A stretch of 58,198 bases of DNA from a virus (Duplodnaviria; Caudoviricetes). How positions within the stretch are numbered: the first letter of the stretch is position 1; each line of letters begins with the position of its first letter. The position numbers and the translations under genes are program-made. The notes under the pieces were generated by a model that was not told the DNA's origin, did not search any database, and saw nothing but the letters and a program-made list of their open reading frames with translations. Of this stretch, positions 1 to 58,198 are shown in pieces. The stretch lies in the IMG/VR virus record IMGVR_UViG_3300020215_000057, positions 1-58,198 of that record. The stretch is one strand, 5' to 3'.

Positions 1-7
1 TGGACCT

Positions 8-103
8 TTATGCCCGGATCCTCAGGGCCAGGGGGGCTTTATCAATTCGTTGGCAAACGAACCCGCGTAACAGTGGAAGAAATTTTATGACCGACCTAGA
101 AGA
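8..103 (+). repeat. Exact 96-bp direct repeat, copy 1 (copy 2 at 39935..40030)
   Basis: TTATGCCCGGATCC...ACCTAGAAGA identical at offset 39927; bases 1..7 differ from 39928..39934. Confidence 0.95.
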
Positions 104-359
104 TCTATTGAAATCGGCGAGTCCAGAGAAGAAGAGAGAGGTCGTTGATCTTTTGCTTGAGCAATTTACTTTTTGGAATGACCAAAACACTCAGTTGGTG
201 ACCAGCGGAATAGATATGGCGATACTTTACACTTTGCGCGCTCGCGACAATGAGCTCGAAACATACCACGAGCTTAAGGGCACCGTGGGGGATTCGGGCG
301 AACAATTGGCCGATATGAATCATGAGATTCGGAAAATATTGGAGACGTCCGATGAGTGA
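87..359 (+). CDS. Hypothetical nin-region protein (homolog of 40014..40286)
   Basis: ORF conserved in the second copy with synonymous changes. Confidence 0.85.
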   Translation: MTDLEDLLKSASPEKKREVVDLLLEQFTFWNDQNTQLVTSGIDMAILYTLRARDNELETYHELKGTVGDSGEQLADMNHEIRKILETSDE

Positions 360-555
360 ACACGACATTGCTGTTTTAGTGGATGAGATTAATCGCCTTC
401 GGACTCGCATTTGCGAACTTGAAGATGAAATTAAAAACTCAAACAAATTCGCGCAAGACCAAGAGGATAAAATCGCAGAGCTTCTTGGCGTGATTCAAGA
501 CAATAACATTGAGATTAGCCATCTCAAAACTATCATTATGGAGAAACAAAAATGA
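352..555 (+). CDS. Coiled-coil hypothetical protein (MSEHDIAVLVDE...)
   Basis: GGAG RBS, overlaps upstream stop; N-terminus shared with 40279..40527. Confidence 0.75.
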   Translation: MSEHDIAVLVDEINRLRTRICELEDEIKNSNKFAQDQEDKIAELLGVIQDNNIEISHLKTIIMEKQK

Positions 556-656
556 GCGAGCCTAAGTGGAAAAAGCAAATTGATAGACAGGACTTATTAG
601 ATAACTTGGCGGGAGTTTTCTTTTTCACGATCTTAACTTTGGCGGTGATAGCATGA
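552..656 (+). CDS. Small membrane peptide (34 aa)
   Basis: ATGA coupling at both ends; hydrophobic C-terminus. Confidence 0.55.
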   Translation: MSEPKWKKQIDRQDLLDNLAGVFFFTILTLAVIA

Positions 657-1180
657 CCAAAGAGCTTGAGGAGAAGTGTGAAGCGTTGGCCGCTGAATCG
701 GGTTATGACGATCACCATTCAACCTATCATGGCGAGACAATTCGTGAAAAGGCAGCGTTCCAAGCAGGCTTCCGCGCCGCAGTCGAGACTTTGGCGGGGA
801 TGGCGCCGGGTGAGTTTGATGAGCAGGCTCTAAATGCTTTTATCGGTGATAAGATCACGACAACTGGCGAAGTTCCAACATATGCGGAAGTCGAAAGGTT
901 TTTACACGCAAAATACTCCGCCGCTCTCGGCGCTAGGGACGAACGCATTCGGGAGCTTGAAACCAAGGGCCTACAAGCAGCAGGCTGGGGTTTCGACAAG
1001 GGCATCCAACTTCACGATGCCGAAAGCAAACTCCGCGAGCAATCGGCTCTATTGCGCGAAGCAATCTCGATGATTGAAAAATACCGCATGGGTTTCGCGC
1101 CAGAATACGAGATGTCGATCGCCTTTACAGAGCACGCTACAGCAGCCCTCGGGCCGCAGGCGAAAGAGACGGGGGAGTGA
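653..1180 (+). CDS. Hypothetical nin-region protein
   Basis: Coupled ORF; C-terminus shared with 40279..40527. Confidence 0.8.
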   Translation: MTKELEEKCEALAAESGYDDHHSTYHGETIREKAAFQAGFRAAVETLAGMAPGEFDEQALNAFIGDKITTTGEVPTYAEVERFLHAKYSAALGARDERIRELETKGLQAAGWGFDKGIQLHDAESKLREQSALLREAISMIEKYRMGFAPEYEMSIAFTEHATAALGPQAKETGE

Positions 1181-1386
1181 TGGCTCTCGTAAAAGCTAAA
1201 CGGATATCGTGTGCGTGTTGCGGAATGGTAGTCGGACAAATTTACGAAGGTGTTTTAGGTGACGGCGGAATATATTTCAATCCGCTAGTTTTCGGCGAGT
1301 ATCAAGGCGATCACATTGTCGATGGCTTTTTCGAGATACTTAAACCAACCCCGCCCTCAGGCGATAGGGGGGATTCTGATGAATAA
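1177..1386 (+). CDS. Small Cys-containing hypothetical protein
   Basis: Coupled ORF, GGGGGAG RBS, CACCG motif. Confidence 0.65.
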   Translation: MMALVKAKRISCACCGMVVGQIYEGVLGDGGIYFNPLVFGEYQGDHIVDGFFEILKPTPPSGDRGDSDE

Positions 1387-2071
1387 ATATATCAAATGCC
1401 ACGCGTGCGGCTCTACGGAAGACGACTGCGGATGCCCTCCAAAGTATAACAGCCATGGGTATGATCTAAATAAGTTCGTGAAGTTTGAACAACCCCCCGC
1501 GCCGCCTATTCAAGCTGTCGCCGTTGATATGGACGAAATTTCTGCCGAGATATTTCGGCAAACATATGATGAGCCGCCGACCGGCCAGGGTGATATTAAT
1601 GATGCAATTCGTGAAGGCGCCAAGCTGTACGACAAACATTTCGGGATGGACATGGCGATCCCAGGCACAGATCGAACTGTCAAAATGATTTCCAAAGAAT
1701 ACGCCGACCGCCTTGAGGCCGAGCTTAAACTCGCGAATGAAGCGATGTTCGCCCAGGCGGACAGGGCGCGAAAAGGCGAGGCCCGCGTGAAGGAACTAGA
1801 GCAGCAATTGGCGTTTGCCGCTGGCGGAGGATATAACGAGATACCAATACTCAAAGACAAAATCGCCGCGCTTGAAGCTGAAAACGCAAAAGTGCGTGAG
1901 GAAATATACCGTAAAGACAAATGGGTTAATAAGGAAATAGAACGCCTGCGCTCGGCGCTAACGAAGATCGCGAACTCCACTAAGTGGGGCGAAGACACCG
2001 CCATTAAACGCGAAATAACAAGCTTGCAGGCAATTGCCAAAGATGCCCTCGGGCGCGCAACGGAGGAGTGA
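1379..2071 (+). CDS. Mosaic coiled-coil protein with N-terminal Cys cluster (homolog of 40756..41244)
   Basis: Shared peptides QPPAPP, EPPTGQ, ADRLE, RVKEL, KDKIAAL, ALGRATEE. Confidence 0.8.
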   Translation: MNKYIKCHACGSTEDDCGCPPKYNSHGYDLNKFVKFEQPPAPPIQAVAVDMDEISAEIFRQTYDEPPTGQGDINDAIREGAKLYDKHFGMDMAIPGTDRTVKMISKEYADRLEAELKLANEAMFAQADRARKGEARVKELEQQLAFAAGGGYNEIPILKDKIAALEAENAKVREEIYRKDKWVNKEIERLRSALTKIANSTKWGEDTAIKREITSLQAIAKDALGRATEE

Positions 2072-2326
2072 ATGGAAATTAAATGCCAGGCGAAAGAAAA
2101 GCACGGTAAGAGCGGGTGTCGGCATTGCGGCGGTTACGGCCACATTGTACACGAAGCAAAATGCCAAAACTGTCAGCGCCCTTATTGGACAAAACCCGGT
2201 AGTTTTACTACATACGACGGCAAGATATTTCGCTCGTTTGACGGCCTTTTAATTAGGGTACATTTTGATAGGCCGTGGACGTGTGAAAAGTGTGAGCCCA
2301 TTAGCGAGAAGGATTTTATTTTATGA
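2072..2326 (+). CDS. Zn-finger-like hypothetical protein
   Basis: GGAGG RBS; three CxxC motifs. Confidence 0.7.
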   Translation: MEIKCQAKEKHGKSGCRHCGGYGHIVHEAKCQNCQRPYWTKPGSFTTYDGKIFRSFDGLLIRVHFDRPWTCEKCEPISEKDFIL

Positions 2327-2481
2327 GCAACTCACAATTTCAAGGGGTGGCGAACCACATACAAAAAACCCGCGAAGAATTAGAGGCGCAAATTAAAGCG
2401 CTAAACGAAAAGATTGAAGCACTTGAAAAACGCTTTAATAATTTCATTAATGCCGAGAAAATAAGGAGGGCCAGAACATGA
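2323..2481 (+). CDS. Small coiled-coil protein (52 aa)
   Basis: ATGA overlaps at both ends; AAGGA RBS. Confidence 0.6.
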   Translation: MSNSQFQGVANHIQKTREELEAQIKALNEKIEALEKRFNNFINAEKIRRART

Positions 2482-2723
2482 CCCACCCTGAGCGCCCGGC
2501 GAGGGAGAGAAAGTGCAAACACAATCCATCCTGGCCGTACTGTAAAGATCCTCGATACTATTTTCGCTGTGAGTTTTGTGGCGTTGTCATGACGTATGGC
2601 TTGAAGGCCGAGCAATTTAGAGAACATATCGAATCAGCCGAGTGTTGGTGCGAGCCTGAATTAATTGGCGACCATGAAAGCGAAGGTGGCGCCAAACACT
2701 ATCTGCATAGGGAGATCCAATGA
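2478..2723 (+). CDS. Cys/His-rich hypothetical protein
   Basis: AGGAGG RBS; N-terminus PERPARE shared with 41474..41791. Confidence 0.7.
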   Translation: MTHPERPARERKCKHNPSWPYCKDPRYYFRCEFCGVVMTYGLKAEQFREHIESAECWCEPELIGDHESEGGAKHYLHREIQ

Positions 2724-3007
2724 GCGGAGCGAAAGAGTTTTGGTTTAATTTCAGGTTTGGCGACAAGGAGTCGGTGTCTCAAGAGGTAACTGTTTGGTGC
2801 ATGAAGAACGGTCAGCATGACTTTCACGCCATCGAACGCGAGCCCGTCATGCGCTTGCTTGAGGAAAGCTTAAGGGCGCTGGAGCGCTCTGGATGCATCT
2901 GCGCTGCGAGCATTGGACATCCATGCGCCACGTCTCACTCGCCAGACTGCAAGCGCAATAGCGCCACGGCGGCCAAACTCAAAGCGTTCTTGGAGGGCGG
3001 GAAATGA
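2720..3007 (+). CDS. Hypothetical protein
   Basis: GGGAG RBS; EPVMRLLE block shared with 41474..41791. Confidence 0.7.
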   Translation: MSGAKEFWFNFRFGDKESVSQEVTVWCMKNGQHDFHAIEREPVMRLLEESLRALERSGCICAASIGHPCATSHSPDCKRNSATAAKLKAFLEGGK

Positions 3008-3089
3008 AAGTATAAATCAATAAAACTAGCGTCGCGCAGGGCCGGGTCGAGTGGGGCTTTGCAAAGCTTAGTTTAGTAAAGTGATGTTT

Positions 3090-3181
3090 CCCGTTTCGGG
3101 TTGGTATCGGTCGCGATTAAACTCGGCGCCTTGCAGGACGTAGCAAGCTCCGCTGGAGGCCAGCCCGAGCGGGGTTTTTAT
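3090..3181 (+). terminator. Long stem with T-tract; terminator or structured RNA (homolog 42213..42276)
   Basis: CCCGTTTCGGGTTGGT pairs with GCCAGCCCGAGCGGG, followed by TTTTT. Confidence 0.55.
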
Positions 3182-3237
3182 ATAGAGGCGTATATAACTG
3201 CGCGAATATATGCGTTAGTATATAACGGGAGGTAAAC

Positions 3238-3339
3238 ATGGACACATGCTGGTTCTGCAAACGCCCATTGAATGAGTGCGAGTGCCCGAAGGTGGCCAAG
3301 ACGAATTATGCGAAATCTAACGCGCCCAATAAACGCTAA
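3238..3339 (+). CDS. Tiny Cys-rich peptide (MDTCWFCKRPLNECEC...)
   Basis: GGGAGG RBS; conserved at 42337..42444 with synonymous changes. Confidence 0.7.
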   Translation: MDTCWFCKRPLNECECPKVAKTNYAKSNAPNKR

Positions 3340-3370
3340 CGGCGGGTCACGAACATGTTAGCATTTCCCG

Positions 3371-3523
3371 ATGGGGAAATATCTTAAGCGATTGTTAGAA
3401 AAGCTGTGCCCGCACGTTTGGCGTCGCGGGGAATGGATTTATCGAGGCCAGGGGATCTATGTTCGTTACGGCCGTTGCCCAATCTGCAAGTCATGGTGCA
3501 AAGATGCTAAACAAGATTATTAG
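3371..3523 (+). CDS. Small Cys/His protein (50 aa)
   Basis: ORF with CPH...CPIC motif, read by eye. Confidence 0.45.
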   Translation: MGKYLKRLLEKLCPHVWRRGEWIYRGQGIYVRYGRCPICKSWCKDAKQDY

Positions 3524-3562
3524 GCGCCTGTTTTACAGGTACAGGTTTTGGAGGGCGGGGCG

Positions 3563-3829
3563 ATGAGTATTTATCTGATTGAAAAAGCATGGTCCGATTC
3601 TATGGAAAATGAAGTTAACGCTGCTTTTGGGTATAAACCGCACGGCTATGTATTTAATGAGGCAGAGGCCCAGCAAATTTGTGAAACCTCGCCCTTTTGC
3701 ACCAAGGAAACCCATGGTTGGGCGGCACCCGAATGGCCACACTACGATGAAAATTTTAAAGTTGTAGGCGTCAAAAGAGAGCGGCTTTATAGATATTCAG
3801 TTATCCCGAAACTGTCGGCGCCAATCTAG
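3563..3829 (+). CDS. Hypothetical protein
   Basis: GGAGG upstream; ORF track. Confidence 0.65.
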   Translation: MSIYLIEKAWSDSMENEVNAAFGYKPHGYVFNEAEAQQICETSPFCTKETHGWAAPEWPHYDENFKVVGVKRERLYRYSVIPKLSAPI

Positions 3830-3851
3830 CTCGCGCCTTTTGGCACAGCCA

Positions 3852-4094
3852 CTAGCCCGCTTTATCACCCTTTTTAGGCTCGGCCTTTTCAATGGCTAAA
3901 AGAACTAACTCTTTGACCTTTTTACCAAACTTGCGCTTGGTACGTGACTGGGCTGCCATGTAGCGCTCCCACACGTCGGGGTCTACGAAGAACGTAATCC
4001 CCTTTCTTTCACGCCAAGACGGGCCGTCCGTGGCCTCGTCAAAATTAAAGTCGAAATCAAAATCTTCCATGTTTTTCGCGTCAACTCTATTCAT
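3852..4094 (-). CDS. Ribbon-helix-helix-like DNA-binding protein
   Basis: KGITFFVDPDVWERY...VKELVLLAI strand-helix-helix pattern; divergent from late operon. Confidence 0.55.
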   Translation of the reverse strand: MNRVDAKNMEDFDFDFNFDEATDGPSWRERKGITFFVDPDVWERYMAAQSRTKRKFGKKVKELVLLAIEKAEPKKGDKAG

Positions 4095-4196
4095 CTCTTT
4101 AAAGTCTAAATGTGAAGTTTTCTAAACACAAGGGCATTACAAACTAATAAAAATGTAAAAGTTCTGTAAACAGAAAACCCGTGTCAGCATTGATTT

Positions 4197-4403
4197 ATGG
4201 ACGACGCTAAAGGGGCTCCAAAGTTCTATGTTGACGAGATCAGGCGCGCCGAGCGAAGGGGCGAAAAGGGCATTACCGCCACGCTTTTTATCCCCGATGA
4301 CAATTACCTTGTGCAGGAAATGGCCGTAAAAGCCTTGGTTCGATCTCAGACCCAAGACATTGGCGAAAATGTGCCGGTCCTTAAAAAGGACGAGGGGACG
4401 TAA
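4197..4403 (+). CDS. Hypothetical protein
   Basis: First ORF of rightward late block, coupled to next gene. Confidence 0.6.
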   Translation: MDDAKGAPKFYVDEIRRAERRGEKGITATLFIPDDNYLVQEMAVKALVRSQTQDIGENVPVLKKDEGT

Positions 4404-4714
4404 TGGGCCCACAGGCCGAGAGCCCAGAGGGCCGTATGTGGGGCGCTGTTATCATGACGGCCTTTCATGACGCGAAAGTGGTTATGGAAACGGCAAAGAT
4501 TGATATTGATCTTAGGGGTAAAGTTTCCCGCCAAACAAAGAGAGAGTTTCAGGTTTTGCACCGCGAGATTTCACACTCTCATTTTGCCGACATTTGCTCC
4601 TTCATGGGTGTCGCTCACGATAGGTTTTTAAAATCATTTTACAAGGAGATGGAAAAGGCTGGGCTAAAGCTTTCAGACTTTTATTCCATTATTCCGAAAG
4701 CGGGGGCGCTTTGA
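4403..4714 (+). CDS. Conserved phage protein, possible late regulator
   Basis: WGAVIxxAxxDA...FADIC pattern recurrent in phages. Confidence 0.6.
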   Translation: MGPQAESPEGRMWGAVIMTAFHDAKVVMETAKIDIDLRGKVSRQTKREFQVLHREISHSHFADICSFMGVAHDRFLKSFYKEMEKAGLKLSDFYSIIPKAGAL

Positions 4715-5928
4715 GTTTAGAACATAATGATAAAATCGTGTGGGTTGACGTTAAAAAACTAAAGCCCAATCCAAACAACAGAAACAAGCACCCTGAGAGC
4801 CAAATCGACGAGATTGTAAAACAGATAAAATACCAGGGTTGGCGCCACGCAATTGTTGTAAGCAATCAATCAGGATTTATCGCCGCCGGCCACGGACGCT
4901 TGCTCGCGGCCCGCAAAATGGATCTTAAAAAAGTCCCGGTTGTTTATCAGGATTTCACCGACGCCGAGCAAGAGTATGCCTTTGGTGTGGCGGATAACGC
5001 TATTGCGGCGCGGGCAGAGCTTGATTTGCCGGCCATTAATTTTGATGTCGCTGATTTGGGGCCTGATTTTGATATTTCGCTTTTGGGGATTGAGGATTTC
5101 GTAGTTGAGCCCGCCGACAAATACGCGGACCAAGACGCAGACAGTGTGCCGGAAAATGTTAAAGCGGTCGCGAAACTCGGCGATATATATCAGCTTGGCC
5201 CGCATCGCTTGATGTGCGGGGACTCGACGGACCATGCGACGGTTGAGACGTTGATGGCGGGCGAGAAGGCGGATCTATACCTGACCGATTGCCCCTATGG
5301 GGTGAGCATGGAGGCTCGCGAGAAATCATCATCATCATGGGTGAACAAAGACCGCGTACATTCAAAAATTGAAAACGACGACAGGCCGCTTAGTGAAATG
5401 AAAATATTTTGGACCGAGGTCGCGAGCGCCGCAATCGCAAACTGCACCGACGAGGCCTCGTATTACTGGTTTGCGTGCCAAGGCGGGGATCAGATGATGA
5501 TGATGATGGCTCTCGGCGACGCGGGATGGGCTGTCAAGCACGAATTGATTTGGCTGAAAGATCAAATGTGTTTTGGACGCGCCGACTATCACTATAAACA
5601 CGAACCAATAATTTACGGATGGAAGCGAAAAGGAAAGCACAATTGGTTTTCGGACAGGAAGCAAACCTCAGTTTTAGAATTTGCTCGCCCAAAGAAGTCA
5701 GACCTCCATCCGACAATGAAGCCGGTTGAATTGCTTGAATATCTTCTCGGCAATTCGTCAAAGTCCGGCCACAAGGTTTTAGACACCTTCGGCGGCTCAG
5801 GCTCAACGCTGATCGCCTGCGAAAAAACAAACCGCAAATGCTTCATGATGGAACTAGATCCCCACTACGTTGATGTTATCATTGCGCGCTGGGAGAAGTT
5901 CACAGGGCAAAAGGCTAAAAAGCTGTGA
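4711..5928 (+). CDS. ParB/Srx-N domain fused to N4/N6 DNA methyltransferase
   Basis: N-terminal LKPNPNNRNKH..AGHGRL; HRLMCGDST; DCPY in place of DPPY; HPTMKPV; DTFGGSGST. Confidence 0.92.
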   Translation: MSLEHNDKIVWVDVKKLKPNPNNRNKHPESQIDEIVKQIKYQGWRHAIVVSNQSGFIAAGHGRLLAARKMDLKKVPVVYQDFTDAEQEYAFGVADNAIAARAELDLPAINFDVADLGPDFDISLLGIEDFVVEPADKYADQDADSVPENVKAVAKLGDIYQLGPHRLMCGDSTDHATVETLMAGEKADLYLTDCPYGVSMEAREKSSSSWVNKDRVHSKIENDDRPLSEMKIFWTEVASAAIANCTDEASYYWFACQGGDQMMMMMALGDAGWAVKHELIWLKDQMCFGRADYHYKHEPIIYGWKRKGKHNWFSDRKQTSVLEFARPKKSDLHPTMKPVELLEYLLGNSSKSGHKVLDTFGGSGSTLIACEKTNRKCFMMELDPHYVDVIIARWEKFTGQKAKKL

Positions 5929-6350
5929 AACCAAACCGAGGCAAACTCCGTCAACAAAAAGCAAAAGCCGCAGGCACGGTGCCGATCTTTGACGATGACA
6001 AGTTTAATGAGATGAAAAAGCTCATGCGGATGAGCCCGACTATTTACGATACGGCAGCGTTTTTCGAGTGCGCAAAAACCACAATAGAGGATGAAATTAA
6101 GCTTAGAACGGGCCTTACGTTTTCTGAGTTTCGGGATCAGTTTATGGTGCATACGCGCATGGGACTAAAGCGAAAGTGCATAGAAAAGGCCATGCAGGGC
6201 GATAACACGATGCTGATTTGGTGCACGAAAAACATTTGCGGCTGGGAGGAGAAACCTCAAGCCGTGGTTGAAATCAATAACACAAACGCCAGCGCCATTA
6301 TTCAAACGGATTTGAAGGAGCGCATTAAACAATTAAAGGGTGAGACATGA
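5925..6350 (+). CDS. Terminase small subunit (probable)
   Basis: HTH-like region plus KAMQGDNTMLIW..KN..GW; upstream of terL. Confidence 0.7.
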   Translation: MKPNRGKLRQQKAKAAGTVPIFDDDKFNEMKKLMRMSPTIYDTAAFFECAKTTIEDEIKLRTGLTFSEFRDQFMVHTRMGLKRKCIEKAMQGDNTMLIWCTKNICGWEEKPQAVVEINNTNASAIIQTDLKERIKQLKGET

Positions 6351-6586
6351 CGCAAGAACAAATTGAAATGGTAGAGGCTTTTTTAAAGACGGCGAACCCT
6401 GAAATTGAAGTTTTGTCTATCAAAACGGAACGCAACACCGACCGTGGGCCTAAGGCCCCAAAGTTTCTCACTGAAATTGTAGTAAAAGATCCCGCCCATA
6501 AAAAACCGTATGTAGTTAAAAAGAACAGCCTCGCTGTTTTCAGAGCAATGAAACAAATCGCACGCAAGCCCCGCGCGGAAACATGA
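6347..6586 (+). CDS. Hypothetical protein
   Basis: Coupled between terS and terL. Confidence 0.65.
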   Translation: MTQEQIEMVEAFLKTANPEIEVLSIKTERNTDRGPKAPKFLTEIVVKDPAHKKPYVVKKNSLAVFRAMKQIARKPRAET

Positions 6587-8091
6587 TCTGCTCCTCGCTC
6601 ACCCGCGAACAATCAAACGCGCTTTACTTAGAAGTGCTAGCGGACCAGGACACGGCGGCACTGCGCGACCTATGCCAAAATGATTTGTTCTTTTTACTCA
6701 CCATGGGCTGTAAGCGTAAGGACATTGATAAAGATTGGCTTTACGACAGGTGCCGCGAAGTCGAGGCGAATCCAGACGGGTTTTTAGACCTGTGGGCGAG
6801 AGAACACTATAAAAGCACCGTCATAACTTTTGGCCTTTCAATTCAAAACATTCTAAAAGACCCTGACGTCACAATCGGTATTTTCTCGCACACAAGGCCC
6901 ATCGCTAAGGGTTTCTTAGGCCAAATTAAAACGGAGCTTGAGCAGAACACATTCCTTAAAAAACTATTTCCCGACATTTTATATGAAAACCCTAAGGGCG
7001 AATCGCCAAAATGGAGTTTAGATTCAGGCCTTAGGGTAAAGCGCCTCACAAACCCCAAAGAGGAAACTGTCGAGGCGTGGGGTTTAGTTGACGGCCAGCC
7101 CACATCGAAGCATTTTAAAATCCTGCTTTACGATGACGTTGTGACCCGCGAATCGGTGACTACGCCTGAGCAAATCAAAAAAACGACCGAGGCGACAGAG
7201 CTTTCCTTTAACTTAGGCGCCCAGGGCGGAAAGCGCAGGTTCATTGGCACCCGTTACCACGCAAACGACACGTATCGCACGATCATGGATCGAGGCACTG
7301 CGACCGCGCGGCTTAAGCCCGCCACACATAACGGCAAAATGGACGGCGAGCCCGTGTTCTTTTCTAAAGAATTACTCATGGAAAAGCGCCGCGATATGGG
7401 CCCGTATACTTTTGGCTCACAGATGCTTCAGGACCCGGTCGCTGATAAGGCGATGGGGTTTAAGTCCGATTGGCTGAAATATTATGAGGACCTTGGCCCG
7501 ACCGAAGACTGGAACAAATATTTAATTGTCGATCCGGCCTCAAAGAAAAAGAAAACCTCAGACTATACGGTAATGAAAGTCATTGGGCTTGCGCCAGATG
7601 CTAACTATTATTTGATCGATGCCATTCGCGACAGGCTGAATCTCACCCAAAGAGCCAAGCGCCTGTTTGAACTACACCGCAAGCACCGCCCGCTTGACGT
7701 GGGCTATGAAGAATACGGAATGCAGGCCGATATTGAACACATGCTTTATATGATGGAGCAGGAAAAGTACCGCTTTAATATTACACCGCTTGGCGGGCAG
7801 GTCGCAAAAGAGGACCGTATTAAAACGCTCATTCCGAAGTTTGAACAGCGCCGCATTTATCTCCCAAAGCATTTACACTTTGTCGATTACGAGGGGAAAG
7901 CTCAGGACTATGTTCAAACTTTCGTTGACGATGAATACTTGAATTTCCCCGTCTGTATTCATGACGACATGCTGGACTGCATGGCGCGCATCTTAGACCC
8001 GGCGCTTGACGCTAAATTCCCCGAGCAGAAAAAACCACAGGCCGAGGCCCCACGCCGATACGACGGCAACGGCCAAGGATGGATGGGCTAG
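6583..8091 (+). CDS. terL: Terminase large subunit
   Basis: AREHYKST Walker A variant, LLYDD Walker B, IGTRYH, IVDPAS and HDDMLD nuclease motifs. Confidence 0.93.
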   Translation: MICSSLTREQSNALYLEVLADQDTAALRDLCQNDLFFLLTMGCKRKDIDKDWLYDRCREVEANPDGFLDLWAREHYKSTVITFGLSIQNILKDPDVTIGIFSHTRPIAKGFLGQIKTELEQNTFLKKLFPDILYENPKGESPKWSLDSGLRVKRLTNPKEETVEAWGLVDGQPTSKHFKILLYDDVVTRESVTTPEQIKKTTEATELSFNLGAQGGKRRFIGTRYHANDTYRTIMDRGTATARLKPATHNGKMDGEPVFFSKELLMEKRRDMGPYTFGSQMLQDPVADKAMGFKSDWLKYYEDLGPTEDWNKYLIVDPASKKKKTSDYTVMKVIGLAPDANYYLIDAIRDRLNLTQRAKRLFELHRKHRPLDVGYEEYGMQADIEHMLYMMEQEKYRFNITPLGGQVAKEDRIKTLIPKFEQRRIYLPKHLHFVDYEGKAQDYVQTFVDDEYLNFPVCIHDDMLDCMARILDPALDAKFPEQKKPQAEAPRRYDGNGQGWMG

Positions 8092-8141
8092 ACCTTTTAC
8101 ATTTTGTAAACTTAGCTTAAACATTTTTACAGCCTCAAAAT

Positions 8142-10289
8142 TTGGCTGTGGCCCACACAAATTCCGATAATACCGAAAGCTCTCAAGAAGAGAAAGACGA
8201 AACGTCGCACGCCGAAAATCTCATTGAGACGGCAAAGAAGCGATTTCAATTAGCGGTTGATGCTGAAAGCGAAATCAGAACCGCAGCGCTTGAAGATCTT
8301 AGATTTTCCATAGGCGAACAGTGGCCTGAAAACATAAAAGCCGACCGCGAAACTCAGCGCAGACCCACTCTCACCATCAATCGCCTTCCACAATTCATTA
8401 GACAGGTCACAAACGATCAGCGCCAAAACCGCCCATCCATAAAAGTGTCACCCGTTGATAACGGTGCTGATCCCGATAGCGCTAAAGTCCGCCAAGGGCT
8501 AATCCGTCACATTGAATACTCCTCTAATGCCGACGTGGCCTATGACGTGGCCTTTGATGGCGCGGTCCGAAAGGGCCTGGGCTATTTCCGTATCACGACG
8601 GAATACTGCGACCCGCTGAGCTTTGATCAGGACATTAAAATCAAGGCCGTTCCCGATTCGTTTTTAGTTTATCTAGATCCGTTTTCTCAAGAGCCAGACG
8701 GCAGTGACGCCAATTGGGGTTTTGTTTTTGAGGACGTAAACGAGGACGACTACAAAGCGCAGTATCCAGGGACCAAGCTCACAAAAGAAAGCGACTGGTC
8801 CTCTCTTGGCGATACGTCAGGCTGGATCAAGGAAAAGTCCGCCCGAATTGCCGAGTATTTTTACAAAGAATTTAAGTCCGTCAAAATCTTTCAAATGTCT
8901 GACGGCTCAGTCGTTCGCGATGACGACGAGGCTGGAAAGCAAATGGCCGCGGCCAATATGCTTCAAATCAAAAACGAGCGCACCGCCATGCTCCCCGTTG
9001 TCCATTGGGCGAAGATCAATGGCCTTGAGGTTTTAGACGAAAAGGAATGGGCGGGCTCTTATATCCCAATCATTCCGGTCTATGGGGACCGCATCTTCAT
9101 TGACGGTAAAAAGGTCCTTGAGGGCATAGTCCGCCACGCAAAAGATCCGCAAAGAATGCTCAACTACTGGGAAAGCGCGAAAACAGAGACTATCGCTCTT
9201 GCGCCGAAAGCCCCCTGGATTATCGCAGGCTCACAAATCAAGGGCTATGAGAAAATGTGGGAGACGGCGAACACAGAAAACTATTCCGCTCTCATCTATA
9301 ACGCTCAGTCTTTAAATAATACTCCACTCCCACCTCCACAGAGAAATTCATACGAGCCGCCAGTGCAGGCCATGACCATGGCGCTTCGTGAATCAGGCGA
9401 GCACTTGAAAGAAACCACCGGCGTCTACGACGCTGCGATGGGGGCGAAATCAAACGAAACCTCAGGTGTCGCGATTCAGCGCCGAAGCCAGCAGGCTCAG
9501 ACTTCAAACTTCCATTTCGTCGATAACCTTTCGCGCTCTTTAAGACACGCCGGGCGCATAATTTTAGAGCTTATTCCAAAGATCTACGACACCGAACGTG
9601 CCGTTAGAATCATTGGCGAGGACGATAGTGAAGAAATAAAAATAGTAAATCAAATTGTTGATCCTGAAACAAACGGGCCAGGGATCAATCTTTCCTCAGG
9701 CAAATACGACATTATTGTTCAAACAGGCCCAAGCTATGCGACGAAGCGCCAAGAGGCCGCTGAGCACATGCTTGAGTTTATCAAGGTGTTCCCCGCCGCC
9801 GCTCAAGTGGTGGGCGACCTTGTGGCGAAGAACTTAGATTTCCCTGGTGCTGGCGATTTCCAAGAGCGCCTTAAGGCTATGGTGCCGCCTGAGTATATCA
9901 AGGACAAAAAGAAGCCCGAAGTAGATCCAGAAATGCAGGCGCAGCTTCAGCAGATGCAACAAATGGTTGATCAGCTCACTGAACAACTAAACCTAAAAAC
10001 CTCACAAATTGAAACTAAGACTTTAGAGCTTGAATCTAAAGAGCGCATCGAAATGGCGAAACTCCAAGTCGTCGTTGAAACGAAACTCGCCGAGCTTGGC
10101 GCAAAAGAGGGCATGTTCGCCCTTCAGCAAGAGATTGCTCAGATTGAAAATCGTCTGAATCTCTTGAATCAAAATCAACCAATCCAAAATCAAAATCAAG
10201 GCGCGGGACCTTCTGAGCCCATGGCGCCTGAGCAAGTTCAAGAACAACAACCTGCTGGCGGATTCTCGCCTGGCGGAATGGAGTACTAA
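8142..10289 (+). CDS. P22-like portal protein
   Basis: GEQW..RPTLTINRL, YIPIIPVYG, SGVAI, GPSYATKRQEA, C-terminal coiled-coil barrel. Confidence 0.93.
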   Translation: MAVAHTNSDNTESSQEEKDETSHAENLIETAKKRFQLAVDAESEIRTAALEDLRFSIGEQWPENIKADRETQRRPTLTINRLPQFIRQVTNDQRQNRPSIKVSPVDNGADPDSAKVRQGLIRHIEYSSNADVAYDVAFDGAVRKGLGYFRITTEYCDPLSFDQDIKIKAVPDSFLVYLDPFSQEPDGSDANWGFVFEDVNEDDYKAQYPGTKLTKESDWSSLGDTSGWIKEKSARIAEYFYKEFKSVKIFQMSDGSVVRDDDEAGKQMAAANMLQIKNERTAMLPVVHWAKINGLEVLDEKEWAGSYIPIIPVYGDRIFIDGKKVLEGIVRHAKDPQRMLNYWESAKTETIALAPKAPWIIAGSQIKGYEKMWETANTENYSALIYNAQSLNNTPLPPPQRNSYEPPVQAMTMALRESGEHLKETTGVYDAAMGAKSNETSGVAIQRRSQQAQTSNFHFVDNLSRSLRHAGRIILELIPKIYDTERAVRIIGEDDSEEIKIVNQIVDPETNGPGINLSSGKYDIIVQTGPSYATKRQEAAEHMLEFIKVFPAAAQVVGDLVAKNLDFPGAGDFQERLKAMVPPEYIKDKKKPEVDPEMQAQLQQMQQMVDQLTEQLNLKTSQIETKTLELESKERIEMAKLQVVVETKLAELGAKEGMFALQQEIAQIENRLNLLNQNQPIQNQNQGAGPSEPMAPEQVQEQQPAGGFSPGGMEY

Positions 10290-11212
10290 TGCCTATAGAA
10301 GTCGTGTCCACAGAGGCCACACAAACGCAAGCGACGGCGGAGAAGTCTGCTGAAGTCGTAAAAAACACCGAGGCTGAAACGCCAAAAGAAACGCCCGAGC
10401 TTGTTGCGCAAGACGCTATCGAGACGGACGAGGACAATTCGGAAGGTCCTGAAAACGAGGAAGAGGAAAGTGACTCGAAAGAGGCCGCTATTGAAAAGCC
10501 TAAAAAATCAGGCTCTCAAAGGCGCAAGGAAAAGATTGAAAAGCAAAGATTGGAGATTGAGTTTTTGCGCGAGCAATTGCTGAAAACCGCTCCACAAAAA
10601 GCTGATCAATCTGTCCAGGAAAAGCCCGTTCAAAAAGCTGAAGGCAAGCCAGACCCGAACGATCCAAAATACGAGAACTACGAGCAATATCTCGCGGACC
10701 TTGTTGACTGGACGGCGGAGCAGAAGCTCACGGCAAAAGAGCGAAAGGCTAATGAAGAAAAGCTTAAGGCCGAAATTGAAACCAAGACTGAAACCTTTAA
10801 GACCAGATTGAATGAATTTGCCGAAAAGCATGAGGACTATGACGACGTGGCCGAATCGGTCGCTGACGTTAGAATTCCTCTAACTTTATGGAACCACATT
10901 CAAGAGTCTGAAAACGGCATTGAGCTTTGGTATCAATTAGCGAAAACGGATGTTGCTGAATACAAACGTATCTGCAGCCTCCCGCCGTCACAACAAATGA
11001 TTGCGGTCGGAAAGTTCGAAGCCCGCCTAGAGTCTCAAAAATCCACTCCTCAAAAAGAAACGAAAGTTTCAAAAGCACCCGCGCCCATTAGCCCCGTCGG
11101 GGCGAAGTCGTCTGGAAGCGTAAAGAAATCAATTTACGATCCGAACATTTCGCAAGCCGAATTCGAGGCCGTGGTGAGGGAACAGGAAAAGCGTCGCTCG
11201 GCATGGGGCTGA
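10289..11212 (+). CDS. Capsid scaffolding protein
   Basis: Acidic helical protein between portal and coat; KAPAPISPV tail. Confidence 0.8.
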   Translation: MPIEVVSTEATQTQATAEKSAEVVKNTEAETPKETPELVAQDAIETDEDNSEGPENEEEESDSKEAAIEKPKKSGSQRRKEKIEKQRLEIEFLREQLLKTAPQKADQSVQEKPVQKAEGKPDPNDPKYENYEQYLADLVDWTAEQKLTAKERKANEEKLKAEIETKTETFKTRLNEFAEKHEDYDDVAESVADVRIPLTLWNHIQESENGIELWYQLAKTDVAEYKRICSLPPSQQMIAVGKFEARLESQKSTPQKETKVSKAPAPISPVGAKSSGSVKKSIYDPNISQAEFEAVVREQEKRRSAWG

Positions 11213-11268
11213 GCTACATAAATTTAACTTTAACCTTTGCCCCATAACTAGGGGCCAGGAGTTTTAAA

Positions 11269-12510
11269 ATGAGTAATAGTCTTTTAACAAACGACGTCAT
11301 CACGAAACGTTGCATGATGTCTCTTAAAAACGCACTGGTATTGGCCAGAGGCGTAACCCGCGAATACTCTGACGAGTTTTCAAAATCAGGCGCCAAAATC
11401 GGTAACGTATTAAACATCCGTAAGCCTTCACGCTACGAAGTCACCTCAGGCGCTACATTGAACATTCAAGACAGTGTTGATCAATCAGTCGCCCTGACTC
11501 TTGATAAGCACTATCACGTCGGCATGGCTTTCAGCCAAGTTGATCGTACTTTGTCTTTAGATAAATTCACTGAGCGTTACATCGATCCCGCCATGATCGC
11601 GCTTGCTAACAAAATCGATAGCCAATTGGCCATTGATATGTACAAGTCCGTTTTCACGGCTGTCGGCGTTCCAAGCGCCTCCGCTCTTCCTTCCACCCTT
11701 AAGGGCTTCGTGCAAGCAAAAGCCTATATGGAGTTGTTGGGCGCCCCTGTTGGTCAATACAACTCTGTTGTTGACCCGCTTGTGCAAGCCTCAATGGTTG
11801 ATGGATTGAAAGGCCTTTTCCAATCTTCTGAGAAAATCGCTGAGCAGTACGAGCAGGGCCTGATGGGTATCGCTGGCGGATGTAAATTCTCATCTTCTGC
11901 GAACGTTCCAAAGCACACCGCTGGTGCGGTTGCTGGAACTCCCGCGATCAAGACCACAATCAGCACTCAAGGCGCGACCACAATCGACGCCGACGGTATC
12001 ACTGGCTCCATCACTAACTGCTACAAAGCAGGCGATGTGATTCAGATTGCTGGCGTTTACGCTGTTAACCCGCAAACTCGCCAGTCCACTGGCTTCTTAA
12101 AACAGTTTGTTGTAACCGCCGACACCAATTCTTCTTCAAACGAAATCGCATCTCTTCCGATCAGCCCCGCTATCTACTCCACTGGTCAATACCAGAACGT
12201 AGACGCTCTGCCGGTTGATGGCGCTGCGATCACTTTGTTCGGTGCTGCGAACACCTATGCTAGCGTCGTTGCCCCACAGAACCTGGTTTACCATAAATCA
12301 GCTTTCGCTATGGGTGTTGCTGACCTTGAGCTTCCTGGTGGAAACGCAAAAGCCACTCGCGCCACAGACAAAGACGCAGGTCTTTCTCTGTTGATGACCG
12401 AGCAGTTCGACATCGTTAACTACCGCACAATTCATCGTATCGATTTCTTGGGCGGATGGAAGTGCGTGTATCCGGAGCTTGCCGCTCGTGTAGTCGGACA
12501 GCCTGCTTAA
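11269..12510 (+). CDS. P22-like major capsid (coat) protein
   Basis: MSNSLLT..KIG..LNIRKP; C-terminal RIDFLGGW..YPELA. Confidence 0.93.
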   Translation: MSNSLLTNDVITKRCMMSLKNALVLARGVTREYSDEFSKSGAKIGNVLNIRKPSRYEVTSGATLNIQDSVDQSVALTLDKHYHVGMAFSQVDRTLSLDKFTERYIDPAMIALANKIDSQLAIDMYKSVFTAVGVPSASALPSTLKGFVQAKAYMELLGAPVGQYNSVVDPLVQASMVDGLKGLFQSSEKIAEQYEQGLMGIAGGCKFSSSANVPKHTAGAVAGTPAIKTTISTQGATTIDADGITGSITNCYKAGDVIQIAGVYAVNPQTRQSTGFLKQFVVTADTNSSSNEIASLPISPAIYSTGQYQNVDALPVDGAAITLFGAANTYASVVAPQNLVYHKSAFAMGVADLELPGGNAKATRATDKDAGLSLLMTEQFDIVNYRTIHRIDFLGGWKCVYPELAARVVGQPA

Positions 12511-12524
12511 TAAAAACCCGCATG

Positions 12525-12556
12525 AGGGCCAGCGCATAGGGTGCTGGCTCTTTTTT
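12525..12556 (+). terminator. Rho-independent terminator after the coat gene
   Basis: AGGGCCAGCGC-loop-GTGCTGGCTC + T6. Confidence 0.8.
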
Positions 12557-12582
12557 GTTTAAAACTTTTAAGGAGAAATTAA

Positions 12583-12912
12583 ATGAACACAGCTACTGAT
12601 TCTTTAGAAACAAACACGCCAAAGACAGGCGGCGGAATGGCCGTGGGCCAATCTTCCTCTGATTTGGTTGGCTTTTGGGGCGCGACTCCTGTCGATCAGC
12701 CCGCATCTCTCACGGCACAGCTCACCACTATTACGCACACTGAGCCCGGTACTCCGGATTATGCAATTCAAGGCATTACCAACTCATCGCCCTTTGGCTT
12801 TGTGTCGGCCGATGAAGGTAACTCGGTCTTGAAGGTTATTAAGAACCTGCAAACCCGTTTGGCCGAAGTTGAAGCCCGCCTTGAAGAGGCTGGCCTGATT
12901 GCCGCGAACTAA
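12583..12912 (+). CDS. Probable head decoration/accessory protein
   Basis: AAGGAG RBS; VGFWGATPV..C-terminal LEEAGLIA pattern typical after P22-like coats. Confidence 0.65.
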   Translation: MNTATDSLETNTPKTGGGMAVGQSSSDLVGFWGATPVDQPASLTAQLTTITHTEPGTPDYAIQGITNSSPFGFVSADEGNSVLKVIKNLQTRLAEVEARLEEAGLIAAN

Positions 12913-13028
12913 GTCCATCTCCACATAGGGACGTGTGGACGGCAGGGGCCCTGGGGTGACGTTTTTATTAACGGTTGCCCCGATTGGCAGCGCCCGAGGG
13001 CCCCTGAATTTTTACGAGAAAGGTTTTT

Positions 13029-13247
13029 ATGCACGTGTTTCCAAAATGGTTTTATCACCCTGAAAAAATTGACGGCCTCATTGTCCACTCGCAAGCACAG
13101 TTGGATGGCCTTGGTGAGGGCTGGGTGCATTCGACCGCTGACTTTCCTCCAAAAGAGGAGCCCGCAGACACTTATCAAGAGCACATGGAAAAGTGGGAAT
13201 CAAAAGAAGAAAAGAAAAAGCCCTCAAAAAAAGGGAAACATAAATAA
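13029..13247 (+). CDS. Small head-associated hypothetical protein
   Basis: FPKWFYHP..GW motif, Lys-rich tail; position. Confidence 0.65.
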   Translation: MHVFPKWFYHPEKIDGLIVHSQAQLDGLGEGWVHSTADFPPKEEPADTYQEHMEKWESKEEKKKPSKKGKHK

Positions 13248-13951
13248 TGGGCACCGCCAGGGATCGCATCACTAGAATGATGAGACTCATCGGTGCTATC
13301 GCCCAGGGGCAAACCCCCTCAGCACCTGAAATCGCTGACGGCATTACCGCAATGAACGGCATGTTCGGCCAGTGGTCAGCTGACGGCTTTGTTATCCCAA
13401 ACGCTGTCAGAGAAGAGTTTTCCCTGGTCTCGGGGACCGCAAGCTACACCATGGGGCCATCGGCGACCTTTAACACTTCTCGCCCCACAAACATCGTTAG
13501 AGCGACAATTGAAATTCAAGACGCTAACCCCTATGAGACCGCACCAGTCGATATTATTACCGTTGAAGATTACGCCGATATTTCAAATAAAGCGACCGCA
13601 GGTACGCCGACAAAACTCTATGTTGAGCACACGGCCACACAAATCACGCTTTATCTTTGGCCCGTGCCTGATGCTGCGAACAAAATTGCTCTTTATTCGG
13701 AAAAGCCCTTAACCCTGATCACCGACGCCTCAGACAATGTGACGCTCCCACCAGGGTATGACGACCTTATCGACTTCAATGGCGCTGTTCGTTTAGCGCC
13801 TGAATACGGAAAAGCGGTATCGGCGGAAGTCGCAAGCATCGCTCAATCGACACTTGAAACCATACAGAGAAAGAATTTAAAGCCCCAAACCCTAAGCGTC
13901 GACGCGGCTCTTTTGGGTGGGAAAAGATACAACATTTACACAGGACCTTGA
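13247..13951 (+). CDS. Head-to-tail adaptor (P22 gp4-like)
   Basis: Position; LPPGY..L..N.AVRLAPEYG motif. Confidence 0.8.
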   Translation: MGTARDRITRMMRLIGAIAQGQTPSAPEIADGITAMNGMFGQWSADGFVIPNAVREEFSLVSGTASYTMGPSATFNTSRPTNIVRATIEIQDANPYETAPVDIITVEDYADISNKATAGTPTKLYVEHTATQITLYLWPVPDAANKIALYSEKPLTLITDASDNVTLPPGYDDLIDFNGAVRLAPEYGKAVSAEVASIAQSTLETIQRKNLKPQTLSVDAALLGGKRYNIYTGP

Positions 13952-13952
13952 T

Positions 13953-15401
13953 TTGCGCTTTGAGGGGTTCGTTGGCCAAAGTTATGTAGCAAACTCTGTC
14001 AATTTGAATTGTCAGCGCACAATGAATTTGTACCCAGAGACCGACGAATCAGGATACGGCAAAGAGCGCACGGTTATGTCCCTTATCCGCGTGTCAGGCT
14101 ATAGACTTTTAAATGGCGCAGGCTCCGGCCCCCAGCGGGGGATGTTCGTAACTGCAAGTGGGCGTGCGTTTACAGTTTCCGGCACAACACTTTATGAGAT
14201 TACTGATGTTGACGTGCCAGTTAGTCGCGGCATTTTAAGCACCTCCACAGGTCAAGTGAGCATTGAGGAAAACGGCGTTCATCTTCTCATGGTGGACGGG
14301 ACGGCTGGCTACACGTTTGAGCTTTCTACAAATACATTCGCCACGATCACCGATGAGGATTTCCCGAACGGCGCAAAGCGCGTGAGTTTCATTGACGGGT
14401 ATTTCATCGTTGACGTCCCCGGCACGGGACGCTTTCAGCACTCAGACTTAAATGCCGTCACTTGGGACGCGCTTGATGACGGCGAAGGTGAGTCAAATCC
14501 TGATTATTTGGTCGGGCACGTATCATTCAACCAGGGCGTTTGGCTATTTAGCGCGAAAACGACTGAGGTGTTTTTTAACTCTGGCGAATCGAGCAACACT
14601 TTTCAAAGAGTCTCGGGCGCCGTGATCGACATGGGCTGTGCGGCGGCGTTTAGCATTCAGGTCATAGCCGAAACCGTGTGCTGGCTTGGGCAAAACAAAA
14701 AGGGCTTTGGCGGCGTATACGCGGCTCAAGGCTATCAGCCACAAAAGATTTCAACAACCGCTGTCGATATTGCAATTCAATCTTACGGCGATGTAAGTGA
14801 CGCTACCTCCTGGTCCTATCAGATGGACGGGCACAGTTTCTATGTTCTAAACTTTCCGACCGCTGACAAAACTTGGGTGTTTGATCTTTCAACGCGAATG
14901 TGGCACGAGCGCGGGTATTTCAATAACGGCGAATTTTCTAGAGACAGAATCGATTGCCATATCTTTTTTAACAACATGCACATTGTGGGCGATTCTGAAT
15001 CAAGCGCTCTTTATAAGATCGATAAAAACTATCACTATCAAGACATCTCGGGCGCGAATGAAATCAGGTGGGAGCGCACAGTACCCCATGTGACCTCGGG
15101 CCTTACGAATGTGTTCCATAATTCGCTTGAAATAGATATGCACGTTGGCGTTGGCCTTGACGGCGCGATTACGACTCAAGGTTATGACCCGCAAGTAATA
15201 CTTCAGTTTTCAGACGACGATGGGCGCACTTGGTCTAGCGAAATCCCGGCCTCCATGGGGAAGTTGGGCGAAACACAAACGAGAGTAAAATTCAACCGCC
15301 TGGGCCGATCAAGAAAGCGCGTTTATAGGCTCTCGGGCTCTGAACCCGTAAAGACAATAATCCTGGGCGCTGAAATAGAGTTAGAAAAGGGGGCTAGCTA
15401 A
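13953..15401 (+). CDS. Tail hub / packaged-DNA stabilisation protein (P22 gp10-like)
   Basis: RTMNLYPE, FIDGYF, DGHSFYVLNFP, WHER, SDDDGRTW; TTG start inferred. Confidence 0.88.
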   Translation: MRFEGFVGQSYVANSVNLNCQRTMNLYPETDESGYGKERTVMSLIRVSGYRLLNGAGSGPQRGMFVTASGRAFTVSGTTLYEITDVDVPVSRGILSTSTGQVSIEENGVHLLMVDGTAGYTFELSTNTFATITDEDFPNGAKRVSFIDGYFIVDVPGTGRFQHSDLNAVTWDALDDGEGESNPDYLVGHVSFNQGVWLFSAKTTEVFFNSGESSNTFQRVSGAVIDMGCAAAFSIQVIAETVCWLGQNKKGFGGVYAAQGYQPQKISTTAVDIAIQSYGDVSDATSWSYQMDGHSFYVLNFPTADKTWVFDLSTRMWHERGYFNNGEFSRDRIDCHIFFNNMHIVGDSESSALYKIDKNYHYQDISGANEIRWERTVPHVTSGLTNVFHNSLEIDMHVGVGLDGAITTQGYDPQVILQFSDDDGRTWSSEIPASMGKLGETQTRVKFNRLGRSRKRVYRLSGSEPVKTIILGAEIELEKGAS

Positions 15402-16366
15402 TGGCTGGTGAGAACGTACTCCCCCCAATTCCCTATGCCACGCCTGTGGTGGACGCAAACGGCAGGGTCACCCACGCATGGAAAAGCTTTCTCCACGAGC
15501 TTTACCGTAGAGCCGGCGGCGCCGTTGCCCTTGATAACCTAACCCTTGAAGAATTAATCGACGGTGTTTTTGATAACCTCGCCATCACGACAAATACAAT
15601 TTCCTCTACAAATACAAATGGCGATATCATTTTCGACCCTAACGGCACGGGGAAAGTTAAGTTCTCTGATGCCACAGCTTCCCGCTTAGCGCTCTTTGAT
15701 TCTGATAAGGGCTTAGTTTCATCAACTATCACGGAAACCGTGGCCGGGTATTTAGACCCAACAAGCTCCGTTCAGACGCAGCTAAACACAAAAGTCACCA
15801 ACCCCATGACCACCGGGGGCGATACGATTTACGGCGGCGCTTCGGGTGTGCCGACACGTCTGGCGAATGGAACAGTAAAATATGTTTACGAGTCAGGCGG
15901 CGGGACCGCTGCACCCGTATGGGCTAACAACACTTCGTTTACGGCCACAAGAGCCACTTCAAACCAAACGGGTATTAACCCAAACGATTCGGCCGTCAAA
16001 GTTGCTTTCAACTCCGCTAGCATCGATACGGATACGGACTTCGACACTACAAACAACCGCTACACGGTTTCGGTCGCAGGACACTATCTTTTTAACGCCT
16101 CAGTTTCAGTAGCGGGGACGAACGTTCTTGCGAACAGGTATGGCCTTTGGCTCTTCAAGAACGGCGCCTTTACTTCTTATCTGGGGGGCTATCTCTGGCC
16201 CACGGCAGGCACTGGATTTACTATTGGCGGCCCAAGCGCCATTGTTTCCGCCGCAGCGAATGATTATTTCGAAGTATTTCTCTACGGCACGGGCAACAAC
16301 TCAGCCTCGACACTAACCGTGCCATCAAACGGCTCCTCACATTTTTCAGGGTTTAGGGTGCGCTGA
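15401..16366 (+). CDS. Tail needle/fibre-like protein with C-terminal C1q-like domain
   Basis: gp26 position; VAFNS..DFDTTNNRYTVSVAGHYLFNASV..LFKNG..DYFEVF..HFSGFRV. Confidence 0.7.
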   Translation: MAGENVLPPIPYATPVVDANGRVTHAWKSFLHELYRRAGGAVALDNLTLEELIDGVFDNLAITTNTISSTNTNGDIIFDPNGTGKVKFSDATASRLALFDSDKGLVSSTITETVAGYLDPTSSVQTQLNTKVTNPMTTGGDTIYGGASGVPTRLANGTVKYVYESGGGTAAPVWANNTSFTATRATSNQTGINPNDSAVKVAFNSASIDTDTDFDTTNNRYTVSVAGHYLFNASVSVAGTNVLANRYGLWLFKNGAFTSYLGGYLWPTAGTGFTIGGPSAIVSAAANDYFEVFLYGTGNNSASTLTVPSNGSSHFSGFRVR

Positions 16367-16836
16367 TGAATCAAATCATGTGTCCCATAATTTTAAGAGA
16401 GAAAATCCAAAAGCTAGAGGATGAAATCCTTCAAAGCCCGAACGCGCTTGATCCGAAAAGCCTAAAGACCGTTCATTATTTGGCAAAAGGGCTTTACGCC
16501 CGCGAGCTAACTATCCCTAAAAACTACATGCTGACGGGAATGGTTCATAAGTGCGAGCACATAAATATTATTTCTAAGGGTCGCATTTTAGTTCTCACCG
16601 AGGACGGGCCCAAAGAGATTGTTGCGCCATGCACTTTGATTTCAAAGCCCGGCATAAAGCGCGTGGGCTTGGCGCTTGAGGAAACCGTTTGGACGACAAT
16701 TCACGCTAATGTCACAGATGAAACGGAAATTGAAAAACTAGAGCAGGAGTTAGTCGTCGATACATACGAGGACTACGAGAAATATTTATTAGGCAAAGAG
16801 CCACAGGAGGGCGAATGTCTTTTGTCAAGGCCGTAA
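16366..16836 (+). CDS. Cupin-fold conserved podophage protein
   Basis: H..GLYAREL.IP..LTG.VHK..H..IISKG..WTTIH. Confidence 0.7.
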   Translation: MNQIMCPIILREKIQKLEDEILQSPNALDPKSLKTVHYLAKGLYARELTIPKNYMLTGMVHKCEHINIISKGRILVLTEDGPKEIVAPCTLISKPGIKRVGLALEETVWTTIHANVTDETEIEKLEQELVVDTYEDYEKYLLGKEPQEGECLLSRP

Positions 16837-17918
16837 CCACGGTCGTACAGGCCGATCAGAGCAAAAAACAGGGTAAGCGTATGGAAAACGCTGCCAACTA
16901 TTCAAACCTAACCCAATCCCAGCAGTATCAACAACAGCGCGATGACCTTGAGCCGTGGCGCCAGGCCGGCGGGAATGCGCTCGGAGATTTGATGGCGGGC
17001 TTCGGACACAAGGCCCCGGAATTGGGGGAAAATTACGGCCTCAACGACCAAGAAATTCAGCTCGCAAATAATTACAAAATGCTTTTAGAAAAATCACCCG
17101 CCGCGAACGACAAAAATAGTTATTTCGCAAAAACCTGGGGCGCTGAGCTTGAAAAGCTCACTAAAAAGAGTGAGGAGGCGAAGCGCCTTGCCACACCAAC
17201 AACAACGACTGAAGAAAACTATTTCAATAAAGATTTCTCCATGGCCGATTTTGAAAAAGATCCAGGCTATGCGTTTCGCTTAGCCGAGGGCCAGAAAGCT
17301 CTAGAAAGATCCGCCGCCGCCCGTGGTGGACGAAACTCCGGCGGCACGATGAAGGCCCTTCAAGCTCACGGCCAGGGCATGGCAAGTGAAGAATACGCAA
17401 ACGCCTTCAATCGCTATAATGCTAATCGCGACTCTCGATATAACCGCCTTGCGAACCTAGCGGGAATGGGACAGGTCGCAACTCAACAGGTCGGCCAAGC
17501 CGGTCAAAACTACGCCAATCAGTATTCAAACAACCTGATGGGCGGCGCGAACGCTCGGGCGGCGGGAAGCATCGCCGGCACAAACGCATTTACAAACTTC
17601 GCAAAGGAAACAGAAGAGAACGCGGCAAAGGCGGCTGGGTTTGTGTACTGTGACGAGCGCCTAAAGGAGAACATTTCTGACGTTTCGCCAGAAGATTTCG
17701 CGGAGCTAGCTGAGGCGATCAAGCCAAAAATGTTCACGTATAAAAACGGTGAGCATGGCGTTGGTCAGTTTGTCGGGCCGATGGCTCAGGACATTGAACA
17801 CACGAAACTCGGGAAAACTCTCGTTTATGAAAATTCACAGGGCCAGAAAGTCCTCGATCAAGAAAAAGTCTTGATGCTTCTCTTGGCGCAACTTGGGAGC
17901 AAAAAATCATGCCACTAG
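16815..17918 (+). CDS. DNA ejection/pilot protein with C-terminal peptidase-S74-like chaperone domain
   Basis: DPGYAFRL.EG..ALERSAAARGG..SG; C-terminal CDERLKENI..GPMAQDIE. Confidence 0.8.
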   Translation: MSFVKAVTTVVQADQSKKQGKRMENAANYSNLTQSQQYQQQRDDLEPWRQAGGNALGDLMAGFGHKAPELGENYGLNDQEIQLANNYKMLLEKSPAANDKNSYFAKTWGAELEKLTKKSEEAKRLATPTTTTEENYFNKDFSMADFEKDPGYAFRLAEGQKALERSAAARGGRNSGGTMKALQAHGQGMASEEYANAFNRYNANRDSRYNRLANLAGMGQVATQQVGQAGQNYANQYSNNLMGGANARAAGSIAGTNAFTNFAKETEENAAKAAGFVYCDERLKENISDVSPEDFAELAEAIKPKMFTYKNGEHGVGQFVGPMAQDIEHTKLGKTLVYENSQGQKVLDQEKVLMLLLAQLGSKKSCH

Positions 17919-18967
17919 ATCCAAGCATTTTATTTCGGCTCGACACCAAGGGTCCAGACCTTGGCGGCGCACTTCAGCAGGGAATGTCTATGAGAAAGTC
18001 TATGGACGACTCTCAAAGACAGAAAGTAGTTCAGGGGCGTGAGGACGATGCTCACCTTAAAGAAAAAGCAAAACAGATTATTTGGTCCATCAAAGATCAA
18101 CCATCCTATGAGGCCGCAAAGAGTGAACTTGCGAAGATCGGCGCGCCGGGTCTTGATCAGTGGGGACCAGAGTATAACCCCGAAGTAGTAAAGCTTAAGC
18201 AATATGCGTCTTTGACGCCAGAGCAGCAAGTGCAAAAACAGCAATTTGATGCCGAGCTAGTTTCTCGCGAAAAAGACAGAGAGGCTTCACGCAACCAGGC
18301 CTATGCGCTGGCGAAAATTGCCGCAGGCGCCCGAGCTGATGAAAAAGAAGAAAAAAGGACGGAGAAAAAAGAGCGCCAGATAGAAACCGACATGGCGAAA
18401 CTTTCAAAAGACGTTGAGGGCACGCAAGGCATGATGAGCGCCCTTGACGAGACTGAGGCGGTTTTAGGCGGCCCGCTTGAGAGCTTCAGCGTGAAAAATG
18501 GCGGTCTATATAAAGGCGGGAAAGCCGTCGATTTGCCTGGCGTTTCAATTCCCGGCATCGGGCGCGTGAGCGCTCACAGCGATCAGGCCCGAAGACTAAA
18601 CGACACCGCGAAAACTGTTTTCAACGCCACGTTGAAAGACCGCTCCGGCGGGGCCGTTACCGATAACGAGTTAGACAGATTAAGAACTGAATTCAGTGAA
18701 GGCAAGTTTAACACCGAGCCCGAATTGATTGATGCGCTTCAAAGATACAAGCGCCGAGCTGCTGTTGTGCTTAAGAATCGTGAGGCTGGGTACACGCCTG
18801 AAGTTGTGAATCGTTATACCGATCAGGGCGGACGTACTTCGAAAACGATAAAGAGCGCTGATGCCGGCGGCAAGACCATAGCTAAAAAACAATACTCCAA
18901 GTCAGCAAATAAAACCAAAGTAATTTACTCCGACGGGACCGAGGAAATCTTAGATGGCCAACGATAA
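17909..18967 (+). CDS. Internal virion/ejection protein
   Basis: Helical; RSGGAVTDNE..R motif; position. Confidence 0.65.
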   Translation: MPLDPSILFRLDTKGPDLGGALQQGMSMRKSMDDSQRQKVVQGREDDAHLKEKAKQIIWSIKDQPSYEAAKSELAKIGAPGLDQWGPEYNPEVVKLKQYASLTPEQQVQKQQFDAELVSREKDREASRNQAYALAKIAAGARADEKEEKRTEKKERQIETDMAKLSKDVEGTQGMMSALDETEAVLGGPLESFSVKNGGLYKGGKAVDLPGVSIPGIGRVSAHSDQARRLNDTAKTVFNATLKDRSGGAVTDNELDRLRTEFSEGKFNTEPELIDALQRYKRRAAVVLKNREAGYTPEVVNRYTDQGGRTSKTIKSADAGGKTIAKKQYSKSANKTKVIYSDGTEEILDGQR

Positions 18968-20753
18968 GATTACCGACTGGGAAGATGTCCCGGTCGAAAA
19001 TAAGATTGACGACTGGGAGGATGTTCCGCTTGAGGCGCCGCAGGCTCCTGAGGGAAATCCCGTAACTCAGGCTGTAGCCAATTTCACTCAAGGCGCTGCC
19101 GCGAATTTGTCCGATGAATTTGCTGGCATTATGGAGGCCGGCGGTCGCCTCGTTGGGCTCAAAGATGTTGGTGTAAGCGACAGATCAAAGGACATAAATT
19201 TACCAAGCCTTGCTGAGGGCGGACCGACTCTTGATTGGGAAACATTACGAGACGCTTATCGTGCGGCCCGCGATAAAGAGCGCAGCGCACTTAAACAAGA
19301 CGCAAAAGAACGCCCAGCATTGGCCGCAACATCGCAGGTTGCTGGGGCTATTGTTTCTCCCGCCAACAAAATCGCAAAAGGCGCTTCAGCACTTAAACAA
19401 GGCGCGGCTCTTGGCGCAACATACGGATTCGGAGCGAGTGAAGATACAGGCGCTGGTCTTGTTTATGATACCGCCGCCGGCGCAGCAATGGGCGGCGCGA
19501 TTGGAAAGGGTGCCGAAAAGCTCGCGCCTGTTTTTAAAAAGGGCGCAGATAAGATTGCAGAAAAAACAAGGGCGGGGGCCGAATGGGTTTCCGCAAGAGC
19601 GCAGGGTCTTGAGCGAGCGACCGCAAGGAAGATGGAAGAAACAAGCAAAGGCAGTGTCCGCGCTGTCGGGCGTCAGGGGCTTGATGACCCCAAGATGCTT
19701 TCTCTCCGCTCAAACACTGACGACATGATCGCGCAGAACGAAAAAATTAAAAAAGCCGCCATGGATTCTAGGGCCGCAGCTTACGACAAAATCGACGATG
19801 CTGGCGCCAGCCAATTCAATCCCGTCGAAGCCGCTGACGAGGCCGCAAACAAAGTTTTAGCTGGGAAGAATTTTGATCATGACGACGCAAAAGAGACCTT
19901 TAATTTATTAGATCCCCATCTTCAAAACATTTTCTCTCGCGGAAAAGAAAATATTCCCATGAAAGAGGCCCAAAAGCTTGTCGAAAAACTCGGCGAAAAG
20001 GCCAACTTTGATACGACCCGAAGCAAAGAGGCCAACAAAATTGCAAAGGCCGTTTATAATTCTGTTCGCAAATCTGTTAACGATGCCGCCGAAAAAGGTG
20101 CCGACGTGATTGGTGTTTCCGGCCTGAAGGAAACAATCGAAGCGGCGAACAAAACCTATTCCACAGGGATGAAAGCAACGAAACTCCTTGCAAACAAAAA
20201 GGCCCGCGAAGATGGAAACAAATTCTTTGGCCTCACCGACACTATAATTGGCGGCACGGGGCTTGGCTATGCTTACGGTACCGGCGACTGGCAAACGGGA
20301 GCGACGGTTCTCGCGGGTAAAAAGGTTTTAGAAAAATACGGCGCTAAGGTCATTGCTCGCGGCCTCGACCGCGTTGCGAAGTCTCTTTCTAAAGATTCAA
20401 AAATGGCAGCTGTAATTCAAAAGAATCCCGCCGTTGTTCAAGCTATCGCGCTGGGCCTTTCGGGAACACCGCCCCCGATGTCAAAAGCCGCTGGCAAGGA
20501 TGCGCCGAAAGACGGCGGGGAGTTTGTCGCCGAAATCAAAGGCCCCAACAAATGGTCTGTTGACGGCTATGCGAAGCTTTACGAGCACGACAAATCAGGC
20601 GCGTTTAAAGATCCAGCCCAAGTCGAAAAGCTTTTCTCCGAGCCAAAAGCAAAACAGCTTCTAGTGCAGGCCTCGGGGCTTAAGCCAGGCTCTAAGGCCA
20701 TGGATGACATTTATAAAAAACTACAATCTCAAATGAAGGGCAAGGAGCAATAA
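18954..20753 (+). CDS. Internal virion/ejection protein
   Basis: Ala/Gly/Lys-rich helical protein; N-terminal DWEDVP x2; position. Confidence 0.65.
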   Translation: MANDKITDWEDVPVENKIDDWEDVPLEAPQAPEGNPVTQAVANFTQGAAANLSDEFAGIMEAGGRLVGLKDVGVSDRSKDINLPSLAEGGPTLDWETLRDAYRAARDKERSALKQDAKERPALAATSQVAGAIVSPANKIAKGASALKQGAALGATYGFGASEDTGAGLVYDTAAGAAMGGAIGKGAEKLAPVFKKGADKIAEKTRAGAEWVSARAQGLERATARKMEETSKGSVRAVGRQGLDDPKMLSLRSNTDDMIAQNEKIKKAAMDSRAAAYDKIDDAGASQFNPVEAADEAANKVLAGKNFDHDDAKETFNLLDPHLQNIFSRGKENIPMKEAQKLVEKLGEKANFDTTRSKEANKIAKAVYNSVRKSVNDAAEKGADVIGVSGLKETIEAANKTYSTGMKATKLLANKKAREDGNKFFGLTDTIIGGTGLGYAYGTGDWQTGATVLAGKKVLEKYGAKVIARGLDRVAKSLSKDSKMAAVIQKNPAVVQAIALGLSGTPPPMSKAAGKDAPKDGGEFVAEIKGPNKWSVDGYAKLYEHDKSGAFKDPAQVEKLFSEPKAKQLLVQASGLKPGSKAMDDIYKKLQSQMKGKEQ

Positions 20754-21880
20754 TGGCAATCGCACTTTATTCGCCAAAGATAAAATTCACAGACGCTAAC
20801 GGAAACCCCTTAGCTGGCGGAAAGCTCTACAGCTATGAAGCCGGAACCTCGACTCCGCTTGCCACGTACACAGACGCTGGGGGCGGAACACCTAACGCTA
20901 ACCCCGTTATTCTAGATGCAAACGGTGAGGCTAACGTGTGGCTTGCTGACGATACCTATAAATTTGTTCTACAAAACTCGGCAAGTGTCGTGCAGTGGAC
21001 GGTTGACAATTATTCCATCTTTAACGAGGGTGGAATTCCTGCGGCACGAATCGCCACAGACGCTGTCACCACGGCAAAGATTTTAGACTCAAACGTCACG
21101 ACCGCAAAGATTGCGGACTCTAACGTCACCCGCGCGAAGCTAGCCTCTGGCGCACGTGCCAAGGGGAGTGTTACCGCGTCTAAAACCTCGGCATACACCG
21201 CGACCTCTAGTGACGATGTTATCCCGTGCGATGCCACGAGCGCAGGCTTTACCGTAACTCTTCCTGCCGCTGCGTCTAGCACTGGCATGGAGGTGGTGAT
21301 CGTAAAAACCGACGCGAGCACAAACCTCGTCACTATTGACGGAAACGGCTCTGAAACAATCGGCGGAGCCACAACAACGGCTCTTGCCACGCGATACGAA
21401 TCTATAAAAATTGTCTGCGACGGCTCCAATTGGCAAATCGTTTCTCGCGCCATTCCCATCACAAGAACAAGCTTCACGCCCACCGGGACATTTATCGCAA
21501 ATACCACCTACACAGGTTTTTGGCGCCGAAGCGGTGCGAACATGATTGTAGACGTGCACTTGGCTTTTGCAGGCGCCCCCACATCAACGTCTCTCGTTGT
21601 TAACATGCCGACCGGCTACACAATTCAGAATGGTGGTTTTCCATCTGTATTGGCGAACGGAACACCCGTCGGACAAGGCGTGTATGTCGATAGCGGCACG
21701 GCAAACTACCCCCTTGATGTTCGCTATGCAAGCTCAAGCACCGTCGGTGTTTTCATGTGGGGCGCAAGCGGTACCTGGGCCAACTCATCGGCTCTCACCG
21801 AAACAGCGCCCGCGACAATCGCAAGCGGGGATTCGATTCACTTAACGTTTAGCGTGCCGATTACGAATTGGAATAACTAA
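20753..21880 (+). CDS. Tail fibre/spike
   Basis: N-terminal GNPLAGGKLY.YEAGT..NPVILDANG virion-binding domain; VTTAKI repeats; TLPAA..VIVK..CDGSNW. Confidence 0.85.
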   Translation: MAIALYSPKIKFTDANGNPLAGGKLYSYEAGTSTPLATYTDAGGGTPNANPVILDANGEANVWLADDTYKFVLQNSASVVQWTVDNYSIFNEGGIPAARIATDAVTTAKILDSNVTTAKIADSNVTRAKLASGARAKGSVTASKTSAYTATSSDDVIPCDATSAGFTVTLPAAASSTGMEVVIVKTDASTNLVTIDGNGSETIGGATTTALATRYESIKIVCDGSNWQIVSRAIPITRTSFTPTGTFIANTTYTGFWRRSGANMIVDVHLAFAGAPTSTSLVVNMPTGYTIQNGGFPSVLANGTPVGQGVYVDSGTANYPLDVRYASSSTVGVFMWGASGTWANSSALTETAPATIASGDSIHLTFSVPITNWNN

Positions 21881-21886
21881 CTTTAG

Positions 21887-21900
21887 GGCCAAGGACGGCC
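21887..21900 (+). promoter_or_regulatory. GGA-loop hairpin (CsrA/RsmA-type) before the first lysis-block gene
   Basis: GGCC-AAGGAC-GGCC adjacent to the RBS. Confidence 0.45.
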
Positions 21901-21910
21901 AGGGGGAAAA

Positions 21911-22246
21911 ATGGAATTTTTAGACGTCGAATACTTTAAGAACATTTTAAGCCCTGAGTCCTTTGACAGGCTCAAAGAGTCGCTGATCATTGTCGCCGTG
22001 GTTTGGTTTGCCATGAAGGGCAAAGTCAAGGCTCTCACCGAGGGCATTTCAAAACAGGTCAACGAGTTTCAACAACACCTAGACAAAATCGAACAAGCCA
22101 TTCTTATGATGGCGGCAAACGTAAAAGAATTAAAAGAGTCTCTAGAGAGCTTAGAGAAAAACCACTCTCAGCGCATTGATGCGCTTGAGGATGGGCTTAC
22201 GCAATTAAAAACCAAGGTTTCAGACCTTGAAAAACCAAAGGAGTAG
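21911..22246 (+). CDS. Single-TM coiled-coil protein, holin candidate
   Basis: TM LIIVAVVWFAM; start of lysis block. Confidence 0.55.
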   Translation: MEFLDVEYFKNILSPESFDRLKESLIIVAVVWFAMKGKVKALTEGISKQVNEFQQHLDKIEQAILMMAANVKELKESLESLEKNHSQRIDALEDGLTQLKTKVSDLEKPKE

Positions 22247-22250
22247 GTAA

Positions 22251-22499
22251 ATGAGCAAAACAATATATGAAAAGGAAATCGGGAGTGATGGCGCGAAAGC
22301 AGGCCTCTATGTCGACGGGCAAAACCTGTCTTTGCATGTGAGCTATCCATTGGCCAAGGTTGTTGAGCCCGCCACAAAGGCTGTCGATTCACTAATCGAT
22401 AAACTCGAAAAACTCATTCCTGGCGACTGGGACAAGCCCATGCTTGAGAAGGTCAAAGAGGAATACAAAGAAGAGCTTGTAAAGCTTTTGGCTGAATAA
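22251..22499 (+). CDS. Hypothetical protein (lysis block)
   Basis: AAGGAG RBS. Confidence 0.7.
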   Translation: MSKTIYEKEIGSDGAKAGLYVDGQNLSLHVSYPLAKVVEPATKAVDSLIDKLEKLIPGDWDKPMLEKVKEEYKEELVKLLAE

Positions 22500-22502
22500 T
22501 CC

Positions 22503-22868
22503 ATGGGCTTATCTGGAAAGTACGACTTTAAGGGGATCAAACAGGCGGGCGCAGCAGGACTGCGCCTTGCCCTGGCGGCCTCGCCGTACACCGCGTGGCT
22601 TTTAAAGCTCAGCTCATTTCTTGATTTCGTCCTGGAGTTTTTCGCCAACTGGCTCGCCAACAACGGCCTGGTTTTACTAAACGTGGGCGCCAATTACGTC
22701 AACGGGGAACTCGATCAAAAGCAAATGGACTCGGCGATGGACGAGGCAATCTCAGAAATCAAAAACAAGGGCGGGAAAGACAAATTAACCGCGCAACAAA
22801 AAAAGGAAATCGACGATGAGGTTATTAAAGCCGCTCGTAAATTTTTGGTTATTGCTCGCCCTAAGTAA
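22503..22868 (+). CDS. Membrane-associated protein (lysis block; i-spanin candidate)
   Basis: Hydrophobic segment; overlaps downstream lipoprotein. Confidence 0.55.
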   Translation: MGLSGKYDFKGIKQAGAAGLRLALAASPYTAWLLKLSSFLDFVLEFFANWLANNGLVLLNVGANYVNGELDQKQMDSAMDEAISEIKNKGGKDKLTAQQKKEIDDEVIKAARKFLVIARPK

Positions 22869-23160
22869 TTGCGCCTCGTTTCAGGCGTCAGACTGGCAAG
22901 CATCGATCACGCTCCCCGCAAGTGAGGACTGCATGAGCTTTCACGTAATGAGCGGGAAAGAGGTGCGATTGCCTGCGGACAGTCCTGAGTGCATTGAGAA
23001 AAAACTAAAGTCTGTTTGGCTTGATTATGAAAGTTACAAAATGCTCAGGCGCGACATTCAGAACAACTGTCAGTTTGCTCAGTGCAAACAAATAACCGGC
23101 GCCTTTGACGGCTTGTTTTTAACTATCGATAACGCTCTTAAAAAAATACCTATCCAATAA
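22816..23160 (+). CDS. Lipoprotein, o-spanin candidate
   Basis: Signal peptide with lipobox LSNC; overlapping upstream gene in the Rz/Rz1 manner. Confidence 0.6.
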   Translation: MRLLKPLVNFWLLLALSNCASFQASDWQASITLPASEDCMSFHVMSGKEVRLPADSPECIEKKLKSVWLDYESYKMLRRDIQNNCQFAQCKQITGAFDGLFLTIDNALKKIPIQ

Positions 23161-23172
23161 GGAAATAAACAA

Positions 23173-23757
23173 ATGAGAAAACTAGAAAAGAAAATGATCG
23201 ACTACTTAGATAAAAAACTAGCCGGAAACGGCCTTGCTCAAGAAATGATAGCGACAAAAGATGCTCGCGGCCTTTTCATTCTCGCAGCACAGGCCTGCGT
23301 CGGCATCAGAGAGTCTGGTGGAAACAACAAGGGCCCCATGGTCGCGCTTATTCAAGACACCGTTGACGGGCCCGATTCGTGGGCATGGTGCATGAGTTTC
23401 GTGATGACCTGTCTTGCATACGCTGAATTAAAAACCGGGATCAAATCGCCAATAGTTTCGGGCGAGCACTGCATGACCGTGTGGAATAAAACTCCGAAAT
23501 CTCAGAGAGTAAAAATCCGCCCCCTTCCTGGCGCGATAGCTATATGGAACTACCCCCCAGGACAGTCGGGCCACACCGGCATTCTTCACGAGTACGAAAA
23601 CAAGCCAGGCAAGATGCGCCTTTTCGAGGGTAACACCGAATCAGGTCTCACCAAGGACGGCGTTATTCAAAACGACGGCGGCGGTGTCTATCACACCGAG
23701 CGCTCAACCAAGGGTTCTTCGAAAATGAAACTAGTTGGATTTTTAAAACCGTTCTGA
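23173..23757 (+). CDS. CHAP-family endolysin
   Basis: GIRE.GGNN.G, AWCMSFV (Cys), GHTGI (His), EGNT. Confidence 0.85.
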   Translation: MRKLEKKMIDYLDKKLAGNGLAQEMIATKDARGLFILAAQACVGIRESGGNNKGPMVALIQDTVDGPDSWAWCMSFVMTCLAYAELKTGIKSPIVSGEHCMTVWNKTPKSQRVKIRPLPGAIAIWNYPPGQSGHTGILHEYENKPGKMRLFEGNTESGLTKDGVIQNDGGGVYHTERSTKGSSKMKLVGFLKPF

Positions 23758-23808
23758 TTGTACGCCAATGGCATCGCTGGCCGGAGTATTTTTAAACCTA
23801 GGAAACAA

Positions 23809-24324
23809 ATGAACGCAAGGAAGCGAACAGACATTACAGGAAAACGATACGGCATGCTTGCTGTAATTGAGCGGGCCGGGACTGTTCGCGGTCGATCCCG
23901 TTGGCTTGTTCGCTGCGACTGTGGCACGGAGCTTGTTCTTAGTCGCGTAAGATTTGCCAATGCAGGTAAATCCAGCTGCGGATGTCGGGCGCTTGCCGCC
24001 AACACTGTGAGCGAAGTTTGGCGGCGCTACAAAAGGCAGGCTGCGGAAAGAGGTTTTGAGTTCAATCTCTCAAAAGAACAGGTTGAGCAAATAATTTTCC
24101 GAAACTGCTCTTATTGTCTTTGCCCACCAATGAATCGGCATGAGCCCGCAGCCAAGCCGTACAATGGGATTGACCGGGTTGATTCATCTCTCGGTTATGA
24201 AATGGAGAACGTTACACCATGTTGTGCTCAATGCAATCGCGCAAAAAGTAACTATGCGCTCGCTGATTTTTTTAAGTGGGTGGACGCTGTCCACTCTCAC
24301 TCAGTAAGGGACAGAGATAGTTAA
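23809..24324 (+). CDS. Free-standing HNH homing endonuclease
   Basis: DITGKRYG.L.V..W..RCDCG; CSYC; GIDRVDSSLGY..ENV.PCC..CNRAK. Confidence 0.88.
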   Translation: MNARKRTDITGKRYGMLAVIERAGTVRGRSRWLVRCDCGTELVLSRVRFANAGKSSCGCRALAANTVSEVWRRYKRQAAERGFEFNLSKEQVEQIIFRNCSYCLCPPMNRHEPAAKPYNGIDRVDSSLGYEMENVTPCCAQCNRAKSNYALADFFKWVDAVHSHSVRDRDS

Positions 24325-24333
24325 TACATTTTT

Positions 24334-24657
24334 ATGAGGAGAAAAGAAATGTTCGACGCAGCGGAAATTCAAATCATAGGCTTGTGCGCGATTATCGGCG
24401 TGCTCGCCATAGGCCACGCCTATCAAGGTGCAAGTTACCTGTGGCGCAAAATCTATAACCCCGTCGTTTCACTCGATCAAAACCAATGGCTCGCGGTGCA
24501 GACCGCCCTTCGCGCTAAAGAAATCGGTCCCGCCGTTATGGACGGCATCCCTGGCCCCCACACGAGAGAGGCCCTTTCAGACTTTCAAAAACTTGTTGGC
24601 GAGAAACCCACAGGCGAATCAAGGCTTAGAACATTACAAAAACTAGGAGTGAAATAA
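24334..24657 (+). CDS. TM-anchored peptidoglycan-binding domain protein
   Basis: N-terminal TM; VQTAL..DGIPGPHTREALSDFQ..G..PTG (PG_binding_1 pattern). Confidence 0.8.
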   Translation: MRRKEMFDAAEIQIIGLCAIIGVLAIGHAYQGASYLWRKIYNPVVSLDQNQWLAVQTALRAKEIGPAVMDGIPGPHTREALSDFQKLVGEKPTGESRLRTLQKLGVK

Positions 24658-24998
24658 TGAGTATCACAGACGTAAAAATGGGGCCGGCACTCGCGGCGAC
24701 AGGATCAACCGACGCCGTGCTTATGAGCGGACAGCCGTTCTCGGTGCAAGCTTTTGGCACAACTACGGCGGGGGCAGGCACTGCAACGGTTATCGTTGAA
24801 GGGTCAAACCACGCAAGCCCCTCTCTTGATGGGCATTGGGTGACGCTTGCCACACTATCGCTTTCCTTTACCACGGCGGTTGGGAGCGATGCTGGGGGCT
24901 CAGTACTTCCGTACTTAAATGTACGCGCTAGAGTTTCGGCAATTTCTGGCACGGGCGCGTCCATTAGTTTTCAAATGGCAAAAGGCAAGAGCGCATAA
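24657..24998 (+). CDS. Small beta-rich virion accessory protein
   Basis: V.VEGSN..W..L..NVRARV pattern; AGGAG RBS. Confidence 0.6.
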   Translation: MSITDVKMGPALAATGSTDAVLMSGQPFSVQAFGTTTAGAGTATVIVEGSNHASPSLDGHWVTLATLSLSFTTAVGSDAGGSVLPYLNVRARVSAISGTGASISFQMAKGKSA

Positions 24999-25835
24999 AT
25001 GGCAACACATGCTGCGGCCTCGGGGCTTGCGGTCCCCGCATCAGTCACCGTCGAAGATGCCGTCACGAACGGCTCAACGAATGCGATTACGTCAAATGCC
25101 GTATATGACCAAGTACAAACATTATTGAGTGGGATTGCGGACAAACAGGATATCTTTGATGCGCTTACCGATATGGGGCGGAGTACGTTCCGGCACTGGG
25201 ATTTTGAGCACGATGACCGTGACACATTGACCGCATTTTCAAATGCTGGCGGCGGGTCGGGACAGGCCGTGTCTCAAGCTTCCACGGGTGTAAACTCGAC
25301 CGAAAACGCCATTGGAGTGATGGACTGTATCACGGGGACGGGGACAACCGCTCGCGCCGGTCTAATTTCTTCGGGTAATCTTCGCATTGGAAGCCATCGC
25401 TTAATTTTCGCAGCGCGGGTCGCCCTTAGCGCGGTATCCGACGGCACCAACACATACACCGCCTATATTGGTTTCATCGACAATACCGGGTCTGGCGACA
25501 TGACTGATGGGATTTATTATCGCTACACCCACAGCGTAAACTCAGGCAAGTGGGAGGCGGTAACCGCCGCGGCGACAGTACGCGACCCAGAAGACACTGG
25601 CGTTTCGCCTGTGGGCACAGTTAATGATGTGTTTTTGGTTGATGTAAACGAGGCCGGGACGGAAGCGAAATACTACATTAACGGGAACCTGGTTCACACT
25701 CAAACTACGGGCTTACCTGGGACGGGCGACCTTTTTGTCTATGGCGTAAAAATCGAAAAATCAGCAGGCGGCACATCGAGAACTTTGTCTTGGGATGAGG
25801 GCCTTTTTATAGCAACGCGCTCAAGCGCTAGATAG
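24999..25835 (+). CDS. Virion accessory/fibre protein, ConA-like beta-sandwich likely
   Basis: Thr/Gly-rich; KYYINGNLVHT; N-terminal motif shared with 44980..45984. Confidence 0.6.
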   Translation: MATHAAASGLAVPASVTVEDAVTNGSTNAITSNAVYDQVQTLLSGIADKQDIFDALTDMGRSTFRHWDFEHDDRDTLTAFSNAGGGSGQAVSQASTGVNSTENAIGVMDCITGTGTTARAGLISSGNLRIGSHRLIFAARVALSAVSDGTNTYTAYIGFIDNTGSGDMTDGIYYRYTHSVNSGKWEAVTAAATVRDPEDTGVSPVGTVNDVFLVDVNEAGTEAKYYINGNLVHTQTTGLPGTGDLFVYGVKIEKSAGGTSRTLSWDEGLFIATRSSAR

Positions 25836-25845
25836 GAAATATTTT

Positions 25846-26244
25846 ATGAAATCACTTTTTACTTCATTACTCATTCTTCTAAGCTTTGGCGCTCAGGCCG
25901 CAACACAAGGCAAGGCAAGCGGAGTGCCCCAGGGCTTTTTAGATTTAGGAAGTGCTAGAACCTTCGTTGATTCAGACACAACACCTGATGTTTCCGGTTG
26001 GTCACACTTTAACACCAACACGACAGGCGTCACTATTACCGATTTCGACGGCGCAGGCATCAAGGCCGGGCAGGTCATTGTCGTGGTCTCTAAAGGGACC
26101 ATTGTTTACGACGTTACAAGTTCTGGGCTCATTTGCGGGTCTACAAACATCACGACCCAAGACGGGCACGTCACAACATGGTTTTACGACGGCACCGATT
26201 GGCGCTGTATTGCTCGAATGGATTTAGACGACGATATGAATTAG
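25846..26244 (+). CDS. Signal-peptide-bearing beta-rich protein
   Basis: MKSLF..AQA signal; YDGTDW fibre-like motif. Confidence 0.65.
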   Translation: MKSLFTSLLILLSFGAQAATQGKASGVPQGFLDLGSARTFVDSDTTPDVSGWSHFNTNTTGVTITDFDGAGIKAGQVIVVVSKGTIVYDVTSSGLICGSTNITTQDGHVTTWFYDGTDWRCIARMDLDDDMN

Positions 26245-26290
26245 TAAAAGTTTGGCGTGATGTTTTGTCCACGGCGACAGGGAGGTCCGA

Positions 26291-27001
26291 GTGGGAACGA
26301 AAAACGCAAGAGTGCTTGTCATTGGGGATTTGCATTTTCCCTTTTGCCACGTCGACACGCTCAAATTCTTAGCCGCCATCAAAAAGAAATATAAGCCGGA
26401 CCGAGTGATTTCTATTGGCGACGAGATTGATGGCCACGCATGGAGTTTCCACGACCCAGACCCGGACCTGCATTCACCAGGCGATGAGCTTGGGAAAGCC
26501 AAGTGGTGGATACATCAGCTTCATAAAATCTTTCCCCGCATGGATATTCTAGAGTCAAACCATGGCTCTTTGTTTTATAGAAAGCAGAAAAAGGCGGGTC
26601 TCCCTCGCGGAGTAATGAAATCCTATAACGAAATTTACGGCGTTGGCCTGAATTGGAAATGGCACAAGAGCCTCACGATACTCTTATCAAGCGGCGCCCC
26701 TTGCTATTTTCATCACGGGAAATCTGCTGACGTTATTAAGACCTCTCAGTCAATGGGCATGAGCACGGTACAGGGGCACTATCACGAAAAGTTTGGGGTG
26801 CAGTACTGGGCGAATTCACTGGGCCTTTACTTCGCGGCACAGACCGGGTGCCTAGTTGACGACGACGCGCTGGCGTTTGAGTACAACAAATTAAATCTTA
26901 AGCGGCCTCTAATCGGATCGCTTTTCATTCAGGACGGCTTAGCGTTTTCAATACCTATGGTTTTAGATAAGCGCGGGCGATGGAATAAGAAGATAGTATG
27001 A
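26291..27001 (+). CDS. Calcineurin-like metallophosphoesterase
   Basis: GDLH, GDEID, SNH, HHG, GHYH motifs. Confidence 0.9.
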   Translation: MGTKNARVLVIGDLHFPFCHVDTLKFLAAIKKKYKPDRVISIGDEIDGHAWSFHDPDPDLHSPGDELGKAKWWIHQLHKIFPRMDILESNHGSLFYRKQKKAGLPRGVMKSYNEIYGVGLNWKWHKSLTILLSSGAPCYFHHGKSADVIKTSQSMGMSTVQGHYHEKFGVQYWANSLGLYFAAQTGCLVDDDALAFEYNKLNLKRPLIGSLFIQDGLAFSIPMVLDKRGRWNKKIV

Positions 27002-27276
27002 CCGACATCAAAGAATACCCTCTAGTAATAATCGAATGGATGGACGCGCAAAGTGACAGCGATTGGACAGACATGGAAAAGGTCGGCTGTGAGCTTGCCA
27101 CAATTCAAACCGTGGGCTTTATCGTAAGCGAAACACGCCAGGGCCTTGCCGTGGCATCAAGCCTTGATACCACAAATGGCGCGGCCTCTATGGTCATGGT
27201 TATCCCTAAAAAATGGTGTGTGAAGATCACGCCGCTTGGGAGTGTTGAGCCTGTCGTGAATGAGACTATGAATTAG
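26998..27276 (+). CDS. Conserved phage protein (V.IEW.DA..W..TVGF..IP)
   Basis: Recurrent phage motif; coupled to the phosphoesterase. Confidence 0.7.
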   Translation: MTDIKEYPLVIIEWMDAQSDSDWTDMEKVGCELATIQTVGFIVSETRQGLAVASSLDTTNGAASMVMVIPKKWCVKITPLGSVEPVVNETMN

Positions 27277-27515
27277 GCGCGCTTTTTCTCAAGCTTTGCG
27301 ACCCGCTCCTCAATATCGGGAATTTGCAGCGCCTTGGCCAAATTGATTTGCATGAGCGTCTGATAACCAATGCCCAGCTCGGCCGCCCGTCTGCGATACT
27401 CATTTACAATGTTTTCCGCAACCAACATGTTTACGCGCTCTTTCACACTCTCCGGGCGGAAGTCAGCCTCACTTAAAATACTTTCTTTCATTCTATTGAT
27501 CTTTTTGGATTTCAT
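27273..27515 (-). CDS. BrnA-family antitoxin (RHH)
   Basis: KERVNMLV..IVNEYRRRA..GIGYQTLMQINL. Confidence 0.75.
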   Translation of the reverse strand: MKSKKINRMKESILSEADFRPESVKERVNMLVAENIVNEYRRRAAELGIGYQTLMQINLAKALQIPDIEERVAKLEKKRA

Positions 27516-27744
27516 TCCACTTCTCCTGTATTTTTTGCTTTCTGTCTTTAATAAAATTCACAACCATTTTCTCTAGGCTCGCCGAAAGCTGTTTGTCGGA
27601 AACATGCTCAACCGACAAATCTGCGAGATAAACCTTAAACTCAACATCTTCGGCTCTGACGATAACGTGAACATGTGCCGGAGCGTGATCATTCGTCTGG
27701 ATCACTAGTCTGATTTTATTGTTTATCGTGTAGATCGTCGGCAT
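27493..27744 (-). CDS. DUF4160 (HicA-like) toxin
   Basis: MPTI..IRLVI.TNDH.PAHVHV..EKWNEI. Confidence 0.8.
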   Translation of the reverse strand: MPTIYTINNKIRLVIQTNDHAPAHVHVIVRAEDVEFKVYLADLSVEHVSDKQLSASLEKMVVNFIKDRKQKIQEKWNEIQKDQ

Positions 27745-27750
27745 ACACAT

Positions 27751-27780
27751 AATATACACATTTTATGCATATCGCGTCAA
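27751..27780 (-). promoter_or_regulatory. Sigma70 promoter of the TA operon with palindromic operator
   Basis: TTGACG-N18-TATATT; imperfect palindrome ATATGCAT-AAA-ATGTGTAT in the spacer. Confidence 0.6.
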
Positions 27781-27876
27781 GCAAATAATGATATCAAAAT
27801 CTCGAAAAGTGATATCACGTCCCAGGGTGATCTAATGTCACCTGGGCGGGAAAGTGTCTAAAATTGAGACGGTTTT

Positions 27877-28257
27877 TTAATGATACAGAACACAGCCGCC
27901 GCTATCGCAAAGTTCCATGTTTGTGCCCTGGGCCTCATAGCTGCCAGATGAATTTATGCTAGCGCATCCTGGATCGCCGGCGCCGCCCGAAGTGTAACCA
28001 CAGGACGACAATACATAGTTTCCCGCCGCCTCAGTCCCGATAACATCAACCGTGCAATCGCAGCGCTCACCGCCAGTAAATATAAACGTCATTGCCCCGC
28101 CCGTAACGGGAAGCGTGAAGGCCGAGGCGTCAAAAGAAAAACTGTTTGTGGCGTTTGTCCAGAGTGCGGTTATTCCTTTGTTGCCAGGGGCATCGTCGCC
28201 GTCAGAGCCGCAAGCCGTTATCAAAAAAAAGGCGGAAAACAATATTAGTCTTTTCAT
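27877..28257 (-). CDS. Cys-containing lipoprotein (moron)
   Basis: Lipobox ITAC; AGGAG RBS; six Cys in the mature part after the lipidated Cys. Confidence 0.8.
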   Translation of the reverse strand: MKRLILFSAFFLITACGSDGDDAPGNKGITALWTNATNSFSFDASAFTLPVTGGAMTFIFTGGERCDCTVDVIGTEAAGNYVLSSCGYTSGGAGDPGCASINSSGSYEAQGTNMELCDSGGCVLYH

Positions 28258-28273
28258 TGCTGACTCCTGTTGA

Positions 28274-28684
28274 TTAGGGCACTTCGCCCTTTTCTCTTAG
28301 ATCCTGAAGAACCACTTGTGCATTCATGGCGCCATGGCCGGGCTCGGTCTTAAACATCGTCATTTCAGCTTCAAGCTGTGGAATAACGACTTGCTTTGAA
28401 AACCCCATGTTCCGATAGGCCATTGCGGTCGTGCGCGTGCCTGACGTATCCCGGATATTTTCAATAGCGAAAAAAGAATACCCGTTTTTCACGGTTAGAC
28501 TCGCGGCTCGGCGCCGAAGCTCTTGAGTTGCTTCGGGCATCGTTTCGCCGGGATCGCCATCATAACTAAGAATAAATTTGTTTTCTCCGACTCGCGAAGC
28601 CTTCACTGGGTCAGGCAACACATAATGCTTGGGCGGACTCGCACACCCCGCCAATAGAGATAAAACCAGTATATATTTTTTCAT
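28274..28684 (-). CDS. Lipoprotein, CC0125/CC1285-like (moron)
   Basis: Lipobox LAGC; RRAA.LT..NGY..F.I motif. Confidence 0.75.
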   Translation of the reverse strand: MKKYILVLSLLAGCASPPKHYVLPDPVKASRVGENKFILSYDGDPGETMPEATQELRRRAASLTVKNGYSFFAIENIRDTSGTRTTAMAYRNMGFSKQVVIPQLEAEMTMFKTEPGHGAMNAQVVLQDLREKGEVP

Positions 28685-28691
28685 GCCCAGC

Positions 28692-28719
28692 TCATCGGGC
28701 GCTCAACCAATTAACTTTA
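28692..28719 (-). promoter_or_regulatory. Sigma28 (FliA)-like promoter of the lipoprotein pair
   Basis: Minus strand TAAA-N16-CCCGATGA just upstream of ATG 28684. Confidence 0.5.
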
Positions 28720-28945
28720 GAGAATTAACAATCTTAACAAATGTAATCTTTATCATTATGCCGCGCTAAGCTTGTGAAAAGTCTTGAATATACATAAATA
28801 AAAAATGTTTGTAGAAATCTACACAAGGTTACTTTGAGTAAATCGTTGGCGCGGGAAATGTGAGGGGCGTGTGAAGAAAAAGAGTCGGGGGTTGAGGCAG
28901 AGGCGTAACAAGAAAAAGCAAGCGTTAAAGGATATGAAAACTATT

Positions 28946-29308
28946 CTAACGGCGCTTGAGCGGCTTATTGTTTTTATCGCGGGGGCCGGGTCCTAGGGGC
29001 TGGCCATTCAGCTGGGCTTCAAGGGCCTTCACTTGGTCCATTAATAGACGATTCATGATTTTAAGGTTTTCGACCTCGGCATCGTCATTACTGTCGAAGA
29101 ATGAGTCTCCGACCTTAAGGACTTTTTTTATTTCTGGATAGTTTTCGTCATCAATGCCATTCACCCCGGTTTCCCAGAGGGCGACGGCGTTTCGCGAGAC
29201 ACCAATGGCTTCGGCGAACTTTGCTTGCGAGCGAAATCCCATTTCGATGCGCCGGGATTTAAGCTTTTTACCCATCTCAATATTAAATAGTTCGCGATAT
29301 TTTGCCAT
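28946..29308 (-). CDS. CI-like repressor (XRE HTH)
   Basis: SQAKFAEAIGVSRNAVALWETG; divergent from cro-like gene. Confidence 0.85.
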   Translation of the reverse strand: MAKYRELFNIEMGKKLKSRRIEMGFRSQAKFAEAIGVSRNAVALWETGVNGIDDENYPEIKKVLKVGDSFFDSNDDAEVENLKIMNRLLMDQVKALEAQLNGQPLGPGPRDKNNKPLKRR

Positions 29309-29335
29309 TCATATCCAGCTTAAATCATTGGCGAA

Positions 29336-29397
29336 TGTACAAAAATACCCCTATTGGTTTACAATAGTTGACATTTGTACACCGTATGATGTACATT
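29336..29397 (+). promoter_or_regulatory. Immunity region: PR-like promoter and TGTACA operator repeats
   Basis: TTGACA(29368)-N18-TACATT; TGTACA at 29336, 29376, 29390 and TTTACA at 29358. Confidence 0.6.
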
Positions 29398-29403
29398 ACT
29401 CAA

Positions 29404-29634
29404 ATGAACAGCGAACAAAGACAACTAAGGGCGCTTATAAAGGAATGGGTCCAGATGGTCGGAGAAGACTCTGTGGACGATTTTCTCAAGTCGAAAAACG
29501 TCAGAATGACGATTCGATACAAAATAGTGCGCGGCCAATACACGCCTTCGGCAAGAGACGGGATGATAAAATCGACTCTTATCGAGGGCCTTCGGTCGGT
29601 CGGACTATTGCCCGCAACGGGTGAAGCAAGCTGA
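29404..29634 (+). CDS. Cro-like regulator
   Basis: Small basic protein divergent from cI; IRYKIVRGQYTPS. Confidence 0.6.
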   Translation: MNSEQRQLRALIKEWVQMVGEDSVDDFLKSKNVRMTIRYKIVRGQYTPSARDGMIKSTLIEGLRSVGLLPATGEAS

Positions 29635-29756
29635 ACTAGGTTTTGAAAGAACAATTGAACAGCCTTACCCCAAAAAATGCGCGCGCGTGTTTTTCGGGCC
29701 GGGGTTTGTAAAGATTTTACGAGGATTGTATGAATGTGACGGTTGAGAGAGGAAAT

Positions 29757-30230
29757 TTAAGGAAGAAAGCTATTAGATCTGTCGATAGCCTCTTGCCCCT
29801 TACGCATGGTCTCTTTAATCGACTTCAACGTTTGGTCGTAGTCGCCGCCATTTTCTTTGGGCTTTGGCTGTCCTATGAATTCGTATTTCATCAACTCGTC
29901 GCGGGTGAAGCCGCTAATTTCGCCGCAAACATTGCAGGTAAATTCATAGGGATAGGTCACGTAAAACACCTTGTTGCCTTTCCCATCCTCATGGCGTTTG
30001 GAGAGGAAAATGTTGGTAGAACCACACAAGAGACATTTGAGATAATTCAATTTCTTCTGATTGTTATCGGCTTTTTGCTCGGGGTCCTTACTACGATTGT
30101 TTATGAATATTTTAAATATTGCCGCCGTAACCGCGCTACTGAGCGCCATTGCGACAAGGGTAGGCCATAGCATGTGCGGATTATTTTTTATGAAGACGTA
30201 TGTTTTTTCAATGTATTCAATAAAGTCCAT
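29757..30230 (-). CDS. TM + Zn-ribbon protein inserted antisense in the early operon
   Basis: AAAGGA RBS; TM segment; CLLC..CNVC. Confidence 0.65.
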   Translation of the reverse strand: MDFIEYIEKTYVFIKNNPHMLWPTLVAMALSSAVTAAIFKIFINNRSKDPEQKADNNQKKLNYLKCLLCGSTNIFLSKRHEDGKGNKVFYVTYPYEFTCNVCGEISGFTRDELMKYEFIGQPKPKENGGDYDQTLKSIKETMRKGQEAIDRSNSFLP

Positions 30231-30323
30231 AACGGAAATTATCCTTTCGTTGTGGTTAGGCTCCGGGGCGACTGATTCTCTCCCCGAAGCCGCTTTCTAT
30301 CCCGCCACAAGTGAGGTGTCAAA

Positions 30324-30560
30324 GTGAGGAAATACTTTTTAGGTGACCGAGCTGTCTCGGTTGACGATGTTGATTTTCAGTTTGAAGAGGGCGCCTATGT
30401 CCGAGCCGCCACATTCGAGGACGACAACAGTCCTCTATCGGATGAGCAGATGGCCGAGGTTGAGGCGACCTATCAGCAAGAATTATATGAGGACGCTTAC
30501 TCGCACATGGCTTCTCGCGCTTATGACGACGCTAAAGACCGATGGAAGTATGGAGAATAA
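30324..30560 (+). CDS. Acidic hypothetical protein
   Basis: GAGG RBS; GTG start. Confidence 0.7.
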   Translation: MRKYFLGDRAVSVDDVDFQFEEGAYVRAATFEDDNSPLSDEQMAEVEATYQQELYEDAYSHMASRAYDDAKDRWKYGE

Positions 30561-30561
30561 G

Positions 30562-30732
30562 ATGGCACAGCCAAGCCCGCGCTGCAAGATTTGTGGCGCA
30601 ACACTTTGTGAGTGTAAAGAAATCGCTGCGAAAGTTGAGCGCCAGCTTATGGAACAATATCTTATCGATGCTTTTTTATACGGCTACATAGATCCATTCA
30701 CTTTGCTTGAAAAGTGGCGAGCGCTTAAGTGA
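30562..30732 (+). CDS. Small Zn-finger protein
   Basis: GGAG RBS; CKICG..CEC. Confidence 0.55.
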   Translation: MAQPSPRCKICGATLCECKEIAAKVERQLMEQYLIDAFLYGYIDPFTLLEKWRALK

Positions 30733-30798
30733 TAGCGCTTTGGTTTTTAGTTATTTTAGTTTGTATTGGAGTGGGGGTTTACATGAAGGGAAATAAAA

Positions 30799-31710
30799 AT
30801 GAGCGATTTTAGAATAGAGTTTGGTCAGAAATATAAGGGCCAGCTATTAAAAGACATCCCCAGAAAAGACGCCGAAAGCTACATCGCGTGGCTTGAGAAA
30901 TCAAAGGCAAGCCCCAAGGGCCTAAGTCCCGCGCAGGAGATTCAACTTGGCCAACTAAAAACAGCGTTTGCAAAGCTTTATGCAAACGGCACGGCCCCAA
31001 AGAATTTCGACAAGGCCGTGGAACAAATTAAAAACCTGTCAACAGGCCGACCCGCAGCGCAGGCGCTTTCAAACCAAATGGTTCACGTAACCGCCAAGGG
31101 AACATATCTGCCGCTTCTAAAACTCAAGGGCAAAGACTATCTAGAGGTCAAGTATCGCCTTGTGTGGTTTAGAGAAGATCACCCGAATTGGTCCATCAGC
31201 ACAGAGCTTGTCGCGGTGACGGATAAGTCTTGTACAGCCAAAGCCACGGTGAGCGATGAGACGGGACGGGTGATTGCCACATCTCATAAGTCTGAAACCT
31301 ATGCAGGCTTCGCGGACTTCATAGAGAAAGCCGAGACAGGCGCCATAGGCCGCGCCCTTGCTCTCATAGGATACGGCACTCAGTTTTGTGCTGATGAATT
31401 AGACGAGGGGGAGCGCATTGTCGATAGCCCCGCTAAGCCTGTCGGGAAAAAATACGATCCCTATAACGGTGCTGATAAATCAAGGATGCCTTCAGAGCCG
31501 CCAGAGAGAAAGCCTCACGGGTTTACTGGTATCATTATGTCCGTTGAGACTCACTATGATGACAAGGTCACTCAAGAACTATTAAAGAAAAACAACTTCA
31601 GGTGGGACGCTGAGGTAAAACGCTGGGTCCATCCGTTTGATGAGGGCTTAGCCGAGCGCCTTGGCGTTCAATATGAAATCATTGAAAGCCCTGCGGGGAT
31701 TCAGCGATGA
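30799..31710 (+). CDS. Rad52/Rad22-like single-strand annealing protein with N-terminal FGKYKG domain
   Basis: KGKDYLEV..RL..FRE; AKATV.D..GRV.AT; EKAETGAIGRAL. Confidence 0.75.
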   Translation: MSDFRIEFGQKYKGQLLKDIPRKDAESYIAWLEKSKASPKGLSPAQEIQLGQLKTAFAKLYANGTAPKNFDKAVEQIKNLSTGRPAAQALSNQMVHVTAKGTYLPLLKLKGKDYLEVKYRLVWFREDHPNWSISTELVAVTDKSCTAKATVSDETGRVIATSHKSETYAGFADFIEKAETGAIGRALALIGYGTQFCADELDEGERIVDSPAKPVGKKYDPYNGADKSRMPSEPPERKPHGFTGIIMSVETHYDDKVTQELLKKNNFRWDAEVKRWVHPFDEGLAERLGVQYEIIESPAGIQR

Positions 31711-31967
31711 CCAAAGCCGAAATCAAAGCCGAACTCCAAAAGCTCATCATGGGCATGCACCAAGGGAACAAGGACGCAAGGCTCAACGCCTACGCCGAGC
31801 GTGTGCATGGGCTGGTGGAGGCGCTGACAAGCGTAAACGAAACGCCCGCGAGCGACTCGGTTAGAACTATAAATCATGAGAATGCGTGGACTCTCTGGGC
31901 GAGAAACAGGGTGCGAGAGGCCCTCGCCAAGTTCAGGGGCGCGAAGGGCGGTCAGAATGAAAACTAA
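31707..31967 (+). CDS. Hypothetical protein
   Basis: Coupled ORF. Confidence 0.65.
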   Translation: MTKAEIKAELQKLIMGMHQGNKDARLNAYAERVHGLVEALTSVNETPASDSVRTINHENAWTLWARNRVREALAKFRGAKGGQNEN

Positions 31968-32217
31968 TGCGAATGATGCCATTGATACTTTTATGATTGG
32001 CGCCGACCACGCCGGGAATGATCTTGACCTAAAAATCGGCCTCACCAAGCGAGAGTATTTCGCTGCGATGGCGATGCAGGGGTTAATTGCGTCTTGTGCG
32101 AACAGTTATCCCAGCAGAAAAGAAACCGGCAAACGAGCTGTAGAGTTTGCAGACGCCCTAATCGCCGCCCTCAACGCGCCCGCAGCGGCTGAGGCCTCGG
32201 CGAAGGGGGATGAATGA
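31957..32217 (+). CDS. Conserved phage protein (GLTKREYFAAMAMQG..ADALI)
   Basis: Widely recurrent phage motif. Confidence 0.75.
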   Translation: MKTNANDAIDTFMIGADHAGNDLDLKIGLTKREYFAAMAMQGLIASCANSYPSRKETGKRAVEFADALIAALNAPAAAEASAKGDE

Positions 32218-32606
32218 ACTTGTCTGTACTAAATTCTTATCGTGAAGTTTCCGGACCTTGGCGTACCAAGCCAGATGATAGATTTGGTAGATTCTTGATC
32301 ACCAACCCTTATCAAATAAATTTGTCACTTAGGGTTGTCTGCTCACCCCTCGATGGCCTTGAAGAGTGGGAGCATGTATCTGTTTCAACGGCAAAACGAA
32401 CGCCAACATGGGAAGAGATGTGTTTTGTAAAAGATTTATTTTGGACGAATGATGAGGTTGTTTTTCAGCTTCATCCCAAGAAAAGCGAATACATTAACAA
32501 CCACGCGCATTGTCTCCATCTGTGGAGAAATACAAAGGCGGAAGTCCCGCAGCCACCTTCTGCGCTGGTTGGGATTAAGGGGCTGACAGGGCTGGAAAAG
32601 ATATGA
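32214..32606 (+). CDS. Conserved phage protein (WEHVSVS..R.PTWEEM..VKDLF)
   Basis: Widely recurrent phage motif, HP..EY.N.H..CLHLW. Confidence 0.8.
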   Translation: MNLSVLNSYREVSGPWRTKPDDRFGRFLITNPYQINLSLRVVCSPLDGLEEWEHVSVSTAKRTPTWEEMCFVKDLFWTNDEVVFQLHPKKSEYINNHAHCLHLWRNTKAEVPQPPSALVGIKGLTGLEKI

Positions 32607-32710
32607 CCCGCGAGGCGGCCGTGAGCATCGGGCTTATCGTGTTCGTCGCGGCGGTGCTGGTGTTTTGGTGATCGTTTGAATATTAGGACTTGTTAGCATC
32701 AGGTCCTAAT

Positions 32711-32865
32711 GTTGAGGCGAATCGGCGTGGTAGCATTGTGGCCAGAACATGTTCTGCGTATCACCACATGGAGACACGCCTGATGGAGTAAGGCTGGCTG
32801 AAATAGCTGATCATCTTCGGGTGAGAAAAAGCCAGAGCCGGAGTCGCGCCCGGCATCGCCTCAGC
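32711..32865 (+). ncRNA. tRNA-like structured ncRNA, copy in phage A
   Basis: Closing stem GTTGAGGCGA/TCGCCTCAGC; GCGTG..GGAGA-CACGC arm; GCCGG-AGTCGCG-C-CCGGC T-like arm; homolog at 42021. Confidence 0.7.
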
Positions 32866-32893
32866 TTTTTATTGAACGTATTGGAGGGGTTTT

Positions 32894-33100
32894 ATGGCAG
32901 CTAAGAAATTAAAACAAGTTGAGCATCAGTACTTGACGATGAAAGAGGTCATGGAAAAGACTCGCTATTCAAGGCGCTCCATCGAGAGGTTTATAAAAGA
33001 CGGCGAGTTAAGGTCCGTTCGCATTCGGCGCAAGCGCTTAATTGCGGCGGATTCTTTCGCTGAATTCATTAACGCAAGCACCGTAGACGGAAAGTTTTAA
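32894..33100 (+). CDS. xis: Excisionase-like HTH protein
   Basis: YLTMKEV.E..RYSRRSIERFIKDGEL.SVRI..KRLI; upstream of int. Confidence 0.8.
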   Translation: MAAKKLKQVEHQYLTMKEVMEKTRYSRRSIERFIKDGELRSVRIRRKRLIAADSFAEFINASTVDGKF

Positions 33101-33106
33101 TAATCT

Positions 33107-34195
33107 ATGTCAAAAAAGTTTCGACGCTCCATTCGCATCAAGGGCGAGCCAGTAAAGAGCCCCCTGTTTCTCACGAAACGAGAGGCCGATGCGTGGTATA
33201 ACCAAAAATACTCTGAGCGTGCGGCGATGCGTGGCGGGATCTTTTATCATGTGGGCGCGGGCCCACAGCTAAGGGAATATTTTTATTTAACCTGGCTCCC
33301 GAAAAGAAAGCGGAACTATCCTGAATCAACGTGGGCATCAGATGTTCAGCGCTTTGAAAAATATATCCAAAGAATCCTTGGCGGTAAAAAGGTTTCAAAG
33401 ATCAACACGCTAGAGGTCAAGGCATGTCTCGCTGATGTGGTTGATAAGCACGGCGCCGACCCAAAGACGCGGGATCGGGTGCGCTCGCTTTTATCAAAGG
33501 TTTTCAAAGACGCAATGAACGAGGCCGTCCCGCTCACACAAGCGAATCCGGTTGCCGGCATTCAGTTCGACGGTCGCCGTCGCGGCAAAAAAACACCTAA
33601 GCACCTTAAGGCCGAAAGCGAGGCGAAGAGGCTTTTGTGGGCGGCAAAGAAAGATGTCTCGCCGGCCGCACTCCCTATTATTGCAATCCTCATGATGGCA
33701 GCCCTAAGGAAATCCGAAATGCTTCCGCTCTTGATTGAAGATGTGGACTTTAAGCGCCACGCGATAAGCGTGAACAAGCGGTACACTCAGGTTTCAAAGA
33801 AGATTGAGCGCGGCACCAAGTCCGGGGATCTCGAGGGGCGAGAGGTGCCAATGTCTGACGAGCTTGAGCGGATATTGAAAGAATATTTAGCTCGTCGCCC
33901 GAACACAAAGCCCACAGACTTTTTACTTCCCAGCCCCGAAGGCGGACACTACAAGCCTCGAGGGATAAACACTCTTGTTAAAAGGGTCTGTGAGGCCGTG
34001 GGGCTCGACGTTCCACCACACGGGCTTCGTCACTCGCATGGCAGGCTTTTCATCGCAAGCGGAGGCAATAAAAAGGTTTTACAGGCCAACCTTGGGCACG
34101 CCTCAAGCGCAACCACTGACCTCTATGCGGACCTGGCCGGCGTTGATAGGTCCGCGCATCGAAACCTTCTAAATCTCGAGACTGACGATGAGTAA
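33107..34195 (+). CDS. int: Tyrosine integrase
   Basis: LRKSE (R), TKSG (K), HGLRH, LGHAS, TDLY catalytic residues. Confidence 0.95.
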   Translation: MSKKFRRSIRIKGEPVKSPLFLTKREADAWYNQKYSERAAMRGGIFYHVGAGPQLREYFYLTWLPKRKRNYPESTWASDVQRFEKYIQRILGGKKVSKINTLEVKACLADVVDKHGADPKTRDRVRSLLSKVFKDAMNEAVPLTQANPVAGIQFDGRRRGKKTPKHLKAESEAKRLLWAAKKDVSPAALPIIAILMMAALRKSEMLPLLIEDVDFKRHAISVNKRYTQVSKKIERGTKSGDLEGREVPMSDELERILKEYLARRPNTKPTDFLLPSPEGGHYKPRGINTLVKRVCEAVGLDVPPHGLRHSHGRLFIASGGNKKVLQANLGHASSATTDLYADLAGVDRSAHRNLLNLETDDE

Positions 34196-34321
34196 AAAGA
34201 GTGGGATCAAATCGGCATCACTTTATGTTAATTCTTGTCGTATTACGCCATTATGCACAGCAACCATGCATACGCAGATCACCAGTAGCTCAGCAGATTT
34301 CCGTGAAACAATTCAACCACT

Positions 34322-34386
34322 TGGTGCCCCGAGCCAGACTCGAACTGGCACGCCCGTTTTACCGAAGCCCAGGATTTTAAGTCCTG
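34322..34386 (-). other. attP core: 3' half of tRNA-Leu(UAA)
   Basis: Minus strand CAGGA-CTTAAAA-TCCTG, long variable arm, GCCAG-TTCGAGT-CTGGC, ..GGGGCACCA; 5' half absent; 126 bp after int. Confidence 0.88.
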
Positions 34387-34612
34387 TACACACTAAAGAT
34401 AAATATCTAAAAACATTATATCTTATTAAAAATCAGGGTTGCGTCAGCGCTCATTTCGGCATCATTTTGTGTCGTATCTCGGCGGCTTTTGGCGCGGATT
34501 ACATCAAAGAAAACAATTCAAATTCAACAACTAGAAAACATCTCGGGGGAGATCATGGATTTTATAGACTCGCTATTTTATGAGGCCTTGGGGCGCGCCG
34601 TGGGGGCTCAAA

Positions 34613-35350
34613 GTGAAATGGTTTAAACACTTCACTGACATGCATGAGGGCCGGTCGATCAACGACCTTTTAGACCAGCTTGGACACACCGGGCTATGTT
34701 TCTTTTTGTTGCAAGAAATGTGCGCCCGGAAACTCGAAAAACCGGAGGATGGGGAGCTAACAGAGGCGGACTGTTTGTTCCACTTTCATCCGAGAATTGT
34801 CCGGCAAAAGCTCCGCATTTCCCCGGCAAACCTCCGGCATTTGCTGGACGTTTGCGCCGCAAATGGTCTGCTTTCGTATAATCTCACGGAAAACTCAGTT
34901 GAAATTTCTATGCCTATCCTGCTGAATTTATTAGATCGGGACTCAAAAAAAGCGCGGCATACGCGCGCAAGTGACGCGGAAAAACAGCGCCTAGATAAAG
35001 ATAAAGAAAAGAATAATAAGCCAAAAAAAAATGATCCAGTCTTTTTGGCCAGTATTGAGAAAGTTTACGCATCAGAATATCCAAGGAAGGAAGGACTGGC
35101 GCGTGGTTTAAAATTATTGGCCAAAGAAATTAAAAACGAAAAAGACGCTGAAAATTTTTGCAAAGCGATTTCAAACTACGCGAAAAAAGTCGCCGCCGAA
35201 AAGACCGAGAAAAAGTACATCAAGCAGTTCTCGACGTTCTGCGGCGGAGACTGGCAGGACTACGTGGAATGGCAACACGAAGCTAGCGCCGCGAAAAGCT
35301 CCTCCTACGCCGAAGCCATGAAGCGCTTGAACCTGGGCGGTGGCCAATGA
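34613..35350 (+). CDS. Replication initiator-like protein
   Basis: KWFKH..D N-terminus, HTH-like middle, YPRKEG..KYIKQFSTF C-terminus. Confidence 0.7.
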   Translation: MKWFKHFTDMHEGRSINDLLDQLGHTGLCFFLLQEMCARKLEKPEDGELTEADCLFHFHPRIVRQKLRISPANLRHLLDVCAANGLLSYNLTENSVEISMPILLNLLDRDSKKARHTRASDAEKQRLDKDKEKNNKPKKNDPVFLASIEKVYASEYPRKEGLARGLKLLAKEIKNEKDAENFCKAISNYAKKVAAEKTEKKYIKQFSTFCGGDWQDYVEWQHEASAAKSSSYAEAMKRLNLGGGQ

Positions 35351-36246
35351 GCTTTATTGAAAACCGCCTTTTGTTTGCGCTCAAGGATAACAAGAAGGAG
35401 TTCGAGCCCCCGCGCCTTATCCGCTCCGTTGACGAGGCTTTTGAGCTGAACGAAAAAAAGTGGGGCATTTTCCTAACCGTGAACCAGTTCGAGGGAGAGC
35501 GTCGCACTTATGACACGTGCTCAAAGATATTGGCGTGGGCTGTGGACATCGACCCCGAAGAAAACGAAACGAAAGACGACCTCATGGCGCGAGTGCTTAG
35601 GGGGCCAAAGCCCACGTCGGTGGTTGATAGTGGGCGCGGGCTTCACGTGTACTTCGACGCGGACAAGAGTGCGACAAAAGAAAATTACCGCGAAATCCTC
35701 CCGCGCATGATTGAGTTTTATAGCGCGGACACAAAGGCCAAAGATCCGGCGCGGCTTTTGAGGGTGCCCGGCTTTCTGCACTGGAAGGACCCAGCGAACC
35801 CCAGGCCCGTGAAGCTTTTGAGCGATTATTATTTCACGACTCAGAAATATTCCGAAAAAGACATGCTCGCCCTTTTCCCGGCGACGGAAGAAAAGAAGAG
35901 CGAGCTCAAAGAACGCACGGCACTTAAACGGGCGCTTGAGTTTCAAAAAGACTCTGGCCTCTTTGAGCGCATTTACAGCATGGATTGCCTTGATGGGCTT
36001 GAGCGCTTGTCTGGCTCAGCTGCGGTCGGCGGCGACAGCTTTACTTTTAAGCGCACAGCAAGCGGCAATTACAACATCGTCGTTAACGGCGAGGGGACGT
36101 CGTGCTGGATTGATAATCACAAACGTATTGGGAGCGGAGATGGCGGGGGACCAACTTTGTGGCAATGGGTAAACTGGTATCACCGCAGCCATAAGAAAAC
36201 TTATCAGCATTTTAAGGAAATTTTCCCAGAGGTTTTTAAAAAATGA
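35347..36246 (+). CDS. RepB-type (AEP superfamily) DNA primase
   Basis: WAVDID, PTSVVDSGRGLHVYF, D..RLLRVPGF.H.K. Confidence 0.85.
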   Translation: MSFIENRLLFALKDNKKEFEPPRLIRSVDEAFELNEKKWGIFLTVNQFEGERRTYDTCSKILAWAVDIDPEENETKDDLMARVLRGPKPTSVVDSGRGLHVYFDADKSATKENYREILPRMIEFYSADTKAKDPARLLRVPGFLHWKDPANPRPVKLLSDYYFTTQKYSEKDMLALFPATEEKKSELKERTALKRALEFQKDSGLFERIYSMDCLDGLERLSGSAAVGGDSFTFKRTASGNYNIVVNGEGTSCWIDNHKRIGSGDGGGPTLWQWVNWYHRSHKKTYQHFKEIFPEVFKK

Positions 36247-37250
36247 GTGGATTTTTAGGGATGAGAAAATTTGGCTCGCTCATCGACGAGCGCACAAAGC
36301 AGCGAGGGAAGAATCAAGAGGACCTGATCCCCTTTGGCGTGAACTATCTCGACGACGCCCTTGAGGGGATATTGAAAAACGACCTGGTGCTTATCACCGC
36401 GCCGAGCGGAGTGGGGAAAACGGAGCTCGTTTCGCAAATTGCCCTAAACGCCGCAAGACGCGGAAAGCGCATTTATTTTTTAGCGCTTGAATCCTACCCA
36501 GGCGAGGTCGAAGAGCGGCTCATCTACAAGGCCGCAGTCCAACGGTTTTATGCAGACCCCCAGCGCGCACCGGGTCTTCCGGACTACCTCAAGTGGGCGC
36601 ACGGGAAACAGGAGTCTTTTTTAAGCAAGTACTACCCCGAGGCTGAAAAAGAAATCAGGGCCTTTAGGGACCTCATCGATATTCGGGACGGAGGAGAGCC
36701 CTTTGGCCTCGAGGATTTTACAAAAGTCTTTGTTCAGGCGGCCAGAGCCGACGGCGCTCAGCTTGTGATCCTCGATCACCTTCACTACATGGACCACGGG
36801 GACGAGGACGATAACCGTGGCTACAAAAAAGCGCTGATGAAAATGCAGGAGCTTATCAAAGACCACGGCGTTCCGGTGATCCTGGTGGCTCACATCAGAA
36901 AGCGGGACCGGAAGGCGAAGGTGGTTGCTCCTGGCATGGAGGACATCCATGGCTCGAGCGATATTTTCAAAATGGTTACGAAAATGATTTCCATCGCAAA
37001 AGCGCCGGCCGAGCACGGGGGAAAGACCCGGTGGCCAACCTATATGCGAACGGCGAAGTGTCGGTATGGGGGCGCGAGAGACCAGTATGTGGGCATTTGT
37101 GTGTTCGACGTGACGACGAATTCCTATGAGACAAGCTATGAGGTCGGGCAATTAAGTTACCTTGAGGACGAGGTGGAAATCCTTGCGCCCACAGAGCGCC
37201 CCCACTGGTACAGAAGCGAGCGCTCACGGGCGCTTGAGAGGGGGGAATAA
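36243..37250 (+). CDS. DnaB-like (SF4) helicase
   Basis: APSGVGKT, ALE, ILDHLH, VAH.RK, DIHGSSDI, KCRYG. Confidence 0.88.
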   Translation: MSGFLGMRKFGSLIDERTKQRGKNQEDLIPFGVNYLDDALEGILKNDLVLITAPSGVGKTELVSQIALNAARRGKRIYFLALESYPGEVEERLIYKAAVQRFYADPQRAPGLPDYLKWAHGKQESFLSKYYPEAEKEIRAFRDLIDIRDGGEPFGLEDFTKVFVQAARADGAQLVILDHLHYMDHGDEDDNRGYKKALMKMQELIKDHGVPVILVAHIRKRDRKAKVVAPGMEDIHGSSDIFKMVTKMISIAKAPAEHGGKTRWPTYMRTAKCRYGGARDQYVGICVFDVTTNSYETSYEVGQLSYLEDEVEILAPTERPHWYRSERSRALERGE

Positions 37251-37567
37251 TGGGTCAGTATCAAGAGGTAATTCTTTGCCCGCGCTGTCAGACAAGCTCA
37301 AACAAACGGCACCCCGGCGGGGCGGTGTGTGAAAACGGGCATCTTTGGGCCGTAGACTTTGGCGAGGGGCGAATCCTTAAGCGCTTCGTGCGGTCCATAG
37401 CCGGGCCGATTACGGAGTTTGTTATGCCCATCGGAAAATATCGGGGGCAAAAACTCTCAAACGTCCCCGTGGAGTACTTAACCTGGGCCGAAAAGAACTT
37501 TGAGCCCGGCAATCTTAAAACGCGAATCAGGGAATTTTTAATCACTAACGGGGGGATCAAGGAATGA
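37250..37567 (+). CDS. Zn-ribbon + MPIGKYRG (DUF3820-like) protein
   Basis: CPRC..CENGH; MPIGKYRGQKL..VP.EYLTW. Confidence 0.7.
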   Translation: MGQYQEVILCPRCQTSSNKRHPGGAVCENGHLWAVDFGEGRILKRFVRSIAGPITEFVMPIGKYRGQKLSNVPVEYLTWAEKNFEPGNLKTRIREFLITNGGIKE

Positions 37568-37845
37568 CACCAGAAGCATTTTTACGAAAAGGCAAACTCG
37601 CAGCCTGGGCAAAGGCGCCGCCCACCCGCTCGCGCTACGACCAGCAGAACGACCTGCACTTTAACGAAATCCTTTCGATCAGTGGAAGAGTGATCGAACG
37701 CCGAGTGACGCGGCTTAAGGGTGTAGCGGTCGACGACACGCACTATTCGGGCATCATGGTCCAGTCGTTTGGGCGCCTGCATAAGCCAAAGATCAGCAAG
37801 TTCATCAACCACAAGTACATGGGGCGTGAGGAGTGGCCGGCATGA
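37564..37845 (+). CDS. Hypothetical protein
   Basis: Coupled ORF. Confidence 0.6.
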   Translation: MTPEAFLRKGKLAAWAKAPPTRSRYDQQNDLHFNEILSISGRVIERRVTRLKGVAVDDTHYSGIMVQSFGRLHKPKISKFINHKYMGREEWPA

Positions 37846-38264
37846 AACTCTTATTCGAGTGCGAACTACCTGGACGTGTGGGCATCAAGAAAAACTCCAA
37901 GCGACTTGCCCAAGTTAGAGGCAGGCCTATGATGTTCTCTTCAAAACAATATTTGGCGTGGCGGAGGTCGGCGCTAATTCACTTAAAACAAATAAAAACG
38001 CGCCGCCTTTTGACGATCTCCTGCCCACTTATGGCTGAGTATAGCTTTCACTTTAAAGACCGCAGAAGCGAATCTGATGTGTCGAACTGTATTGAGGGTC
38101 CAGCCGATCTTTTGCAAGAGGCCTCTATTATTGAAAACGACAAACAGATTGTGTCGCTTTCGGCGCGCAAGGTTTTTGACGGCACTGAGAAAACGGTAAT
38201 CAAACTTTATGAACTCGCCGCGCTCGATGGCGGGCGCCGGGGTGTAAAAAGGGAGGGCGAGTGA
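37842..38264 (+). CDS. RusA-like Holliday junction resolvase
   Basis: KKNS, D.SN....DLLQ....ENDKQI. Confidence 0.75.
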   Translation: MKLLFECELPGRVGIKKNSKRLAQVRGRPMMFSSKQYLAWRRSALIHLKQIKTRRLLTISCPLMAEYSFHFKDRRSESDVSNCIEGPADLLQEASIIENDKQIVSLSARKVFDGTEKTVIKLYELAALDGGRRGVKREGE

Positions 38265-38623
38265 AAACGCCACTTATGAAGCTAAAAAAGCGAGACATTC
38301 AATGGGCCGTTGATCGAAATAAGGAACGCATTCAACTTTATTCTCGGCTAGCGCTGAAGTTTTTAACTGACCCAGAGAAGAAAGAGCGCAAGCTGGCGCA
38401 GTATTGCGTGTGCTGTTTTTATAGGGAATCGACACTGGCGGGCCAGGCGTTCACAGAAAACCAATGTGGCGTCTGTGAAGTTGAAATGCAGTGGTCATCA
38501 ACACATCAAGAGAAGCTTTGTTTGTCGTGCGCCCAGACGCTCGGGCTTTGTCGCGAATGCACATCAACGATTGATCTAAAAGAGCCAAGGAAATTTAAAA
38601 CAGAGGAAATTAGTTTAACATAA
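38261..38623 (+). CDS. Cys-rich Zn-binding protein
   Basis: Four CxxC motifs. Confidence 0.7.
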   Translation: MKTPLMKLKKRDIQWAVDRNKERIQLYSRLALKFLTDPEKKERKLAQYCVCCFYRESTLAGQAFTENQCGVCEVEMQWSSTHQEKLCLSCAQTLGLCRECTSTIDLKEPRKFKTEEISLT

Positions 38624-38664
38624 ACCCGCCGTCCCCCGTGGACTGGCAAACGAAGGAGATGAGG

Positions 38665-39126
38665 ATGGATCGCAACCCGCGAAGAGCGCTAAGACCTGAT
38701 GCGCAGGCTTTCGATGAGGTTCGTTTAATAACAGTGCCTCGATACAAAGAAAGCGAATTGAGCGGAGATGAGTGGCGTATAAGCGTAAAAGCACAGTACT
38801 TAAGAAAGGGCCGCGTGCTCTATGAGGAAAGTATTGCTCATAACATGGAAGGCGCCGCAAGTTATCTAGGCTACAAATACGTGTTGGCTGGCGAGAAGGT
38901 TGGATATTATGGTGGGGAAGAAAATTTCTGTGACCAAGAGGGCTGCTCTCAGCGGGCCACAACAACATATCAACTAAAAAAGAATTACTGCCGGTCTGGA
39001 CATGAGAGCGATCCGTATGGTGTTGAGGTGCGAATGTTTTGCGACAAACACAATCAGCGAGGTAATTGTGGCCTTGAGGATGCAGACAGTAACTATATTA
39101 AATTGGATATTGGAAAAGTTAATTAA
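38665..39126 (+). CDS. Hypothetical protein with Cys/His cluster
   Basis: GGAG RBS; PRYK.SELSGDEWR; CDQEGC, FCDKH..RG.C. Confidence 0.7.
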   Translation: MDRNPRRALRPDAQAFDEVRLITVPRYKESELSGDEWRISVKAQYLRKGRVLYEESIAHNMEGAASYLGYKYVLAGEKVGYYGGEENFCDQEGCSQRATTTYQLKKNYCRSGHESDPYGVEVRMFCDKHNQRGNCGLEDADSNYIKLDIGKVN

Positions 39127-39189
39127 CCTTCCCCGCGCCAGGCAACACACGAGCTAATCCCGCTTGGCGTTGGGGATTTACTAGAGAGG

Positions 39190-39462
39190 ATGAGTATGGA
39201 TAAGGAAATTATAACGCTGCTCATAGAAAACGGCGTTGTGATGGCGGCAATCATTGTTGTCGCGATTGTATTTTTAGCGATCTGCCTTGGCATTGGCGTG
39301 GCGTATTTCGCAAAGCGCACAGAGGATGGGTCTTTTGCGCTCGCAAAACACAGCGCGAAACTTCAAGCCAAGCGAAACGAATACCAATTAAACGAAACAC
39401 TTCAGCTAAAGGGCGCTCAATCAATTGAGGTGCCGTGGAAGGATTCAAGTGGCAACTCTTAA
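39190..39462 (+). CDS. Single-TM protein
   Basis: Long hydrophobic segment; GAGG RBS. Confidence 0.7.
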   Translation: MSMDKEIITLLIENGVVMAAIIVVAIVFLAICLGIGVAYFAKRTEDGSFALAKHSAKLQAKRNEYQLNETLQLKGAQSIEVPWKDSSGNS

Positions 39463-39688
39463 ATCCCGCATCAACGCCGCCATCAAGGACTGGCCGGAAG
39501 ATCCGAAGAGCAAGCATAAATTGAACGCTGGCCAGAGGCGCGAGGCTATTAAAATGATTTGCACGAAGATTATTAACGAGGCGCTTTTAGGAATATCGCC
39601 GACGCTGGATCTTATTCAGATGTATGCGAAGGAGTTAAATTACAAGCGCTTTGGGAAGAGCGCCAAGCGCCGGGGGGAAAAGCGATGA
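39449..39688 (+). CDS. Basic hypothetical protein
   Basis: AAGGA RBS, GTG start inferred. Confidence 0.55.
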   Translation: MATLKSRINAAIKDWPEDPKSKHKLNAGQRREAIKMICTKIINEALLGISPTLDLIQMYAKELNYKRFGKSAKRRGEKR

Positions 39689-40017
39689 GCGAATATAAGC
39701 AGGGTGATATTGTGAGGTCGTGTGGCGCGAAGATGGTAATCGTTGCCGATCATCCGGTAAACAAAGGTGGGTATTATGGGCTCTATTTACCAAATGATAA
39801 ACTGACGGTTAATCAAAAGCTTTCCGTTCAATTCATTCATCCCGACGATATTGATGGCCCCTGGCGCGAGCCTTTGCGGGCGGAGTTTGAAACCGAATGG
39901 AGTGAAGCGGTTCTTGATAGCGGCGCTAGAATTATTATGCCCGGATCCTCAGGGCCAGGGGGGCTTTATCAATTCGTTGGCAAACGAACCCGCGTAACAG
40001 TGGAAGAAATTTTATGA
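39685..40017 (+). CDS. Hypothetical protein; 3' end lies within the 96-bp repeat
   Basis: Coupled ORF. Confidence 0.7.
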   Translation: MSEYKQGDIVRSCGAKMVIVADHPVNKGGYYGLYLPNDKLTVNQKLSVQFIHPDDIDGPWREPLRAEFETEWSEAVLDSGARIIMPGSSGPGGLYQFVGKRTRVTVEEIL

Positions 40018-40030
40018 CCGACCTAGAAGA
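39935..40030 (+). repeat. Exact 96-bp direct repeat, copy 2
   Basis: Identical to 8..103. Confidence 0.95.
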
Positions 40031-40286
40031 GCTATTGAAATCGGCGAGCAAGGATAAAAAGGGCGAGGCCGCAGCGCTTTTGCTTGAACAGTTTAACTTT
40101 TGGAACAATGAAAACAAAATGCTCATCGGTGGCGACATAGACATGGCCATTCTCTACGCCATGCGTGCGCGCGACAATGAGCTCGAAACCTACCACGAGC
40201 TTAAGGGCACCGTGGGGGACTCGGGCGAACAGCTTCAAGATATGAATCATGAGATTAGAAAGATACTGGAGACGTCCGATGAGTGA
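40014..40286 (+). CDS. Hypothetical protein, homolog of 87..359
   Basis: Direct sequence comparison. Confidence 0.85.
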   Translation: MTDLEELLKSASKDKKGEAAALLLEQFNFWNNENKMLIGGDIDMAILYAMRARDNELETYHELKGTVGDSGEQLQDMNHEIRKILETSDE

Positions 40287-40527
40287 GCACGATATTGCTG
40301 TTTTAGTGGATGAGGTTAAGCGCCTTCGGGCTCGCATTTCTGAGCTTGAGGTAGGCATTGATAACGGCTACAAGTGCGCGCAGATAGTCCGCGAGCAAAC
40401 GGCGCTGCTGCGCGAAGCGATTACGATGATTGAAAAATACCGCATGGGGTTTGCGCCAGAGTACGAAATGTCTATCGCCTTTACAGAGCACGTTACCGCC
40501 GCCCTCGGCTCGCGGGATGGTGTGTGA
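40279..40527 (+). CDS. Fusion equivalent of the 352..555 N-terminus and 653..1180 C-terminus
   Basis: MSEHDIAVLVDE + LLREAI.MIEKYRMGFAPEYEMSIAFTEH. Confidence 0.8.
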   Translation: MSEHDIAVLVDEVKRLRARISELEVGIDNGYKCAQIVREQTALLREAITMIEKYRMGFAPEYEMSIAFTEHVTAALGSRDGV

Positions 40528-40763
40528 TGTCTAAATTTGGTCAAGGATATATTTGCGCGTGTACAACCCTCGCGCAGTTAGAGGGCGGCACCAACACGAA
40601 TGTTGAAGAGATGCTAGAAGCTGGCGGCTATACGACTATTGGCAAACTTCGAAAGGCTGGAGCCGAGGATTTTGATGTCAAATATTTGAGGGCAGCAATT
40701 AGAAACATAATGCGGCGGCGCTCTTATAAAAAACCAAATCCGACGGGAGGCGCAAGTGACTAG
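40524..40763 (+). CDS. Hypothetical protein
   Basis: Coupled ORF occupying the slot of 1177..1386. Confidence 0.65.
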   Translation: MMSKFGQGYICACTTLAQLEGGTNTNVEEMLEAGGYTTIGKLRKAGAEDFDVKYLRAAIRNIMRRRSYKKPNPTGGASD

Positions 40764-41244
40764 ATGTTGTGTCCCTGGTTGTATGAATTTTTATCATGGA
40801 TATCGGCCGAGCGAATTATGTAATGAGCATGGCGGGGGTTATGGCAATGAGCGGGACCAACAACCCCCCGCGCCGCCGATAACGCCGCTCATGGCTGAGG
40901 TGCTAAACGAGATGGCGAACAGTAATGCAGAGCCGCCGACCGGCCAGAGTGAGGCTGTTGCTCGCCCTATTTACGACGAGCTTGTAGCTCGCGCCGACCG
41001 CCTTGAGCTTCGCGTGAAGGAACTGGACCAATACCTTGATGCTCAATGCCGCATAGGAATGGAATATAAAGACAAAATCGCGGCGCTTTCGGACGACAAT
41101 GAAAAGCTGCGTTCCGCCATTGAGCGCGTTGAGGCAAGAGTAAAATTCTGGCTAAGTTTGTCGGCCATGTCCATTTCCTCGCAGGGGTACGCATTTGCGA
41201 AGGACATTAATAAAGCCCTCGGGCGCGCAACGGAGGAGACATGA
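40756..41244 (+). CDS. Mosaic coiled-coil protein, homolog of 1379..2071
   Basis: Shared anchor peptides; GGGAGG RBS. Confidence 0.8.
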   Translation: MTRCCVPGCMNFYHGYRPSELCNEHGGGYGNERDQQPPAPPITPLMAEVLNEMANSNAEPPTGQSEAVARPIYDELVARADRLELRVKELDQYLDAQCRIGMEYKDKIAALSDDNEKLRSAIERVEARVKFWLSLSAMSISSQGYAFAKDINKALGRATEET

Positions 41245-41477
41245 AAGTATTTATTTTAAGGTGGACGCTTGGACTGTTTTTTCACTTACTCAATAAAACC
41301 ATGCCGAAATGTCGGTGTTGTAAATATTTTTGTGACCCGGGAATATACCGCTGGGATGGAAATTATTATTGCATGATGTGTGGGGCGGGCGACAAACAGC
41401 CACTTGGCTTTATTAAAAAGCTGTGGCTCACGATAACATTCGAGCATAAGCGCTGGAAATGGACGAGGCTCACATGA
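41241..41477 (+). CDS. Cys-rich hypothetical protein
   Basis: GGAGG RBS; CRCC, CMMC. Confidence 0.65.
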   Translation: MKVFILRWTLGLFFHLLNKTMPKCRCCKYFCDPGIYRWDGNYYCMMCGAGDKQPLGFIKKLWLTITFEHKRWKWTRLT

Positions 41478-41791
41478 CCACCCCTGAGCGCCCGGCGAGG
41501 GAGTTTTGGATAGATCTTGCAATGGCCCATGGCGACCCCTATGACTTTGTTAGCGAGGGCGAACCTCATGATCATCCGAGCTCAACCAATATCCATGTAA
41601 TAGAATATGAGCCCGTCATGCGCTTGCTTGAGAAGGCGCTGGAGGTATTGGATGATGCAAAGAAAAAGCTCGAGGTTTATTATGATCAGACGAGCGGCGA
41701 ATACGCGGGCGGCCCAGAGAGCAGTAGGTTGATTTCGCAAATCCGCGCCACGGCGGAACGGCTGAGGAAATTTATGGGAGGCCAGAAGTGA
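41474..41791 (+). CDS. Fusion equivalent of the 2478..2723 N-terminus and 2720..3007
   Basis: PERPAREFW + EPVMRLLE. Confidence 0.75.
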   Translation: MTTPERPAREFWIDLAMAHGDPYDFVSEGEPHDHPSSTNIHVIEYEPVMRLLEKALEVLDDAKKKLEVYYDQTSGEYAGGPESSRLISQIRATAERLRKFMGGQK

Positions 41792-42018
41792 TTTATCCGA
41801 ACGCGGGCGCCGAAGAATGGGCCGAAAAACACAGTCTTCCTATTGTGGATTATCTTTGTCCGAAGTGTCGGGAAACTTTTAAAACGGATATTCCTTTTAT
41901 CATGAAGGACCTTGTGGGCCTTGAATCTAGAAAACACGAGTGCGGTCCAAACTACATGACAGCGGTAATGAGGCCAAGGAGTACTGAAGATATAAAATGG
42001 TTTGATAAATTAATTTAA
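41788..42018 (+). CDS. Small Zn-ribbon protein
   Basis: GGGAGG RBS; CPKC..HEC. Confidence 0.65.
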   Translation: MIYPNAGAEEWAEKHSLPIVDYLCPKCRETFKTDIPFIMKDLVGLESRKHECGPNYMTAVMRPRSTEDIKWFDKLI

Positions 42019-42020
42019 AC

Positions 42021-42200
42021 CCGCGTCGTCTGCGGCGTGGAAAGCTGTGGTAGCGGATTGATCGGCCAACGTAGCTTGATCATGACTGAAATAGGTTCGC
42101 CACTGGAGACACGCAGAGTTTGGCTATAGCGTGCATGCGAAAGCCATCTTGAACGTTGCAACAAATAGCCGTTCAGCCAGAGTCGCGACTGGCCATGCGG
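42021..42200 (+). ncRNA. tRNA-like structured ncRNA, copy in phage B
   Basis: CCGCGT/ATGCGG closing stem; GCGTG..GGAGA-CACGC; GGCTAT/ATAGCC; GCCAG-AGTCGCG-A-CTGGC. Confidence 0.7.
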
Positions 42201-42212
42201 TGATAGGGTTTT

Positions 42213-42276
42213 CCCGCAAGGGTTGGTTCTAGAAACGGTGCGACCGGTCCGGAGCCAGCCCGAGCGGGGTTTTTAT
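42213..42276 (+). terminator. Long stem + T-tract, homolog of 3090..3181
   Basis: CCCGCAAGGGTTGGTT..GCCAGCCCGAGCGGGG-TTTTT. Confidence 0.55.
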
Positions 42277-42336
42277 CCGCCAAGGTGAGAGTGGCGGAAA
42301 TAGCGTATGTACGCTAAAGTGTACATGGAGGTTTCG

Positions 42337-42444
42337 ATGGACACATGCTGGTTCTGCAAGCGCCCCTTGAATGAGTGCGAGTGCCCGAAGGTGGCGAAAA
42401 CGAATTATGCGCGAACGCTGTCACACAAAAGAAAACAAGTCTAG
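42337..42444 (+). CDS. Tiny Cys-rich peptide, homolog of 3238..3339
   Basis: GGAGG RBS; first 25 aa identical. Confidence 0.7.
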   Translation: MDTCWFCKRPLNECECPKVAKTNYARTLSHKRKQV

Positions 42445-42447
42445 TTC

Positions 42448-42467
42448 TGCTTACTAATTACTTAGCA
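42448..42467. promoter_or_regulatory. 20-bp palindromic operator, copy 1
   Basis: TGCTTACTAATTACTTAGCA. Confidence 0.7.
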
Positions 42468-42486
42468 GTATGATGAAATTTAGGGA

Positions 42487-43194
42487 GTGAAGAAAAACTC
42501 TCGAGTACTAGTTATTGGCGATCTCCACTTCCCTTTCTGCCACCCCGATACAATGGCATTCCTGAAGGCTATTAAACGTAAGTATAAGCCCGACAGAGTG
42601 ATTCAAATTGGCGATGAGGTAGATGGTCATGCGTGGAGCTTTCACGATCCTGACCCAGATCTGCACTCACCAGGTGATGAATTAGGTAAGGCTAAGGCGT
42701 GGATCGATAAGCTTTATAAGCTATTCCCTGTGATGGATCTCATTGAATCTAATCACGGTTCGCTTTTCTATCGAAAGCAAAAGAAGGCTGGCCTTCCGAA
42801 ACAAATCTTTAAAAGTTATAACGAAATCTACGGCGTTGGCCCAAAGTGGAAATGGCACTATGATCTCACGATCGAGATGTCAAATGGCGCACTCTGCTAC
42901 TTTCATCACGGTAAATCAGCCAGTGTTGTAAAAGCTTCTCAGAGCATGGGAATGTCAATGGTCCAAGGGCACTACCATGAGTCGATGGGCGTCCAGTACT
43001 GGGCAAATAGCTTAGGCCTATACTTCGCAGCACAAACCGGATGCCTTATCGATGACGACGCCTTGGCGTTTGAATATAACGATAACAATCTTAAAAGGCC
43101 CCTAATCGGCTCGCTAATGATTTTAAATGGCGAGGCCCGATCAATCCCTATGGTTCTAAATAAGCGTGGCAGATGGATAGGTAAGCTTGTATGA
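42487..43194 (+). CDS. Calcineurin-like metallophosphoesterase (close homolog of 26291..27001)
   Basis: GDLH, GDEVD, SNH, HHG, GHYH; roughly 80% aa identity by eye. Confidence 0.9.
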   Translation: MKKNSRVLVIGDLHFPFCHPDTMAFLKAIKRKYKPDRVIQIGDEVDGHAWSFHDPDPDLHSPGDELGKAKAWIDKLYKLFPVMDLIESNHGSLFYRKQKKAGLPKQIFKSYNEIYGVGPKWKWHYDLTIEMSNGALCYFHHGKSASVVKASQSMGMSMVQGHYHESMGVQYWANSLGLYFAAQTGCLIDDDALAFEYNDNNLKRPLIGSLMILNGEARSIPMVLNKRGRWIGKLV

Positions 43195-43550
43195 GCCCAG
43201 TCCATTACTACTCAGAACTCTATGACTTCGACTACTACTTCTTCCTTGGCTGGGAGCAGCAGGCTTTTATCGATTACGTCAAAAAGCACTTTGATCATGA
43301 GAGTGAATACGATGAGGATGCTAAAGGATCCACCGAGTTCAATAAGGACGCAAAGCCTAAGGCCATCTACGTTTGGATAAAACCAGGTCAGTGCATTCCT
43401 GCGGTCCTTGTTCATGAAGTGAAACATGTGGTGAGTGAAACCCATAAGTGGGTGGGCATCAAAGCTTGCCATAAGAATGATGAGGCTGAGGCGTACCTCA
43501 GCGAGCACCTTTACCGCAAAGCTCTGGGTATTGAGCCCGATCGGTCGTGA
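43191..43550 (+). CDS. HExxH zinc metallopeptidase-like protein
   Basis: LVHEVKH...EAEAYL. Confidence 0.7.
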   Translation: MSPVHYYSELYDFDYYFFLGWEQQAFIDYVKKHFDHESEYDEDAKGSTEFNKDAKPKAIYVWIKPGQCIPAVLVHEVKHVVSETHKWVGIKACHKNDEAEAYLSEHLYRKALGIEPDRS

Positions 43551-43553
43551 TCG

Positions 43554-43766
43554 ATGGATTATTCCGACTTTCAAAAGAAATTACTTAAGATCGTAGAGGA
43601 TGAGCTCCTAGATCGCCTCGAAGAGAATGAATCTAAGATCCACTGTGAGGCTGAGATACTAGAGATTGTAGCCGATTTGTATGACGAGGTTATCGCTCTC
43701 TCTGAGGATATCCGGGCTGGCGATGTAGGGCTTGATCGCCCTTCGCAAGGCGATTCAATTCATTAG
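43554..43766 (+). CDS. Acidic hypothetical protein
   Basis: ORF track. Confidence 0.6.
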   Translation: MDYSDFQKKLLKIVEDELLDRLEENESKIHCEAEILEIVADLYDEVIALSEDIRAGDVGLDRPSQGDSIH

Positions 43767-43990
43767 AAGCGCTTATTTTGTTCGCCTGGAATGAGTACAT
43801 GCTCACAGCCGGTGCGGGCTTTGATCTCTTCATCTAACCATTCATCAAGCCATAATCTTATGTTAGCTGCCACATCAACGCCAAGGCCTTTTGCCATGTC
43901 GATCTTTTGCCTGAGGGCTTTGGTTGGTCTGAGGTTATAGGGCTTACCGTTAAGCGCCTCTTTCATGATTGTCTTGTGTTTCTTTCCCAC
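43763..43990 (-). CDS. Ribbon-helix-helix regulator candidate
   Basis: KPYNLRPTKALRQKID..GVDVAANIRLWLDE; operator directly upstream. Confidence 0.6.
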   Translation of the reverse strand: MGKKHKTIMKEALNGKPYNLRPTKALRQKIDMAKGLGVDVAANIRLWLDEWLDEEIKARTGCEHVLIPGEQNKRF

Positions 43991-44018
43991 TAATCCATCC
44001 TTGATTTATTGGGTTAAT

Positions 44019-44038
44019 TGCTTAGTATATTATAAGCA
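44019..44038. promoter_or_regulatory. 20-bp operator, copy 2 (between divergent RHH and ruvC-like genes)
   Basis: TGCTTAGTATATTATAAGCA. Confidence 0.7.
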
Positions 44039-44052
44039 GACCAAGGAGCGGT

Positions 44053-44556
44053 GTGGTAGTATTAGGAATTGATACTGGTAGCCAAGGTGCTTACGTAGCA
44101 CTTAGCGATCGAGCGAAGATAATCCATAAATTTGTGTTCTCCCATAACGATGAGGGCATCGATTTTAAGGCCTATATCGACGATTTGAAGAGCTTAAAAG
44201 AAACCGCCACCATTGCCTACGTCGAGAGTGTACATGCGATCTACGGGGCTAGTGCTGGCTCTACGTTCACCTTCGGCAGGAACTTTCAGCTTGCTCTCGA
44301 TGGACTGATGGCGGTAGGAATTCCCTTTAAGCTCGTACCTGCGAAGGAGTGGCAGAAGGCTTACTTCGTTGGCGCTGAGAAGGTATTTAAAAAGGGTAGT
44401 GAAACTAAGATTGATACGAAGGCGATGGCTTTAAAGTCAGCGCAAAAGCTTTTTAAGGGTGAGGACTTCATCGCAAAAAGGTCCGTCCATGATGGTTTAG
44501 TCGATGCGACTCTGATCGCACGCTACGGATTGATGAAGGAAAAAACAAAGTCATAG
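44053..44556 (+). CDS. RuvC-like Holliday junction resolvase
   Basis: VLGIDTG..GA; YVE.VH; FTFG; P..WQK; DG..DA.LIA. Confidence 0.85.
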   Translation: MVVLGIDTGSQGAYVALSDRAKIIHKFVFSHNDEGIDFKAYIDDLKSLKETATIAYVESVHAIYGASAGSTFTFGRNFQLALDGLMAVGIPFKLVPAKEWQKAYFVGAEKVFKKGSETKIDTKAMALKSAQKLFKGEDFIAKRSVHDGLVDATLIARYGLMKEKTKS

Positions 44557-44569
44557 GAGGATTTTGATT

Positions 44570-44980
44570 ATGATTAGCCTACAGAACAATGCAGCAGTAA
44601 CACTCGCCACTAACCAAGCCATTGGCGCTGCGTTCGCCGATCTTGGTACGGATCCAATTATCGTCACCGGGAATCTCGATGCGCTTGCGCTCCTAGTGAA
44701 AATCGATAGAAACACTGCGACCGATATTACTTTTCAATTCGTTGGCTCTGATGATGCAGCCTTTACAGATACCTATAAACTCCTAATACAAACACCAAGC
44801 GCCACGAAAGTAAATGTCGAACCTTTGGTGTTTGAGCTCTCAGTCGATGCCGATCAAAACATCCTCCTCCCAGTGTCACTCGATGGCGTTGTTCCTTTCG
44901 GGAAGTGGCAGGTCAAGGCCTCTACTTCTACTGATGCGATAGTTCTGTCAGCTAAAGTCGTCCGCAAACAGGTGTACTAA
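44570..44980 (+). CDS. Beta-rich virion accessory protein
   Basis: AGGAGG RBS; analogous position to 24657..24998. Confidence 0.6.
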   Translation: MISLQNNAAVTLATNQAIGAAFADLGTDPIIVTGNLDALALLVKIDRNTATDITFQFVGSDDAAFTDTYKLLIQTPSATKVNVEPLVFELSVDADQNILLPVSLDGVVPFGKWQVKASTSTDAIVLSAKVVRKQVY

Positions 44981-45984
44981 TGTTCACCGCGGGACTTGCT
45001 GGCGTGGTGAGCTCTGGCGGATCTAGTGTTACCGTTGATACATCGATCACGGACGGCTCAACAAACCCAGTCACGAATAATGCAATTCATGATGCTTTGG
45101 CCTTAAAGGCCGATCTTACTATTGACGTTCAGACTTTCTCAGCGAGCGGTACATGGACAAAGCCCGCTGGTAAATTTAATTCAGTCACAGTTTACATGGT
45201 AGGCGGCGGCGGCGGCGGAGGATCTGGTCGCCGAGGTGCTACGGGTACTTATACTGGAGGCGGCGGAGGTGGGGCTGGTGGCTCCTATAACGTCGCAAAA
45301 TTCACATACTCTTCTCTAGATGCTACCGTTGCCGTAACAATCGGTGCCGGTGGCACAGCAGGTGCTGCCCGAACAGCCGATGATACCGATGGCGCCGCTG
45401 GCGGTACAGGGGGCACGACAAGTTTTGGGAATCACTTTCAAGCTTTAGGTGGAGGAGCCGGCACTGGTGGGTCATCAGCCACGGCAGCTAACGGCGGGAC
45501 CACTCAAAGATCTTCAGTCTATGGAGCGCTGATCGCTTCAGCAAGCTCTAGCATTTCAGGCGTCAACGCTGGCGGTAGAAACGGGTCTTCCTCTGGTGGC
45601 GCAGGTGGTTCGATCTCAGGGCCTGGCGCTGGAGGCGGTGGTTCAGGTGGTTCATGTACATCGGCTAATGCGGCAGCAAACGGTGGCCTTGGCGGTACAG
45701 CTTTAACCGATTATCCAGCGATCACTCCAACGGGCGGCGCTGTAGGTACTGGAGGCGGTGCAGGTGGTAATGGTCAAACCTTTACGCCTACAGGAATCTA
45801 CCAGCATATCTTTGGAGCTTCAGGCGCTGGAGGCGGAGCAAGTGCAATAGCTGCGGCTGCTGGCACTGGTGGTAACGGTGCCTTTGGTAGTGGTGCAGGC
45901 GGAGGCGGTGGTAGCCGTAACGGGAATAACTCCGGAGCGGGTGGCGTAGGTGGCGATGGATATTGCTTAGTGGTAACGGAGTAA
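44980..45984 (+). CDS. Glycine-rich tail fibre/adhesin-like protein
   Basis: QTF.ASGTWTKPAG..V.V..VGGGGGGGSG; GG.GGDG..LV.T end. Confidence 0.8.
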   Translation: MFTAGLAGVVSSGGSSVTVDTSITDGSTNPVTNNAIHDALALKADLTIDVQTFSASGTWTKPAGKFNSVTVYMVGGGGGGGSGRRGATGTYTGGGGGGAGGSYNVAKFTYSSLDATVAVTIGAGGTAGAARTADDTDGAAGGTGGTTSFGNHFQALGGGAGTGGSSATAANGGTTQRSSVYGALIASASSSISGVNAGGRNGSSSGGAGGSISGPGAGGGGSGGSCTSANAAANGGLGGTALTDYPAITPTGGAVGTGGGAGGNGQTFTPTGIYQHIFGASGAGGGASAIAAAAGTGGNGAFGSGAGGGGGSRNGNNSGAGGVGGDGYCLVVTE

Positions 45985-45989
45985 TTGAA

Positions 45990-46271
45990 ATGAATAGCGT
46001 TAGAAGATTTGCGATCATCGAAAAGGGCGTAGTAGAGAACATCATCGTATGGGATGAGCGCACGCCCTATCAGTTTCCAGAAGGCAAAAAGGTAGCACCC
46101 CTTGATAGTGAGAACGAACACCTGAAGATTGGCGATAAAATCAATAGCGTTGATGTGGAAATCTTTAAATCAGAAGAGATAAAGCCCATCGAAGTAGTAG
46201 AGGAAACTCCACCGCTACCAGAGAAAAAGCCAAAGCGCCCTTGGTGGAAAGTGCTACTTTTTATCAAGTAG
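45990..46271 (+). CDS. Partner (assembly/chaperone) of the Gly-rich fibre
   Basis: RFAII..GVVENIIVWD motif typical downstream of such proteins. Confidence 0.6.
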   Translation: MNSVRRFAIIEKGVVENIIVWDERTPYQFPEGKKVAPLDSENEHLKIGDKINSVDVEIFKSEEIKPIEVVEETPPLPEKKPKRPWWKVLLFIK

Positions 46272-46530
46272 CCACGTAGCGATCGAGCTCCGAATATAAA
46301 CACTCCATCAAATACTGGCGCTCCTGGATGTCAGCGACATGGTAGAGCATCTTCATATAATCCACAGGCAGCGTATGCTGACCGAGTTCAATCTGTGCGA
46401 TGAAGGAATTACTCACGCCAATGAGGCCCGCGAGATCACGCTGTGAGAGCCCACGATGCGCTCTAAACCACTTAGAGAAGAACACGATACCCTTAGGCTC
46501 ATTGCTTATTTTTTGTTTCTTAGCTGCCAT
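46264..46530 (-). CDS. XRE-family HTH regulator
   Basis: RGLSQRDLAGLIGVSNSFIAQIELG. Confidence 0.85.
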   Translation of the reverse strand: MAAKKQKISNEPKGIVFFSKWFRAHRGLSQRDLAGLIGVSNSFIAQIELGQHTLPVDYMKMLYHVADIQERQYLMECLYSELDRYVAT

Positions 46531-47053
46531 AGACCCCCCCAACAAAGAGTTTCTTAAGCTCTTCAACCTTATAAACATACGAGGAATAAACCAAGGTATT
46601 GTTAATATTGCGGTGCCCCAAAGCGAACTGCACGAGCCTGATATCTCGGTGGCGTTTGAATAATTCTATAGCAAAGGTGTGCCTTAGTTTATGGAGAGAC
46701 TTATCGCCAAGCCTGAAGTTCTGCCAGATCTGTCGGAACCTGCGCGTAGAGATTGGAAACAGAAGGTCGTTTGAACCGATACGGTTTTCACCCAAATAGC
46801 TTTTCAGGCGCTTCGCTAGTGAATCAGTCAGTGGTAGCTCTCGACTATCTGAGCCCTTAGCACCCCTAATAAAGATCATTTTGTCAGCCAGGTTTATATC
46901 ACTACCGATGGTTTGACTGATCTCTTCCTGACGAGCGCCAGTGAACAGCAATAGCTCTACAATCAACGCATCACGATCGCGCCTGGTAGAGAGTAGGGTG
47001 GTGAGTTCTTTTAATTCTGAGGCGTTTAAGTGGCTATCCTTATTGAGAGGCAT
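46520..47053 (-). CDS. Minimal tyrosine recombinase (catalytic domain only, 177 aa)
   Basis: TGARQEE, GAKG, HKLRHTFA, LGHRNI..TLVY. Confidence 0.9.
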   Translation of the reverse strand: MPLNKDSHLNASELKELTTLLSTRRDRDALIVELLLFTGARQEEISQTIGSDINLADKMIFIRGAKGSDSRELPLTDSLAKRLKSYLGENRIGSNDLLFPISTRRFRQIWQNFRLGDKSLHKLRHTFAIELFKRHRDIRLVQFALGHRNINNTLVYSSYVYKVEELKKLFVGGVYGS

Positions 47054-47345
47054 GCTTCACCTCCGCAGTGGAGTAGATTGCTTGACAGATGTCGGACGAG
47101 AGGGCGCTTGAGGTGCCAAGATCCCATGCTAACCGTTTGATAGAGTAAACCTGATCGGGATGAACCTTTTTTCCAATATGCTTTTCAATGGAGGCTAAGG
47201 CTCTTAGGCCTCTCTGAGATTGCACCTCCATCTCGGCTCTCGCTTCGGGTGATAAGGGCTGATCGTCGATGAATATGTAGTGAGCGACCACTAGAAGAAT
47301 AAGAGCGTTTAACGATAGTGATAGATAGAATATTGCTTTTTTCAT
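47040..47345 (-). CDS. N-terminal TM protein
   Basis: AAGGA RBS; LSLSLNALILL. Confidence 0.7.
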   Translation of the reverse strand: MKKAIFYLSLSLNALILLVVAHYIFIDDQPLSPEARAEMEVQSQRGLRALASIEKHIGKKVHPDQVYSIKRLAWDLGTSSALSSDICQAIYSTAEVKHASQ

Positions 47346-47374
47346 TGGTATAATCCTTTTATTTGGGGGTTAAC

Positions 47375-47731
47375 GTGGGTACTGAATTTAAAAATGAGCT
47401 TGGTTTCGTCGATCTTCCTAAACAACTCGCCAAAGAGAAGGCCGATGCCGCAAAAGACTGGGCTACACTTCAGAGCCAACAAATGATTCAGCCTGACCCA
47501 GGATTTTGGCAATCTCTCGCTAATGGTGTTAAGAATTTCGCTGCTGAAAAGAAACTTGACTACGCTGAGATGAGAGCCGGTGGCAACGCCAATCCTTTCG
47601 CTGAAGATCCTGAAGAGAACAGACGCTATGACATCGTGGAGCGCATGAGAAAGGCTCGCCAAGCGGAGCAACCCGTTGATCAGGAGCTTAACAGCGAGTG
47701 GCTCAGGCTTCTTCAGCGAGGCGAATACTAG
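47375..47731 (+). CDS. Hypothetical protein in opposite orientation with own extended -10
   Basis: TGGTATAAT at 47346..47354; GGGGG RBS. Confidence 0.6.
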   Translation: MGTEFKNELGFVDLPKQLAKEKADAAKDWATLQSQQMIQPDPGFWQSLANGVKNFAAEKKLDYAEMRAGGNANPFAEDPEENRRYDIVERMRKARQAEQPVDQELNSEWLRLLQRGEY

Positions 47732-47856
47732 CCTATCCACGACGCCACTCCAACGATGAGATAATAAATCAGCGCAAATTCTGCGGCGGTATAGCCGATA
47801 AATGCCAGCCATTTTAGCCCAGGATTGCTTTGTATGGATTTGAGAACTTTACTCAT
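47728..47856 (-). CDS. Small membrane protein (42 aa)
   Basis: MSKVLKSIQSNPGLKWLAFIGY..; overlaps upstream stop, GAGG RBS. Confidence 0.55.
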   Translation of the reverse strand: MSKVLKSIQSNPGLKWLAFIGYTAAEFALIYYLIVGVASWIG

Positions 47857-48103
47857 GTTCGCCTCTGGCTTTGGCGAGCGTCTCTTCGATTCTCAATTGG
47901 AGTTGTGATGACCAAATTTCTGATTGGTCGCCGTCTAAAACCTCTTGGAGCAATTCATATAGGTCTGGTGCAGCTGCAATGAGACGAGCGTTAGCTTTAA
48001 AGTCCTTATTTCCTGTGTTTAACAGTGCCACAGTTAAGGTACCGTCAGGCCCAGCCACGGCAGTCTCTTCGTTTATCCAAGGTCCTGGTGTAAATTTAAG
48101 CAT
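47849..48103 (-). CDS. TPGPW/ANARLIAAAP-family phage protein
   Basis: FTPGPW..ANARLIAAAPDLYELL. Confidence 0.75.
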   Translation of the reverse strand: MLKFTPGPWINEETAVAGPDGTLTVALLNTGNKDFKANARLIAAAPDLYELLQEVLDGDQSEIWSSQLQLRIEETLAKARGEHE

Positions 48104-48317
48104 GTTCGCCTCCGCTATCCTTATCGGTTGGTTTGTCTGATAACTTTATACCGCGATTGATGAGCTCCTCACTCGCTAGACACGCCAGTAGCTCATTGAT
48201 CTCATCGCGGGCGCCTTGTTGCGATTGGTTCAGGTAGATCTGATTTAGTTGATCGTCGGTCGCAATTTTAGCGAGGCGTTTGAAACCATCGATGAAGTCC
48301 TGGTACTCGTTACTCAT
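48096..48317 (-). CDS. Hypothetical protein
   Basis: GGAGG RBS; coupled. Confidence 0.65.
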   Translation of the reverse strand: MSNEYQDFIDGFKRLAKIATDDQLNQIYLNQSQQGARDEINELLACLASEELINRGIKLSDKPTDKDSGGEHA

Positions 48318-48442
48318 AGGCCTGCCTCCAATCTAATAAGATCAATTAAGGTCTGCTGCAATAGCCACGTCTCGGCGCTGTATGGGCCCATACGGAGCTC
48401 CATCAGTGCTGCGTGCAGGGCGAAAGTTAGGGGTGAGATCAC
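48314..48442 (-). CDS. Small hypothetical protein (42 aa)
   Basis: Fills gap with GTGA/ATGA coupling. Confidence 0.45.
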   Translation of the reverse strand: MISPLTFALHAALMELRMGPYSAETWLLQQTLIDLIRLEAGL

Positions 48443-48729
48443 GACTCACCTCGCGCTTTCTTGAGGGCAGTTTCGATATAAACTAATGAACGCGCCAACA
48501 CAGGATCGTCCTGTGATCTCAATTTGGCTTCGATATGAACCTTGCAGACTTCTAGAGCCTCGTAGAGCTCCGGCGCTGCGGATATGAGAGCGGCGTTGGC
48601 CTTTGCTTTGCCCATAAATTGGCCCGTAGTCTCGGCAACAGCCTGAGTATGGCTATCAATTAAAAAGTGACCGTCGGAGAATCTCATAAGGGAAACCTTC
48701 CAAGGCCCATGCGTAAATTTCGGTTTCAT
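48439..48729 (-). CDS. TPGPW/ANARLIAAAP-family phage protein
   Basis: FTHGPW..ANAALISAAPELYEAL. Confidence 0.75.
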   Translation of the reverse strand: MKPKFTHGPWKVSLMRFSDGHFLIDSHTQAVAETTGQFMGKAKANAALISAAPELYEALEVCKVHIEAKLRSQDDPVLARSLVYIETALKKARGES

Positions 48730-48905
48730 TTTTCCTCCGGGTTTGCTTTAAGTAAAATTGCCTCGACAGCATGAGATAAATCATCAACGCCACCGATATG
48801 ATCTAAACATCTCTTAAGTAGCTCGAACATTTGATTATTTCTAGGATTATAAATAAGGCCTCGCTTATCAAAGGACCACGGTCCTGGTGTGTGGTTATTT
48901 CCCAT
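48726..48905 (-). CDS. Short TPGPW-family protein
   Basis: GGAGG RBS; HTPGPW. Confidence 0.6.
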   Translation of the reverse strand: MGNNHTPGPWSFDKRGLIYNPRNNQMFELLKRCLDHIGGVDDLSHAVEAILLKANPEEK

Positions 48906-49046
48906 AAAAACCTCCAACGACAAATGTTCGCGCCGACTGATTGAACGGTAACTTTACATAAAATATATCTCCCGATCGCTTGCACATTAGTTCAAGAGTG
49001 TTCGCTAAAGGGAAAATTGCGGTTATTAAGAATAGATGATGCGTAC

Positions 49047-49442
49047 TCATGGTTTGCCTCCAGATTTGTTTTTAAGGGTTGAAATAGCCTCTGATAAAAG
49101 TTCGAGCTCAATAGCGTGCAAATACGCGCGTCCGTCCTCATCGCATGAGACGACGATACCGCCTAGGGATGCCAAAATTTCACCGCAGTCGTCCTCGACA
49201 TAGGCAAAAAGGACTTCGTATGAGCCGTTCTCGAAGCGTTTAGTCCATGTTTCAGGTGAGTCGATATCGCCGATATAGTTTATCCAGCAATCCTGCTCGT
49301 GCTCGAATTTCACCTCTAGACCGATTTCACGAGCTAGTGCAACGTCGCGTGCCAGTTTCAGCGACTGAAGAGCGTTTTCGCCCACGACATACCAGGCCTG
49401 GTGAGTACGGCATTCTTTATATGTTTTTAGGATAGATTTCAT
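49047..49442 (-). CDS. Hypothetical protein
   Basis: Coupled ORF; GEILASLGGI. Confidence 0.7.
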   Translation of the reverse strand: MKSILKTYKECRTHQAWYVVGENALQSLKLARDVALAREIGLEVKFEHEQDCWINYIGDIDSPETWTKRFENGSYEVLFAYVEDDCGEILASLGGIVVSCDEDGRAYLHAIELELLSEAISTLKNKSGGKP

Positions 49443-50461
49443 TGGGTACCGCCTACGGCTTTAAGGTTAGTTCTGCGTTTGCCCTTAGAGGATTTAACTG
49501 GTTTCACTGGTAACAATCGATAGACTGAAAAATAGGTCTGAAACTGGCCCGACTCATCGTGTGAGAATATGAAGTTACCATCGGGCTCTTTATCTAAGAG
49601 TTCTGCGAGAATAGCCGTAGGGTCACCAATGCGAACTGGCACGCCAGCATATGAATGCGAACGCCACGAATCGGTCATACCGCCAACGAAACGCTCAATG
49701 AATTCAATTCTGTCGGCCTTTTCTAAGGTCTTGATAGTATCAGGCTCGACGCATTTACTGGGTTCATTAGCCCAATCATCGATGTTACTCACTGAATATT
49801 CAGCGAAACAACCGCAATTGATGCCAACGCCGTCGCGATGGTTATAATGATAGCCGTCGTCGATCGTATCGTAGACTCCGCATTCAGTGCATCTGTTCAC
49901 TGAGTCGTAAAAATAGGTATCGTCGACCTTGTTAGCCTTAAAGAATTTATCAAGTGAATAACCTAAAAGCGGAATGTGGTGGTAAAAATGCCAGCCACTC
50001 ATTATAAGCCAATACTCACCGTTCTCAGCCTCACCACAATCTTCAATACCTAAGCGATAGGCATCGCAACCGTTAATAATTTCGTATAACGAATCCTTAG
50101 CCGCGGTGTTATTAATAGTCTGTCTAGGCGTGAGAGTGTGGCACTCAACGATCTTAACAAAGCCTAGATATTGAGTTACCATCTCACCCTTTTTGTCGCA
50201 GTAGTTACGTTTATAACCCTCGACTTTTTTAGCGAGAATGATAGCCTCTGTTATCTGGATTTCACGCCAGCCGTTTGTTTCCTTAAGATCTTTAGCAATG
50301 CCGTTAGTTCTAAGACCTAACTCTTTTGCGCGCGCCTTGAGCTCTGGGATGCCGGCGCTATCATCGTAAAGGTTTGGCAGGATTTCATAACGTGTCGAAC
50401 TAGTAGAGAATCTAGGGCCATCGGATGCATATATAGAGTGGTATTTAATCATTCGTTTCAT
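49439..50461 (-). CDS. Hypothetical 340-aa protein, first gene of the leftward operon
   Basis: AGGAG RBS; CTECG..CGC; SGQFQ.YF. Confidence 0.8.
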   Translation of the reverse strand: MKRMIKYHSIYASDGPRFSTSSTRYEILPNLYDDSAGIPELKARAKELGLRTNGIAKDLKETNGWREIQITEAIILAKKVEGYKRNYCDKKGEMVTQYLGFVKIVECHTLTPRQTINNTAAKDSLYEIINGCDAYRLGIEDCGEAENGEYWLIMSGWHFYHHIPLLGYSLDKFFKANKVDDTYFYDSVNRCTECGVYDTIDDGYHYNHRDGVGINCGCFAEYSVSNIDDWANEPSKCVEPDTIKTLEKADRIEFIERFVGGMTDSWRSHSYAGVPVRIGDPTAILAELLDKEPDGNFIFSHDESGQFQTYFSVYRLLPVKPVKSSKGKRRTNLKAVGGTQ

Positions 50462-50515
50462 ATTTATAACTCCTGTTTTGGGCTCGTCCCTTGAGCCGGT
50501 TATACAGATCTATAA

Positions 50516-50532
50516 AGCACACGGTGTGCCAA
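50516..50532 (-). promoter_or_regulatory. Sigma54 (RpoN) promoter
   Basis: Minus strand TTGGCACACCGTGTGCT, GG-N10-GC. Confidence 0.7.
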
Positions 50533-50556
50533 AGTTTCAGAGCGTGAAATTTCAAG

Positions 50557-50576
50557 TGCTTAGTACCTGCTTAGCA
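50557..50576. promoter_or_regulatory. 20-bp operator, copy 3
   Basis: TGCTTAGTACCTGCTTAGCA. Confidence 0.65.
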
Positions 50577-50692
50577 GATCTTGAGGCGTCGAACTTATTG
50601 ACGCTTGGGTGCGCTAAGGTGAGATTTCAGAGTGGAAATAGCTGAAATCAATAGAGATTTGAGCAATCGTCGAACTTCTGTACGATGTCGCG

Positions 50693-50712
50693 TGATTAGT
50701 CAGTGCTTAGCA
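50693..50712. promoter_or_regulatory. 20-bp operator, copy 4
   Basis: TGATTAGTCAGTGCTTAGCA. Confidence 0.55.
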
Positions 50713-50736
50713 GCGCGTCGTGAATGTAAGCAAAGA

Positions 50737-50751
50737 TGAGAATGATTATCA
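50737..50751. promoter_or_regulatory. Fur box-like site
   Basis: TGAGAATGATTATCA, one mismatch to the 7-1-7 TGATAATnATTATCA. Confidence 0.6.
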
Positions 50752-51078
50752 ATTAAGATTTCATTAGGCAATGAAACAATTTGTGTAACAATAAAATGAA
50801 TCGATTGACCCCCTGACCTTATATATAGTTGGAACCTAAGAGCTCCATCGTTGACTACCGCTTATAACCAGAAACGGCAATATTCGACTAATGATTTCAA
50901 TGGGTTAGACCAGCGCCAAAAACGCCTAGATTTGTTGATTTTAGGCTAGAAAACGGCCAGTTTTAGTTGGCTCAAATCGAATAGGGGGGGGTGGGGGTCT
51001 AATTTATATAAATATTTATGTAATTCATCGCCACCCAAAATTTTTAACCAAATTTCACAATATCTTCACATCTGGTCT

Positions 51079-51098
51079 TGCTAAGTAATTACTAAGCA
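51079..51098. promoter_or_regulatory. 20-bp operator, copy 5 (before the packaging operon)
   Basis: TGCTAAGTAATTACTAAGCA; 19/20 to the reverse complement of copy 1. Confidence 0.75.
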
Positions 51099-51113
51099 CT
51101 TACGCTTATCCTA

Positions 51114-51779
51114 GTGAATTCCTTAACTCACCAAATCGATCTGACGGCACTGCAATCCCTCGAGCAAGATCAGGTAGCTGACTTCCTGCCCTCGATCATC
51201 CGTGAGCGTGTGAACGCGATCCCCTCTGAAATCTACGATATGCCCTTCGAAGCTCTCGAGCGCAAGCTCTCAGTCGATGGCCATGTGCCTATTGAGCTCT
51301 CACGCGTTCGTATAGCCTTCTGGCTCGAATTTGAGCGAGCAAGCCGCACAGGCATACCCTTCTCTCTCGCCGCCGTCTGTGGAGGCGTTATGGGGCTCTC
51401 AAAGCTTCAGAAGGAAGTCCTAGCGAATTCCTATCGCCTGGCCTACATAATCACGCCACCGCCGTCCTATGCGCTCGTAATGGACGAGTTCCTCCACTAT
51501 GGCCTTCAGCTTCAGCGCGAGATCCTAAACATGCCACATGTAAACCCTAAGAACGGGCGCACTGACACCGCCATGCTTAGCCTCAAGAACAAGATCATCG
51601 AAGGCATCCATAACCGAGTTAAGGGAATGCCGACCTCAAAGAGCGTACATATCCAAAAACAGCTTGGCGAGGGTGAACTTATAAACCCAGCGGGCGATAT
51701 TAAGGAAATCGACGCCAAGATCGCAGAGCTCGAATCAAGCGAGAAGGAAGTGAAGTCCTTACGGCGAGGCGAATCGTGA
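51114..51779 (+). CDS. Possible terminase small subunit
   Basis: First gene of the operon leading to terL; helical; positional call only. Confidence 0.5.
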   Translation: MNSLTHQIDLTALQSLEQDQVADFLPSIIRERVNAIPSEIYDMPFEALERKLSVDGHVPIELSRVRIAFWLEFERASRTGIPFSLAAVCGGVMGLSKLQKEVLANSYRLAYIITPPPSYALVMDEFLHYGLQLQREILNMPHVNPKNGRTDTAMLSLKNKIIEGIHNRVKGMPTSKSVHIQKQLGEGELINPAGDIKEIDAKIAELESSEKEVKSLRRGES

Positions 51780-52315
51780 GCGTGATCCTAACCATCCTCT
51801 CCGCATGGCTACTCGCTGACTTTCTCTCAGGCCTATTCCATTGGTACGAAGATCGCCTGCTGATCGAGCCATCGCGATTCAAGCTTATCGAGCAAATAAG
51901 AATCGATAACGAACTTCACCATGTCCAGCCCTACGCGATGACAAGGCTTCCGTGGGTAGACAATATTTACCAATCGGTATATGTAGCTTCTCCAGTTTCT
52001 CTTTGTTTAAGCCTTGCCGGCGCGCCGGTTGTTATCTCTTTGGCGATTCTCTTCCTAGGCTTCGCTAACCTCGTCCATCGCTGGGCGCACATTCATCCAA
52101 AGAAACTTAATCGATTCATTAGATTCATGCAGTCGCTGGGACTTTTTATCTGCTTCGATCATCACAATTCTCACCACTTCTCTGAAGGCACTGGCCGCAT
52201 TACTAAAGAAAACTCAACCTCTCACTACTGCGTTATGACCTGCTGGCTAAATCCGATCTTAGACAGAATTCGATTCTTTAAATTCCTAGAGCTTATATTC
52301 ATGAGGCGTAAATGA
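51776..52315 (+). CDS. CarF/TMEM189(PEDS1)/FAD4-family lipid desaturase
   Basis: ADFLSGLFHW..D, ELHH..P, HRWAH, HHNSHH, YCVMTCWLNPILD..FF..LE; TM segments. Confidence 0.88.
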   Translation: MSVILTILSAWLLADFLSGLFHWYEDRLLIEPSRFKLIEQIRIDNELHHVQPYAMTRLPWVDNIYQSVYVASPVSLCLSLAGAPVVISLAILFLGFANLVHRWAHIHPKKLNRFIRFMQSLGLFICFDHHNSHHFSEGTGRITKENSTSHYCVMTCWLNPILDRIRFFKFLELIFMRRK

Positions 52316-52461
52316 CCAATCTACAATTCTTCGCAATCATCATGGCTCTAGCTGTGATCGCAGCGAACACTTACGAAAATGACGAAATCATGCAGTTCAC
52401 CTGGCGAGGGATCTCCTGGGCCTCGTGCTTCTGCCTAGCCTACGAGGTTCTAGCTATATGA
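52312..52461 (+). CDS. Small two-TM peptide (49 aa)
   Basis: ATGA coupling on both sides; GAGG RBS. Confidence 0.55.
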   Translation: MTNLQFFAIIMALAVIAANTYENDEIMQFTWRGISWASCFCLAYEVLAI

Positions 52462-52733
52462 CACCAGAAGAAGTAACAAAGCTTGAGAGCTATATTAAAA
52501 CCCTACCCTTCATTTGGCCGATCGCCATGATTGCGATCTATCCGAACAAGATGGGTAATTACTTCTTTCAAAACGCGCCTAAGTTCTTTGTCGATATAAC
52601 GCTCGAGTGCCCTGAGACAAAGAAAACCATGGTTATCCAAAAGAACGCCAAGGACTTGCTACGAAAGATCAACCAACACGAAAAATACAAACACCTCAAG
52701 GATGAAGTGAATGAGACGAAACAAGAGAGTTAG
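52458..52733 (+). CDS. Hypothetical protein
   Basis: GAGG RBS. Confidence 0.6.
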   Translation: MTPEEVTKLESYIKTLPFIWPIAMIAIYPNKMGNYFFQNAPKFFVDITLECPETKKTMVIQKNAKDLLRKINQHEKYKHLKDEVNETKQES

Positions 52734-52956
52734 AAATAAAACTGCCTGCATTGGTTTATTCAGCAAAAAGCGCCAGCTTGAGGCGCTCACTCAGCACATC
52801 AATGAATTGGTGCGTGAGCTCGATCACAGGTTCCAGATGTACGCGAAAGCTAACGTCTCACCGCGCGAGATGCTCTGTCGTTTAGCTTCGCTTCGCCGTG
52901 AGATCGATCAGTCCTTCATTAGAGCCCGAGAGCTTGAGGCGAGCCAAATCCATTGA
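52711..52956 (+). CDS. Basic coiled-coil hypothetical protein
   Basis: Coupled to terL. Confidence 0.55.
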   Translation: MRRNKRVRNKTACIGLFSKKRQLEALTQHINELVRELDHRFQMYAKANVSPREMLCRLASLRREIDQSFIRARELEASQIH

Positions 52957-54470
52957 ATAATTCTAGAGAGTACGCCGCTAAACTTAAAAAGCTTCAGCTC
53001 CTAGAGCAGCGCGAGAAGATGCGCTTTGAACTTCCGCACCTCTATGGCTTTCCATTATACAGTTGGGCTGAGGAGTTCATTTACTCTGATGGCGGTCCAG
53101 GGCGCATGCTCCTGCTCTGTGCTGCGAATCAGGTGTCAAAGAGCAGTACTCTCATCCGAAAGAACATCACACTCGCCACTGATAAAACCCTCTGGCCTAG
53201 GTTCTTCCCACGGCGTGAGCCCATGACCTTCTGGTACGTCTATCCTGACGAGAATAAGATCGAGGAAGAGTTCAGAGATAAGTGGGTGCCTGAGTTCCTA
53301 CCGCGCGGAACGATGAAGGATGACCCTATCTATGGCTGGCGAGAAGTTAGATCCAAGCAAGGCAAGCTTAGTGTGCATTTCAATAGCGGCGTTGTAATCG
53401 CCTTTAAAACCTGGAAGTCAGATCTTCAGTCAGGAACCTTAGACATGGTTTCAGTCGATGAGGAACTGCCAGCGAAGCTATACCCGGAGCTTGCGCTGAG
53501 ACTTTCCAGATACGCCGGGATTTTCGCGATGGTGTTTACAGCGACCTTGAATCAAGATTTCTGGTTTCGTGCGATCGAACAGCGCGGTAAAAAAGATGAG
53601 ACCTTCGTTCATGCGAAGAAGTGGCAAATATCCATGGAGCATGATTGTAAGGTCTATGCTGATGGATCGCCAAGCCCATGGACTGAGGAAGAAGTAAATC
53701 GCGTTAAGAACTCCTGCGGCTCTCAAACAGAGATTGATCGTAGGGTGCATGGCAGATTTGTGACTGAGGTTGGTGTGAAGTACTCAAGCTTCTCTCGTGA
53801 GAAGAACGTCAAACCCGCCTCGCCAACGCCCAAGGGCTGGCACTATTACTCAGGCGTTGATATCGGCTCAGGCGGAAAAAACCATAAGGCTGCGATAAGT
53901 ATCGTGGCGGTGAATCCCTCCTACACCTACGGAAAGCTCGTAAAGTTCTGGAAGGGTGATGAGTCACACGAGACCACCAACGATGACATCTTAGATAAAT
54001 ATAAAGAAATGACCGCCGATATTCCTGTCCTTGACTGTGAACAGTATGATCATCGGGCGCGTGATTTTTTCCTCACTGCGGAGCGAGCTGGCTTTTCATT
54101 TCAGAAGGCTAACAAGGACCACGGCGAGGATATGCTCAATATGCTCTTCAAGAACCAGATGCTGGATATTGAGGAGGGCGAGCTCACGGATGAGCTCGTT
54201 ATTGAGCTATCTACTCTCAGAGTGGATACAGCTAAGACCGTAGCGAAGGACGATGGCATTGATTCCCTCCGTTATGCAGTAAGTAGTGTTGAGTGGGATC
54301 TTTCCCGCATTCAATCAAACACGCTCATCGAGTTTAAAAAGCAGAGTCAAAAGAAAATAGAAACAAGCAATGAATCACATAGAGGCGATCCAACTCTTCA
54401 GCCTGAGCCCAACGAATGGGACTCAGATCAAGAGATCGACGACTGGAACGACCTACAAGGAGGTTTTTAA
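52953..54470 (+). CDS. terL: Terminase large subunit (phage B)
   Basis: AANQVSKS Walker A variant, SVDEE Walker B, FTAT, GVDIG, DDGIDSLRYA. Confidence 0.9.
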   Translation: MNNSREYAAKLKKLQLLEQREKMRFELPHLYGFPLYSWAEEFIYSDGGPGRMLLLCAANQVSKSSTLIRKNITLATDKTLWPRFFPRREPMTFWYVYPDENKIEEEFRDKWVPEFLPRGTMKDDPIYGWREVRSKQGKLSVHFNSGVVIAFKTWKSDLQSGTLDMVSVDEELPAKLYPELALRLSRYAGIFAMVFTATLNQDFWFRAIEQRGKKDETFVHAKKWQISMEHDCKVYADGSPSPWTEEEVNRVKNSCGSQTEIDRRVHGRFVTEVGVKYSSFSREKNVKPASPTPKGWHYYSGVDIGSGGKNHKAAISIVAVNPSYTYGKLVKFWKGDESHETTNDDILDKYKEMTADIPVLDCEQYDHRARDFFLTAERAGFSFQKANKDHGEDMLNMLFKNQMLDIEEGELTDELVIELSTLRVDTAKTVAKDDGIDSLRYAVSSVEWDLSRIQSNTLIEFKKQSQKKIETSNESHRGDPTLQPEPNEWDSDQEIDDWNDLQGGF

Positions 54471-54778
54471 TGTCCACTGAAGCAAATGAAAGCGCAACTC
54501 AAATCGATCCACAGGCTCTGGTCTCTGTGATCGAAGCACTCGCCAAGGCTGGTGCCAGACATTTTAGTTGGGGAAATATGTCGATTGATTTCGTCGAAAA
54601 GCCCGCAACGCAAGAACTTCATATCGATATGGCCGAGCACATGAAGGAACAGAATAACGAATCTGAGTACGAAAAATTAATGAGAACGAGAAAAGAATAT
54701 CTAGAAGCGCAGGACGATGACCTGGTGATCACGGATCCAGAGGCATGGCTAGCGAAGGAGACCTCAGGTGGAAATTAA
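54470..54778 (+). CDS. Acidic hypothetical protein
   Basis: AAGGAGG RBS; between terL and portal. Confidence 0.7.
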   Translation: MSTEANESATQIDPQALVSVIEALAKAGARHFSWGNMSIDFVEKPATQELHIDMAEHMKEQNNESEYEKLMRTRKEYLEAQDDDLVITDPEAWLAKETSGGN

Positions 54779-56939
54779 ACTTAAAGAGCTTACGGAGCTT
54801 AACGAACTCTACGATCGCGCTGATATGACCGATAAGAAGGTCTTTGCTGAAATGAAAAGCAATATCCTTCTCATAAATAACGAGCATTATAAAAAGTATT
54901 CGACAAAGCTCGACGCTACACTGAGAAACGCTGGCGTTAGCAAAGATCGGCGCCTTCGCCTAACTAAGAACCACACGCAGAAGATCACCTCAGACATCAA
55001 GGATATCTTTGTTTCTCAGATGTCAGCCTTTAAGCCCTGCCCTCGTAACGAGAACGAGATGTCAGATTCAAAGGCCGCGGAGCTTGCAAACTCTGTATGG
55101 CAGTGGGGTAGTGAAAAGATCGAGTGGGATGATTTTGTCGATCGTGCGGTGAATAGCTTTGTCGATATTGGCGAGGTTGGCTCTAAGGTATTCTGGGATC
55201 CGAACGCTGGCGACATAAAGGGTTATAATCAAAAAGTAACGGCTGAGGGTTTGCCTCTATTTCAAACGCCAGATGGTCAGATTACAACTCAATCGCAAGA
55301 TCAGATGGGCCTTATCAAGTATGCGCCTTTAGCTGATAAATCAAAGCCTGTTTTTTCAGGGCGCCTTTTGGTTGAGCCGCTTTATTGCTTTAACCTTCTT
55401 CGCGATCCTTCAGCGCAGTTAATGAAGAATTCCCCTGTAGTGATTTATCGCCACATGAAGGATCTTAAGGCTGCAAAACTTTTGGCGAAGGATGAGGAGA
55501 CGAAGAATAAGGTCATCGAGAGTGCGAACCGCACCTATAAAATCTTCGATTCCACGAGCGGCGAGTTCTATGATTCTAAAAATCAAGTAATGATAAGGGA
55601 GTTTTACTATAGGCCATGTCACGAATATCCACGCGGTTATTTCTACATATGCACCGAGGATGCGATCCTCGATCATGGAGAAATACCCTTCGGTGATCTT
55701 GGTGAGATTGCCTTCCCTATTAAGCACACAGGCTACGACATTATTGAAACTAGCCCGCGCTATGCCTCGCCAATCAGACCACTACGCCCACTTCAGGCTG
55801 AGGTGAATCGCACGGCCTCGAGCGAAGCTGAAACACAGATCACTATGGGCCCAGATAAGGTGTTCCTCAAGGTCGGTGGCACGATCACTAAGGGTGCAGA
55901 GATGGCAGGGATGAGGGCCTATCACACCTCAGGGCCCGCGCCAACGGTTGTTCCTGGTCGTTCAGGCCAGCAGTATGTTGGAACTCTAGAGCGTGCGATT
56001 AGTGAAATGTACTTAATCGCAAAGCTCCCGGAGAACGCCAATCCTACGGCGAATGTCACCGATCCTAGAAGTGAGCTTTATAAGTCGGTTCGTCAGAAGG
56101 CTAGATTCTCGCGCCAACTTTCTCGTCTTGAGCGCTATTTCAAGTCCATCGTGAATACCTGGATATTCCTTGCTCAGAAGTATCTCGACGATCAGGAAGT
56201 GATCAAGGCCACTGGTAAGTCTGAGGCTGTGAACATTCCTGAGTTTAAGCAAATCGAATCAAGCGATTTGGCGATTAAGATCGAGCCCGTGAGTGGTGAT
56301 TACAACACCATGTTCGGAAAGTCCTTAGAGATCGAGATGATCGCGCAGTATCTGGGTAAAGATTTGCCAGATGATATGAAGGCCGCTTTAGTGCGAAGCC
56401 TACCGTTCATGAATAAGGAGCCTGTCATTCAGCAATTGATGACCCAGTACGATGCTCCGATGAACATGCTCTTGGCACTGGATCGTGGCGAGGATCATAT
56501 TCCTAATAAGTACTCTGATGAAACCGTAATGCTCAAAGCGCTTTACCTGAGACTTCAAAAAGCGGATTACGATCTTCTGCCGCCTGAGGTTCAGGCTAAG
56601 TACGCTGAAGTGATCACCGCCTATGAAGAGATCGCAGCGATGAAGGCTGAGGAAGCTCTTCGTTTACAGAAGGGTATGATCCCTACGGGCGGAAATCTCG
56701 TCAAGGTCGATTACTACATCATGGATGAAAACGGTAAGCAGATCCGCGGTACCTTCCCTTCTGAGTCGCTTGATTGGTTGAAAGAGACCATAGCAGCGCA
56801 GGGGATGGCACAAGAGCGCCTTGAACAAATGGCAAATTCTCAAGGCCTAGTCGATATCGGAAGCCAAGTTCCATCACTTAATGAACCTAATATGCAGCAA
56901 CAACAAATTCCAATGGAGGGAATGAATGGAAGTTTCTAA
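54768..56939 (+). CDS. Portal protein (phage B)
   Basis: 723 aa after terL; D.KAAELA, GEVG.KV.WDP..G, EFYYRP..EYP.G, LRPLQ.EVNR. Confidence 0.8.
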   Translation: MEIKLKELTELNELYDRADMTDKKVFAEMKSNILLINNEHYKKYSTKLDATLRNAGVSKDRRLRLTKNHTQKITSDIKDIFVSQMSAFKPCPRNENEMSDSKAAELANSVWQWGSEKIEWDDFVDRAVNSFVDIGEVGSKVFWDPNAGDIKGYNQKVTAEGLPLFQTPDGQITTQSQDQMGLIKYAPLADKSKPVFSGRLLVEPLYCFNLLRDPSAQLMKNSPVVIYRHMKDLKAAKLLAKDEETKNKVIESANRTYKIFDSTSGEFYDSKNQVMIREFYYRPCHEYPRGYFYICTEDAILDHGEIPFGDLGEIAFPIKHTGYDIIETSPRYASPIRPLRPLQAEVNRTASSEAETQITMGPDKVFLKVGGTITKGAEMAGMRAYHTSGPAPTVVPGRSGQQYVGTLERAISEMYLIAKLPENANPTANVTDPRSELYKSVRQKARFSRQLSRLERYFKSIVNTWIFLAQKYLDDQEVIKATGKSEAVNIPEFKQIESSDLAIKIEPVSGDYNTMFGKSLEIEMIAQYLGKDLPDDMKAALVRSLPFMNKEPVIQQLMTQYDAPMNMLLALDRGEDHIPNKYSDETVMLKALYLRLQKADYDLLPPEVQAKYAEVITAYEEIAAMKAEEALRLQKGMIPTGGNLVKVDYYIMDENGKQIRGTFPSESLDWLKETIAAQGMAQERLEQMANSQGLVDIGSQVPSLNEPNMQQQQIPMEGMNGSF

Positions 56940-57858
56940 TGAAACCGTAATACCAGTAGACAACGCGAGCGAAGCCCCTGAGGCGACGCTTGAAATAGCT
57001 CAAAGCCAAGCGCCACTTTCTGATGAGGTGGCACCAGCGGTCAAAGCCGAGCCGGCACAGCCCGCCTATACGCCAGATTACACCTATAAGGTCGTAAACG
57101 AGGTTAAGGAGTTCGATCCAAGAATCAAGGGGCTTATTAAGTCTAAGGAAGATGAGCAGTGGGCACGCGACCTTGTAACGAAGGCTGAGGGCCTTGAAGT
57201 AAATAAACGAAATCTCGAGATGACAGCCCGCGAGCGCGATCAACTCAAAGCTGCGTACATGCCGCTTCAAAAGGACGTCACTCAAGTTTTACATATGATT
57301 GACAAAAAAGACTATCCTTCGCTGTTTGCTGTGCTTGGCGTGGATAAGAAGGACATTCTTCAGTGGGCCTATGAGGAAGTCACTGTACAGGAGTTGCCGG
57401 AACACCAAAGAAAGGCATATAATGAGCGAAACGAGCTTTCTCGCAAGCACTACACTCTTGAGCAGCAAAATCAAGAAATGCGCGAACAGCTTCAGCAAAT
57501 TCAGCTCACGCAACGCCAAACTGAGCTCACAAATATTGTAAATTCAGGCGATCACGCTTCGATCGTAAAAGAGTTCGACCAACGAAATGGTCCAAACGCT
57601 TTCTATAACGAGGTTGTTCGCAGAGGAGTAGCTCACGCTACGGCCACGGGAGAGACGAAATCTCCGCAAGATGTGATTAATGAAATTATCACTGTCTATG
57701 GTCTAAAGAGAGAGGCTCCAAAAGCTACGAATATGAGTTCAGGACAGGGCGCTTTACCAGTGATTCCGAACACCGGAAGTAGTGGTGCAGCTCCAGTCAT
57801 GAAAAAAATCAAAACGGTAGAGGAGATGAAGGCATACGCCCAAACCCTCGAAGACTAA
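56926..57858 (+). CDS. Scaffolding protein (phage B)
   Basis: Acidic N-terminus, coiled coil; between portal and capsid. Confidence 0.65.
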   Translation: MEVSNETVIPVDNASEAPEATLEIAQSQAPLSDEVAPAVKAEPAQPAYTPDYTYKVVNEVKEFDPRIKGLIKSKEDEQWARDLVTKAEGLEVNKRNLEMTARERDQLKAAYMPLQKDVTQVLHMIDKKDYPSLFAVLGVDKKDILQWAYEEVTVQELPEHQRKAYNERNELSRKHYTLEQQNQEMREQLQQIQLTQRQTELTNIVNSGDHASIVKEFDQRNGPNAFYNEVVRRGVAHATATGETKSPQDVINEIITVYGLKREAPKATNMSSGQGALPVIPNTGSSGAAPVMKKIKTVEEMKAYAQTLED

Positions 57859-57878
57859 TTTTTTCAATGGAGTGAAAA

Positions 57879-58198
57879 ATGACAGCCTCTTATAATGACA
57901 TGTTAAATGATCATTTACATTATGATCTATTAAAAGAAAAACTCGAAAAGAAGAACTACATCTGGAAAACCCTTGAGCATGACGACGACGTCAGTGGCGA
58001 TATCATCGTCCCTTTCGAATCTTCTCGTGCTTCAAGCGTTAAAGCCGGTGGCGGCCCTACTGCGGTATCTGCCATCTCTAAGCACGCTAACGTGCGCGGT
58101 TCAATTGCGTTCGCAAACCTTCCAAAGCGTTGGGGTTCACTTATCTTCAATTGGGAAGATATTTTAAACCACGATGGTCGCATAAAAGCAAAGAGCTA
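57879..58198 (+). CDS. Probable major capsid protein, truncated by window end
   Basis: GGAG RBS; open frame MTASYNDMLNDHLHYDLL.. to the end; position after scaffold. Confidence 0.6.
   Translation, partial: MTASYNDMLNDHLHYDLLKEKLEKKNYIWKTLEHDDDVSGDIIVPFESSRASSVKAGGGPTAVSAISKHANVRGSIAFANLPKRWGSLIFNWEDILNHDGRIKAKS

Follow-up and report, generated by a model that had tools for sequence, protein, structure and literature searches.

Gene organization of the desaturase locus

The window (the whole 58,198-nt stretch of DNA analyzed here) contains an ORF for a 179-aa homolog of the PF10520 (Lipid_desat) membrane di-iron enzymes, hereafter called the desaturase, within a run of overlapping genes that leads into a large terminase subunit gene. 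The features discussed below are as follows, with the basis of each assignment in parentheses.

38246–40030, no strand: 1.8-kb segment common to two phage genomes; junction of the composite record (contig depth, identity)
40031–58198, plus strand: part of the second phage (phage B) carrying the desaturase gene, cut by the record end (run X1 contig)
50462–51113, no strand: 652-nt non-coding stretch upstream of the operon (ORF list)
51114–51779, plus strand: first gene of the operon, 221 aa, possible small terminase subunit, unproven (ESM Atlas lead only)
51776–52315, plus strand: PF10520 (Lipid_desat) membrane di-iron enzyme homolog, short “N-type,” 179 aa (ORF list, Pfam, alignment, hydropathy); key residues H22, D26, N45, H48, H49, L58, H101, H105, H130, H133, and H134
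52312–52461, plus strand: 49-aa hydrophobic peptide (ORF list, hydropathy)
52458–52733, plus strand: 91-aa ORF whose product has a short hydrophobic region and ends in a charged C-terminus (ORF list, hydropathy)
52711–52956, plus strand: 81-aa basic helical protein, stop overlapping the terL start (ORF list)
52953–54470, plus strand: large terminase subunit TerL2 of the desaturase-carrying phage, 505 aa (PHROGs, tblastn)
54768–56939, plus strand: probable portal protein, weak evidence (Pfam SU10_portal, phrog_1216)

The desaturase gene starts with GTG and is tightly coupled to both of its neighbors, as a sequence-only reading of this DNA had stated: its start overlaps the stop of the 221-aa ORF by 4 nt (GTGA), and its stop overlaps the start of the 49-aa ORF, also by 4 nt (ATGA). 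A further ATGA overlap joins the 49-aa and 91-aa ORFs, and a TTGA overlap joins the 81-aa ORF to the TTG start of the 505-aa ORF. The last of these, located 640 nt downstream of the desaturase gene, had been taken for terL, and the assignment held, since its product matched phrog_2 at 1.4e-12 and shared 22.7% identity with the annotated TerL of Pseudomonas phage tf in a tblastn search. No close relatives of TerL2 were found in genomes or IMG/VR. The product of 54768–56939 matched SU10_portal at 2.2e-5, under the Pfam cut-off, and phrog_1216 at 0.0012.

The small genes of the operon gave fewer matches. The 221-aa protein had been proposed as the small terminase subunit; a language-model search of the ESM Atlas returned Terminase_2 clusters at scores of 0.89–0.90, which we treat as a lead only, whereas the protein matched nothing in Pfam, PHROGs, or NCBIfam, and no homolog was present in 190 related loci. 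The 49-aa peptide had been described as having two transmembrane (TM) segments, and hydropathy supported one clear TM-like segment (residues 1–21) and a weak second one; it had no family match in Pfam or PHROGs and no homolog in the related loci. The 91-aa ORF likewise had no match in Pfam, PHROGs, or the related loci, and an Atlas search with the 81-aa protein (best feature score 0.77) returned only helical-hairpin structural look-alikes, which were uninformative.

The 652-nt stretch upstream of the operon is presumed to be a regulatory or packaging-site region, and its promoter signal was not above that of shuffled sequences. Promoter-like sites (18 found versus 15.6 expected) and terminator-like sites (10 found versus 11.6 expected) occurred at chance level. 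There was no RNA record among the listed holders of positions 50900–54500. Within the window, no endolysin gene was found near the desaturase gene, and no cytochrome b5 (Cyt-b5), rubredoxin, 2Fe-2S ferredoxin (Fer2), or peroxiredoxin domain was encoded in the window, beyond which the phage continues.

The record joins two phage genomes

The 58-kb record is a composite of one 39.9-kb phage and 18 kb of a second phage. A separate 1785-nt contig lies at the junction, with a depth of 40.1, compared with 21.8 to its left and 15.6 to its right, and positions 8–103 of the window are identical to positions 39935–40030, the first mismatch falling at 104/40031. We considered tandem prophages as an explanation for the two sets of terminase and portal genes; the depth and identity values favor two genomes joined in assembly. 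Of the window, the desaturase-carrying phage accounts for the right-hand 18 kb only, and therefore the remainder is no guide to the lifestyle or host of this phage. Separately, portal 1 had one 38%-identical match, in a Hydrogenophaga genome, a match too remote to identify the host.

The demonstrably composite nature of the record, arising through the 1.8-kb shared segment, raises the question of whether the desaturase gene is itself an assembly artifact, that is, a bacterial gene that chimeric assembly has fused to phage DNA. However, the junction is 11.7 kb from the gene, and a single 35,340-nt contig of run X1 covers positions 40001–58197 and continues for approximately 17.1 kb further. Moreover, positions 50773–53120 are covered without differences by an independent contig of run X2 (2348 nt), which holds the 221-aa ORF, the desaturase gene, the 49-, 91-, and 81-aa ORFs, and the start of terL. 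The same arrangement also occurs in related phages, and we regard an artifact as extremely unlikely.

Family membership and key residues of the desaturase

In a Pfam profile search, the 179-aa protein matched PF10520 with an E-value of 1.8e-25 and 90.5 bits, well over the cut-off of 26.4 bits, across profile positions 1–164 of 175, and a six-frame Pfam search agreed (89.7 bits). No Pfam family besides PF10520 was matched at E-values up to 0.1, FA_desaturase included, and PHROGs yielded no family at all, hence no holin match. When PDB sequences were searched with a profile of 74 homologs, only chance matches were obtained (E ≥ 0.16), and tblastn against plasmids gave no match. As an observation on the wider family, some homologs carry a precomputed match to PF04116 (FA_hydroxylase) beside that to PF10520.

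The protein had been read as an intact family member with all of its His boxes, and it does contain the eight family His residues, in the motifs FHW (H22), HH (H48, H49), HRWAH (H101, H105), and HNSHH (H130, H133, H134), together with the essential Asp and the motif YCVMTCWLNPILD. Among 258 aligned homologs, seven of the eight His residues were present in all sequences and H22 in 257, while D26, which lies in HWYED four residues past the first His, was kept in 256. The same nine residues were also invariant in smaller sets of 30 and 74 homologs, and in the set of 258, they remained essentially invariant down to approximately 30% identity, the whole phage clade included. Hydropathy analysis indicated an N-terminal TM segment (residues 1–22) and a 36-residue hydrophobic hairpin (68–103), making about three hydrophobic segments in all, followed by a basic C-terminus. 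Lys and Arg are abundant in the two loops that carry the His residues, which are predicted to cluster on one side of the membrane.

In mouse PEDS1, the conserved essential His residues are numbered 96, 121, 122, 187, 191, 215, 218, and 219 in the available part of PMC7149458, and the essential Asp is D100, four residues beyond the first His, in that of PMC8960569. The latter source also describes F118, three residues ahead of HH, as totally conserved in PEDS1 and FAD4, and mutation of F118 leaves 6% activity. The phage protein has Asn45 in place of this Phe, a correspondence based on spacing and on our own homolog alignment, in which no reference PEDS1 was aligned; the column contains Asn in 212 and Phe in 35 of the 258 homologs. 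A ninth His (CarF H113, mouse H131; mouse numbering as in the accessible text of PMC7149458) is needed for plasmanylethanolamine desaturase function. Here the phage protein has Leu58, which is nine residues past H49, just as mouse H131 is nine past H122. Only 24 of the 258 homologs have His in this column, and 20 of these also carry the Phe.

Thus, the Leu previously noticed at the PEDS1-specific position was confirmed by alignment, and the assignment to a non-plasmalogen type was reinforced by two additional lines of evidence. Because the protein scored 49.6 bits against the NCBIfam equivalog NF045946 (cut-off, 500) and has Leu58 for the ninth His and Asn45 for the Phe, it is, as judged by profile score and alignment, not a plasmalogen-forming equivalent of CarF/PEDS1. 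Nor is it FAD4-like at the aligned residue matching mouse F118.

Relatives recur in late modules of unrelated phages

Relatives of the desaturase were encoded by 86 of 143 pattern-matched IMG/VR stretches, 94 of 213 metagenome stretches, and 2 of 50,697 deposited phage records. One carrier, Erythrobacter phage vB_EliS-L02, which grows on Erythrobacter litoralis DSM 8509, has the gene at positions 2337–2873 of OL955261, just upstream of its portal gene; this phage was first described as lytic (PMC9127768) and appears as temperate in a later table (PMC12014285). We tallied the genomic contexts of 191 loci grouped into 89 clusters at 70% identity. As lower bounds obtained by seed propagation with crude gene calling, packaging genes (terminase or portal) lay within six genes in at least 18 of the 89 clusters, only other head or tail genes were nearby in at least 8, and LysR or TetR regulators were neighbors in at least 7; the remaining category, with no seed family nearby, comprised 54 clusters without an annotated neighbor. 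The linkage to terminase seen in the window therefore extends to other viruses, and the terminases concerned belong to different families (phrog_2, phrog_38/979, phrog_15, Pfam TerL_ATPase, and GpA). The upstream gene shared the strand of the desaturase gene in 20 of the 26 clusters with phage contexts, with a gap of ≤20 nt in 14 of 26, versus 1 of 10 and 0 of 10, respectively, in chromosomal contexts.

On a tree of 86 rows, the virion/lysis context required three changes, compared with a mean of 8.8 when labels were shuffled, and none of 500 shuffles was as low, a figure that is not a probability because related sequences have labels in common. Far from being isolated, the desaturase is one member of a large phage-associated clade whose genes turn up repeatedly in the late modules of unrelated phages. 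We found no published work on phage PF10520 genes, and this branch is so far undescribed.

The families recurring beside the desaturase gene in three or more clusters were a Trypsin_2 peptidase, Mu gp27, a tail-S protein, tail sheath proteins, terminases, portals, an unannotated 293–298-aa family, an endolysin family, and LysR or TetR regulators. No partner gene was conserved beside the desaturase across the 191 loci, in that no recurring family was shared with the window. Ten neighboring proteins of the window that were tested had no match in the 190 other loci, and when all window proteins of ≥80 aa were compared with the related loci, only four weak matches were obtained, from two distant genes.

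That the desaturase is the only gene common to its carriers is what would be expected of mobile cargo, and it could be a lysogenic-conversion gene that is made in lysogens or leaks from a prophage, modifying envelope lipids for the benefit of the host (for example, by improving stress tolerance or excluding other phages) instead of serving lytic growth. Many carriers are prophage-like regions of bacterial genomes (Pirellula, Citromicrobium, and Sphingomonadales), the chromosomal relatives stand under dedicated LysR or TetR regulators, as is usual for conditionally useful lipid-modifying enzymes, and at locus L124, the neighbors, a sulfotransferase-like gene and a nucleotide-sugar epimerase gene, are of the surface-modification type. 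However, in the window, as in many relatives, 4-nt overlaps tie the gene to its neighbors within packaging or head operons, and neither a promoter nor a terminator of its own was detected. Furthermore, the gene is also present in contigs of 145–390 kb (L009, L023, and L043) and in vB_EliS-L02, with its conflicting lytic and temperate descriptions. We therefore consider the cargo explanation unlikely.

An effect on lysis had also been suggested, and the survey provided one concrete case: at locus L113, a copy with 51% identity is flanked by a spanin-like lipoprotein gene and an endolysin gene, whose start it overlaps. In addition, endolysin homologs occur two to three genes upstream at loci L135 and L031, and in Mu-like carriers, the gene lies just upstream of gp27, which is presumably where the lysis genes of Mu end. 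Together with the small size, the hydrophobic segments, and the basic C-terminus of the protein, these positions would suit a structural, holin-like or lysis-timing membrane protein whose His cluster is vestigial. Nevertheless, a pore former would not be expected to keep eight His and an Asp near-invariant in 258 homologs, the protein matches no PHROGs holin, and most carriers have packaging, head, or tail genes rather than endolysins as neighbors. A purely structural role is, in our view, very improbable.

Proposed function and implications

The chances are, in our judgment, slightly better than even that the ORF at 51776–52315 encodes a catalytically intact, minimal membrane di-iron oxidase of the PF10520 family that is co-translated with the packaging genes of a tailed phage and desaturates a host membrane lipid late in infection. 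The enzyme would be made late and inserted into the inner membrane of the host, its His cluster facing the cytoplasm, and would take electrons from a host carrier. It would then act on an intact lipid of the host membrane, oxidizing and most likely desaturating one of its chains near the head group, because both characterized family members act in this way, and the properties of the membrane would be altered at the time of assembly and lysis. Because the protein appears to be neither a PEDS1/CarF equivalent nor FAD4-like at the F118 position, its substrate is probably a third one, of neither the plasmalogen nor the FAD4 type.

The chemistry may also differ, because Asn replaces a Phe whose mutation nearly abolishes the activity of mouse PEDS1, and hydroxylation or a non-acyl substrate is conceivable because some homologs match PF04116. 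The protein could accordingly be a di-iron hydroxylase or oxidase acting not on a glycerolipid but on another hydrophobic membrane substrate, such as a carotenoid, a quinone, a hopanoid, lipid A, or a polyprenyl carrier. Besides the Asn that replaces the Phe of both characterized enzymes and the PF04116 matches, the one chromosomal close relative (L083) adjoins genes for proteins with LNT_N and PMT_2 domains, which we take to be linked to envelope lipid or glycan modification. Nevertheless, both characterized PF10520 members desaturate intact glycerophospholipids, and no pigment, quinone, or lipid A gene was conserved beside the family in the loci examined; we give this alternative a low probability, and retain the late-acting lipid desaturase as the preferred reading.

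The products of PF10520 enzymes, which include plasmalogens and the photosystem-associated trans-16:1 phosphatidylglycerol, are of medical and physiological importance, and to our knowledge, the large bacterial short-form branch of the family is without a known function. That a coherent phage clade keeps to late operons while its surroundings change implies a selectable enzymatic role in virion production or lysis. A bolder proposal, which we advance as speculation with a low likelihood, is that the phage PF10520 lineage is a recurrent late module in the tailed phages of many bacterial phyla that, shortly before egress, edits inner-membrane lipids of the host next to the head group and thereby tunes the timing of lysis or the rupture of the membrane. 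If so, membrane lipid chemistry would join holins, endolysins, and spanins in the phage lysis and assembly program. The selectable role in virion production or lysis is directly testable, because the cultured Erythrobacter phage vB_EliS-L02 carries a homolog. If it were confirmed, the phage auxiliary lipid genes known so far would gain a new enzyme family, and a substrate could be assigned for the first time within the short bacterial subfamily.

Comparison with known systems

CarF of Myxococcus xanthus and PEDS1/TMEM189 of animals, which are plasmanylethanolamine delta-1′ desaturases of approximately 270–280 aa, have PF10520 in common with the phage protein, as well as a near-equal spacing of the eight essential His residues and an Asp four residues after the first of them. 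CarF is an integral membrane protein with four TM helices and all of its His residues on the cytoplasmic side; the phage protein, at 179 aa, lacks the N-terminal part containing the first TM helix. Unlike CarF/PEDS1, it is phage-borne and encoded within a packaging operon. According to the available text of PMC9131029, CarF was not replaced by the single alphaproteobacterial homolog examined in published work.

FAD4, the plant and algal chloroplast desaturase that introduces a trans-delta-3 bond into the 16:0 chain of phosphatidylglycerol, also shares PF10520 and the eight-His motif with the phage protein, which is far shorter. As in the phage protein, the ninth His is absent from FAD4 in the accessible portions of PMC9131029 and PMC7149458. 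FAD4 has a conserved Phe, as given in the part of PMC8960569 available, where the phage protein has Asn, and the distinction in sequence from FAD4 was drawn at this residue.

The lipid desaturases of cyanophages are reportedly classical acyl-lipid desaturases (Pfam FA_desaturase), which constitute another family. They provide a precedent, in the available text of Roitman et al. (ISME J; PMC5776448), for phage-borne membrane lipid desaturases as auxiliary genes. In contrast to these, the carriers described here are not cyanophages, and the gene lies in late structural operons.

Of the same length class are the short bacterial proteins named “fatty acid desaturase CarF family” (the NCBI name on P0209), with a median of 187 aa. 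They have the same N-type motif as the phage protein and are uncharacterized; among short N-type proteins, our searches found none that has been characterized. Unlike the phage copies, the chromosomal copies are monocistronic and stand beside divergent LysR or TetR regulators, and on the tree, most of them branch apart from the two clades containing the phage copies.

The desaturase gene and its operon

The desaturase is encoded by an intact plus-strand ORF at 51776–52315 (179 aa), with a GTG start and the sequence GAGG six bases upstream of it. The protein matched the Pfam "Lipid desaturase domain" (PF10520, the CarF/PEDS1/FAD4 superfamily) with an E-value of 1.8e−25 over profile positions 1–164 of 175, and its score of 90.5 bits, against a gathering score of 26.4 bits, bears out the family assignment of the sequence-only reading. 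A six-frame search found a single PF10520 copy in the record. The family motifs described from the sequence were all present, namely FHW (H22), HH (H48, H49), HRWAH (H101, H105), and HNSHH (H130, H133, H134), as was the C-terminal tail motif, YCVMTCWLNPILD.

As had been proposed, the gene is coupled on both sides: its start overlaps the stop of a 221-aa ORF (GTGA), and its stop overlaps the start of a 49-aa ORF (ATGA). The latter overlaps the following ORF in the same way (ATGA), and a 505-aa ORF starts at a TTG codon overlapped by an 81-aa ORF (TTGA). The terL placed downstream was recovered, since the 505-aa protein matched phrog_2 (1.4e−12) and shared 22.7% identity with the protein annotated as TerL in Pseudomonas phage tf; judged by these matches, it is a genuine, divergent large terminase (TerL2). 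The 723-aa protein after it (portal 2) showed a weak portal match. The name "terS" for the 221-aa ORF is unproven: Pfam, PHROGs, and NCBIfam gave no matches, and a language-model search led to Terminase_2 clusters (score 0.89–0.90). The 49-aa peptide, described as having two transmembrane segments, has one clear hydrophobic segment and a weak second one.

Just upstream of the packaging operon, a minus-strand gene block (46264–50461), which may be an inserted cargo island, interrupts the plus-strand genes of phage B, the phage carrying TerL2 and portal 2. It includes the following genes.

46520–47053, minus strand, short tyrosine-recombinase-domain protein (177 aa)
49439–50461, minus strand, 340-aa protein with no family matches

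Two phages probably joined in one record

The window contains two packaging modules, TerL1/portal 1 of phage A and TerL2/portal 2, the latter adjoining the desaturase gene. The main phage A features are as follows.

6583–8091, TerL1 (phrog_38, 9.6e−63)
8142–10289, portal 1 (phrog_156, 1.4e−150)
33107–34195, integrase
36243–37250, DnaB-like helicase

Portal 1 is followed by major head, head-closure, and ejection proteins, all with strong PHROGs matches like TerL1 and portal 1 themselves, and then by an endolysin-like protein. Positions 39935–42411 are homologous to positions 8–3312, with 82–88% nucleotide identity at a spacing of approximately 39,927 nt; the first part (39935–40030) is identical to 8–103, and the first mismatch occurs at 104/40031. 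When contigs from three soil-metagenome runs were compared with positions 38199–58198, the depth of 38246–40030 was about twice that of its flanks in all three; a separate 1785-nt contig covering this segment had a depth of 40.1, with 21.8 for the left-flank contig and 15.6 for the right-flank contig. The right-hand contig (35,340 nt) spans 40001–58197 and extends approximately 17 kb past the window end. The simplest reading is that the record fuses one 39.9-kb (39,927-bp) unit of phage A with 18.2 kb of the related phage B across a 1.8-kb segment common to both, and that the desaturase belongs to phage B. On this composite reading, the CheckV estimate of "100% complete" describes phage A, and the window does not reveal the host, lysis genes, or lifestyle of phage B. 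That the desaturase gene is linked to its neighbors is not in doubt, and an independent contig from another run (X2) covers 50773–53120.

The homologous region sits upstream of the late genes in both phages, and each phage carries a Metallophos phosphoesterase paralogue (26624–26923 and 42817–43116, 74% identity) at a different genome position; together these represent typical modular mosaicism. Just upstream of the phage A terminase region, positions 4711–5928 encode a fusion of a ParB-like nuclease domain with a DNA methyltransferase (phrog_498, 5.5e−128). Three small lipoprotein-like genes were also found, at 27877–28684 (minus strand) and 22816–23160. Two of them, with N-terminal signal sequences ending LITAC and LLAGC, lie between the late genes and the integrase of phage A; the third lies directly upstream of the endolysin-like gene and may encode a spanin.

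Active-site residues and topology

We compared the desaturase with its homologues in three alignments (30 close, 74 diverse, and 258 homologues). Seven of the eight His residues were invariant in the largest alignment (258/258); H22 was present in 257 sequences and D26 in 256. The spacing of these residues parallels that of the essential residues of mouse PEDS1, which are His 96, 121, 122, 187, 191, 215, 218, and 219 (PMC7149458) and D100 (PMC8960569). CarF and PEDS1 function needs a ninth His (CarF H113, mouse H131), which plant and alphaproteobacterial homologues lack (PMC9131029); the desaturase has Leu there (Leu58), as had been noted. The third residue ahead of the HH pair differs as well: it is Asn45, in place of a Phe (mouse F118) reported to be totally conserved in PEDS1 and FAD4 (PMC8960569) and to leave 6% activity when mutated. 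The column holds Asn in 212 of the 258 homologues (N-type) and Phe in 35 (F-type). The ninth His accompanies 20 of the 35 F-type sequences and 4 of the 212 N-type sequences, and the median lengths are 238 aa for the longer F-type and 187 aa for the short N-type.

The NCBIfam CarF equivalog model scored the desaturase at 49.6 bits against a 500-bit cut-off. Because of its motifs, the missing hallmarks, and this score, the protein is classified from sequence as a member of the PF10520 superfamily, not as a CarF/PEDS1 equivalent. The earlier suggestion of a non-plasmalogen type thus holds on Leu58, Asn45, and the equivalog score, and a plasmanyl lipid is an unlikely substrate. A less likely alternative is that the enzyme acts on another hydrophobic substrate or is a hydroxylase; the replacement of Phe by Asn45, the co-matches to PF04116 in some homologues, and the position of a chromosomal relative (L083) beside genes for LNT_N-domain and PMT_2-domain proteins favor this possibility.

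Hydropathy indicated an N-terminal transmembrane segment and a 36-residue hairpin, and basic residues are plentiful in both His-bearing loops, which fits a predicted topology with an external N-terminus and every His on the cytoplasmic side. On this prediction, the first helix of CarF is missing from the desaturase. A PDB sequence search found no related solved structure.

Genomic context of the homologues

Gene calling on the 191 loci was crude; selected neighbors were annotated with Pfam and PHROGs, and these annotations were propagated by phmmer. The cluster counts below are lower bounds because the group without seeds contains many short contigs.

Context of 89 desaturase clusters (70% identity), neighbors within six genes
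TerL, TerS, or portal: 18/89
Other head or tail genes only: 8/89
Divergent LysR or TetR regulator (chromosomal): 7/89
None of the seeds: 54/89

Context of 19 close relatives (≥40% identity)
TerL within four genes: 6/19
Another structural or lysis gene within two genes: 3/19
Chromosomal: 1/19
Other phage-like genes nearby: 2/19
Uninformative: 7/19

The linkage to packaging genes seen in the window recurs (18/89 clusters), and the adjoining terminases come from different families.

Terminase families adjoining desaturase homologues
phrog_2: window, L011, L147, L148, L120
phrog_38/979: L081, L084, L122
phrog_15: L125
Pfam TerL_ATPase/TerL_nuclease: L004
GpA: L087, L077

The homologue lies directly upstream of TerL in six loci (L081, L084, L122, L125, L147, and L077), between TerL and portal in L148 (5455–9231), upstream of Mu gp27 in L030, after a minor head protein in L136, and before a tail sheath gene in the L026 group. 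In L148 it separates the usually adjacent TerL and portal genes. Phage copies are embedded in operons: in 20 of 26 clusters the upstream gene shares their strand, and in 14 the gap to it is ≤20 nt. Chromosomal copies are solitary (1/10 and 0/10, respectively).

The short chromosomal genes form monocistronic units, each beside a regulator transcribed divergently from it, either LysR (L133, L140, L141, L159, L172, L183, L184) or TetR (L088, L089, L090, L099, L102, L134), an arrangement that suggests expression under ligand or stress control in bacteria. A Trypsin_2-like serine peptidase (367–434 aa), absent from the window, lies immediately upstream of the homologue in four different desaturase clusters (L004, L007, L077, L093, L094, L129, L131, L142, L145, L146). 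Ten tested neighbor proteins from the window had no matches in the other 190 loci, and all window proteins of ≥80 aa gave only four weak matches, from two phage A genes; no co-travelling partner gene was found among the loci examined.

Virion or lysis context was scored on a tree of 86 rows and required 3 changes, against a shuffled mean of 8.8 (0/500 shuffles as low), a result that describes clustering and not a probability because related sequences share labels. Phage copies fell in two clades (supports 93 and 96), with one chromosomal row within them. The closest locus on this tree was L113, a 2.4-kb metagenome contig (53% over 165 columns; tblastn identity 51%, exceeded only by the 52% of L112). 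It encodes (1–2145) a lipoprotein with an LLSAC lipobox, the desaturase homologue, and an endolysin (phrog_7, 1.6e−53) whose start the homologue overlaps; the lipoprotein is homologous to that preceding the phage A endolysin. In this gene order, the homologue occupies the slot expected of a holin. A holin-like structural role suggested by this arrangement is, however, contradicted by the invariant His cluster.

Distribution

PHROGs has no family for the desaturase, and only 2 of 50,697 deposited phage records carry the gene: an unannotated 595-kb metagenomic phage and Erythrobacter phage vB_EliS-L02, in which it is annotated as hypothetical and flanked by phoH and the portal gene. In larger collections, the gene is not rare. 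Among the pattern matches, relatives made up 86 of 143 in IMG/VR and 94 of 213 in contigs from metagenomes. For species-representative genomes the figure was 28 of 55, with Pirellulaceae, Acidobacteria, and Sphingomonadales contributing most; representative proteins gave 974 matches at E ≤ 1e−3.

Proposed role and comparison with known systems

In the phage-associated lineage, the metal-site signature is intact down to approximately 30% identity and the gene sits inside late operons. The desaturase would be made along with the packaging genes, insert in the inner membrane, and draw reductant from the host; the window contains no electron-carrier domain. It would then oxidize a chain of a membrane lipid close to its head group, as both characterized family members do, and so alter the membrane while virions assemble and the cell lyses. 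A rival, less likely explanation is that it is a cargo gene for lysogenic conversion.

Full-text literature searches returned nothing on phage-borne PF10520 genes. Cyanophage lipid desaturases reportedly belong to another family. That phages encode lipid desaturases was already known from these cyanophages (PMC5776448); the vB_EliS-L02 description does not use the word desaturase (PMC9127768), and the main text of the 2026 phylogeny of PEDS1/FAD4 homologues makes no reference to phages (PMC13012113). The characterized members act at delta-1′ of the sn-1 alkyl chain and at trans-delta-3 of the sn-2 acyl chain, and the desaturase differs from FAD4, too, at the Phe that FAD4 shares with PEDS1. 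What appears to be new is an N-type branch of the PEDS1/FAD4 family that is short, associated with phages, and repeatedly positioned in late operons.
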